The notes beneath the pieces are model-generated. The model did not search any database and was not told the origin of the DNA. It worked only from the letters and a program-made list of their open reading frames with translations. A DNA stretch of 45,257 bases from NCBI GenBank assembly GCA_963792545.1, contig CAWBXM010000006.1, positions 1-45,257 on the forward strand, in the 5' to 3' direction. Of the stretch, positions 1 to 45,257 are shown in pieces (position 1 is the first letter of the stretch; every line of letters starts with the position of its first letter). The translations under genes and the position numbers were made by a program. Origin of the DNA: an uncultured Gammaproteobacteria bacterium. Its GTDB lineage: Bacteria; Pseudomonadota; Gammaproteobacteria; SZUA-229.

Positions 1-72
1 CGTGCCAGCAACAGCGGCTTTCGATAAAAAGTCGCGTCTTGAGCTATTGATTTTGTCGTTAGAATTTTTCAT
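1..72 (-). CDS. dsrO: DsrO periplasmic Fe-S protein, N-terminal fragment (runs off the window edge)
   Basis: Manual translation of 72->1 gives MKNSNDKINSSRRDFLSKAAVAGT with a twin-arginine motif SRRDFL. The start overlaps the dsrJ stop (ATGA, 69-72). Position follows the canonical dsrJ-dsrO order. Confidence 0.85.
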   Translation of the reverse strand, partial: MKNSNDKINSSRRDFLSKAAVAGT

Positions 73-548
73 TGCTGGTTAACGCCTTTGTCTGTCTTTT
101 CACTGGCCGCTAGAGTTTGTTGTAACTGTTTTTGCAACGAAGAGGTGTGTGCTCCACGTTTGATAAATTTTTGTGGGCGGTCAGCGTGACACTGGAAACA
201 GTCAATCTGCACAGATGCATATTGATGACAGGCGTTGCAGAAATGCTGGTCGCTGTCTATGCCTGCAATCTGACCATCTTTATCCGGCTGGACATGGCAG
301 TTAATACAGTTCGCAAGGCTTTCCGGTTCGTTACGAATGCCTTCATGCACGGTTTCATCACGTTCGTGCAAAATGTAGTTCATGTGATTTCTACGCATCT
401 CATGTTCGTCATGAATACACTTTGCGTCCTCATCTGACGGTTCATGAATCGTAGGGAAAGGCGTCTCAGCCAGTGCCGAAGTCGACAGCAGTGTGAAGCC
501 TATCAATGCATAAACTAAAACTGCAACTTGTCGTAAAAATCGTGTCAT
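69..548 (-). CDS. dsrJ: DsrJ periplasmic triheme cytochrome c
   Basis: N-terminal signal peptide; three CxxCH motifs (CINCH, CNACH, CFQCH); MRRNHM motif; follows dsrL. Confidence 0.93.
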   Translation of the reverse strand: MTRFLRQVAVLVYALIGFTLLSTSALAETPFPTIHEPSDEDAKCIHDEHEMRRNHMNYILHERDETVHEGIRNEPESLANCINCHVQPDKDGQIAGIDSDQHFCNACHQYASVQIDCFQCHADRPQKFIKRGAHTSSLQKQLQQTLAASEKTDKGVNQQ

Positions 549-594
549 CAGATTACCTGTTTTTTATATCTGTAATGAACCGTTATTGTGTATC

Positions 595-681
595 TGTAGG
601 GCGGACCAGGAAATGTAAACCTGGGTTCCGCGACCGCACCTGTATATCATGGCAATCGCGGAACAATATTCCGCTCCTACA
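595..681. repeat. GTAG-type REP doublet (REPIN-like) in the dsrL-dsrJ spacer
   Basis: Left arm TGTAGGGCGGA...TTCCGCGA (595-633). Inverted right arm reads TGTAGGAGCGGAATATTGTTCCGCGA on the minus strand (681-656). GTAG tetranucleotide followed by an imperfect palindrome is typical of REPs. Confidence 0.7.
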
Positions 682-692
682 AGAGTTATTGT

Positions 693-2666
693 TTAAGAAA
701 CACCCAGTGCCATATCGATGTAACCGGTAGGGCATACATCAGCACAGATATGACAACCAATACATTTAGTGTAGTCAGTGTCTACATAACGACCTAAAGT
801 TTTGCTGTCTTTCTTAACACGGAAAACGGCATCCTGTGGGCAGTAGATAACACAGTTATCACACTCGAAACACATACCGCAACTCATACAACGACCTGCT
901 TCTTTAACCGCTTTGGCTTCTTCAAGACTGGTCTGACGTTCTGCGAAATGACCTAGTACTTCCTCGGAAGAAGGTACGTCTGTATCGCGCAGGATACGTT
1001 CTTCATAATCAAAGTGTCCAAGGAATAAATGATCAGCTGAGATGATTTCCTGAGATGAACGATCTTCGTAGTTATGGATTGCGTACTTGTTAGAGTCAGT
1101 GCCACGCTGACCGTCATCTTTATGGTCGGCCGCATCATAAGACTCAACATCTAAACCAGCTTCATGCAGTTTCTTATTTAAATCGAAGAAATGAACGTCA
1201 ACTTTAGGACGTTTTTTAACTTTGATATTATTAAAATGATTTTCGATAGTTTCAGAAACGATATAAGCCTGACCGATTGCTGTAGTTAACAGGTGGGGGC
1301 GAACGATATCTCCACATACGAAGTGATTTTCTTTGCCCGGTACGCGGAACATGTGGTCAGCGTCTACCAGGTTGCGACCATTGTTGAAGTCTTCAAGACC
1401 TTCAAGATTACCGCCCTGACCGATCGCTGCAACGATGAGGTCAGCTTCAACGATGTATTCTTTACCGCCTTCGACAGCAACCGGTGCATTGTTTTCCCAC
1501 TTGGAGTCAACAAACTTCATGCCCGTCGCACGACCGTTGGCATCACGAATGAGGGCAACAGGCATAACTTCGTTCATGATGTTAACGCCTTCGATAGTCG
1601 CGTCTTCAACTTCATGCTGTGCCGCTGTCATCTCTTCTTTCTTGAACAGTGCAGTCAGTGTTACCTGGTCACAAGGAATGTTTTTTGATGAATCATGGTC
1701 AGCGTGTGAGATTACAGAGTTCACGACATCTTCTGGGTTTTCTTTAAGATCAGCTAATGTACCGATGCGACGTGATACAGAGACAACATCGATAGAAGTA
1801 TCACCACCACCAATACACAGAACTTTTTTGCCTGTGTATTTCATGTTGCCTTCGTTGAATTGCTCAAGGAATTGTACAGCAGATACACAGTTAGGTGTTT
1901 CGTCCCAGCCTTCAACAGGAACGCCACGACCAGTCCAGCAGCCTAATGCCCATAAAACAGCATCATGTTCTTTTTCTACGTCTGCAAGTTCAACGTCACG
2001 ACCCACGCGAGTGTTCATACGTGTTTCGATATTACCCATTTCTATAATACGGTTACATTCGTTGTCCAGGAAATCACGTGGCGTACGGTAGCCAGGGATA
2101 CCGTAACGCATCATGCCACCTAACTCTGAGTGGTCATCAAAAATGGTTGATGCAATACCTTTACGGCGCAACTGGTAAGCCGCAGCCATGCCTGCTGGAC
2201 CACCACCGATGATGGCGACTTTTTTACCAGTCATCTGAGCGCTGTTATCAAACTTGAAACCTTCTTTAAACGCAGTATCGCCGATGTATTGTTCAACAGA
2301 GTTGATACCAACGAAGTCTTCAACGTTGTTACGGTTACAGCCAGTCTCACAAGGAGCCGGACACACGCGACCCATCATAGAAGGGAAAGGGTTAGCATCA
2401 GTAGAGCGACGGAATGCATATTCTTGCATAGAGACGCCTTCAGGAGGAAGCTCGATACCTCGTACGATATCTAACCAGCCGCGGATATCTTCGCCTGATG
2501 GGCAGCTGCCCTGACAAGGCGGGGTACGATGTACATAAGTAGGACACTTGAATGAAGTGTCTTCATTAAAAATTTGTTTGCCGAAATCTTTATTAACGAA
2601 GTCGCCATCTTTAAATTTTCTGAAGGTTAACTTACTGTCTTGCATATCTTGTTTCGAAGTGGCCAT
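693..2666 (-). CDS. dsrL: DsrL iron-sulfur flavoprotein (NAD(P)H:acceptor oxidoreductase), probably DsrL-1 type
   Basis: N-terminal Cys-rich ferredoxin region; FAD motif GGGPAG; second Rossmann motif GGGDTSID; C-terminal 2x[4Fe-4S] domain. No YRR motif (TLTALF instead), consistent with NAD-preferring DsrL-1. Confidence 0.95.
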   Translation of the reverse strand: MATSKQDMQDSKLTFRKFKDGDFVNKDFGKQIFNEDTSFKCPTYVHRTPPCQGSCPSGEDIRGWLDIVRGIELPPEGVSMQEYAFRRSTDANPFPSMMGRVCPAPCETGCNRNNVEDFVGINSVEQYIGDTAFKEGFKFDNSAQMTGKKVAIIGGGPAGMAAAYQLRRKGIASTIFDDHSELGGMMRYGIPGYRTPRDFLDNECNRIIEMGNIETRMNTRVGRDVELADVEKEHDAVLWALGCWTGRGVPVEGWDETPNCVSAVQFLEQFNEGNMKYTGKKVLCIGGGDTSIDVVSVSRRIGTLADLKENPEDVVNSVISHADHDSSKNIPCDQVTLTALFKKEEMTAAQHEVEDATIEGVNIMNEVMPVALIRDANGRATGMKFVDSKWENNAPVAVEGGKEYIVEADLIVAAIGQGGNLEGLEDFNNGRNLVDADHMFRVPGKENHFVCGDIVRPHLLTTAIGQAYIVSETIENHFNNIKVKKRPKVDVHFFDLNKKLHEAGLDVESYDAADHKDDGQRGTDSNKYAIHNYEDRSSQEIISADHLFLGHFDYEERILRDTDVPSSEEVLGHFAERQTSLEEAKAVKEAGRCMSCGMCFECDNCVIYCPQDAVFRVKKDSKTLGRYVDTDYTKCIGCHICADVCPTGYIDMALGVS

Positions 2667-2796
2667 GCCATATCTCCTGTTGCTTAACTAAGGACGTTGT
2701 CCCTGGTATATGTCAATAATTATGAGTTATTAAAATTTCTAATTCTATATTGCTAATTCTATATAAATTAAGTACTACCAAATTTCCTGAGTAAAT

Positions 2797-4329
2797 TTAA
2801 GCCGCGGCTTCAGTGTCATCAGCTTCTTCGCCTTGGCCTTCAAGGATGATCGCGTTGCTTACCAACTGGTGAACACTCACGATCTGATCCATAGTCATGC
2901 CGTAATAAGGTAAAACCTTTGTGAACTGAGATTTACAGATGGCGCATATAGCTGCCATGTGTGTGACGCCATGATCGGCAACAACATTCTTCAACGATTC
3001 CATACGTGGCTGTGCGCCTTTAATACGTAGTTCCATCAGGTCATCAGTTAACAGACCGCCACCGCCGCCACAACAAAATGTCTGATCATGGATAGTGTCA
3101 GCTGACATGTCATGGAAGTTGTTACATACCGCCTGAATTACCTGGCGAGGCGTAGTGAACTGACTACCCTCTGTGTCACCGATACGTGATGCACGTGCGA
3201 TGTTGCATGAATCATGGAAGGTCAGAGTCATGTGATCGTTTTCAGTCTTATCAATATTTAATATATTGCGATCTAAACAGTCTTTAGTAAATTCAAGAAT
3301 GTGCTGTGGGATAGGGTAGTTCTGATCAAGGAAATCCCATGGCCCAGCCAGTGTATTTAAATGGTTGTATGCAACCCGCCATGCGTGGCCGCACTCGCCA
3401 AATACCAGGCGTTTAACGCCGAGCTCTTTTGCTGCGTCACGGATACGCAGTGAGATCTCACGCATGTGTTCGTAACTACCAATGAATAGACCGAAGTTGG
3501 CTGCTTCTGATGCTTTTGAACTCATTGTCCAGGTAACACCCGCCGCGTGGAATACTTTTGCATAACCGATTAAGCCATCGATGTGTGGTTCAGCGAAGAA
3601 ATCAGCAGAAGGTGTGACCAGTAATATTTCCGCGCCTTTCTCATCAAGAGGGAAACGTACTTTAATGCCGATATCGTCTTCGACTTCTTCTTCCAGGCCT
3701 TCTAGTGTATCTACCAGGGCAGGCTCCGGCAGACCAAGGTTGTTTCCAATCTTATGTACTTTAGGGATGATCTGGTTAGAGTACTTTTGACCCATGCCAA
3801 TCTGCGCCAGCATATCACGCGCGGCCATGGTTACTTCAGCGGTATCGATACCGAAAGGACAGAACACTGCGCAGCGACGACACTCAGAACACTGGTGATA
3901 GTAGCTGTACATGTCTTTGATTGCATCTTCTGTTAAGTCGATAGCGCCAACCAGCTTAGGAAAATATTTGCCGGCAAAGGTGAAATAACGGCGATAAACT
4001 TTGCGCAGTAAATCCTGACGCGCCACTGGCATGTTTTTCGGATCGGCTGTACCGATATAGTAATGGCATTTGTCAGTACATGCACCGCATTTAACGCAGG
4101 TGTCCATGAATACCTGTAAAGACCGGTATTTACTGAGTTTGTCTTCCATTAGCTCTAGAAACTTTTCTTTCCAGCCATCAATAAGACCTTTCTCGTCTGC
4201 AGAAGGGTAACCCATGGCAGTCTGGAATTCTTCACCGGCAACAAAAGGAGAGCTATGAGCCATCGCACCTTCCATAATGGAAGGTATGATGGGAAATTCG
4301 TGCGTTTCTGGTATTTCGTAATCAGCCAT
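2797..4329 (-). CDS. dsrK: DsrK, HdrD-like Fe-S subunit of DsrMKJOP
   Basis: Two CxxCxxCxxxC motifs, ECGH, and a C-terminal CCG domain (CCGGGGG ... CAIC). Confidence 0.96.
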   Translation of the reverse strand: MADYEIPETHEFPIIPSIMEGAMAHSSPFVAGEEFQTAMGYPSADEKGLIDGWKEKFLELMEDKLSKYRSLQVFMDTCVKCGACTDKCHYYIGTADPKNMPVARQDLLRKVYRRYFTFAGKYFPKLVGAIDLTEDAIKDMYSYYHQCSECRRCAVFCPFGIDTAEVTMAARDMLAQIGMGQKYSNQIIPKVHKIGNNLGLPEPALVDTLEGLEEEVEDDIGIKVRFPLDEKGAEILLVTPSADFFAEPHIDGLIGYAKVFHAAGVTWTMSSKASEAANFGLFIGSYEHMREISLRIRDAAKELGVKRLVFGECGHAWRVAYNHLNTLAGPWDFLDQNYPIPQHILEFTKDCLDRNILNIDKTENDHMTLTFHDSCNIARASRIGDTEGSQFTTPRQVIQAVCNNFHDMSADTIHDQTFCCGGGGGLLTDDLMELRIKGAQPRMESLKNVVADHGVTHMAAICAICKSQFTKVLPYYGMTMDQIVSVHQLVSNAIILEGQGEEADDTEAAA

Positions 4330-4363
4330 TATTATTCTCAGTTAGCAGTTTTCCAGTGATAGA

Positions 4364-5125
4364 TTAAGCGTTACGGCCATCTTTGGCTTCGATTTCAGCG
4401 CCCCATGGCGACAGATGACGCTTTTCACGCGGGTTATCAACCTGATAGCGTGTTGGAGCCATAAACAAACCGGGCGCATGCATTAACTTACTGATTGGGA
4501 AAATTATCGCCAAAAATAGAACCATGGTCAGGTGTGCTAATAAAATTAGGTCAGCAGGCAGATCCTGCCAGTCGAACAGGAATAAACCCATGATAAATGC
4601 TTTTAACTGTACGATGTCTGTGTGTGAAACATAGACGATGGATAATCCGGTGCCTGCGATGCCCATGATTAAAATCAGCATTAAATAATCAGAAGGAGAT
4701 GAGATATAACGTACGCGATCTACAAAGATGCGACGTCCAAAGAGGCCGAGCAAGCCAAAAAGCATTGCAAAACCTGCATAGTGACCAAAACTTTGCACCA
4801 CCATGTTGTTGACTAGCGGCCATAAAAAAGAATTCGGTGAAATCACGTAACGTAAGTGGCGGAAAAATGCGAGTAGCAAAGAAGCGTGGAATATGAAGCC
4901 AAATATCCAGGTCCACTTTGTTGCACGGAACAGGCTGTTGAACAGAACAACCTCGGTGAAAAAACGATAAACAACACCTGACCTGGTTAAAGGTGCAGGG
5001 GTAACGGCTATTTTTAATGGTGCTGGAACACGTTTGTACTGCAACATCTTGTTGGTGATGCCAGCCACTAATGTGATCATTGCCACATAAAAAAGTATGA
5101 CATACAAAATACTAAGTGCGCTCAT
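4364..5125 (-). CDS. dsrM: DsrM, NarI-like membrane cytochrome b
   Basis: Multiple TM helices with His ligands (FHASLL, RHLRY, AHLT, SKLMH); lies between dsrC and dsrK. Confidence 0.95.
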   Translation of the reverse strand: MSALSILYVILFYVAMITLVAGITNKMLQYKRVPAPLKIAVTPAPLTRSGVVYRFFTEVVLFNSLFRATKWTWIFGFIFHASLLLAFFRHLRYVISPNSFLWPLVNNMVVQSFGHYAGFAMLFGLLGLFGRRIFVDRVRYISSPSDYLMLILIMGIAGTGLSIVYVSHTDIVQLKAFIMGLFLFDWQDLPADLILLAHLTMVLFLAIIFPISKLMHAPGLFMAPTRYQVDNPREKRHLSPWGAEIEAKDGRNA

Positions 5126-5253
5126 TAAAATATCTCGTTAGGTGAATCTTAATAAAAATCTATTATTTTCGTCTGGTTATCACAGAACTTCATTTCGCGA
5201 TAACCCAACTTTAAATAAAGCACATCAAGTAACAACTAAATGAACCTTATTTA

Positions 5254-5287
5254 AAGTTACGGGGACGATGTAACTGCCCCCGAACTT
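5254..5287 (-). promoter_or_regulatory. Intercistronic RNA stem-loop downstream of dsrC
   Basis: Minus strand AAGUU-CGGGGGC-AGUUACAUC-GUCCCCG-U-AACUU. The G.U pair forms only on the mRNA strand; no long U tract follows. Confidence 0.6.
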
Positions 5288-5316
5288 AATAATTTTTAAC
5301 TTTTAAAGATTAAAAA

Positions 5317-5652
5317 TTATACACAGCCAGTTGGCTTTGGAAGACCAGCATATTTACATGCTTGCTTACCTGGGCCATATGGGAACAACTCATAAAGGTA
5401 TTTGCTGTTACCTTTTTCTTTACCAAGACGCTTACCAACTGCTTTAGTTAGTACACGTACTGCTGGAGCAATTTGATACTCTTCGTAGTACTCGCGCAAG
5501 AAGTTGATGATGTCCCAGTGCTCTTGAGTCAAAGGCTGGTCTTCAGCTGCAGCCATAGCTTCGCCTATTGCAGGTTCCCATTCGTTTAAGTTAGCTAGAT
5601 AGCCTTCTTCATCCACTTCAAATGATTTTCCGTTTACTTCAATTGCTGACAT
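5317..5652 (-). CDS. dsrC: DsrC sulfur carrier
   Basis: C-terminal arm KQACKYAGLPKPTGCV retains both conserved cysteines. Confidence 0.97.
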   Translation of the reverse strand: MSAIEVNGKSFEVDEEGYLANLNEWEPAIGEAMAAAEDQPLTQEHWDIINFLREYYEEYQIAPAVRVLTKAVGKRLGKEKGNSKYLYELFPYGPGKQACKYAGLPKPTGCV

Positions 5653-5692
5653 ATTTGTTTCCTCGTAGTGAGCTTAATAATAAAATGTGTTT

Positions 5693-5995
5693 TTAAAGCC
5701 AAGATTGAACAGAGTCGTGCTCAGCTACTAAACTAACAAAGCCTTCATAATCGACGACTTTGATACCATCAGCCAGTTTACCTTCGAGTCCACGAGCCTG
5801 AAGGTCTGGACCGAGTACGGCAAATGAAACACCGCTGGCGTTTTTGATCTTTTCTGCAGCACTGGTACCAGTGGTTGCAGCATATACTCCGTCTTCGATC
5901 AGCAGAACGGTAGAACCGCTTTTTGCGTAACCTAAACAAGCGTCGAATGTGTTAGATTCGAATGGAGATTTGTTTACTGTGTGTAATAGTCCCAT
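5693..5995 (-). CDS. dsrH: DsrH (TusB family) sulfurtransferase subunit
   Basis: LHTVNKSPF, LLIEDGVY and DLQARG motifs; operon position. Confidence 0.96.
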   Translation of the reverse strand: MGLLHTVNKSPFESNTFDACLGYAKSGSTVLLIEDGVYAATTGTSAAEKIKNASGVSFAVLGPDLQARGLEGKLADGIKVVDYEGFVSLVAEHDSVQSWL

Positions 5996-6020
5996 GATTG
6001 TCTCTTAATTTTATATTGGC

Positions 6021-6425
6021 CTAGAAGCTCAGGATTATTTCTTGTTCAGACATAACATCAGCTAACTCTGCACGGCTCACCAAACGGATAGAGTCTTTTT
6101 CTGCGTAGTCTTCATCTTCATCTTCCCAAACGAGATGCTGAAGATCATCTAATGTTAAACCACGCTCTTCGAGTGACTCTTTTTCGACGTAGATTTTAGT
6201 TACTTCGTAATCACCAAGAGCGGAGTAAACTGGTGAGAAATTCTTCTGACCAATAGCTGTAGTGTTTTGCCCCTTAGTTAGTTCGTATACACCGTCACCG
6301 ATGAATGCAAGACTAACGTCCTGGTCAAATGCTGCACCAATTAAAACAACCTCTAAAGACTCCAGAGCATAAATCGTGCCGTAAGGAGCTTTGCGGTTAA
6401 CGTACATGAATTTTTTAACTGCCAT
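6021..6425 (-). CDS. dsrF: DsrF (TusC family) sulfurtransferase subunit
   Basis: RKAPYGTIYALESLE and FIGDGVY motifs. Confidence 0.96.
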   Translation of the reverse strand: MAVKKFMYVNRKAPYGTIYALESLEVVLIGAAFDQDVSLAFIGDGVYELTKGQNTTAIGQKNFSPVYSALGDYEVTKIYVEKESLEERGLTLDDLQHLVWEDEDEDYAEKDSIRLVSRAELADVMSEQEIILSF

Positions 6426-6436
6426 ATCTAATTCTC

Positions 6437-6829
6437 CTATGCACCGAAAACGACTAAACGGTCAGCTTCGATGCCGGCTTCGATCAATTGACCCAGGCCA
6501 GAAATACGGAAACCTTCCATCAGGTTATTATCCTCAAAACCCTGGCGTTTCGCTTCATCAACATCCATGATGCCGCGACGCTGAGCTGCTGCAATACAAA
6601 CAACCATATCCAGGTTGTTTGCTAGAGACAGTTCTGACCATTGTTTTGCAATATTGCGATCATCTTGTGGCGGAACCGCAAGTTTGGTCGCATTATTAAC
6701 ACCGTCGTGATAGAAGAAAACACGAAATATTTCATGCCCGGCAGCAAGTGCAGCTTTAGTAAACTGATACGCCGTATCAGATGCCTGGTGCTGGTATGGA
6801 CCTTCGTTAACTTGAATACTAATCTTCAC
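6437..6829 (-). CDS. dsrE: DsrE (TusD family) sulfurtransferase subunit
   Basis: FFYHDGV motif and active-site CIAAAQRRG; GTG start. Confidence 0.96.
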   Translation of the reverse strand: MKISIQVNEGPYQHQASDTAYQFTKAALAAGHEIFRVFFYHDGVNNATKLAVPPQDDRNIAKQWSELSLANNLDMVVCIAAAQRRGIMDVDEAKRQGFEDNNLMEGFRISGLGQLIEAGIEADRLVVFGA

Positions 6830-6866
6830 AGTAATACCTTTATTCGATAATCGTTAATAATATTAA

Positions 6867-7943
6867 TTAGAAGCGAATGTGAGTCGAAGCATTTAAGCTG
6901 TTACGAGCACCGCGCCAGTTATCAATGTGATACTTGGTGAAAGGCAGGTTAGTCACTTCGAAGAAACGAGGCCAGCCAATACGCTCAATCCAGTCATTGA
7001 TACGTTCCCAATCTTTAGCATCGTTTTTGTATGCTTTAAGAATGTTTTTCACGATAGCAGTAGCTTCAGGCCAGCGTGGTGGATTGTTTGGGATACCAGC
7101 AGCAACTAATTTCTGGAAAGTCGGTTTGCTACGAGCGTTAGAGTGATTACCGCCAACCCATACTGCTAATTTAGAATGCTCAGCATCATTAATTTGCATT
7201 GGAGGGCAAGGAGGGAAACATGCGCCGCAACAGATACATTTCTTCTCATCAACTTCTAAAGAAGGTTTGCCGTTAACCATCGCAGGACGAATCGCAGCTA
7301 CCGGGCAACGTGCAACAACAGAAGGTCGCTCACAGATGTTAGATACTAAATCGTGATTGATCTTAGGTGGTTTAGTGTGTTGAACGTTAATAGCGATGTC
7401 GCCTTGACCACCACAGTTAATCTGACAACATGATGTAGTGATATGAACACGGTTAGGCATGTTGCAGTTACGGAACTCGTCGATCAACTCGTCCATCATA
7501 GACTTAACAACACCTGATGCATCAGTACCAGGGATATCACAGTGTAACCAGCCCTGTGTGTGAGAAAGCATTGTTACAGAGTTCTTGGTACCGCCAACGA
7601 TGTAACCTTTGTCGGTAATCGCTTTGATTAAAGGCTCAACTTTCGCTGGGTCAGCAACCATGTATTCAACGTTACTACGGATAGTGAAGTGTATATAACC
7701 ATCAGCGAATTCATCGCCAATATCACATAGTTCACGTAGAGAGAAGATATCAAGAATACGTTGTGTACCAACACGTACGGTCCAGATTTCGTCGCCGCTA
7801 TAACCTACGTGACGAAGCACACCCGGTTTTGGATGCTCATGGAATTTCCATGCGCCGTAATTTTTACGCATAACTGGGTGCATGTATTGGAAGCCATCTG
7901 GGCATCCAGATTCTATCGGTGAACGAGGTTTTTCATCACTCAT
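6867..7943 (-). CDS. dsrB: Reverse dissimilatory sulfite reductase beta subunit
   Basis: HTQGWLHC, CCQINCG, a ferredoxin domain, and ERINDWIERIGW. Confidence 0.98.
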   Translation of the reverse strand: MSDEKPRSPIESGCPDGFQYMHPVMRKNYGAWKFHEHPKPGVLRHVGYSGDEIWTVRVGTQRILDIFSLRELCDIGDEFADGYIHFTIRSNVEYMVADPAKVEPLIKAITDKGYIVGGTKNSVTMLSHTQGWLHCDIPGTDASGVVKSMMDELIDEFRNCNMPNRVHITTSCCQINCGGQGDIAINVQHTKPPKINHDLVSNICERPSVVARCPVAAIRPAMVNGKPSLEVDEKKCICCGACFPPCPPMQINDAEHSKLAVWVGGNHSNARSKPTFQKLVAAGIPNNPPRWPEATAIVKNILKAYKNDAKDWERINDWIERIGWPRFFEVTNLPFTKYHIDNWRGARNSLNASTHIRF

Positions 7944-7972
7944 TTTTTATTCCTCAAAAATTTAATATTTGT

Positions 7973-8000
7973 TAGACGGGGCATAAAATAGCCCCGCCCA
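7973..8000 (-). promoter_or_regulatory. Intercistronic RNA stem-loop between dsrA and dsrB
   Basis: Minus strand UGGGCGGGGC-UAUUUUAU-GCCCCGUCUA: a 10-bp stem including two G.U pairs, with no adjacent U tract. Confidence 0.6.
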
Positions 8001-8019
8001 GGATTAGATTACGAATCGA

Positions 8020-9285
8020 TTATGCGTTAGCAGCTTCTGCTTTACGCTCAAACCATTTTTCAGCTTCTTCGTCCCAGCCATCCATACGGACGTAAGAACT
8101 CTGACGAGGATTGCCGACCATGTTTGGATCTACTTCAAGACCGATACCTTCCAGGTAGTTAACCAGACCGATACGCTCGATCATCTCACCCGTACGTTCG
8201 TGTTCAAGACCATTTTCAGCCCAGAAATCGATCATTTCTTCAGCCAGTTCTACCAGGCTTTCGTAATCTTCTTCAGTTTCCATTTTCTTGAATGGGATAA
8301 CAACGGTACCCATCAGGTCACCGATCTTCAGTGTGCGTTTACCACCGACTAGTACAGTAACACCGTGGTCATCACCTGGGTGAAGCGCTTTAGGCATAAC
8401 GTTCAGGCAATGCATGCAACGTACACAGTTACGGTTATCTACTACTAATGTATTGTCTTCAGTGATAGACAGTGCATTAGTCGGGCAACGTGAAGTCATG
8501 TTGTCGATGTAGTATTGACGACCGTTTTCACCTTTCGCGTCGATGTAGTTCTTAACTTCTTCCTGATCAACTTTCATGTCATCGCGCCATGTACCGATAA
8601 TGGCCATATCAGCACGTTCGATAGCATTCTGACAATCGTTAGGACAACCAGAAACTTTGAACTTGAATTTGTATGGAAGTGCTGGACGGTGAACATCATC
8701 AGTAAAGTTGTTTACCAGTGTGCGGTGAATCGCGTGCTCGTTCGCACAAGACATCTCACAACGTGAAGCGCCGACACAAGACATAGCAGTACGTACACAT
8801 GGACCCGCACCACCTAGATCCCAACCGTAGTCGTTGATCTCATCAAAGAAGTGCTGTGTACCTTCAGTGGTAGTACCGATAAACATGATATTACCAGTCT
8901 GTCCGTGGAAAGTTTGCAGGCCTGAACCCCATTTTTCCCAGCTATCGCCTAACTGACGTAACATAGAAGTGGTGTAGTGGTTACCTGCAGGTGGTTGAAC
9001 ACGGATAGTGTGAAATTCTTTAGACTCTGGGAAAGCTGAACCTACTTCAGAGAAGCGAGGAATAATACCGCCGCCGTAACCATAGACAGATACGGTGCCG
9101 CCTTTCCAGTAACCCTTACGAGTTTCGTATGAATGCTCAAGCTGGCCCAGCAGGCTACTTGTTACATTTTGGATACGTTCATCAGGATGATTATCACGTA
9201 AATTCTTGATACCTGAAATAAAACTCGGCCATGGGCCATTTTCAAGTTCGTCGAGCATCGGTGTTTCATAAATCTTCTTGGCCAT
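8020..9285 (-). CDS. dsrA: Reverse dissimilatory sulfite reductase alpha subunit
   Basis: TPMLDELENGPWPSF; siroheme-[4Fe-4S] motif CVGASRC...GCPNDC; YKFKFK. Confidence 0.98.
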   Translation of the reverse strand: MAKKIYETPMLDELENGPWPSFISGIKNLRDNHPDERIQNVTSSLLGQLEHSYETRKGYWKGGTVSVYGYGGGIIPRFSEVGSAFPESKEFHTIRVQPPAGNHYTTSMLRQLGDSWEKWGSGLQTFHGQTGNIMFIGTTTEGTQHFFDEINDYGWDLGGAGPCVRTAMSCVGASRCEMSCANEHAIHRTLVNNFTDDVHRPALPYKFKFKVSGCPNDCQNAIERADMAIIGTWRDDMKVDQEEVKNYIDAKGENGRQYYIDNMTSRCPTNALSITEDNTLVVDNRNCVRCMHCLNVMPKALHPGDDHGVTVLVGGKRTLKIGDLMGTVVIPFKKMETEEDYESLVELAEEMIDFWAENGLEHERTGEMIERIGLVNYLEGIGLEVDPNMVGNPRQSSYVRMDGWDEEAEKWFERKAEAANA

Positions 9286-9515
9286 GGAATATCTCCTGTC
9301 TGCCGCTATGGTTGTGTCAGTTTAAGTACAGATTGATTGTGTACCAGGGGTGCAGATTTTAGTACCAATCTATTTGTTAAACAATATCTCTTTCAATGTA
9401 ATTCGCTGCTTTGCTACGTTACATCTCTGAGGCAATCTATATTTGTGGTGCGAAGTTTAGGTTGAGATAGCAAACTGTAGAATCCTACGCATGGGGGGGG
9501 TGTTAAATTATGCTT

Positions 9516-9531
9516 TATCCCCTATGGGATA
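9516..9531. promoter_or_regulatory. Palindromic operator-like site in the dsrA/tauD divergent region
   Basis: TATCCC-CTAT-GGGATA, a perfect 6-4-6 inverted repeat. Candidate dsrA -10 TAAACT lies on the minus strand at 9459-9454. Confidence 0.45.
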
Positions 9532-9730
9532 GTGGATATTGGTCTCAGTCTAATCGAATCATGCTATTGCTATTTAAAACAAAGACTTACTCTGTATATG
9601 ATGACAATCATTCGTAGCGGTTTAATTTAACTTATATATTATGTATCTGCCAACCAGTAGTGATATTGTGATTTTTTTATTTTTTCGGCAAGCTGTAAGC
9701 TGTTTAACTTACATGCTTGAGAAAATTTTT

Positions 9731-10639
9731 ATGCCACTATCTGCGAAACAGCACATTCTAGCGCACTCCGCTTTCGATCTGTGTGATAACGTCGCCTATG
9801 CAGCGTGGCGTGAAATTAAGCTGTTGTATAAGAGACCGAAAGTTTCTGATTTGCTGGTTGACGTACTCGATCCGTACCAGCTAAGTAGTGCGGAAGTCTC
9901 GGCGATAAGTGTACGTTGTCGGCACTTCAATATGGCTATTTATCAGCTGTACGATCCGCAGGTCACGGATAAAAGGCTGGTGCATGAAATGGGTGCACAG
10001 TTGGCAATGAGACATCTCGATTCTAATCTGCGGGCAGATGAGGATAGCGTGACAAGTCTCGAAGTAAGGGCGCAATCCGGCAATCAGTATATTCCATACA
10101 CAAATAAAGCATTAAGTTGGCACACGGACGGTTATTATAATCCCCTTGATAAACAGATTTTTGGCATCATTATGCATTGTGTGCGACCTTCAGATGAAGG
10201 TGGTGTTAATCGGCTGCTGGATCCAGAACAGCTTTATATCGCACTTAGAGATCAGGATCCGGCTTATATAGAAGCTTTGATGCATCCCGAGGCAATGACC
10301 ATTCCGGATAACATTGAGAATGGAAAAGTGATTCGCGAAGCACAGAGCGGCCCGGTATTTAGTGTCAAGCCAGATGGACGCTTGCATATGCGCTACTCAG
10401 CAAGAAAACGCAACATAGTTTGGCGTGATACGGACGATACGCTGAAGGCTATCGAAAGTATCAGTAAAATTATGGCTGACGATAAAAATGTGCTCAAAGT
10501 GGCGCTCAGATCTGGCCAGGGCATTATCTGTAACAACGTATTGCACAATCGAAGTAGTTTTAGTGACAGTGAGAAACAAAAGCGCTTAATGTATCGCGCA
10601 AGATATTATGACGCTGTACATCAGGTGAATAGCGAATAG
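9731..10639 (+). CDS. TauD/TfdA-family Fe(II)/2-oxoglutarate dioxygenase
   Basis: HxD...H facial triad (WHTDG ... NNVLHNR). Start uncertain (9641, 9713 or 9731). Confidence 0.85.
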   Translation: MPLSAKQHILAHSAFDLCDNVAYAAWREIKLLYKRPKVSDLLVDVLDPYQLSSAEVSAISVRCRHFNMAIYQLYDPQVTDKRLVHEMGAQLAMRHLDSNLRADEDSVTSLEVRAQSGNQYIPYTNKALSWHTDGYYNPLDKQIFGIIMHCVRPSDEGGVNRLLDPEQLYIALRDQDPAYIEALMHPEAMTIPDNIENGKVIREAQSGPVFSVKPDGRLHMRYSARKRNIVWRDTDDTLKAIESISKIMADDKNVLKVALRSGQGIICNNVLHNRSSFSDSEKQKRLMYRARYYDAVHQVNSE

Positions 10640-10664
10640 TGATTAGTGATTAGTGATTAGTGAT
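10637..10664 (+). repeat. Heptamer tandem repeat (TAGTGAT)x4
   Basis: Four exact copies beginning at the stop codon of the TauD-like gene. Confidence 0.9.
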
Positions 10665-10711
10665 TTTCGCAGAAACCTAGCGCTAATATTATATTTTTAG
10701 AGGTTTGAGTA

Positions 10712-10900
10712 ATGTTGTGGTTAAGTGAAGTTATGATCCAGAATCCTGAAATGGAGAATTTTGAGCAGCTCAAAGATGAGCTAAAAAAGCGTGCGGCAGG
10801 AGGAGAGTTGTTTTTTCGTATGGACGTTAAACCTCAGTTTTCTGATACCCCTGCGGACTGGGAAGATAAGCTGGAAGCAGCATTTACCTCCAGAGTGTAA
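10712..10900 (+). CDS. Small acidic hypothetical protein of dsr-associated clusters
   Basis: GAGG RBS-like sequence upstream; protein-like composition; co-oriented between the tauD-like and cas6-like genes. Confidence 0.75.
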   Translation: MLWLSEVMIQNPEMENFEQLKDELKKRAAGGELFFRMDVKPQFSDTPADWEDKLEAAFTSRV

Positions 10901-10933
10901 TCAGAGACTCGCTAAATTTAACGGTAGACTATT

Positions 10934-11635
10934 ATGTTCTGGCAAGAAGACGACAAAAAAAATGATGTATCCACCTCCGAAAAGGTGGTGGATGCGAGTT
11001 ACAGGATTGATTGTAAGCAGATCCCAACCTGTCACGCATGGGAATTATCTCAGGCTTTGTATCAGGCTTTGCCCTGGATAAAAGATGATGATGAAATAGG
11101 TGTACATCAGATACATGGGGCTGCCTCCGGTAACGGTTGGGAGCGTCCGCCTGACGGTGAGTTAATCCATCTTTCAAAGCGTGCCCGTATGCAGATGCGT
11201 GTGCCTGTATCACGTATTGATGATGCGGCTGATCTGGTTGGTAAAACACTGGATGTTGCAGGATTCCCGGTTGTCATCGGTGAAATGACCAGTAAGTCTA
11301 TCGATCCCTTTTCTACCCTTTTTTCTCGCTACATCGTCGCGCCACCAGAGATGAGCGAAGATGATTTTCTGCAGTGGGTGTTTGAAGATCTGAGCAGTCG
11401 AGGTATTTCGGTGCGTAAGCTGCTGTGTGGGATCGGCCATAAGTTCGAGGCAAATGGTGAGCAAATCGAAACACGAAGTTTGATGATAGCGGATCTGGAC
11501 AAGTCGACGTCAATTGCATTACAGGAGGTTGGTATTGGTCCGCACCGGCATTTTGGTTGCGGTATTTTTGTTCCGCACAAAGGTATAAAAGCGGTCGGTG
11601 AAACAGAAGATAAAGCCCATTTTTCAGGAAGTTAG
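10934..11635 (+). CDS. Orphan Cas6/Cmx6-like (type I-MYXAN-like) RAMP endoribonuclease homolog
   Basis: C-terminal Gly-rich loop LQEVGIGPHRHFGCGIFVP (GhGxxxxxGhG); N-terminal IPTCHAWELSQAL with His at the position of the Cmx6 DHGY motif; GVHQIHG. Confidence 0.82.
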   Translation: MFWQEDDKKNDVSTSEKVVDASYRIDCKQIPTCHAWELSQALYQALPWIKDDDEIGVHQIHGAASGNGWERPPDGELIHLSKRARMQMRVPVSRIDDAADLVGKTLDVAGFPVVIGEMTSKSIDPFSTLFSRYIVAPPEMSEDDFLQWVFEDLSSRGISVRKLLCGIGHKFEANGEQIETRSLMIADLDKSTSIALQEVGIGPHRHFGCGIFVPHKGIKAVGETEDKAHFSGS

Positions 11636-11797
11636 GTGATTCTTTTAAAGTTATATATGACTCATTGCGAGCAAGCTGAAAAAGGCTTTTTATATTACCT
11701 TGGAAAAAATACTACCCCATTAGCAATACTGGAAATGAGCTAGCTATTCAGCTACTATTTGCGCCACATTTACAATATAGAATGAGGTTAATTAATC

Positions 11798-12121
11798 ATG
11801 GCAGCACTTGACTCAGTCGATAGAACAGCAAACGGTTATCTTGAAAACATAAACGACTGGAACGAAGAGATCGCAGCAGAAATTTTTGCTGAGGAAGAAA
11901 TCAATCCGACTGAAGAGCACTGGGACACTGTGCGCTATGTTCGCCAGGAAACTTTAGATGGCAACGAGCCAAATGAGCGTAGCATCATGAAAGCGATGGG
12001 CAAGCTCTGGGGTCGTAAAGTTTCTTCAAAAGAAATGTACGAAATGTTTCCTGGTATGCCGTCAAAGCAAGGCCTGAAAATTGGTGGTTGTCCACAGAGC
12101 ACACGTAAAGGCGGTTACTAA
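11798..12121 (+). CDS. TusE/DsrC/DsvC-family paralog lacking the canonical C-terminal cysteines
   Basis: GYLENINDWNEE, TEEHW and LYE-like MYEMFP align with DsrC. C-terminus KQGLKIGGCPQSTRKGGY versus KQACKYAGLPKPTGCV. Confidence 0.85.
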   Translation: MAALDSVDRTANGYLENINDWNEEIAAEIFAEEEINPTEEHWDTVRYVRQETLDGNEPNERSIMKAMGKLWGRKVSSKEMYEMFPGMPSKQGLKIGGCPQSTRKGGY

Positions 12122-12283
12122 TTTTTAGAATATGAATGTTTATCTTCCCATTTATAGATATATGGGTAAGATACTGCACAGACTAAAATTCTACTAAGTT
12201 AATAAAATTCAAATACGTAAGAATTTATCAGGCTATAAAGGTCTAAAAACGATAAGTTCCACATACATGAAAAGGTGAGAGAT

Positions 12284-12487
12284 ATGAGCAGCAAACAAGA
12301 AATGATTAAAGAAATGCTGGAAATGCAAAAGAAATTTTCTGCATATGAGCAAGCAAACGGTGTAGATCCAGAAGAATATTTCACACCAGAAGCTGGTTCA
12401 GAGTTTGATGGATACCGTGCGAAATATCAGGAACTTGCAAATAAAGTTGTTGATATGGCTCATGAAGAGGCCGGTTCTGAGCGTTAA
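12284..12487 (+). CDS. Small helical hypothetical protein
   Basis: RBS AAGGTGA upstream of ATG 12284; followed by a terminator. Confidence 0.75.
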   Translation: MSSKQEMIKEMLEMQKKFSAYEQANGVDPEEYFTPEAGSEFDGYRAKYQELANKVVDMAHEEAGSER

Positions 12488-12508
12488 GTCAGAAACAGTA
12501 TAAGCATG

Positions 12509-12538
12509 AAAAAAGCCGCACATTGTTGCGGCTTTTTT
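12509..12538 (+). terminator. Intrinsic terminator (potentially bidirectional)
   Basis: AAAAAA-GCCGCA-CATTGT-TGCGGC-TTTTTT. Confidence 0.88.
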
Positions 12539-13100
12539 GTATCGTATTTCATCTACCTCGTGTTCTGATAACGTATCGATGAATTAATCATGTTCCTTAG
12601 ATGTTAGGGGCTAAACTAAATAACGTTAATACAAGCACTGATAAGAAGAGAACCACTAAAGCTAATTTCTTTGTTTCAGTTCCGATCTCTGTTTCCATTT
12701 TTTTCTCAATTTTCATTGTTCCGCTCCTTTTGAATAAATCGAGTGCCCGCTTCATAAAATAATTAATAATTTTCGGGCAGTGATTTTTTAATTACAATTG
12801 ATATCAACTTTTAGCTTCCACATGCAGGAGCTAGTCCTCAATGAATAATACTATTAACAAACGCTGCTTTATTAAATCAGGGATTCCCCTATTTTTTGCG
12901 TCATTACTGCCGAATGTATTCAAGCCAATGATTCTGTTTCACCTCGAACTGATTTTTTTAGATGAAACACTGGCCAGATAAAATTCAGGTAACCCCTGAT
13001 GGTAGAACTTCGCAGACCACGTAATATCATGCCTCAGTTTATTTATAAGCTAAATCAGAAATGTGTTTTAGCCATAGCTATCAGTGAAGAGAGCCATAAA

Positions 13101-13475
13101 ATGAAACATGTGAATTCTGATTCAGTATTTGAAAAATTTACTTACAAAATCAATAATATAGACAAGGCGAAGGTGTGTGCCAGCAGGAAACATAATTCCG
13201 CTCGAGTCACCGTTACGGTCAAACTTGTAGGCGTGCTGGACCTGCGTGCAGTTTATTTAATGCATAACATCTATGAATTCGCCAAAAACTTTAAAGCGGC
13301 ACATATCATTGTTGACCTTCGCAGAACACATCACATCCATGACTCGGGTCTGGCGATGTTGTTATTGTTGAAAAATAAGCTTGGATCGCAAATTGAAAAA
13401 ATAAAACTCACTAATACAAGCCATTTAATGAACCGCCACTTTGCTTATCTGCCGATAACGTTTGAAATTAGTTGA
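13101..13475 (+). CDS. STAS-domain (anti-sigma factor antagonist-like) protein
   Basis: VKLVGVLD ... IIVDLRRTHHIHDSGLAMLL resembles the STAS DL..v..hDSSGL motif, here degenerate. ATG 13101 preferred over 12999. Confidence 0.65.
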   Translation: MKHVNSDSVFEKFTYKINNIDKAKVCASRKHNSARVTVTVKLVGVLDLRAVYLMHNIYEFAKNFKAAHIIVDLRRTHHIHDSGLAMLLLLKNKLGSQIEKIKLTNTSHLMNRHFAYLPITFEIS

Positions 13476-13498
13476 TAACTTAAATATAGGTAATAGTA

Positions 13499-13684
13499 AT
13501 GCTAGACCTGCTTACAGAACTGGAGATACTGGAGATAAAAGAACGGCGTAAAATAATTGCCCATCATGCTTATCGGCTTGCAGAACAGCGTGGTTTTAAT
13601 GGCGGTGATGCGGTACAGGATTGGCTGGAGGCAGAGAAGGAAGTTAATGTGATGTTTGACTGGTTATCTGCTAACAACGTTTGA
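13499..13684 (+). CDS. DUF2934-domain small protein
   Basis: IAHHAYRLAEQRG...DWLEAE motif. Confidence 0.85.
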   Translation: MLDLLTELEILEIKERRKIIAHHAYRLAEQRGFNGGDAVQDWLEAEKEVNVMFDWLSANNV

Positions 13685-13727
13685 AACGATTAATTATTAA
13701 TATTTTTGGAAATGGAGGAAAGATATA

Positions 13728-13952
13728 ATGGCAAAACGACAACTTGTAGCAGCATCAAAAAAAGTAAGAACTCCAACTAAGACTCAGAGAAACACAATGA
13801 AGAGTACTCTGGATGATGTAGATCAACGTGAAATGATTGCACGTGAAGCCTACCTGCGCGCAGAGAAACGTGGTTTTAATGGCGGAGATCCGGTACAGGA
13901 CTGGCTGGAGGCAGAAGCCAAGGTTAGTGAGATGATGAAGATGAGTGCATAA
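13728..13952 (+). CDS. DUF2934-domain small protein (paralog)
   Basis: IAREAYLRAEKRG...DWLEAE motif; GGAGG RBS. Confidence 0.88.
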   Translation: MAKRQLVAASKKVRTPTKTQRNTMKSTLDDVDQREMIAREAYLRAEKRGFNGGDPVQDWLEAEAKVSEMMKMSA

Positions 13953-14182
13953 GCATAAGTTGTCTACACTCTGAGGTAAACCCATAAGCCAGATACAGAC
14001 TGATAACAGTGGGAATTTGCTCAGGATAAAGTAATAACTTATTGCAGCGTTTTATTCTAATTACAGAATATGTCGCCCGTTACGTAATGCAGGATGTATA
14101 TGCTTCGGGCGACTTCGCGTCGGTTTGACAAGCCCGCAATCACTGCAGCCGCTGTTAACGATTAACACTTTCATGGCTGACA

Positions 14183-17100
14183 TTATTTTAAAGCTCCAGG
14201 CATATGTGTGCACTTGATGAGTGTTCCTTTACCCGGCGATGATTCAATGTTTAAAGTGCAGCCAATGACGCCTGCGCGGTAGCGCATGATTCGTAAACCG
14301 AGATTGTTTGCTAAATTTTTGTTTTGTGGGTCAAAGCCTTTTCCATCATCATAGACAGTGAGTTCAAAGTGATCCGTGTTATTCAACTGGATGCTGATAT
14401 TTTTGGCATCAGCATGCTTCACGGTATTGTTGAGACATTCCTGAATGATACGGTAAATCTGGATGCACGTTGTATGATCATCAATAGTAACGGGCAGTTG
14501 TGACTCAAAGTGACAGTTAATTCCTGATGCTTTTTGAATATCACTAATCAGTACATTTATTGCATCCTCAAGTCCCAGTGTTTCTATCGACATGGGTGCC
14601 AGTCCACACGATAGCGTTCGAGCGCTGATGGTTGTCTGTTGCAAGTGCTTAATGATTTCATCCAGTTTAGTATTTTGTGGAATATTTTCGCGCACAAGCT
14701 CGCGTTGCAGGCTGGCGATCATCAGGCTTAGACCTGTAAGCTGCTGGCCGAGGTCATCATGTATATCCTGACCAATGCGTTCCTGTTCCTGCGTACTGAC
14801 ATCGGCGATCTCTTTCTCCAGAAGTTTCTGTTCACTCAGGTCACGGATGATGCCGCAAAACAGGCCGATATGATCAATCTTGGTGACAGATAGTATCAAC
14901 GGAAAAATCGAGCCGTCTTTGCGAAGACCGGGCAATTCACGTGGGCCATTCATGATGTGGCTTTCACCGGTCTTCGAGTAGTTAGTCAGATAAGTATCAT
15001 GTTGCTCGTGATAGGGTGAGGGCATCAGCATGTTGACATTAGAATCGATAATTTCATCGACGCTATAACCGAACATGTTTTCCGCTGCCAGGTTGTAATC
15101 GGTAATCAGGCCGCCCTGATTTATTACAATGATGGCTTCTGCTGCGTTATCCATAATTGCACGCAGACGTTCCTCACTTACCTTCAATGTTTTTTCATAT
15201 TGCTGGCGTTCGGTGACGTCATGCATCAACCATACTTCATGGTCATCGAAACGGTAGGCGGCGAATTCAACAAATCGCTTGTCACCTTTTTTGCAGGTGA
15301 TGGTCTACCGGTGTGGTTCGTTTAGGGAAGCCGCGATACGATCTTTTTCGTATAAATGGCGGATTTTTTTTGCACGTTTACCGTACAATTTTTCGAACCA
15401 CTGATCCAGGGTTTTAAGTTCGGTGCGTTTGATACCCGGTGAGTTCTTCGGCAGCGCGATTCATGGTCAGCTTGCCATTTGCGATATAGATCGCGCCGGC
15501 AGGCAGATGTTCGACCATGCGCAGCAGGCGTTCGCTCTGCGCCCGTACTTCGTCGATGTATTTTCGTTCGCTAATATCGCGTTCAGTGATGGCAATGGCT
15601 GCTGGCTGACCTGACTCATCTTTTAGCGGCGTTACTGTCATCCATATATCAAGAAGTTGTCCGTCTTTGGTCTGTCGATGTGCATCGTACGAGTCGACAA
15701 CTTTACCTTGCGCCACCAGCTGGAGATATTCCAGCTCTTTATCTACGCTGTTTGCGGGTATCAGGGAGCGGATATTCATCTGCAATGCTTCTTTTTCTGT
15801 ATAACCGTATATCTTTTCGGCGCCGCGATTCCAGGACAAAATCTTTCCATCGAAATCCTGTACGCTAATAGCATCATTGGAATCGCGTACTACAGTCGCC
15901 AGCCTGTGTGTTTGCGCCTCGGATCTGACGCGCTCTGTAATATCGACAAAGGTGATGACTACGCCCTCTATGCGATTATCAGAGGTACGATAGGGCTGGC
16001 TTCGACGCAGGTAATCATGACCATCAGCCGTGTGAATTTCTGTTTCGATCGGCGTTAATTTTTCCAGTACGCGGTTAGCATCTTCAATGCAGGTCGGTGC
16101 CGGTGAAGTCAGTTGCGAAGGTATTGACCGCACGACCGATGTCGCTGTCGATCAGTTTGAGTAGTTTGCAAGTGGCCGGTGTGAACTGCTGGATGCGTAA
16201 TTCGGTGTCCACAAACAGCGTTGCAATGTCGCTGCTGTTGAGCAGGTTGATCATGTCATTGTGAGCCTGATCCAGTTGCTCAACTTTGTCCTGTAGCTGG
16301 TTGTTCACCGTGCTCAATTCTTCATTGAGTGATTGCAGCTCTTCTTTTGAGGTCTCCAGTTCTTCATTTGATGACTGCAGCTCTTCATTCATCGACATGA
16401 TTTCTTCGTTTGAAGCTTTTAGCTCTTCGTTGGAGCTTTCCATTTCCTCGATCGTGCTCTGCAGGTCCTCACGCGTGGACTTGAGTTCATATTCCAGATG
16501 GGTTATTAATGATGATTCATCTTCGCCTTTATGTTCGATTGTTTTAGATTCTTCAGACGAGGTGTTTTCACTTATCTGAAAGCTGACCAGCAGCAGTCCT
16601 TCGGCCTGTTTAGAATCAGTGATCGGTTTGACGGTGATTTTGCAGGGTAACAGTTCATCGTTGTGCTTGATGCGGGCGCTGGTATCGATAACCGGCTGAT
16701 TATTACGTATCGCCCGGTGGCAGGCGGTGCGGAGTTTGGTGCGTAATCCCTGGCGCGCCATGGCGATCAGATCACGGGTAGGTTCGCCCGTGGGTGCTTG
16801 CAGAAAATCACCGGTTGCACCATAGAAATACAGGATTTCATATTTGCGGTTGATCAATGCTGAGGCCGGACCATAGTCGGACAGTAGCTGGCGTTGCGTC
16901 AGTTCGGCGAAGTTCAGTTCATGACTGGCATCATCCTCTTTGATCAGTGGCTGCAGTAAACCTTGACGCTTATAGCCGGATACGATTGGAAAATTGATCA
17001 TGTCACGTCGTGTTGGGCCAATGCGCCTGAATAATCGCCATTTTTTTGATACGATTTTATACATGTCCACCTGCCGACCGATCGTTTCCGATGAACCGAG

Positions 17101-18499
17101 AAACAAAAAACCGTCTTCATGTAAGGAAAAATGGAACAGTGAAATGACTTTTTTCTGGACATCGGGTTCGAGGTAGATGAGCAGGTTGCGGCAACTGATC
17201 AGGTCGAGTTTTGAGAAGGGGGCATCGCTGATCAGGTTCTGGGCAGCAAAGACCACCGACTCGCGCAGTTGTTTTTTGACCTGGTAGTGGCTGTCGACCA
17301 GGGTGAAAAAACGCAATAGACGTTCACTCGTAATATCGGCAGAAATCGTTTCCGGATAGATGCCCTGACGGGCAAATTCCAGTGCATTTTCATCGATGTC
17401 AGTCGCATATATCTGGATGTCAGGCTGTTTCTGAGCGGCTGAAAATTGTTCGATTAGCAACATGGCGATAGAATAGGCTTCCTCACCGGTAGCGCAGCCG
17501 GGAACCCAGACGCGCACCGGAGTATCACTGTGCTGCTCGATTAATTGCGGTATCACGTGCTGCTCCAGTACCTGGTAGGCTTCTGGGTCACGGAAAAAAC
17601 GGGTTACGCTGATCAGCAGATCGTGATACAGACGATCCACTTCGTTTGCATCATTACGCAACAACTCAAGGTATTGCTCGAGCTCATCTATGTGGTTCAG
17701 TCCCATGCGTCGCAGTACGCGGCGCAACAACATGTTTTTGCGATAGCAGCGAAAATCGTATTTCATTCGAGCCCGAAGCAGGGCGAGAATACGGTTGAGT
17801 TGATCCTGCTCGGTTGTCGGGCAATTCGATCGGGTTCCAGTCGCCTCTGACATAAGCATGTTGTGCATACTTGATCAATTCAACTGGCATTTCCTCGGGC
17901 GGCAGGATGAAATCGATGCAGCCGGTATCGATAGCATTTTGCGGCATACGGTCATACTCGGCCGTATTGGGACTCTGTACCATTGCCATGCCGCCATTTG
18001 CCTTGATCGCCTGCAGGCCCAGAGTGCCATGCGAGCCGGTACCGGACAGAATGATGCCTATGGCGCGCTCTTCCTGATCTTCTGCCAGTGAGCGCAGAAA
18101 ATTATCGATGGCGGTTTCTGCACCGCGTTTCTCGGGCGGTTCGATCAGTTGCAGTACGCGCTGATGTATTTCCAGATATTTAGCGGGCGGAATAATATAG
18201 ACATGATTGGCTTTAACCGGCATGTTATCTTCCACCTCGCAAACCGGCATGGTGGTATGTTTGGTGAGCAGTTCAACCATCAGACTCCGATGGTTCGGAT
18301 CCAGATGCGGTACCAGCACAAAGGCCATATTGCTATTGTCCGGCATATGCGAGAAAAATGTTTTGAAAGCATTCAGGCCACCGGCTGAAGCACCGATGCC
18401 TACGATTGGAAACTTTGACTGTTTGCTGTCTGTGGGTTCTGTCTTGCCGCTGTCGTCGGTTTGCTGCTGTTGCGGTTTCTTATTGTTGGTTTTGGGCAT
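14183..18499 (-). pseudogene. CheB methylesterase-CheR methyltransferase-coiled coil-multi-PAS-histidine kinase (HisKA_3/HATPase) fusion, broken by frameshifts in this sequence
   Basis: Four consecutive ORFs: CheB (GASAGG, SGTGSHG), CheR (WVPGCATGEEAYS, ISCRNLLIY) with coiled coil, PAS domains, and kinase (DIHDDLGQ, DDGKG). They join by single-base indels near 17820, 16089 and 15431 plus a compensating pair near 15335/15305 (TAG at 15305-15307). Repaired length is about 1437 aa. Confidence 0.8.
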
Positions 18500-18669
18500 A
18501 AAGCCACTCGTGTTGGCAGTCAGAGAATAGTCATATTACCCCTAAATACACGGTGATTATATAGACCGGCATGTTGTGAAATTTTTTTATCGATAGTAGA
18601 AGTGCATTGATTTGTGTTCGGGTATTTTTATTGACCAGTTCAAGTCAGTCTTTATAAAGTCAGCCTGAT

Positions 18670-19326
18670 TCAGAGATTCGAGTCAAGCGACCACTGCATA
18701 GCACTGCGAGTCAGGTCACCGCCACTAACAAGTCCAAGCTTCTTTTTGATATTGGCGCGATGCGATTCGATTGTTTTGATACTCAGGTGGAGTGTGCTGG
18801 CAATATCACCTGTGCTCAGACCACGGCCGATAAGCTCAAAAACTTCCAGTTCTCGATCAGATAACTGTTTAACAGGCGACTCGTCTGGTTGTTGACTATC
18901 ATCAGAATTGTTCAGCAATAAGAGATGCTCTGCGAGCTGCGCACTGACGTATTTTTCTCCGCTGAGTATCTGATTGATCGCATTGATGAATTCATCACCG
19001 GTCGCCGACTTGTTGATGTAACCTTTTGCCCCAGCCTTCAGGGCGCGTTTTGCAAACAGGTTTTCATCATGCATAGAGGAGACCAGAATAGCCAGTTCAG
19101 GGTAGTGTGCTAGCAGACGTTTGATCAGTTCGAGACCGTTTCCGTCGGGCAACGACAGGTCGACTATGACTAAATCAGGTTTACTATGCGAGATTAACTG
19201 TAGTGTTTCAGCGATGCTGGATGCCTCATCGCTTACCTTGAGACCGGGTTCGCCGTCGATAAGCTGATGCAGACCACGGCGTACAAGCATGTGATCGTCG
19301 ACGATAAAAATACTGGCTTCAGACAT
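18670..19326 (-). CDS. NarL/LuxR-family response regulator
   Basis: REC domain (IVDDH, VDLSLPDGNG, GYINK) and LuxR HTH (LSDRELEVF...TIESHRANI). Confidence 0.95.
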   Translation of the reverse strand: MSEASIFIVDDHMLVRRGLHQLIDGEPGLKVSDEASSIAETLQLISHSKPDLVIVDLSLPDGNGLELIKRLLAHYPELAILVSSMHDENLFAKRALKAGAKGYINKSATGDEFINAINQILSGEKYVSAQLAEHLLLLNNSDDSQQPDESPVKQLSDRELEVFELIGRGLSTGDIASTLHLSIKTIESHRANIKKKLGLVSGGDLTRSAMQWSLDSNL

Positions 19327-19405
19327 CGTTATGCTCTATTGCTGAGGTTATTTCTTTCTATAAATAATGACATATTATACTCCGAAATCAGTCTAATGAT
19401 TCGTC

Positions 19406-19435
19406 AAAAAAAAGGCCGACCATAATGGTCGGCTT
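19406..19435 (-). terminator. Intrinsic terminator downstream of hsp20
   Basis: Minus strand AAGCCGACCA-TTA-TGGTCGGCC-TTTTTTTT. Confidence 0.85.
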
Positions 19436-19477
19436 AGCACACTGTTGCATGTAGAAACATACACCAGAAGGGTTCTG

Positions 19478-19990
19478 TTAACCGACCTTGATATTACGGC
19501 GCTTGGCTCGTTCCATCTTTGGTAGTGTCAGTTCAAGCACGCCGTCTTTGAATTTTGCATCTGCCTTATCTGAGTTTACCTCGGCAGGTAAAGTCAGAGT
19601 ACGGGTATAGCAACCATGTGAGGTTTCACAACGGTAATAATTACCTTTCTCTTCCTTTTCTTCTTTATGACTTTCGCCTTTGATAGTGACCGTGTTATCC
19701 GTCATAGAAATATCAATATCCTTTTTATTAACACCGGGAAGTTCCGCACGAACAAAGATTTCATCGTCGCGGTCAATGATATCGACTTTAGGCATATGGC
19801 CTTCAAATGGCGTAGCTAATTTTTCGCTGAATGCTAATCCAGAATTGCTACCGCGTAACCAGGACCTGGGGAAGAGATTTTCAAATACTCTTTCCATGTC
19901 TTCAAAAGAGCTTAATAAATGCCGTGGCTCAGCGCGCGTTATTTCTTTTTTCACGGGGATGACTTCTGCTTTTTTGTTTTTTTCAGCCAT
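19478..19990 (-). CDS. Hsp20/alpha-crystallin small heat-shock protein
   Basis: PKVDI...RAELPGV...AKFKDGVLELTLPK. Confidence 0.95.
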   Translation of the reverse strand: MAEKNKKAEVIPVKKEITRAEPRHLLSSFEDMERVFENLFPRSWLRGSNSGLAFSEKLATPFEGHMPKVDIIDRDDEIFVRAELPGVNKKDIDISMTDNTVTIKGESHKEEKEEKGNYYRCETSHGCYTRTLTLPAEVNSDKADAKFKDGVLELTLPKMERAKRRNIKVG

Positions 19991-20308
19991 GGTGAATCTC
20001 CTTACTGATGGTTCATTTTTAATTTAAGAATATTAGAATATCCTTGTTGGATATAACTCGCTATCAGGTGTTCCCCTAAATTTTTCATTGCCTGTTGTTT
20101 ATAGATGATTTTTGCGATAGCCTGAGTTTTGCTTATGAAGGTTGATACTAAATGTTTAAGGAAGGCGGAATTCAAGGTTGGGGATTAACGTACGGGTTAA
20201 TAGATAATCGGTAGATCGTAATAATATCTTAATAATAGTCAATCACACTGACGTGGTTTTGAAAGTTATTGCTGATTTTTATGTATATAAACTAAAAGGG
20301 AAAATTCG

Positions 20309-20336
20309 TTGACTCCCAATAAAAGGGGTATATAAT
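20309..20336 (+). promoter_or_regulatory. Near-consensus sigma70 promoter for the cold-shock gene, implying a long 5' UTR
   Basis: TTGACT-N16-TATAAT, about 180 nt upstream of ATG 20520; long leaders are typical of cspA-family mRNAs. Confidence 0.65.
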
Positions 20337-20519
20337 TCACCCTGATTGAAAGTACGTTTTAATATTTATGCACAAAAGATGTTATGCACCTAATTATTGT
20401 AATTAGACATTTCGTCCTGTTTTACATAAGTAATAGCAATACTTCCAGCACTAACTGTCCGCTACAAAATAATTTTGTATAAGGGCTTAATTACTCTTGA
20501 AATAAAATAGGTTAAGAAT

Positions 20520-20726
20520 ATGTCTACTACTACAGGAACTGTTAAATGGTTCAATGAATCTAAAGGTTTTGGTTTTATCGAGCAAGAATCTGGTCCAGAT
20601 GTTTTTGCACACTTTAGTGCTATCACTGGTTCAGGTTTTAAAACTCTGACTGAAGGTCAGAAAGTTGAATTTACTGTGACAGAAGGCCAGAAAGGTCCTC
20701 AAGCAGAAAACATCGTAGCGCTTTAA
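20520..20726 (+). CDS. cspA: Cold-shock protein (CspA family)
   Basis: GTVKWFN, KGFGFI (RNP1) and VFAHFS (RNP2); paralog identity is uncertain. Confidence 0.95.
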
Positions 20727-20768
20727 TTTCAGCATACGATACGACCTGCAGATTATTGCAGGTCATAG

Positions 20769-20797
20769 AAAGGCAAGGCTTCGGCCTTGCCTTTTTT
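20769..20797 (+). terminator. Intrinsic terminator with UUCG tetraloop
   Basis: AAAGGCAAGGC-TTCG-GCCTTGCC-TTTTTT; a second hairpin lies just upstream at 20743-20764. Confidence 0.9.
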
Positions 20798-20866
20798 ATT
20801 GGTTGTCGTTGTTGTCTGAGCAGGTTTGTTGTATCAACTTCGCGGTTTACAAACCGCGAAAAACAG

Positions 20867-21541
20867 CTAAATATCCGACCACATTCTTAATAAATTGACG
20901 TAGCTATTACTCAACAGTTCCAGCTCAGTCGATTCGGGTAATGTTTTCATCAGGGCTTCGCGTGCCTGACTAAGGTTATACAATATCTCGCGTTTTGCGG
21001 GGTCGCGCACGGTGCTCTGTAACCAGGTAACCGCGACCAGGCGTTCACCTCGAGTAACTTCTGCAACACGGTGTGTGCTCGATGAAGGGTAGAGCACTGC
21101 GTCACCTGCGTTAAGCTTGACCTTCTGTTCACCAAAAGCCGTGTTGATCACGAGTTCACCACCATCATAAGCATCCGGCTCATTCAGGAAAATAGTAATC
21201 GATATATCAGAACGATAACGCTGGTTTGCCGGACCCATAACCGGATCATCTACATGGTTACCATAAGACATGCCCTCGCTATACTTTGCATAGTAGGGCG
21301 CAGCAATTTTTGCAGCAAATGCAGTGGCAATATATCTTGGATTTCGTATCAGTTTGCCCATTACCAGGTTATTAAGACGTTGGGTTTCAACTTCTGAAAT
21401 AAACATCTCATGGTTATTTTTAACGCGTCTGGCTTCACTGCCGGCGGAGGCGGTGCCTTCATGAAAATTGGCGGTCGCCATCAGGTCCAGAATAACACTG
21501 ATGTCTTCTTTGTTTAGTACGTCAGGGATAGTGACTAGCAT
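20867..21541 (-). CDS. PKHD-type Fe(II)/2OG hydroxylase (PiuC/YbiX family)
   Basis: YGNHVD, RSDISITIFL, YDGGEL, YPSSSTHRV, RGER and YVNLLRMW. Confidence 0.92.
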   Translation of the reverse strand: MLVTIPDVLNKEDISVILDLMATANFHEGTASAGSEARRVKNNHEMFISEVETQRLNNLVMGKLIRNPRYIATAFAAKIAAPYYAKYSEGMSYGNHVDDPVMGPANQRYRSDISITIFLNEPDAYDGGELVINTAFGEQKVKLNAGDAVLYPSSSTHRVAEVTRGERLVAVTWLQSTVRDPAKREILYNLSQAREALMKTLPESTELELLSNSYVNLLRMWSDI

Positions 21542-21616
21542 GCTTATATGCCTTAAGTTGAAGTATAATTGGTGGCAAATTTTAACAGAGTACGAACATT
21601 AAAGAGAGATAGATAC

Positions 21617-21976
21617 ATGAAATTAAATATTATCGTAGATGGTCGTACCAATACCTTTGATATACCTGATAGCCTGTTAATGGAAGCCAGTGATTTTTTT
21701 GACAAGTTAAATGCTGATATGGATAAAGGCTGGCAGATGAGCCGTGACTGGGTTGAAAAACCTGATGCCGAGCAACGCTGCCAGATAGCCGCCGACAAGA
21801 TTCTAACGGCTATCGAAACGGATAACGAAAAAATGTTGATGCTGATGTCGGCCTACATCCTTCGTACCATGCCCGGTGTGAAAACCATCAATATCGACAT
21901 TACTGGTGACATGAACGAGACCGACATTATCATGGAACATGAGTCTGTTAGACCGCTGGGACCAATATTTAACTAA
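21617..21976 (+). CDS. Hypothetical protein
   Basis: Protein-like ORF (FFDKLNADMDKGWQMSRDWV); ATG 21617 preferred over 21569; no domain recognised. Confidence 0.75.
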   Translation: MKLNIIVDGRTNTFDIPDSLLMEASDFFDKLNADMDKGWQMSRDWVEKPDAEQRCQIAADKILTAIETDNEKMLMLMSAYILRTMPGVKTINIDITGDMNETDIIMEHESVRPLGPIFN

Positions 21977-22178
21977 GTGTTTGTCTCACATGATTCCGCT
22001 ATGGTTCTAGCGGTGCCAGTAACACACCTGCTAATAACCCTGTCTATTAAGGGTTTATTTTACCGTCTGGATGCTTATTCTTAATCGTATTCAATCAAAT
22101 CGTTGATACAAACCGCAGGATGACGGTTTGGCTGTACCGTACCTGTCGTGCGGTGAGTGACATTGGGAGGTGAGCGTC

Positions 22179-22685
22179 ATGTTAAGAAGATTATTCTTTT
22201 TATTTCCAGATGAAGCGCATACGCAGTGTGTTGTTGATCAGTTGCTTGATCTAAAGATTGACCAGCAACAGATTCATACAATGGCTAAGGGTGGTATAAA
22301 GCTTCGAACATTGCCTAAAGCGACAATCAGGCAAAAAGCTGACACGGCTTATCGCATCGAATGGTTTTTATGGCGCGCTAATTTAGTTTTATTTTTGTTA
22401 GCATTTTTGATGCTTTGCTTCATGCTTTTACGTGCAGAGTGGATTTGGGCTATGGTTGCACTAAGCATCATGATAACGACATTTTTTGCCGGTGCTTCAT
22501 TTGCCATCAATGTGCCGGATGTGCATCTCACTGAATTTACTGACGCACTCTCACACGGTGAAATTTTGCTGATGGTGGATGTGCCGGTTAACCGAGTTGC
22601 TGAGATAGAAGCGACTGTACATCGTCAACATCCAGAAGCAACGCCCGGTGGCGTCAGCTGGACTGTCGATGCCTTCGGCATTTAG
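22179..22685 (+). CDS. Two-TM membrane protein (DUF1269-like)
   Basis: RRLFFLFPD N-terminus, hydrophobic hairpin, GEILLMVDVP; GGGAGG RBS. Confidence 0.75.
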   Translation: MLRRLFFLFPDEAHTQCVVDQLLDLKIDQQQIHTMAKGGIKLRTLPKATIRQKADTAYRIEWFLWRANLVLFLLAFLMLCFMLLRAEWIWAMVALSIMITTFFAGASFAINVPDVHLTEFTDALSHGEILLMVDVPVNRVAEIEATVHRQHPEATPGGVSWTVDAFGI

Positions 22686-22737
22686 TGTAATAGAAAAAGA
22701 CGGACATTATTGTTCAATCACAAAAAGCAAAAATGTC

Positions 22738-22776
22738 GTCTGCGACTAAAACGTCTGGAGCATTTTAGTCGCAGAC
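22738..22776. other. 14-bp perfect inverted repeat between convergent genes
   Basis: GTCTGCGACTAAAA-N11-TTTTAGTCGCAGAC. Confidence 0.7.
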
Positions 22777-22816
22777 TATCGCTTATAAAATTTTTTGACA
22801 GTACAAAAAGGGTCTG

Positions 22817-24775
22817 TTAAAAAATTAAATTCATCACCGTCATGGAAACGATCAGGAACAGGATTGTCATTATGCCACCAGCCTTCATAAAGTCAGGCAC
22901 GCGGTAACCACCCGGTCCCATAATCAAAGCGTTAACCTGATGCGTTGGGATAAGGAAGGAGTTGGATGTTGCGATCGCAACGGTTAAAGCAAATATGGCT
23001 GGGTCGGCACCGTCAACCCCTAGCGCAATATTAACTGCCAGCGGCACTAATAATACGGTGGCGCCAACATTGGACATTACTAGCGTAAAGAATGTCGCCA
23101 GTACTGCAACAGCCGCCTGAATCACCCATATCGGCATATCACCGACGACCACCAGGGTTTGCTCGGCAATCCAGAATGCCGTGCCTGATGTTTCTACCGC
23201 AAGCCCTAATGGAATCAAACTGGCGAGCAAAAATACGGTTTTCCATGATACTGCATCGTAGGCTTCGTCAATGTTGAGTACGCCAGAAAGAATCATGCCG
23301 ACAGCGCCTGTCAGCAGGGCAACAGATAAACGCAGATCGGTGAATAGCACCATCGATAAAGCGATAGCAAAAAATAGACCAGCCCAGCCGACTTTATTCG
23401 GTCGGGTTTCTTCATGTGGAAACTCCGTGGTGACGACCACAAAGTTTTTGTCTTTTTGTAATCTCGCCAATGCGTCCCAGCTGGTATGAACCACCAATGT
23501 GTCGCCAGCTTGTAATGGCATGTTTCTGATATCATCGCCTTCACGTAGCGTTTCGCCATTTCGATGCAGAGCCACCATAGCGATGCCATAGGTTTTTCGC
23601 ATCCACAGATCACGAGCCGATTTGCCTTTTAGAGCAGAACTGGGCGGGATAACGACGTCGGCAATTCCTGATTTTGCATTCGACAGGGCATCTTTAAATG
23701 TCTCCAGTTCACTGTGCATTTCCAGGTTATGTTTATCAACAAAGGCCAGCAGATTTTTAGGGGCGGCAAGAATGCCTAATACGCTGTTGGCCTGTATGCC
23801 TGAATCACGGGCCAGACCGCCTGGGCCAACGCGCTGGTCATCGCTTCCGGTATGCACGGCAATTATGCGGATGCGTTCATCATGTTCGACATCATCGAGC
23901 ATTTTTCCAACCAGGTTGCTGTCGGCTGGTACTTCAACTTCGAATAGTTCGTAGTCAAGATTATAGATGTCTTTAAAATAATCCACGGTACTGGAAGGCT
24001 TAGAACCGTCACTGGAAGATTTCGGTAAAACGAAACGCCCCATTAAGACGAAGTACAGGATCCCGGTAACCACCAGTGAGACACCGATAGGTGTGACAGA
24101 AAACAGTGACCACTGCGCCATCTGTTTATCCGCAGCTAACGTCACGTTTGAAGTATTGATGAGATCATTTAGCAGGATGAGGGGTGATGAGCCTACCATA
24201 GTCACCGTGCCGCCCAGGATCGCGCAAAAACCCATGGGCATGAGCAGGCGCGACATCGGTATGCCAGAGCGTGCAGAGATACGACCGACAACGGGCAGGA
24301 ACAGTGCAGTAGCGCCAACGTTTTGCATGAATGAAGAAATGAATGCGACGGTGCCGGAAATAATCGGGATGATCCGCGTCTCCGTGGTGCCGCCGACCTG
24401 TAATATAAATCCGGCTACTTTTGTCATCAGGCCGGTTTTATCGAGTCCGGCACCGATGATCATTACCGCAATGATAGACATCACCGCATTACTGGAAAAA
24501 CCGTTAAAGATATTCTGAGTATCAACCAGGCCTTTTGTCAGGCCCATATAGGGAGCGAACAGGGTGGTCAAACCAAGGATGACCATGATGCTGATGGCAG
24601 CAACATCGACATCTACAACCTCGAAAGCAAACAGATAGATTGTGAGTACCAGTACCGCTGTCACCCAGGCCACTTCGATAGAGGGTGTGACGGTAGATAG
24701 CGCTATAGCGATGATTAAGAATATAAGGCCTGCAACAATTTTTTTAACAGGTAGTGTGCTTTTATCATCGGTCAT
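22817..24775 (-). CDS. SLC13/CitMHS-like anion permease with internal TrkA-C (RCK_C) domains
   Basis: SSFMQNVGA, GGTVTMVGSSPLI and VMSNVGA helical-hairpin motifs; two soluble TrkA-C repeats; PTHQVNALIMGPGGY. Confidence 0.9.
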   Translation of the reverse strand: MTDDKSTLPVKKIVAGLIFLIIAIALSTVTPSIEVAWVTAVLVLTIYLFAFEVVDVDVAAISIMVILGLTTLFAPYMGLTKGLVDTQNIFNGFSSNAVMSIIAVMIIGAGLDKTGLMTKVAGFILQVGGTTETRIIPIISGTVAFISSFMQNVGATALFLPVVGRISARSGIPMSRLLMPMGFCAILGGTVTMVGSSPLILLNDLINTSNVTLAADKQMAQWSLFSVTPIGVSLVVTGILYFVLMGRFVLPKSSSDGSKPSSTVDYFKDIYNLDYELFEVEVPADSNLVGKMLDDVEHDERIRIIAVHTGSDDQRVGPGGLARDSGIQANSVLGILAAPKNLLAFVDKHNLEMHSELETFKDALSNAKSGIADVVIPPSSALKGKSARDLWMRKTYGIAMVALHRNGETLREGDDIRNMPLQAGDTLVVHTSWDALARLQKDKNFVVVTTEFPHEETRPNKVGWAGLFFAIALSMVLFTDLRLSVALLTGAVGMILSGVLNIDEAYDAVSWKTVFLLASLIPLGLAVETSGTAFWIAEQTLVVVGDMPIWVIQAAVAVLATFFTLVMSNVGATVLLVPLAVNIALGVDGADPAIFALTVAIATSNSFLIPTHQVNALIMGPGGYRVPDFMKAGGIMTILFLIVSMTVMNLIF

Positions 24776-24968
24776 TGGTTAGCCTAATCCTTGTTATCGT
24801 TGTATGATTTTAGTGTAGTTGTAATGCCAGTTTTTTTGAATTGATAGGACATCAGGTTCAAGACGGCGTAAAAGTAGGGTGCAAATTTTATAGAGTATCG
24901 TGTTTTTTGTCGAGTAGAATCGAGTTTAAGAGTTATAAAAACAGAGCTTTAAAGGATTTTATGTGTAT

Positions 24969-25445
24969 TTACAGTGTTTTTTCCATCCGATAATGCTGTA
25001 TTTCACCAAATAACAGGTAACTTCTATCTTTTATTTTATAACCAAGCTTTTCATAAAAGCCAACGACAGGTTCCCTGGCATCTAGTATGATTTTTTTAGC
25101 AGATGATGAAGTTCGTGTATGTTGTTCCATGGCATGCATCAGTGCACTACCGACGCCCTGGCGTTCGATTTTTTCGCTAACGGCCATGTAACGTATCTGA
25201 AATTCAGCGGCTGTGTTGTTTTGCAGGCGTGCAACACCGATGACATTCTTTTCTTCATCAACGGCCATGATATGGAAACAAGCTGTTTCCATATTATCCA
25301 TCTCCGAACCTCGTGGTTGCTTCCAGGGTGCGCGCAATACTCGCCAGCGAAGATTAAAATAATGTTCGAATTCTTCCTCGGTGGATGGTTGTTTTATGTG
25401 GAAGGACACGATGTAGATTTTTCTTTCAGATATAAAATCAGGCAA
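24969..25445 (-). CDS. GNAT acetyltransferase (YiiD N-terminal-like)
   Basis: LRWRVLRAPW, QIRYMAV, RQGVG and FYEKLGY. True start may be GTG 25409. Confidence 0.88.
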   Translation of the reverse strand: MPDFISERKIYIVSFHIKQPSTEEEFEHYFNLRWRVLRAPWKQPRGSEMDNMETACFHIMAVDEEKNVIGVARLQNNTAAEFQIRYMAVSEKIERQGVGSALMHAMEQHTRTSSSAKKIILDAREPVVGFYEKLGYKIKDRSYLLFGEIQHYRMEKTL

Positions 25446-26058
25446 ATACTACCCATGTCGTGGCAATATATTTCACCCCTTTTTGCAGAGTAACGCCGCG
25501 GTGTTCATGGGTCCAGAAAGGTGGAAATAAACATAGTTTACCTGCCTCCGGTTTGACTTTGACTTGCTGGTAAGAGAATTCAGTCTCACCACCGGGGCCA
25601 GCAACATCATTCAAATACCATACTGCGACCAGTACGCGCTGGCTAAATTCATGGCTGCCACCGTCGATGTGCCAGTGATAAAATTCACCGGGATTGGTAC
25701 GTTGTATCGCATAGCCGTTGTCTTTGAACGGGCCTCTGAAAAAAGGGTAGCTGTCGCGAAACTCATATATAGCAGTGCCCAGTGAGCGGAAAAGTTCTGC
25801 GTCTAAATCTTTCCAGTTTTCTTTGCCGCTGGTGGCCAGGTCAGTCGAACGTTTGATGCTCTGATCTTCATCGGCGAGTTGACCGATACGTCCCTGGTAC
25901 TGGTTTTCAGTGTCTTCTTCAAAGCGGCGAACCATTTCCTGGCAGATGTCCAGAGGCAAGGCGTTGGCTTTTTCGAAGATGAAGGTGTTGGGTTTTACTT
26001 CGATGATTGTTTTCTGTTTCATGTTATTTGATATTGATTCGTCTGCGGTTGTTATCAT
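25438..26058 (-). CDS. 2OG-Fe(II) oxygenase (prolyl-hydroxylase-like)
   Basis: WHID, WYLND, GGETEF, FPPFWTHEHRG and KYIATTW. Confidence 0.9.
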   Translation of the reverse strand: MITTADESISNNMKQKTIIEVKPNTFIFEKANALPLDICQEMVRRFEEDTENQYQGRIGQLADEDQSIKRSTDLATSGKENWKDLDAELFRSLGTAIYEFRDSYPFFRGPFKDNGYAIQRTNPGEFYHWHIDGGSHEFSQRVLVAVWYLNDVAGPGGETEFSYQQVKVKPEAGKLCLFPPFWTHEHRGVTLQKGVKYIATTWVVFA

Positions 26059-26088
26059 AGGCGTATTTTGCCTGCGCTGGCAAAACGT

Positions 26089-27123
26089 CTAGATATGGTT
26101 ATTGTTAACTAATATTTCAATTTTAACACTGCATAGTTTCGCATCCTGTTGATGTAAAGCAAGCATCTGTTCGGAAATGTTTTTCCAGTGATCCAGTGCA
26201 GTCGTTACTGTTTGTTCGATAGTTTTTATATCTTTATTCTCACACCATTTGTTATAGGCATCCATTAACGAAGGGAAGATGTGTTTTCGCATGTTGGTTA
26301 AATTGGCAATATAAAAATGGATCGAAGCCTGATTGTTATTTTTAATCAGTGTTGGCAGTGTGTGCAGGGTATCAGCGTAATGGTCACGTACAGCGCGGGC
26401 CATTATTTCAGCCTGGGTGAAAGTGATATCACTCATCATATCGTGCCAGCCAACAAGTTTTTCGCCGACCTGTATCTCACCAATTTCATGCAGGATGGCG
26501 GCATCGAGTTCGTTGTCTGTCATGCTGTGTAGTGCTGATTCAAGGTCGTTGTCGAAGTCGTAGCAGCGGATAGCTTTTGCCATAGCGTTTTCAGGTTTGT
26601 TCCAGCGCCACTCGTCGGTGCGCTCCCAGAGTAATCGTTTAAACGATTCACGGCGAATGAAAATAGTTTTGTTCTGACTCATCGCAGGTGGTGATGTCAG
26701 GTCTCGAGCATGCTCTTTACCGCTGATGTATATCGAGTAGCCATTGAATGTTCTGTGACTTTCTAGTTCAGCTAAAAAGAAATGTGGTTTATCTTTAACG
26801 CCATAACCACCGCTATACACCAGGTTCTCAGCGGCAATAGATCGATTGATGCTGGCTGAATCAAACGGATCAAAATGTTTGTTGTCTAGTGTTAATAGCT
26901 GGTAATCATCATCTTCTATTTCTTGCCAGAGCATCTCGCGCTTGCTCAACCAGTCGCCGACCGCTTCTCTGGAAATTTTATCGCTAAATTTGTGCTGGCT
27001 TTCCCATCGGTAAAACTCACGCATCTTTAATAAGTACACGCAGAGGGTGTAATTGCCCGCATGCCTGGCGTCGGATATATGGCAGTTCAGCTGAACGCTA
27101 TCTTTGAGTTGTTGTATATCCAT
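26089..27123 (-). CDS. Sfum_1244-like conserved protein (HExxE motif)
   Basis: N-terminal NCHISDARHAG...LCVYLLKMREFYRWE recalled as this family; LHEIGE. Confidence 0.7.
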   Translation of the reverse strand: MDIQQLKDSVQLNCHISDARHAGNYTLCVYLLKMREFYRWESQHKFSDKISREAVGDWLSKREMLWQEIEDDDYQLLTLDNKHFDPFDSASINRSIAAENLVYSGGYGVKDKPHFFLAELESHRTFNGYSIYISGKEHARDLTSPPAMSQNKTIFIRRESFKRLLWERTDEWRWNKPENAMAKAIRCYDFDNDLESALHSMTDNELDAAILHEIGEIQVGEKLVGWHDMMSDITFTQAEIMARAVRDHYADTLHTLPTLIKNNNQASIHFYIANLTNMRKHIFPSLMDAYNKWCENKDIKTIEQTVTTALDHWKNISEQMLALHQQDAKLCSVKIEILVNNNHI

Positions 27124-27186
27124 TCTGGGAACATAGTTAATCGATAAGCCTATACAGTATACTATTCAACACTTTAATATGCTTTA

Positions 27187-27500
27187 GGGCGCCTCTATTA
27201 ATTGCTTATGTCCTCTGCGTGACCTGAAGCGTGTAGCTGAAAGGCGTGAGCCGCAGCAGAATGGTTGTTCCATTCTCAAGGTTCGCAACGCATATGTCCA
27301 TGGAAGGACTGTAGTAGGGCAATGCAGGAGCAATTGCCGAGCAGATGCATGCTTCAGGCCGCGCCCTACGGGGCTTTACGACCAGCCCAGACTCTGCGTT
27401 GCGTTTTTTTGACAGGCAATAAGAGCATGGCTTCAAAAGCACGCCTTGATTCTGAGCTGCTCGTAAAGCCAGAGGGCACAAGCAATTAATAGAGGCGCCC
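27187..27500. mobile_element. 314-bp MITE with 31-bp terminal inverted repeats and TTA target-site duplication
   Basis: Left GGGCGCCTCTATTAATTGCTTATGTCCTCTG; right end reverse-complemented GGGCGCCTCTATTAATTGCTTGTGCCCTCTG (first 21 bp perfect). TTA at 27184-27186 and 27501-27503. No transposase. Confidence 0.88.
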
Positions 27501-27525
27501 TTAAGTTAGCTGATCGAGATTAGTC

Positions 27526-28086
27526 ATGAAAATTCGCGTTAAAAACAAATGGAATGATAAGACGAAAGAGCGCACACCAGAAGAAACCGGCAGTGTTCTT
27601 AGTTTCAACTTCTGGAAGATTGCTAGCGCCAATGTTATGCACATGGAAAACGAGGGTTTTCAAACCGACACGCACTTTCAGCGCCTGGATGTGATCGCAG
27701 AATTTACCGCCTTCCTGGTGCATGTTGTCGATCGGGTCATCTCATCTAAAGATTATACTGCTGAAGCACGGCAGGCACTGATTACCGCATTGGCACTGAA
27801 CCTGGCAAAAACCATGCATGATAATCGTCGCGATATCTCAGGCGACAAAGAAACTGACTTTAGAAATGATTACATCGCGTTAATGAATGAACGTATGAGC
27901 GAGTACAGCAACTTTACTTTTGAAGAAGATAATCAGCCGGGTTTCCAGGTCCGCCGCTGTGTCGGTGAGCATGTGCGTGATGTGATGGGCGAGAAGGATA
28001 ATAAATGGGTTCCCGATCAGGTCATCGATATCGAAATACCCGATGCGATGAAAGCGTACAAGCGCGTTACGCGTGGTGTGCTTTAG
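27526..28086 (+). CDS. Hypothetical protein
   Basis: 186-aa helical ORF with normal coding character; no domain recognised. Confidence 0.8.
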   Translation: MKIRVKNKWNDKTKERTPEETGSVLSFNFWKIASANVMHMENEGFQTDTHFQRLDVIAEFTAFLVHVVDRVISSKDYTAEARQALITALALNLAKTMHDNRRDISGDKETDFRNDYIALMNERMSEYSNFTFEEDNQPGFQVRRCVGEHVRDVMGEKDNKWVPDQVIDIEIPDAMKAYKRVTRGVL

Positions 28087-28190
28087 GTAGTTTGTCTAGC
28101 TATGGTTCAGCATAGTCACGACTCCTACAGTTGTGGTTGAATGGGTGAAGCCAGCCTAAAATGCCTGTTCCAAAACAATGTCAAAAACAT

Positions 28191-28338
28191 TTCACCACAG
28201 AGGCACAGAGGCACAGAGGACACAGAGGACACAGAGGACACAGAGGACACAGAGGACACAGAGGCCAGAAAGCTTCCTATTGTTAACAGCGCCATAGGCG
28301 CGGTTAACAACGTAAAACTCTTTGTCCTCTGTGGTAAA
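28191..28338. repeat. Tandem-repeat-armed inverted repeat, (CACAGAGG[A])x8 left arm
   Basis: Eight 8-9-bp units at 28196-28264; short right arm CTCTTTGTCCTCTGTGGTAAA (28318-28338); internal palindrome at 28280-28310. Confidence 0.85.
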
Positions 28339-28362
28339 TCGCTTTTGAATTTCATCAAGCAT

Positions 28363-28412
28363 AAAAAAAACCGGTGAAATCCATGCTTTTAACAGGACTT
28401 CACCGGTTTTTT
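28363..28412. terminator. Bidirectional intrinsic terminator between convergent genes
   Basis: A8-CCGGTGAA...TTCACCGG-T6. Confidence 0.8.
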
Positions 28413-28433
28413 GTTGGACTAAGTAACTAGTAC

Positions 28434-28628
28434 TTATTTAGCCCATTTGCTGAAGTTATCAGCATTTTTTTCTTTACCGTCTTCGTAACCTGCTTCATAA
28501 GCCTCGGTAACACGCTGCTCTTCGCGTGGTGGGTTTAAAACATAACCACCTTCCCATCCAAGGATGTACTCTGGATCAACACCAGCTTCTTCCATTTTGG
28601 TTACTGCATTGTAATAATCTTGATTCAT
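28434..28628 (-). CDS. Alvin_2107-like small sulfur-oxidation-associated protein
   Basis: YILGWEGGYVLNPPREEQRVTEAYEAGYEDG recalled as this family; GAGGAG RBS. Confidence 0.75.
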   Translation of the reverse strand: MNQDYYNAVTKMEEAGVDPEYILGWEGGYVLNPPREEQRVTEAYEAGYEDGKEKNADNFSKWAK

Positions 28629-29081
28629 CTTAGTCTCCTCGTAGGGTTTCTTGACATAATATTTACGTATCGTTGAAACCGTATTGGCAACAACCTTGAA
28701 ATTTTAACGGCGCAATCGCATCAATCTTGCAACCGTATATTGGGCGCAAATTATACATAGTGTGAGCGGATTATGGAATGCGTAAAGTCTATCCCATTAG
28801 AGGGAGTAGTGTTATAAAGTGAGGTGATATCAGGCTGACAGGGTTGATTTTACCTTGACAGCAGGTTCAGCAGTGATGGTTTGCTGTTTGTTATGGCAGT
28901 AGAACAGATGAGGATGTTATTTTTACTGCTTATCCCTTGAATTTATTAATTTTTTTATAATGGTCATGAAATATAGCCTTATCATTATTCTGGTTGAATT
29001 GGCACAGTTTATAGATAATTATCGGTATATGACCTGAGAACAGGCGTGATAAACTGTTCTTTTTTGCGTACGGGCAGGACA

Positions 29082-29564
29082 ATGACAGAACAAACACATA
29101 ATGACACTCCCAGTGAGGCCATCGAAATTAGTGACATGGATGCCAGTTTTTCCAGCGGCATTGCTGCTTTTGAAGCAAAAAATTTCAAACAGGCCATGCA
29201 GTTTTTAGGCCCGCTGGCGGAAGCTGGTGATGCTGAATCTCAGCATCGTTGCGCCATCATGTATCAGAATGGTCTGGGTGCAGTCGTTAATGAGGCCAAA
29301 GCGGCCGAATATATGCAGGCGGCAGCCGAACAGGGCCACGCAATCGCACAGCATGGCCTGGGTTTCATGTACATGGAAGGCGAGTGTGTGGAACAAAATG
29401 CACAACTGGCGGTGAAGTGGTTTACCAAAGCCAGTGAGCAGGGATTAGTCGGTTCGCTGACCACACTGGCGATGATGTATCAGGAAGGCAATGGCGTCGA
29501 AAAAGATCCTGTAAAAGCCAAAGAGTTATATGCACAGGCTGGTTTTGACGATATACAGGTTTAA
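29082..29564 (+). CDS. Sel1-like repeat protein
   Basis: Three Sel1 repeats (MYQNGLG, AQHGLGFMYMEG, LAMMYQEGNGV); no signal peptide; ATG 29082 after AGGA. Confidence 0.9.
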   Translation: MTEQTHNDTPSEAIEISDMDASFSSGIAAFEAKNFKQAMQFLGPLAEAGDAESQHRCAIMYQNGLGAVVNEAKAAEYMQAAAEQGHAIAQHGLGFMYMEGECVEQNAQLAVKWFTKASEQGLVGSLTTLAMMYQEGNGVEKDPVKAKELYAQAGFDDIQV

Positions 29565-29689
29565 TGATCTAATCGTTACCTCAGCACCAGAAACAGTAAA
29601 ATCTCTGTAATTGAGCGTCTACTGTTGCACCCGGATGTTCATGTTCCAGTTAACAGAACAATAAAAACAGATTAAACGAATATACAATT

Positions 29690-30730
29690 ATGCGCCCAGC
29701 CCATCTATTAACCGTTGTTGAAAAAGAATTCATTAGTACCCAGTCGGGTCACCACACACCTGTAATGTTATGGGGTGCGCCGGGCGTTGGTAAATCACAG
29801 ATGGTGGCGCAGGTTGCCAGCAGGCAAAACACACCGCTGATCGATATTCGTCTATCACAGATGGAACCCAGTGATCTACGTGGTATCCCGTTTAAGGACG
29901 GCAATGTCGTTGAATGGGCAGTGCCTGCGATGTTACCTGATGCGCAACGTCATGGTGAAAACGGTATCTTATTTCTTGACGAGATAACCTCGGCGCCGCC
30001 GAGTGTATCGGCCGCTGCTTATCAGTTGATTCTGGACAGGAAACTCGGTGAATACGAAGTGCCCGCGGGCTGGGCGATAATCGCTGCAGGTAACCGGCAG
30101 GGAGATCGTGGCGTTACTTATAGCATGCCGGCACCACTGGCGAACCGATTTTCGCATTATGAAGTGGATATTAATCTTGATGACTGGGTTGCCTGGGCAT
30201 ACGCTAACGGTATCGATGAGCGGATTATCGCTTTTTTACGTTTCCGTCAGGACCTATTGTTTGAATTTGATGCCTCACAAAATCCAGTCGCATTTCCATC
30301 ACCACGTTCATGGGAGTTTGCTCATAGAGCACTACATAAATTTGAAGATCACCCTGAATTGTTTTCAGGTGCTCTACAGGCCTGTGTTGGCAAAGCCGCT
30401 GGTATCGAACTGGCCGCTTTCATCGCTAGCCTTGATCAGATGCCCGACCTCGATGCCATTGTTAACGGCGAAGAGGTCGATGCGCCGAAAGAGATTGATC
30501 TGCAGTATGCTGTAGCCACCGCGTTAGTCGGTCGCGCTATCCGTGCCAAAGATACGGATGATGCATTGAAAGTGCACGGTAATATTTTAAGTTATGCCAA
30601 TCGTTTTCCACAGCGTGAGATGGGCGTGATGATGGTTTCCGACATGCATCGCGCCATCGGTCAGGACATTTTTACTGTGCCGGAGTTTGCGAAATGGGCA
30701 GACAAGATTGCCGACCTGATGTTGTATTAA
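29690..30730 (+). CDS. MoxR-like AAA+ ATPase
   Basis: Walker A GAPGVGKS, Walker B ILFLDE, sensor AAGN, arginine finger LANRF, and SPRSWE. Confidence 0.92.
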   Translation: MRPAHLLTVVEKEFISTQSGHHTPVMLWGAPGVGKSQMVAQVASRQNTPLIDIRLSQMEPSDLRGIPFKDGNVVEWAVPAMLPDAQRHGENGILFLDEITSAPPSVSAAAYQLILDRKLGEYEVPAGWAIIAAGNRQGDRGVTYSMPAPLANRFSHYEVDINLDDWVAWAYANGIDERIIAFLRFRQDLLFEFDASQNPVAFPSPRSWEFAHRALHKFEDHPELFSGALQACVGKAAGIELAAFIASLDQMPDLDAIVNGEEVDAPKEIDLQYAVATALVGRAIRAKDTDDALKVHGNILSYANRFPQREMGVMMVSDMHRAIGQDIFTVPEFAKWADKIADLMLY

Positions 30731-30744
30731 ACACAGGAAAATTG

Positions 30745-30825
30745 TCCACAGATGAACACCGATGAACGCCGATTTAAAAAGCAAAAAATAGTTTTTATCT
30801 GCGTTTATCTGTGTCCATCTGTGGA
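30745..30825. repeat. Tandem-repeat-armed inverted repeat with 10-bp units
   Basis: TCCACAGATGAACACCGATGAACGCCGAT (30745-30773) versus inverted arm 30797-30825; 25 of 29 positions match. Confidence 0.85.
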
Positions 30826-30866
30826 AGAGAATTGTTTTTTATCTTTTCGGCTTTGATGGTGTTTGT

Positions 30867-32126
30867 GTGAGTGATTACCCCGACGTAGAAAAAAAACTTG
30901 CCACTGCCAGAACACGTTTGATTCTGGACAAACCATTTCTTGGCGCGCTGGTTTTACGTCTGCCTATGGTAGCAGCAGATCCTAAATGGTGCGAATCAAC
31001 TTTTAGTGACGGTAAAACGTTTTACTATAACAATGATTACATCGACGCGCTTGATCAGGATCAAACGCAATTCGCACTTTCACATGAAGCGCTTCACTGT
31101 GCACTCTCGCATTTTCATCGCCGTGGTCACCGGGTAAAACTTCGTTGGGACCTGGCCTGTGACTATGCGGTTAACCCGCTATTGATCAATGATGGCTTAA
31201 AGCCCACGCCTGATGCCATGTTTCTTCGTGAATACGAAGGCATGACTGCCGAAGAGATTTATCCTTGTCTTGAAGATAATGATAATGGTGGTGAGCGTGA
31301 CCTGGAGAACGATAAGAAGTCTGATGATGCTGACAATGATGATCAACAATCTCGCCAGGATAATAGCGGCGGTGGTAAAGATAAAGAAAAAGAAAACGAT
31401 GAGCAGAGTGAAGGTCAGGGTGAACAGGACAATGATCAGGATGATGCAGGTCAGGGCGGATTGTCAGCCAAACCTGCCGGTATGTCAGCTCAGGAAGAAG
31501 ACGAACTTAGTCTGCAGTGGGAGCAGCGTTTAGCGGGCGCCGCGCAACAGGCGCTTCAGTCAGGCAAGCTCGAAGGCGAAATGGCAAGGATGGTGGACCA
31601 CCTGTTACAGCCAAAATTACCCTGGCGTATGTTACTGGCGCGTTACATGTCAGCCACCGCACGCGAGGATTACAGCTATGCCCGGCCATCATCACGCCGT
31701 GGTGACCCCGCGATATACCCCAGTATGCGCAGTAACGAGACCAGTATTGTGGTTGCTGTTGATACCAGTGGCTCGATTGATCAGGAAGAAATACAGGAGT
31801 TCATCTCAGAGATCGATGCGATAAAAAGTCAGGTGCGCGCGAGTGTGACCCTGCTTACCTGCGACTCGAAATTAAACTATGGTTGCCCATGGAAGTTTGA
31901 AGCCTGGGATGCATTTCAATTTGATGTTGAGATACGTGGTGGTGGTGGAACAAATTTTAAGCCAGTATTTGACTGGGTGGAAGATCAGGATAAAGCACCA
32001 GACCTGTTGGTTTATTTTACCGATGCAGAAGGTATTTTTCCGGAAGCCGAACCTTATTTTCCTGTGACCTGGTTAGTTAAAGGCAAAGCCAAAGTACCGT
32101 TTGGTGTTAGGGTACAACTAAATTAG
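30867..32126 (+). CDS. DUF2201-type protein: HExxH metallopeptidase-like domain, acidic linker, VWA-like domain
   Basis: HEALH...LACDYAVN; D/E/Q-rich linker; MIDAS VDTSGS; RGGGGTNF; YFTD. Confidence 0.9.
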   Translation: MSDYPDVEKKLATARTRLILDKPFLGALVLRLPMVAADPKWCESTFSDGKTFYYNNDYIDALDQDQTQFALSHEALHCALSHFHRRGHRVKLRWDLACDYAVNPLLINDGLKPTPDAMFLREYEGMTAEEIYPCLEDNDNGGERDLENDKKSDDADNDDQQSRQDNSGGGKDKEKENDEQSEGQGEQDNDQDDAGQGGLSAKPAGMSAQEEDELSLQWEQRLAGAAQQALQSGKLEGEMARMVDHLLQPKLPWRMLLARYMSATAREDYSYARPSSRRGDPAIYPSMRSNETSIVVAVDTSGSIDQEEIQEFISEIDAIKSQVRASVTLLTCDSKLNYGCPWKFEAWDAFQFDVEIRGGGGTNFKPVFDWVEDQDKAPDLLVYFTDAEGIFPEAEPYFPVTWLVKGKAKVPFGVRVQLN

Positions 32127-32150
32127 TTTGCTACAGCTAAAAACAATTCT

Positions 32151-32299
<149 letters not shown>

Positions 32300-32309
32300 G
32301 GTTTTTATA

Positions 32310-33434
32310 ATGGCACTTTCAGCAGAAGATAATCTAAGGCTAAATGTTTTGCTCTCGCAGGATCTTCATGCTGTGCGCATCGATGAATCAAAGATGACAG
32401 TGTTTGCCTTAACGTCTAAAGGCGAAGCTAAGATCCCTTTAAATGCCACCGGCAAAGATGAAAAATACGTAAAAGAAGTTAAAGCCCTGTTAAGTACTCA
32501 TGTTATGGGTTCGCCCGGTGGTTATCCGGTTTACCTGAAACGCTGGACACGGATGGGGCAGGCGCGTGAGGAGAGTCTCGCGCAGTTATTATTACTGGGT
32601 GAACCTGAAGCCGTCGTTGCGGCGGTACATGCACCGGGTTTAAGTGATGAGCTGGCAGCACGCGCCTGGTGGGCGATGCCGACCTCTGAAAATGCGCGGC
32701 GTATGCTGGAGAAACAGGCGGTAGTCGAAGGTGAAACTGGAAAAGTGCTGGCTGAATTTTTACTTGAATTCCTGCCTTTCGAAGAAGATCAGAGTGACAT
32801 AATTGAATCAGTACGCCTGGTATTACAACCGGGTCTGATCTCTCAACAGGAAAAGGAAAATCTCTGGAAAAAAACAAAAACTAAACGAAGTTTCTATGTT
32901 GGTTTTTTGCATGCCTCTGCAGATGATCTACCTGTAGATGTCGATGCGCATGCCGAGCATGAATTGATTAAACAGCAATTGAAGGATCTGATAGCACAGG
33001 GCAATCCATACGCCTTAATGCTCGAAAAAGTATTGAGCGCAAAAGGCCAGGCGGTTATCCAGACGATTGATGAGGCATTTAAAAAACCCGGTAATCAGGA
33101 TGTAGTTGTGTCATTGCTTTCAGCGGTAGCAAATTACTTTGTCGACATCGTTCCTGAAAAGTTTACTGAGGGCGATATGCAGGCGATATGTGATCAGGCT
33201 GAACTGTTATGCAGCAGTGACACTGCTGGCATAGGCGATGTGCTTATTTCACTGCAGGGGCAATCAGAGTCCGCGCAAAAATATCTTTCTGCGATGACGG
33301 TGCTGGCCTGTTTGAATGTAAAACTGGTCGATCCTATCTTTGCTCGTAGCGATGCAATCGGTACCGTGATGCGTAAAAAAATCAAACCCATCACTGACCC
33401 TGTTTTAGAGCAGCTCAAGGTTTTACGTGACTAA
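32310..33434 (+). CDS. dsrS: DsrS
   Basis: LSAEDNLRLNVLL, GSPGGYPVYLKRWTRMGQ and LLLLGEPEAVVA match my recollection of DsrS; length 374 aa. Confidence 0.85.
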   Translation: MALSAEDNLRLNVLLSQDLHAVRIDESKMTVFALTSKGEAKIPLNATGKDEKYVKEVKALLSTHVMGSPGGYPVYLKRWTRMGQAREESLAQLLLLGEPEAVVAAVHAPGLSDELAARAWWAMPTSENARRMLEKQAVVEGETGKVLAEFLLEFLPFEEDQSDIIESVRLVLQPGLISQQEKENLWKKTKTKRSFYVGFLHASADDLPVDVDAHAEHELIKQQLKDLIAQGNPYALMLEKVLSAKGQAVIQTIDEAFKKPGNQDVVVSLLSAVANYFVDIVPEKFTEGDMQAICDQAELLCSSDTAGIGDVLISLQGQSESAQKYLSAMTVLACLNVKLVDPIFARSDAIGTVMRKKIKPITDPVLEQLKVLRD

Positions 33435-33491
33435 GATCTTAGGTAACTAAGGTTTTGTGCAGCTGTGGTCTTGTCTTTTGATAATAAAATA

Positions 33492-34961
33492 TTATAAAAA
33501 CGAGAGTATCTCTGATTCGATATCATCTTTTTCAATGATCGACGTCTGAGCGATCTCTTTATCAAACAGGCCACTAATGATAGCAGGGATCTCGATGCCA
33601 GCCTTGCTGGCAATCGATTTTAACGCATCGATATCGTGAGCATCAACTTCACCGTTTAGCGCATTAGCAATAACCGGCGAAAATTTGGTCCATTCAGCGG
33701 TTGAATAGACGATGGTTTTTAGTGGTTTATCACGACAGCTGTCATAGGCTTTAAAACAGGTCGCAGTATGTGGGTCCATCAGGTAACCATCTGCAAAAGC
33801 ATCTTTTATGTATTGCTTGCCTTCATCATCCTCACAAAAGTCTGCTGAGAAAATTGAGTGAAGCTGTGACAATTCATCTTCACTCAATTGATAGTGTTTA
33901 TCGTTGTCCAGTTGAAACATCAATTCTCTAGTGCGTTCTGAGCCGAATAGGTCAAACAGTACACGTTCTATGTTTGAAGACTTTAGAATGTCCATTGCCG
34001 GTGATGTGGTCGGTACAACCTCGGTACTTCTTAAGTCATAGATGCCAGTAGTAATTAACGAGGTCAGGATGTTGTTTTTGTTGGATGCGATCAGGATCTT
34101 TTCTACCGGCAAACCCATCTTCATCGCATAGTAACCACCTAGTGCATTGCCAAAGTTGCCGCTGGGAACATCAAGATAAACCTTCTCACCCATCTCGATG
34201 GCATGCTGGCGAACCAGTTCTAAATAAGAATGGATGTGGTAGATGGTCTGAAAGATGATGCGGCCAAAGTTGACTGAGTTGGCGGCTGAAACACGTATGT
34301 CTTTTAGTTTTAAAGCCTGTTTGAAGTCTTTAGAGCCCAGTAATCGTTTGAGTGCATTCTGGGTGTCATCAAAATCCCCCTTAACGCCGATAACTTTTAG
34401 ATTATCAGCATCCTCTGTTACCATCTGTAAACGTTGTACGTCTGAGGTGCCGCCAACGGGATACATGCAGGCCACCTGTACGTTGGCCTTATTTTTAAAT
34501 GTTTCTAATGCGGCCGGCCCGGTATCACCAGAAGTGGCTGTCAGTATCAGGTAATTCTCATTACGATTCTGTGCGATAGAAGATAAAATAGTACCAAAAG
34601 GCTGTAATGCCATGTCTTTAAATGCGCGAGTTGGTCCATGCCATAACTCGCTGACATAAAGGTCATCTTTAACTTTGACTACGGGTACCGGGTTTTCAGG
34701 ATCATCGAATTTATCATATAGCGCTAATGCTTTTTCAATAATATCGGCTTCAATATCAATTTCAAAAGCTGATAATACCGCTGCAGCCAGTGTTTTATAG
34801 TTAGAGCTTATATGTGAATTTAAGAAAGTTTCGCCCAGGCTAGGGAGCCATTCGGGGGAATAGATTCCGCCATAAGATGAGATGGGCGATAGAATGGCCT
34901 CAGAAAAGTGGACTTTTTCGGGGTGCTGGCCGTCATTGCCGCGTGTTTCGATAAAATTCAT
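33492..34961 (-). CDS. thrC: Threonine synthase
   Basis: ELWHGPTRAFKD (PLP lysine), ATSGDTG, ANSVNFGRI, VPSGNFGN and DPHTA. Confidence 0.95.
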   Translation of the reverse strand: MNFIETRGNDGQHPEKVHFSEAILSPISSYGGIYSPEWLPSLGETFLNSHISSNYKTLAAAVLSAFEIDIEADIIEKALALYDKFDDPENPVPVVKVKDDLYVSELWHGPTRAFKDMALQPFGTILSSIAQNRNENYLILTATSGDTGPAALETFKNKANVQVACMYPVGGTSDVQRLQMVTEDADNLKVIGVKGDFDDTQNALKRLLGSKDFKQALKLKDIRVSAANSVNFGRIIFQTIYHIHSYLELVRQHAIEMGEKVYLDVPSGNFGNALGGYYAMKMGLPVEKILIASNKNNILTSLITTGIYDLRSTEVVPTTSPAMDILKSSNIERVLFDLFGSERTRELMFQLDNDKHYQLSEDELSQLHSIFSADFCEDDEGKQYIKDAFADGYLMDPHTATCFKAYDSCRDKPLKTIVYSTAEWTKFSPVIANALNGEVDAHDIDALKSIASKAGIEIPAIISGLFDKEIAQTSIIEKDDIESEILSFL

Positions 34962-35045
34962 GGTAAATCCAGAGTCTTTCTTAAAATATCGGCGAATTAT
35001 AGCGAATTAATCTGTTTGCTTCCTTAAGTATTTGGTTGCCTGTAA

Positions 35046-35723
35046 TCAGATGTGCAGTGATTTATTCAAGCGCGATTTTATGATGCCGGTAAAATCGGAA
35101 CGTTTGATCTCTTCTGCGCCTAACGATGCGAGGTGTTCAGAATAGACCTGGGCGTCTAGCAGAAACGGTTTAACGCTTTTACAAAGATAATGTATGGCCA
35201 TTTTTGAAGCGTTTTTCTGTCGGCTGAACATGGATTCACCAAAAAAAACATCACCAAGAATTAGGCCGTACACACCACCGACCAGTTTGTTGTTATCCCA
35301 GCACTCTATCGAATGGGCGAACCCCTGTTCGTGTAACTGGCAGTAAACATCCAGCACCTTATCCGTTATCCATGTAGCGGATTCGGTTACACCTTTTATT
35401 TTTCTGGGGCTAGCGCAGGCAAGCATGACTTCATGGAAGGCGGTGTTGGTTCTAACTTCTATGGATGTATTGTTCAGTGCCCGCTGAAAACTGCGTGAAA
35501 TATGAAATTTTTCCGGGTACAAAATGCAACGTGGATTGGGTGACCACCACAAAACAGGTTGACCATCTGAATACCATGGAAAGATGCCTTGCTCATAAGC
35601 CTGGATAACCAGTTCAGGGCTAAGTTTTTCACTCACTGCCAGCAGTCCATCAGGTTCGGTCAATGCGGTGCTCACATCGGGGAATCTAAAATGGGTATCT
35701 TCGAGCCAGGGTATCTGTGACAT
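35046..35723 (-). CDS. aat: Leucyl/phenylalanyl-tRNA--protein transferase
   Basis: GIFPW, LWWSPNPR, AHSIECW and FFGESMFS. Confidence 0.95.
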   Translation of the reverse strand: MSQIPWLEDTHFRFPDVSTALTEPDGLLAVSEKLSPELVIQAYEQGIFPWYSDGQPVLWWSPNPRCILYPEKFHISRSFQRALNNTSIEVRTNTAFHEVMLACASPRKIKGVTESATWITDKVLDVYCQLHEQGFAHSIECWDNNKLVGGVYGLILGDVFFGESMFSRQKNASKMAIHYLCKSVKPFLLDAQVYSEHLASLGAEEIKRSDFTGIIKSRLNKSLHI

Positions 35724-35746
35724 GTTTGAATCTTACGGCAATAGTT

Positions 35747-36889
35747 CTATTTGCATTTATAGGGTGACGATTCGTTGAGCAGTTCACCGTGGTGTTCCAT
35801 GGCAGCGGCTTCTCTGTGCAGAAAATCCTGGATAGCAGCTCTAAAATTCTGATCAGCGATCCAGTGCGCTGACTGTGTTTTTGTCGGCAGAAAACCGCGC
35901 CATATCTTGTGCTCGCCCTGCGCCCCGGGTTCAAATATTTCCAGCTTGTTGTTTATGCAATAGTCTATGCCGGTGTAATAACAGACTTCAAAGTGCAGGC
36001 TGTCATAATCATCGCTACAGCCCCAATGTCTGCCATAGAGCTTGTTTTTGCCCTGGAAACAGATAGCTGCGGCAACGGTCCTGCCTTCATGATAAGCAAA
36101 CACCGCAATGATACTGTCGGCTACCGCTTTAAAAAAATCCAGGGTCAAAGTTGGAGCACCTGATTTTTTCATAAAAGTTACACGGTAGTATGCATATAGC
36201 AGGTCCCATTGTTCTTCACTTAATATGCTACCGGGCAAACTTTCGATCCTGACTTTGTTTTCGATAACTTTTCTACGTTCACGTTTGATGTTCTTTCGTC
36301 GTTTAGACGTAAGCCGTGATAGGAAATCATCGAAGTCTGAATAGTTATTGTTGCTCCAGTGAAACTGGTAATCATAACGTAATAGTAATTGAGCTTCGCT
36401 TAATTGAGTTATATCGTCGTGTTCGCAAAATAAAAAATGTGCAGATGATAATTTATTTTTTTCTGAAAATGCGAGCAGGGCATCAATCAATCCTTTCTTA
36501 ATAGCCGCAGTTTCGATCACTGTACCAGTGCTGTCTTTATGAGTTTGACTGGCCAGCAATCTTGGGCCTTGCGCGGGGGTGAATGGGATCGATGTGACTA
36601 GCTTCGGGTAATAGTCCAGGCCATTTTTCTGGTAAGCGTCGGCCCATGCCCAGTCAAAAACAAACTCACCATAGGAGTTGTCTTTTATATAGGCGGGGCA
36701 GGCGCCGATCAAAATATCGTTATCGTAGAGTAAGCAATGTTGTGGTGACCAGCCCCAGGGTTTTAAGCAGTCATGCTGTTCGAGCGCCAGCAGGAACCCG
36801 TGTTGAATGAATGGATTGTCTTCACCAGCCAGTCTGTTCCAGTGCTCTGCAGCAACGCTGGCGATGCTCTCAGTGAATTTGATTTGCAT
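35747..36889 (-). CDS. GNAT/FemAB-like protein (DUF482)
   Basis: SYGEFVFDWAWA, YYPKL, LYGRHWG, LHFEVCYY and GAQGEHK. Confidence 0.9.
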   Translation of the reverse strand: MQIKFTESIASVAAEHWNRLAGEDNPFIQHGFLLALEQHDCLKPWGWSPQHCLLYDNDILIGACPAYIKDNSYGEFVFDWAWADAYQKNGLDYYPKLVTSIPFTPAQGPRLLASQTHKDSTGTVIETAAIKKGLIDALLAFSEKNKLSSAHFLFCEHDDITQLSEAQLLLRYDYQFHWSNNNYSDFDDFLSRLTSKRRKNIKRERRKVIENKVRIESLPGSILSEEQWDLLYAYYRVTFMKKSGAPTLTLDFFKAVADSIIAVFAYHEGRTVAAAICFQGKNKLYGRHWGCSDDYDSLHFEVCYYTGIDYCINNKLEIFEPGAQGEHKIWRGFLPTKTQSAHWIADQNFRAAIQDFLHREAAAMEHHGELLNESSPYKCK

Positions 36890-36946
36890 TGAGGTGATCT
36901 GTGATCTACCAGGATAGAACTAAAGTCTGACCCGGTTATTCAGATT

Positions 36947-37990
<1,044 letters not shown>

Positions 37991-38205
37991 TTAATGACAA
38001 TTGTTTTGCTGAAATATTTTTTCTGTTGCGGCAATATACCGTGAATTTCATTGCCTTTAAATACTGCGTCAAAGGTTGCTGAACATCAGTATAGAAAAAT
38101 TGTCTGAAGGTAGACTTAGGTAAATAATACCCGCACCGGTTTTTATGCTGGCATCTATAATAAGGCAACTATAATCAGGCATTAAAAACTAAGGTACTCA
38201 TAGTA

Positions 38206-39333
38206 ATGAAAATTGGCATTCCACAGGAAATAATGACGGGTGAAGCGCGTGTTGCACTTACTCCAGTCGTGTGTAAAACACTGATCGATGACGGCCATAG
38301 TATCTATGTACAAAAGGATGCCGGTTTAAACAGTGGGTATCCAGATGCAGAATATCAGCACTCTGGCGTGGTAGTGGTTGCCACGGCGCAGGATCTGTAT
38401 GCCTCTGCGCAACTGATCGTCAAGGTAAAGCAGCCCCTGGCGCAGGATCTTGCTTATCTTCGAGAGGATCATATCCTGTTCAGCTATCTACATCTGGCGG
38501 CAGATCCTGTGCTGGTAAAAAACTTATGTGACTTAGGCCTAACGGCAATCCCATTTGAATCGATCGTAGATGCTGCCGGACAATTACCATTACTGGCACC
38601 GATGAGTCAGGTTGCCGGACACATTGCCACTATTCGAGGTGCCAGTCTGTTGTTTAGGAATCGGGGCGGACGGGGAGTGTTGCTCGGTGGTATCGAGGGT
38701 GCTGACGCGGGTCGTGTCGTGGTCTTAGGCGCGGGTGTTGCTGGTAGCCATGCTGTTGCAGTGGCGGCAGCGTTAGGTGCAAGGGTTGACGTGCTGGATC
38801 TAAATGAAGATAAATTGGCAACACTGAAAACACAGTACCCGAGTATTAAAACACATCTATCAACAGCGCAGACAATCGAAAAATTATGTGTGCAGGCTGA
38901 TCTGGTCATTGGTGCGGTTTTACTCGCTGGCAGGCGTGCACCTGTAGTGTTGGAGCAGTCAGTGGTGAAAAAAATGCCCGAAGGCAGTGTTATTATAGAT
39001 ATTGCGATCGATCAGGGCGGCTGTGTAGAGGATATTCGTGTCACTAGCAGTGAGCAATTATGTTATGTCGAACATGGTGTGATTCACTCCGCGGTACCCA
39101 ATATGCCGGCAGCGGTTGCTCGTACTTCCTCACAATCTTTGTCAACGGCCGTTTTGCCGTATGTTCAGCTGCTGGCGACCCTCAATATAAGCGCACTGGA
39201 TATGACGGGTACAGATCAAATTGTTACAGATAGGTCAGAAGTTTTGCCAGAACAGGCATTAAGCCAGGCCATAGCTATTCACCGGGGGCATATCGTAGAC
39301 CACGTGCTGGCGCGTGAGATGGCCTCTGTGTGA
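38206..39333 (+). CDS. ald: Alanine dehydrogenase
   Basis: EARVALTP, KVKQP, YLHLAA, LLAPMS, GAGVAG, DIAIDQGGC and VPNMP. Confidence 0.9.
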   Translation: MKIGIPQEIMTGEARVALTPVVCKTLIDDGHSIYVQKDAGLNSGYPDAEYQHSGVVVVATAQDLYASAQLIVKVKQPLAQDLAYLREDHILFSYLHLAADPVLVKNLCDLGLTAIPFESIVDAAGQLPLLAPMSQVAGHIATIRGASLLFRNRGGRGVLLGGIEGADAGRVVVLGAGVAGSHAVAVAAALGARVDVLDLNEDKLATLKTQYPSIKTHLSTAQTIEKLCVQADLVIGAVLLAGRRAPVVLEQSVVKKMPEGSVIIDIAIDQGGCVEDIRVTSSEQLCYVEHGVIHSAVPNMPAAVARTSSQSLSTAVLPYVQLLATLNISALDMTGTDQIVTDRSEVLPEQALSQAIAIHRGHIVDHVLAREMASV

Positions 39334-39431
39334 ACGCGCATAAGGCCACAAAAGCCCGATAATTTTTTTCATTGAAGGGTATAATCAGGCTACTTTTTAG
39401 TCCTTAGAATTTAAAAAAACAGGAACGAAGA

Positions 39432-41777
39432 TTGGTCCAGGCACGCCGTACAACAACAACTAATAACTCGGAAAAAAGTGCTGTGATCGCAACGCAACTA
39501 CAACGTGGTTTGCGTGAGGCCGCTATGCTGGTGCTGATGGCGCTGGCGCTGTTTCTGCTTACTGCACTGATTACCTATGATTCATCCGACCCCGGTTGGT
39601 CATACACCGGTTCCAGGGATGCTGTTCATAATGCTGCGGGTGCGGTCGGTGCCTGGTTTGCCGATGTGCTCTACAACCTTTTCGGTTATCTATCGTATCT
39701 TTTCCCCGTTATCATTGCTTACAGTGGCTGGCTGGTGCTTCGTAGTAATCACATCGAAGTGGATAAAGACATTGATTATCATGAGCTGGGTATTCGCTGG
39801 GCAGGTTTTTTTGTCACGGTAGCGATGGGCTGTGCCCTGACCAGTATGCATTTTGCTACCTCAAACAGCGGTTTGCCGCTGGATGGCGGCGGCATCCTTG
39901 GCCTTTGGCTGGGTGACTCGATAGCTGGTTCATTAGGACTTTTAGGGTCCACACTAATATTGCTGGCATTGTTTCTTGCCGGTATTACCCTGTTTAGTGG
40001 TATCTCATGGTTTCGGGTAATCGATACTATCGGTTACGCCGGGCTGGTGAGTTATTACTGGATAACCACAAAAATTCTCACTTTGCTCGAAAACCGGCAG
40101 ATACAAAAAGCCGGCGAAGAAGCGAAGCAGCAGCGCCAGGAAGTGATGGCAGCGGTCAAGAAAAAACAGGAAGTGCGCGTAGCGAAAGGAAATTCCGATG
40201 TGCGCATCGAGCCGGTGGTGAAAAAAGTTGAAATTTCAGAGCGCATGGATCGGGAAAAACAGATACAGCTGTTTGAGGCCCCTAACGATTCCGAGTTACC
40301 GGCGTTACGCCTGTTAGATCCTCCTAAACCTCAGCAGCAAGGTTATTCGACAGAAGCACTTGAGGCTTTGTCACGATTGCTTGAGATCAAACTGGCTGAC
40401 TTTGGTATAGAAGTTGAAGTAGTAGCGGTGCACCCTGGGCCGGTAATTACCCGTTTTGAGATGGAGCCTGCTCCTGGTGTGAAAGCCAGCAAGATTACTG
40501 CCTTATCGAAAGATCTTGCACGTTCACTGTCTGTACCAAGTATTCTGGTGGTCGAAGTTATCCCCGGTAAAACCTGCGTTGGCCTGGAACTTCCTAATGA
40601 ACACCGCGAGATCGTGTCATTAAGTGAAATTCTTATGTCCAAACAATACGATAATTCATCATCGCCATTAACTTTGGGCTTAGGTAAAGACATCGGCGGT
40701 AACCCGGTGGTCGCTGATCTTAGCAAAATGCCGCATTTACTGGTGGCCGGTACTACCGGTTCAGGTAAATCTGTTTGCGTAAACGCGCTTTTGATCAGCC
40801 TGTTATATAAGAGTAAACCTGACGAAGTAAGGCTGATATTGATCGATCCGAAAATGCTGGAACTGAATGTCTATGAAGGTATCGCGCACCTGTTAACACC
40901 GGTTGTGACTGACATGAAAGAAGCGGCTAATGCGCTGCGCTGGTGTGTCGGTGAAATGGAAAGTCGTTATGAGCTGATGTCCGGTCTCGGAGTACGAAAT
41001 ATTGCCGGTTATAACCGCAAGGTGAAAGAAGCGATCGAGGCGGGTGAACCACTGGAAGATCCCACTTTCAATCCTGATCACCATGCACCGGGATCGCAGC
41101 CGCAAAAACTAAAACCGTTGCCCTACATCGTGGTGGTGGTCGATGAATTTGCCGACCTGTTTATGGTGGTAGGTAAAAAGATCGAAGAACTGATTGCTCG
41201 CATCACACAAAAAGCCCGTGCTGCTGGTATCCATCTGATCCTTGCTACACAACGGCCTTCGGTCGATGTAGTGACGGGTCTGATCAAATCAAACATTCCT
41301 ACACGGATTGCATTCCAGGTTTCATCACGGGTGGATTCGCGAACGATTTTAGATCAGATGGGCGCAGAAAACCTGCTAGGACATGGCGATATGTTATACA
41401 TGGAGGCAGGCAGTGGTTTACCTGTGCGTATTCATGGTGCATTTGTCGATGACCATGAAGTTCACAGAGTTGTTGCCTTCCTGAAAGAACAGTCTGGTTC
41501 AGACTATATTGAAGATATTACCAAGGAAAGCAGCACTATGTTGCCCGGAGAAAAGCCGGCGGCTGGCAGTGATGAAGATGTCGATGCTCTATATGATGAA
41601 GCCGTTGCCATTGTTACACAGACACGTAAAGCCTCTATCTCTTATGTGCAGCGTCGCTTAAAAATTGGTTATAACCGTGCCGCAAGGATGATCGAGTCGA
41701 TGGAATCAGATGGCGTTGTTACTGCCATGCAGTCCAACGGTTCACGTGAAGTGTTAGCGCCACCGCCGCCTGAATGA
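39432..41777 (+). CDS. ftsK: DNA translocase FtsK
   Basis: 4TM N-domain, [20 protein letters not shown] and gamma domain IGYNRAAR. Confidence 0.97.
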
Positions 41778-41800
41778 TAGTGAAAAATGCACTGAAATCA

Positions 41801-41851
41801 CTGCTCGGCAATTGCTCCATGCATTACCCTACTAAGTGACATCCATGTTAC
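41801..41851. repeat. Second (inverted) copy of a ~33-bp module found inside the MITE
   Basis: CTGCTCGGCAATTGCTCCATGCATTACCCTACTA (41801-41834) is the reverse complement of 27312-27344 with one substitution and one indel; both copies adjoin a small hairpin containing TCCAT. Confidence 0.8.
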
Positions 41852-41900
41852 GAAGACGAATTACAGCATACGCTTCTTCCGTGAAGGTAAAAAATTAAAA

Positions 41901-42527
41901 ATGAAAAATGTACTGATTACTTTCTTACTTACTATTATTTCAGTAAGTGCTTTTGCAGGTGATAAAAAATCGACCGGGGAATTATATCTCGAAAATTTTC
42001 TGGCAAATACAAAAACCTTCGAAGCTGATTTTCATCAGACCTTACGAACCCATAAAGGTGAAGTTCTGCAGGAGACATCAGGCCAATTTTACCTGAGTCG
42101 TCCGGGAAAATTTCGCTGGAATTATCAGAGCCCGTATGAACAGGTCATCGTTTCTGATGGTGAAAGAATCTGGATCTATGATGTCGAACTGCAGCAGGTA
42201 ACCGTTCAGAAAAAATCCGCTGGATTGCCTGCAACGCCGATGGCGTTATTAGATGACAGTTCGGACCTATATAAAAATTTTGATGTCACCCCGCTTGATG
42301 AACATGACGGTGCTTATCGTTTAAAGCTGCAAAGTAAAACGAAAGAGTCTGATTTTGGTGAGATTGTTGTAGCTCTTGATGCCGATGGTTTACGCTTCAT
42401 GCAATTACATGATCAGTTTGAGCAGGTAACTGATATTGTTTTTTCTGATGTTAAAAAAAATGAAAATCTTAACCAGGAGATTTTCGTATTCATTCCCCCT
42501 GAAGGCGTCGATGTATTTGGCGGCTAA
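41901..42527 (+). CDS. lolA: Outer-membrane lipoprotein chaperone LolA
   Basis: Signal peptide, RPGKFRW, VSDG and YDVELQQVT; ftsK-lolA-rarA synteny. Confidence 0.95.
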   Translation: MKNVLITFLLTIISVSAFAGDKKSTGELYLENFLANTKTFEADFHQTLRTHKGEVLQETSGQFYLSRPGKFRWNYQSPYEQVIVSDGERIWIYDVELQQVTVQKKSAGLPATPMALLDDSSDLYKNFDVTPLDEHDGAYRLKLQSKTKESDFGEIVVALDADGLRFMQLHDQFEQVTDIVFSDVKKNENLNQEIFVFIPPEGVDVFGG

Positions 42528-42538
42528 CCATACCTGTC

Positions 42539-43888
42539 ATGAGCACTGACCTGTTTGCAGAAAATGTATCGCAGCCATATCGTCCGCTTGCCGATAGAAT
42601 GCGACCACAAAATCTGGCTGATTATATAGGCCAGGAGCACATCATCGGCCACGGAAAAACTCTGACACAGGCCATCGAAAATCAAACCCTTCATTCAATG
42701 ATCTTCTGGGGACCGCCAGGTACCGGCAAAACAACGCTGGCAAAAATCATTGCCAATTCTGTACGGGCACATTTCATCAGCTTATCCGCCGTGTTGTCTG
42801 GTGTTAAAGATATCCGAGAAGCAGTATCACAGGCAAAGCAATGGCAGGCTCAGGGTGAGTTAACTATCTTATTTGTTGATGAGGTGCACCGGTTCAATAA
42901 ATCACAGCAAGATGCTTTCTTGCCTTACGTTGAAGACGGTACCATTTATTTTATCGGTGCCACTACTGAAAACCCTTCCTTCGAATTGAATAATGCGTTG
43001 TTGTCGCGTGTCAAAACGTATGTCTTAAAGTCTTTGTCGGTTGAAAACATAACCAGCGTTATAAATAATGCTTTATCTAAGGATCAGCAGTTAAAACAAA
43101 AAAATATAAAAATTGAACCCGCCTCATTAGAGTTGCTGGCACAGCTTTCTGATGGCGATGCAAGACGAGGCCTGAACTTTCTGGAGATTGCATGTGATCT
43201 TGCAGAAACAGATAGTTCTGCCTGTTCTGTGATCACGCATGAAATAATTCAGAATGTCACCTCACAGACGCTGCGCCGTTTTGATAAAGGTGGCGATCTT
43301 TTCTATGAGCAGATCTCTGCCTTGCATAAATCAGTACGCGGCAGTAACCCTGATGCATCATTGTACTGGTTTTGTCGGATGATCGATGGTGGTTGTGACC
43401 CCTCGTATATCGCCAGGCGGGTGGTGCGCATGGCGTCTGAAGATATCGGCAATGCTGATCCACGAGGCCTGCAACTGGCTTTAGATGCCTGGCAAACATT
43501 CGAACGCCTGGGTAGTCCGGAAGGCGAGCTGGCAATTGCTCAGGCCATCGTTTTTCTTGCCTGCGCCGCAAAAAGTAATGCAGTGTATGCCGCGTATAAT
43601 CAGGCTATGTCAGATGCTAAAAACTCTGCGTCGCTTGATGTACCCGAGCATTTGAGAAACGCTCCCACGCAATTGATGAAAGACATAGGTTACGGTAAAG
43701 ATTATCGTTATGCGCATGATGAAGAGAATGCTTTTGCTAGTGGTGAAACCTATTTTCCTGAGTCAATGGGTGAGCCGCAATATTATCAACCGGTCGCACG
43801 GGGGCTGGAGGCGAAAATTAAAGAAAAGCTGGATCATCTACGTCAACTCAACAAATCAGCAAAGCCAGTCAATAAGATCGATCAATAA
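42539..43888 (+). CDS. rarA: Replication-associated recombination protein A
   Basis: [33 protein letters not shown] and SEDIG. Confidence 0.96.
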
Positions 43889-44039
43889 AGCCAGTCAATA
43901 AACTACAGCAAACCGCGTGATCAGTATAAAAATTTGGACTGTTTCAAAATAACCGTTGGTCGAAAACTTTTTTTGGCAACCTATATATCTGATTTTTTTC
44001 ACTATACTAAATCAGTAATTAAACTGCCGAAGTATAACG

Positions 44040-44354
44040 ATGACAAGAAATCAGGAACGTGCATCCGCAGACGGATATTGCATACAGGTATTAATAATAA
44101 ACGGGGAAGTGCAGAGTCATCTCTCTCAAAAGTCTTTTTATATTGAAAATATAGGTAAAGGTGGTTTTCGATTTATTTCAGATGTAACCTTTGAATTAGA
44201 GGATCGGGTACAGGTTTTACTACGTTTTCCAAATGGCCATTCCCAGGAAGTTTTAGGACGTATCTGTTATAACACCGTGATTGATGAAAACGCCACCGCT
44301 TATGGGTTCAGTGTTATGGAAGGTTTTTATTCGTTAAGCTCAGCTCACGGATAA
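44040..44354 (+). CDS. PilZ-like single-domain protein
   Basis: RNQER (RxxxR) and NIGKGG (variant of D/NxSxxG); beta-barrel pattern. Confidence 0.7.
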   Translation: MTRNQERASADGYCIQVLIINGEVQSHLSQKSFYIENIGKGGFRFISDVTFELEDRVQVLLRFPNGHSQEVLGRICYNTVIDENATAYGFSVMEGFYSLSSAHG

Positions 44355-44484
44355 ATCTGCTGATTGATCCATAATGGCAGCATTTTAACTTTACCGACTT
44401 CCTCTGGAGGTTGCTGAAGTGCAAACAAAGACACACCCCTTCAATCTCGTCAATAAATTCATTTCCTAAGCCTAAGTTATATAT

Positions 44485-45257
44485 TCAAGCCAGATTTTTA
44501 AACTTGATGCGATGCGGGTTAATCGCTGCTTCAACACCTAAACGCTTGACCCGATCTTCTTCATATTCAGTGTAGTTGCCTTCAAACCACGTGGTTTTAC
44601 TGTCACCTTCAAATGCCAGGATATGTGTAGCAATACGATCCAGAAACCAGCGGTCATGTGAGATAACAACAACGCAACCCGGGAAGTTAAGGATAGCTTC
44701 TTCGAGTGCGCGCAAGGTTTCTACATCGAGGTCATTGGTTGGTTCGTCGAGCAGTAACAGGTTGCCGCCACTTTTTAATAGTTTCGCCAGATGCACACGG
44801 TTACGTTCTCCGCCGGATAGGTCTTTAATAAATTTTTGCTGGTCTTCGCCTTTAAAGTTAAAGCGGCTGACATAACCACGTGAAGGTACGGTGTAATTGC
44901 CGATAGTGATGTTATCCAATCCGTCAGAGATTTCGCTCCATACCGTGTTGGTGTCATTCAGGCTGTCACGTGATTGATCGACATAAGCAATCTTAACGGT
45001 CTCGCCGATTTTAAATTCACCGCTATCGGGTTTATCTTCGCCGTTGATCAAACGGAAGAGAGTGGTCTTGCCGGCACCGTTGGGTCCGATGATGCCGACG
45101 ATACCACCACGCGGTAGATTAAAGCTCAGGTCTTCGTATAATAATTTGTGATCAAATTTCTTACTGATATTTTTTGCTTCGATCACCAGCTCGCCGAGAC
45201 GAGGGCCGGGTGGAATATAGAGTGATAGTGTTTCCGAGCGTTTCTGATAATCGGAAG
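44485..45257 (-). CDS. ettA: ABC-F ATPase EttA, C-terminal part (5' end outside the window)
   Basis: Frame stays open to the window edge ([20 protein letters not shown]); [17 protein letters not shown] and LDEPTNDLD. Confidence 0.93.

Follow-up and report, generated by a model that had tools for sequence, protein, structure and literature searches.

The window, i.e. the whole stretch of DNA analysed here, comprises 45,257 nt of an uncultured Gammaproteobacteria bacterium of the SZUA-229 lineage (GCA_963792545.1, contig CAWBXM010000006.1). A dsr cluster on the minus strand is followed by a divergent module on the plus strand that includes a cas6 gene. The genes of the locus and the terminator are listed below.

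69-9285, minus strand: dsrABEFHCMKL cluster, with Pfam NIR_SIR and Dsr families for the genes downstream of dsrA.
8020-9285, minus strand: dsrA, the first gene of dsrABEFHCMKL (TIGR02064, 630.7 bits), divergent from the cas6 module.
9732-10639, plus strand: dsrQ, a TauD-family Fe(II)/2-oxoglutarate dioxygenase (PF02668); the ORF opens at 9641, homologues align from ~9732.
10712-10900, plus strand: sp62, a conserved helical protein of 62 aa with no family assigned.
10934-11635, plus strand: dsr-type Cas6 of the Cmx6 subfamily, 233 aa (PF09559, TIGR02807, fold model).
11798-12121, plus strand: DsrC/TusE-family paralog of RspA type (PF04358, E=1.6e-22), without CysA and with the C-terminus RKGGY.
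12284-12487, plus strand: sp70, a conserved 67-70-aa protein without Pfam match; the ORF start is a GTG at 12275.
12509-12538, plus strand: intrinsic terminator ending the module, stem GCCGCA/TGCGGC with T-run.

This arrangement is the one given by the first-pass annotation, which had placed a TauD-like gene, two small proteins, the Cas6-like gene and a DsrC paralog on one strand with dsrA divergent. It had also proposed a single operon with a single terminator. The terminator is confirmed, and the 113-nt stretch bearing it (12488-12600) folds with -26.8 kcal/mol (z = -3.2). The single unit is in doubt, as a promoter-like block lies inside the spacer between cas6 and the DsrC paralog. Since this block is conserved, two transcription units are possible, and judged from the sequence the cas6 module may comprise two of them rather than one operon.

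The 233-aa protein is a true Cas6 of the Cmx6 subfamily. It matches Pfam PF09559 with E=7e-56 and 189.7 bits (cut-off 26.7) and NCBIfam TIGR02807 cas6_cmx6 with 117.8 bits (cut-off 98.85). PADLOC Cas6 models match as well. A profile search against the PDB retrieves the Cas6 of a type I-B CAST (8fcj_B, E=4e-24). The AlphaFold model (pLDDT 86.2, pTM 0.81) was evaluated using Foldseek, with 8fcj_B and 8fcu_B as best matches (TM 0.73-0.82; 0.76/0.82 for 8fcu_B) ahead of further Cas6 and Cas6e structures. Model and sequence exhibit a double RRM (ferredoxin-like) and a C-terminal Gly-rich loop, which reads GIGPHRHFGCG at residues 200-210 of the translation. Profile search, AlphaFold model and Foldseek all agree on the double-RRM Cas6 that had been called from the letters alone.

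Cas6 proteins are hairpin-specific endoribonucleases that normally cut CRISPR guide RNAs. His34, Arg89, Gln197, Gly200, Gly202, Gly208 and Gly210 are invariant in 17/17 dsr-linked and CRISPR-linked sequences, and Arg132 and Arg181 are also retained in both clades. His34, located at the start of helix 1 and conserved across the dsr-type Cas6 set (≥90% of 53 sequences), is a candidate catalytic residue. An HMM alignment puts an Asn of the solved relative 8fcj_B at this position, hence the His is dispensable for the family. The conserved glycines of the loop may be structural.

A CRISPR-like array was not found in the 45,257-nt window, and cas Pfam domains are present in 0/38 of its large ORFs, as the first-pass annotation had noted. 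Extending the scan to the genome assembly (76% complete, 166 contigs) gives the same picture. It contains a single PF09559 match, Cas1 and DevR-type Cas7 were not found in it, and it holds no CRISPR arrays, its spaced repeats all being plain tandem repeats with identical 'spacers'. Among five closed or near-closed carrier genomes Cas1 is absent in 4/5 and DevR-type Cas7 in 5/5. In the remaining carrier, G036, Cas1 genes lie at a distance of 64-164 kb from the dsr-type cas6. The one canonical locus in a sample of 401 genomes (G045) shows 21 repeats, a Cas6 of 26% identity and no dsrA, whereby the ORF run beside the repeats was taken as a cas operon by reading, without a family scan. Taken together, the protein is a Cmx6-type CRISPR endoribonuclease with all CRISPR connection lost, i.e. 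a domesticated Cas6.

Linkage to dsr, chosen beforehand as the refuting test, is strongly conserved both in gene neighbourhoods and in the class-wide sample. The latter consists of 401 genomes of Gammaproteobacteria; the phylum-level sample is a separate draw. Both cas6 and dsrA occur in 120 genomes, Cas6 only in 5, dsrA only in 7 and neither in 269. Hence 120/125 Cas6-positive genomes have dsrA and 120/127 dsrA genomes have a dsr-type Cas6. Synteny is found in 15/15 loci fetched from relatives. In a set of 80 genome loci, dsrA is divergent in 50/57 loci with sufficient room and the DsrC paralog is present in 63/68; sp62 lies directly 5' of cas6 in 74/75 loci with room and sp70 is present in 52/65. 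The usual order is dsrA, divergent from it dsrQ, the 62-aa gene, cas6, the RKGGY DsrC paralog and the 67-70-aa gene. Even a genome as small as 1.1 Mb has the whole module.

The dsr-type Cas6 clade comprises ~294 clusters at 50% identity (E<=1e-30) and has at least one cultured carrier, Thiohalobacter thiocyanaticus (locus L110). A distant Cas6 lineage (29-32% identity) still has the DsrC paralog adjacent, with the tail GKGGY; dsrQ and sp62 are no longer located between dsrA and cas6 there. No Cas6 was found among 57 dsrA genomes of other classes, and its restriction to the class rests on these genomes from one phylum-level sample. A LuxR-type response regulator is not a conserved neighbour, being present in just 5/106 loci. 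Apparently, gammaproteobacterial sulfur oxidisers with rDsr almost always carry a dsr-type Cas6 as well.

The dsr-type clade is separated from CRISPR-linked Cmx6 by a single split (SH-aLRT 99). A Mantel test of Cas6 against DsrA gave r=0.69 (p=0.001), and dsr-type Cas6 is under purifying selection with a median dN/dS of 0.083 (54 pairs). The proteins are acidic with a median pI of 5.7 and a net charge of -6 (53 proteins), the window Cas6 reaching pI 5.25 and -11. In contrast, 7/7 CRISPR-linked relatives are basic (pI 9.3-9.6, charge +5 to +10). By whole-sequence charge the window protein is not basic, and the acidic shift relative to its CRISPR-linked relatives weakens a simple RNA-binding model. 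The dsr clade has moreover acquired an N-terminal extension with Trp3, a 10-residue SGNGWxRP insertion and a His-Lys pair after the loop. Clade-specific and (near-)invariant are Cys27, His58, His61, His215, Lys216, Trp3, Trp48 and the SGNGWxRP insertion. It appears that dsr-type Cas6 has taken on a new role in energy metabolism.

Regarding the neighbouring proteins, dsrQ matches PF02668 with E=4e-17 and 63.4 bits (cut-off 27), and the iron-binding HxD motif is present as WH[TS]DG in 59/62 DsrQ homologues, which places it in the TauD/TfdA family. A TauD-like gene divergent from dsrA is reported as dsrQ, a name given by Lenk et al. 2012 (PMC7596348). The DsrC paralog ends with GGCPQSTRKGGY and does not have the arm of DsrC sensu stricto with CysB and a penultimate CysA (...CxxxxxxPTGCV). 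The tail RKGGY is found in 70/71 paralog copies compared to PTGC[VI] in 45/46 neighbouring true DsrC copies. The catalytic Cys is indeed missing from what had been described as a Cys-deficient DsrC paralog. DsrC-like proteins without CysA have been called RspA (PMC9371685, PMC8477390). Absence of CysA, the RKGGY tail and the PF04358 match make the paralog RspA-type. RKGGY-tailed paralogs also occur in 4/5 other-class genomes without Cas6, so the paralog does not require Cas6.

The protein sp62 shows 13 invariant columns in 45 sequences, and its model (pLDDT 86.7) has no fold match in the PDB (best E 3.4). A complex prediction of Cas6 with sp62 scored 0.01, which bears neither way on binding. 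Fused Cas6-DsrC or other fused Cas6 forms were not found among 409-2000-aa proteins, which is weak evidence. An extra 235-aa gene, X238, is located between sp62 and cas6 in 15/80 loci. It is unlinked in the genome of the window (contig C165) and shows no Pfam family and a weak TPR-like lead (0.83).

Post-transcriptional control of the dsr operon in Allochromatium vinosum is reportedly exerted by DsrS. For the present locus, exaptation of Cas6 for dsr or other sulfur transcripts had been proposed, with the DsrC paralog as a possible sulfur-status input. Of this proposal, the Cas6 outside CRISPR and its linkage to dsr stand; an RNA target was not found, and the case for the suggested hairpins is weakened. 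A conserved hairpin with compensatory changes was not found in or near the cas6 module, and an Rfam scan of 4000-13500 resulted in sub-threshold terminator-like matches only. Hairpins after dsrA and after dsrC keep their position in 46/51 and 41/42 loci; the sequence of the dsr intergenic hairpins varies among loci. In 6/6 other-class rDsr loci from genomes without Cas6 the dsrA-dsrB hairpin is just as strong, hence it is not Cas6-specific. As it is not restricted to Cas6 carriers, the hairpins after dsrA and dsrC were rejected as Cas6 sites.

Metatranscriptome runs hold 5-9% of the words, and their contigs represent relatives at 88-95% identity. In these contigs dsrA is heavily covered, and short pieces lie over the 5' part of Cas6, dsrQ, the paralog and sp70. 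Neither transcript ends nor levels could be read from them.

The following elements were found in the spacers.

9356-9384, minus strand: promoter-like block of dsrA, TTGTTT, 17 nt, TAAAAT (TAGAAT in relatives).
9456-9496, plus strand: promoter-like block of the dsrQ operon, AGTTTAGG, ~16 nt, TAGAAT, then CCTAC(G/C)C(A/T)TGGGG.
9516-9531, no strand: 16-bp palindrome TATCCC-N4-GGGATA between dsrA and dsrQ.
11712-11772, plus strand: promoter-like block 5' of the DsrC paralog, holding a TA(C/T)CCC half-site.

The dsrA block is near-invariant in a 13-sequence genus alignment, its assignment being a consensus match with hexamers read by eye. The block at 9456-9496 is conserved across distant lineages in an anchored listing and might serve the dsrQ operon as a promoter-like element, together with a first operator-like element. 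With at most 2 mismatches the palindrome is present in 55/58 dsrA-dsrQ spacers, with 1.2 expected from shuffles. A single copy is present in the own genome assembly and one in the closed genome G036, where it precedes dsrA by 141 nt. The two half-sites change independently of each other, with 19 identical pairs against an expectation of 21.4, and mismatches are similar on the two strands (33 plus and 28 minus of 330 stem positions). On half-site independence and mismatch symmetry an RNA hairpin was rejected; they fit a dimeric DNA-binding protein and not a selected RNA stem. TATCCC-N4-GGGATA is a probable DNA operator. The TA(C/T)CCC half-site recurs in 23/64 spacers upstream of the DsrC paralog (6.0 expected).

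Tentatively, we prefer the reading that the domesticated Cas6 still recognises structured RNA and acts post-transcriptionally on sulfur-oxidation messages. Structured RNA would be recognised via the retained His34, Arg89, Arg132, Arg181 and the Gly-rich loop. Cas6 would then bind or cut a hairpin in sulfur-oxidation messages and thereby set their stability or stoichiometry. The clade-specific extension, the SGNGWxRP insertion and Cys27, His58, His61, His215 and Lys216 might retune specificity or couple the protein to its neighbours.

It is possible, if doubtful, that the Cas6 fold has instead been converted to an RNA-independent protein-binding, regulatory or sulfur-handling subunit. Its partners would be the RKGGY DsrC paralog, DsrAB or DsrEFH, and a basic peptide arm would be bound by the new Cys and His residues or in what used to be the RNA groove. 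The shift from basic to acidic charge argues for this reading, as do the clade-specific residues and insertion named above and the adjacency of cas6 and DsrC paralog that persists down to 29-32% Cas6 identity. A precedent is DsrD, a small dsr-linked marker protein reported to activate DsrAB allosterically (PMC8794893). However, both clades retain His34, Arg89, Arg132, Arg181 and the Gly-rich loop, the RKGGY paralogs exist in Cas6-less genomes of other classes, and the lack of a Cas6-DsrC fusion among the longer proteins counts weakly against it. That the fold was rebuilt as an RNA-independent component of sulfur oxidation, an acidic protein whose Cys27/His58/His61/His215/Lys216 set and SGNGWxRP loop bind or act on the RKGGY arm, DsrAB or DsrEFH, appears rather unlikely. 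If true, no Cas protein before it would have been turned into a subunit or regulator of an energy-conserving enzyme system.

Improbable in our view is that Cas6 itself recognises TATCCC-N4-GGGATA, as a 5'-leader RNA hairpin or as DNA, and autoregulates the dsrA and dsrQ promoters. In favour of this, the genome has the palindrome once, between both genes, and the distant Cas6 lineage shows similar TACCC-N4-GGGTA palindromes. Moreover the strict pattern is absent beside dsr in 5 other-class genomes without Cas6. The phylum sample adds 29 dsrA loci that lack it, 28 of them other-class and Cas6-less and the 29th (L194) a same-class Cas6 carrier, but this presence/absence contrast rests essentially on one class-level split. 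The independent half-sites and strand-symmetric mismatches speak against the RNA version, and with respect to the DNA version we know of no Cas6 protein that binds double-stranded DNA. Finally, an ordinary CRISPR Cas6 serving an array elsewhere in trans is hardly credible and close to refuted: an array could be unassembled in the 76%-complete genome and G036 carries Cas1 genes, but Cas1 and Cas7 are largely or fully missing from the closed and near-closed carriers, cas6 stays beside dsr in a 1.1-Mb genome, dsrA is present in nearly all carriers of the class-wide draw, the canonical G045 Cas6 is merely a distant relative without dsrA, and the clade is split from the CRISPR-linked proteins.

Few Cas proteins are known to have been taken into service outside defence. 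A published description linking Cas6/Cmx6 to dsr, DsrC, TusE or TauD was not found in a search that lay outside Lenk et al. 2012. Concerning CRISPR evolution, a whole Cas6 clade apparently departed from CRISPR and is now a companion of rDsr. Pipelines name the dsr-type genes 'type I-MYXAN CRISPR-associated Cas6/Cmx6', hence CRISPR counts are inflated in sulfur oxidisers. Concerning sulfur biology, an accessory module is defined which consists of dsrQ, sp62, cas6, the RKGGY-tailed RspA, sp70 and a unique putative operator. Regulation of the oxidative Dsr pathway could be approached through this module.

Among known systems, Cas6f/Csy4 cuts a hairpin, stays bound and sets the stability of the flanking message; it is used to insulate operon genes. 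This style of hairpin processing is the model for our preferred mechanism, with the difference that the protein here is acidic and no cognate hairpin was found. DsrD of sulfate reducers is likewise small and dsr-linked but belongs to the reductive pathway and shows no homology to Cas6. It has a winged-helix, nucleic-acid-binding fold unrelated to Cas6. The DsrQ/RspA accessory genes of rDsr clusters correspond to the TauD-like gene and the RspA-type paralog of the window; the available parts of the published accounts (PMC7596348, PMC9371685, PMC8477390) name no Cas6, 62-aa gene or RKGGY tail. Closest are the Cmx6-type Cas6 proteins of type I-MYXAN/I-D/I-B (Synechocystis Cas6-1; CAST 8fcj, 8fcu), which share the Pfam/NCBIfam family, the double-RRM fold, His34, Arg89, Arg132, Arg181 and the GxGxxxxxGCG loop with the window Cas6 at 20-26% identity to the CRISPR-linked ones. 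Synechocystis Cas6-1, which is closely related to the CRISPR-linked set, has been proven to be a hairpin endoribonuclease (PMC5741207). These relatives are basic and reside inside cas6-cas3-cas8-cas7-cas5-cas4/1-cas2 operons, whereas the window Cas6 is acidic, linked to dsr instead of an array or cas operon, and equipped with an N-terminal segment, the SGNGWxRP insertion and a His-Lys pair that they lack.

The 233-aa protein is unambiguously a Cas6 of the Cmx6 subfamily. It matches PF09559 at E=7e-56 and scores 117.8 bits with TIGR02807 (cut-off 98.85), and the PADLOC Cas6 models match too. A profile of 53 homologues finds 8fcj_B, a Cas6 chain of a type I-B CAST, at E=4e-24. For the AlphaFold model (pLDDT 86.2, pTM 0.81) the top structural hits are 8fcj_B and 8fcu_B (TM 0.73-0.82), with many Cas6/Cas6e structures ranking next, and His34 and the Gly-rich loop GIGPHRHFGCG are kept. 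Profile search and structure prediction, both proposed by the first-pass annotation, thus agree. Its description of five co-oriented genes divergent from dsrA and closed by a terminator also holds.

693-9285, minus strand, dsrLKMCHFEBA, divergent from the five-gene module
9641-10639, plus strand, TauD-family dioxygenase dsrQ (PF02668, E=4e-17); ORF from 9641, homologues align from ~9732
10712-10900, plus strand, 62-aa ORF (sp62)
10934-11635, plus strand, Cas6, 233-aa ORF (PF09559, TIGR02807, PADLOC)
11798-12121, plus strand, DsrC-family paralog (PF04358, E=1.6e-22)
12275-12487, plus strand, 70-aa ORF (sp70), probable start at the ATG at 12284
12509-12538, plus strand, terminator 3' of the last module gene

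A GTGATTA heptamer, repeated 5.9 times at 10625-10665, begins within the last dsrQ codons and extends into the dsrQ-sp62 spacer. Downstream of the module lie a 158-aa ORF without family (12999-13475), which recurs in some relatives, and two adjoining small DUF2934 proteins (13499-13684 and 13728-13952). A signalling cluster on the minus strand (14183-19326) encodes a PAS/HisKA_3 kinase, a PAS protein, a CheR-PAS fusion, CheB and a LuxR-type response regulator; it is found near the module in few relatives only. Two more 2OG-Fe(II) oxygenase genes are located at 20867-21541 and 25438-26058 (minus strand); in one of them the C-terminal domain is of PKHD type.

The window contains no CRISPR array, and no cas domain was found among its 38 large ORFs. 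The claim of a Cas6 without CRISPR among dsr accessory genes is hence borne out by family profiles, structural model and the lack of array and cas genes. In the whole assembly (166 contigs, 76% complete) PF09559 has one match, and neither Cas1 nor DevR-type Cas7 was detected. A scan for spaced repeats returned perfect tandem repeats only. Several families of these, with periods of 46-90 nt, have CRISPR-like spacing but identical 'spacers' (C68:11281-11731, C123:12755-12939, C130:730-990, C65:5951-6204 and C36:4413-4573, by contig). Terminator-like hairpins precede some of them.

Within the genus cas6 occurs in 18 of 24 genomes (identity 72-82%), and the same neighbours surround it in all 15 loci fetched from relatives. 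A scan limited to one genome per species yielded 534 relatives, and the titles of the best 80 read Gammaproteobacteria, Thiotrichaceae, Thiohalobacter, Thiogranum, Acidiferrobacterales, Ectothiorhodospiraceae, Chromatiales, Arenicellales and similar. Neighbours were counted among these best 80, the denominators being loci with enough flanking DNA. The 62-aa gene stands immediately upstream of cas6 in 74/75 loci, the TauD-like gene upstream in 62/70 and a divergent dsrA within 4.5 kb in 50/57; the DsrC paralog lies downstream in 63/68, and the 67-70-aa gene is present in 52/65. At least two of the seven loci without divergent dsrA have other dsr genes nearby (L083, L111). An extra 235-aa gene separates the 62-aa gene from cas6 in 15/80 loci. 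It has no Pfam family and a weak TPR-like lead; in our genome it is unlinked to the module (C165:25438-26019; locus L151 8436-9137, minus strand; 48% identity).

The dsr linkage on which the first-pass annotation depended is conserved. Of 401 genomes sampled from the class with families balanced (tallies include G332 and G063, flagged unpublished), 120 hold both PF09559 and a strong dsrA match, versus 5 with PF09559 and no strong dsrA and 7 with strong dsrA and no PF09559; 269 have neither. A contig end cuts a dsr-type module in three of the five 'Cas6 only' genomes, and one of the five, G045, carries a canonical CRISPR locus whose Cas6 shows an identity of only 26%; the remaining genome is G332. 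The type I-MYXAN locus of G045 (L153), in a genome without dsrA, is a useful internal contrast to the dsr-type Cas6: a 21-repeat array of ~37-nt repeats adjoins cas6, and further ORFs are putatively cas3, cas8, cas7, cas5, cas4/1 and cas2, judged from order and size. Among the seven 'dsrA only' genomes, a 1.6-kb contig of one carries the 62-aa gene, and in three of four fetched the contig stops at most ~630 nt upstream of dsrA, so that absence of Cas6 is uncertain there. A 1.1-Mb genome retains the complete module next to dsr.

In a phylum-level sample of 401 genomes, drawn differently from the class sample, PF09559 was found in five, all of the same class as our genome. Among the 62 with dsrA at E<=1e-60, Cas6 is present in 5/5 of this class and 0/57 of other classes. 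Six other-class loci are rDsr-like (dsrE downstream) and have the TauD-like gene and no Cas6; the two reaching far enough also have the 62-aa gene. Four of five Cas6-less other-class genomes encode the RKGGY-tailed DsrC paralog elsewhere. Therefore dsrQ, sp62 and this paralog form an older or broader set, and Cas6 is a class-specific addition to it. A distant lineage within the class (Cas6 identity 29-32%, three closed genomes) shows the order dsrA, small ORF, cas6, DsrC paralog; the paralog ends in GKGGY, and the TauD-like gene is further away. Hence the cas6-paralog pair adjoining dsrA is the most persistent core. In these loci (L200-L202 of G754, G725 and G787) the conserved 75-84-aa ORF before cas6 (motif ...QEIELQ...) and a 203-aa ORF after the paralog show no likeness to sp62 or sp70.

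The paralog (window 11798-12121; homologues in loci L022-L116, L200-L202 and L206-L209) ends in (R/G)KGGY in 70 of 71 copies near Cas6. This tail reaches two residues beyond the DsrC arm and has no Cys. It is speculative that its Gly-Gly-plus-one end recalls trimmed sulfur-carrier proteins.

The dsrA-dsrQ spacer of the window (446 nt) holds conserved blocks:

9356-9384, minus strand, promoter-like TTGTTT, 17 nt, TAAAAT, for dsrA
9456-9496, AGTTTAGG...TAGAAT, then CCTAC(G/C)C(A/T)TGGGG
9516-9531, 16-bp palindrome TATCCC-N4-GGGATA between dsrA and dsrQ

With at most two mismatches the palindrome is found in 55/58 spacers (1.2 expected); it is the sole copy in our assembly and likewise in the closed genome G036. 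The distant Cas6 lineage has TACCC-N4-GGGTA counterparts. The two half-sites vary independently of each other (19 identical pairs observed, 21.4 expected) and mismatches are symmetric between strands. The palindrome is therefore read as a probable DNA operator of a dimeric regulator rather than as an RNA stem. A TA(C/T)CCC half-site also precedes the DsrC paralog gene in 23/64 spacers (6.0 expected). The DsrC paralog is one candidate binder of the palindrome, DsrC reportedly binding DNA (Grimm et al. 2010). The 7-2-7 layout and the TACCCAT-like neighbour (9484-9496) resemble NarL-family sites, but a LuxR-type regulator neighbours the module in only 5 of 106 loci.

GC-rich hairpins follow dsrA (~7973-8000) and dsrC (~5254-5287) and had been suggested as Cas6 targets. 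Their position recurs (dsrA-dsrB in 46/51 loci, dsrC-dsrM in 41/42, at most -13 kcal/mol), with sequences varying among lineages, but the dsrA-dsrB hairpin is equally strong (-22.7 to -31.1 kcal/mol) in 6/6 other-class rDsr loci of Cas6-less genomes. We thus regard the hairpins as generic features of dsr operons and rejected them as Cas6-specific sites. An Rfam scan of 4000-13500 found nothing. From public RNA data, contigs of relatives alone were obtained, without ends.

His34, Arg89, Gln197, Gly200, Gly202, Gly208 and Gly210 are common to the dsr-linked and CRISPR-linked clades (17/17 sequences), and arginines of 8fcj_B align with Arg132 and Arg181. Specific to the dsr clade are Trp48, an N-terminal extension in which Trp3 is invariant, and an insertion of ~10 residues, SGNGWxRP, whose Gly68, Trp69 and Pro72 do not vary (low pLDDT, 54 for residues 61-70 of the model). 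Cys27, His61 and His215 are near-invariant and His58 and Lys216 invariant in this clade. We tentatively rank first that a retained but retuned RNA hairpin recognition would act on sulfur-oxidation messages. Against plain RNA binding speaks the acidity of the clade (median pI 5.7, median net charge -6; pI 5.25 and -11 for the window protein) versus pI 9.3-9.6 in 7/7 CRISPR-linked relatives.

Ranked second, and a possibility we rate somewhat lower, is that Cas6 would partner the RKGGY paralog or Dsr proteins independently of RNA. Third, it seems unlikely that Cas6 itself recognises the palindrome. An ordinary CRISPR role in trans comes last and is highly improbable: among five closed or near-closed carriers, examined because our assembly is incomplete, four lack Cas1 (G036 has it, 64-164 kb away) and all lack DevR-type Cas7.

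The name dsrQ appears in PMC7596348 and in a bioRxiv/ISME paper on Acidobacteria, RspA and 'TauD/DsrQ' in PMC9371685, and the DsrC/TusE/RspA family in PMC8477390. Our literature search found no paper joining Cas6 or Cmx6 to dsr, DsrC, TusE or TauD.

At the genomic level we consider it established that a Cas6 clade was exapted to the rDsr context. Within the genus the median dN/dS of cas6 is 0.083 (54/78 pairs with usable dS, which is near saturation). Cas6 distances correlate with those of DsrA (Mantel r=0.69) and DsrB (0.70; both p=0.001, 42 loci), compared to r=0.81 between DsrA and DsrB, with Cas6 evolving ~3x faster. When 1.84 billion representatives were searched with a profile, 1543 proteins reached E<=1e-3, of which 294 had E<=1e-30, and 118 of the best 150 matches carry the NGW motif of the dsr clade (strict pattern). 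In a quick maximum-likelihood tree (7 CRISPR-linked, 13 with known dsr context, 36 representatives) the CRISPR-linked Cas6 are grouped to one side by a branch of SH-aLRT 99. Relatives linked to CRISPR on cyanobacterial plasmids share 20-26% identity, and the two with wider neighbourhood fetched (H2 and H6) have full cas6-cas3-cas8-cas7-cas5-cas4/1-cas2 operons. The CRISPR-linked Cmx6 relatives are basic and reside in cas operons, whereas the dsr-type Cas6 is acidic, carries extra segments and stands without a cas operon.
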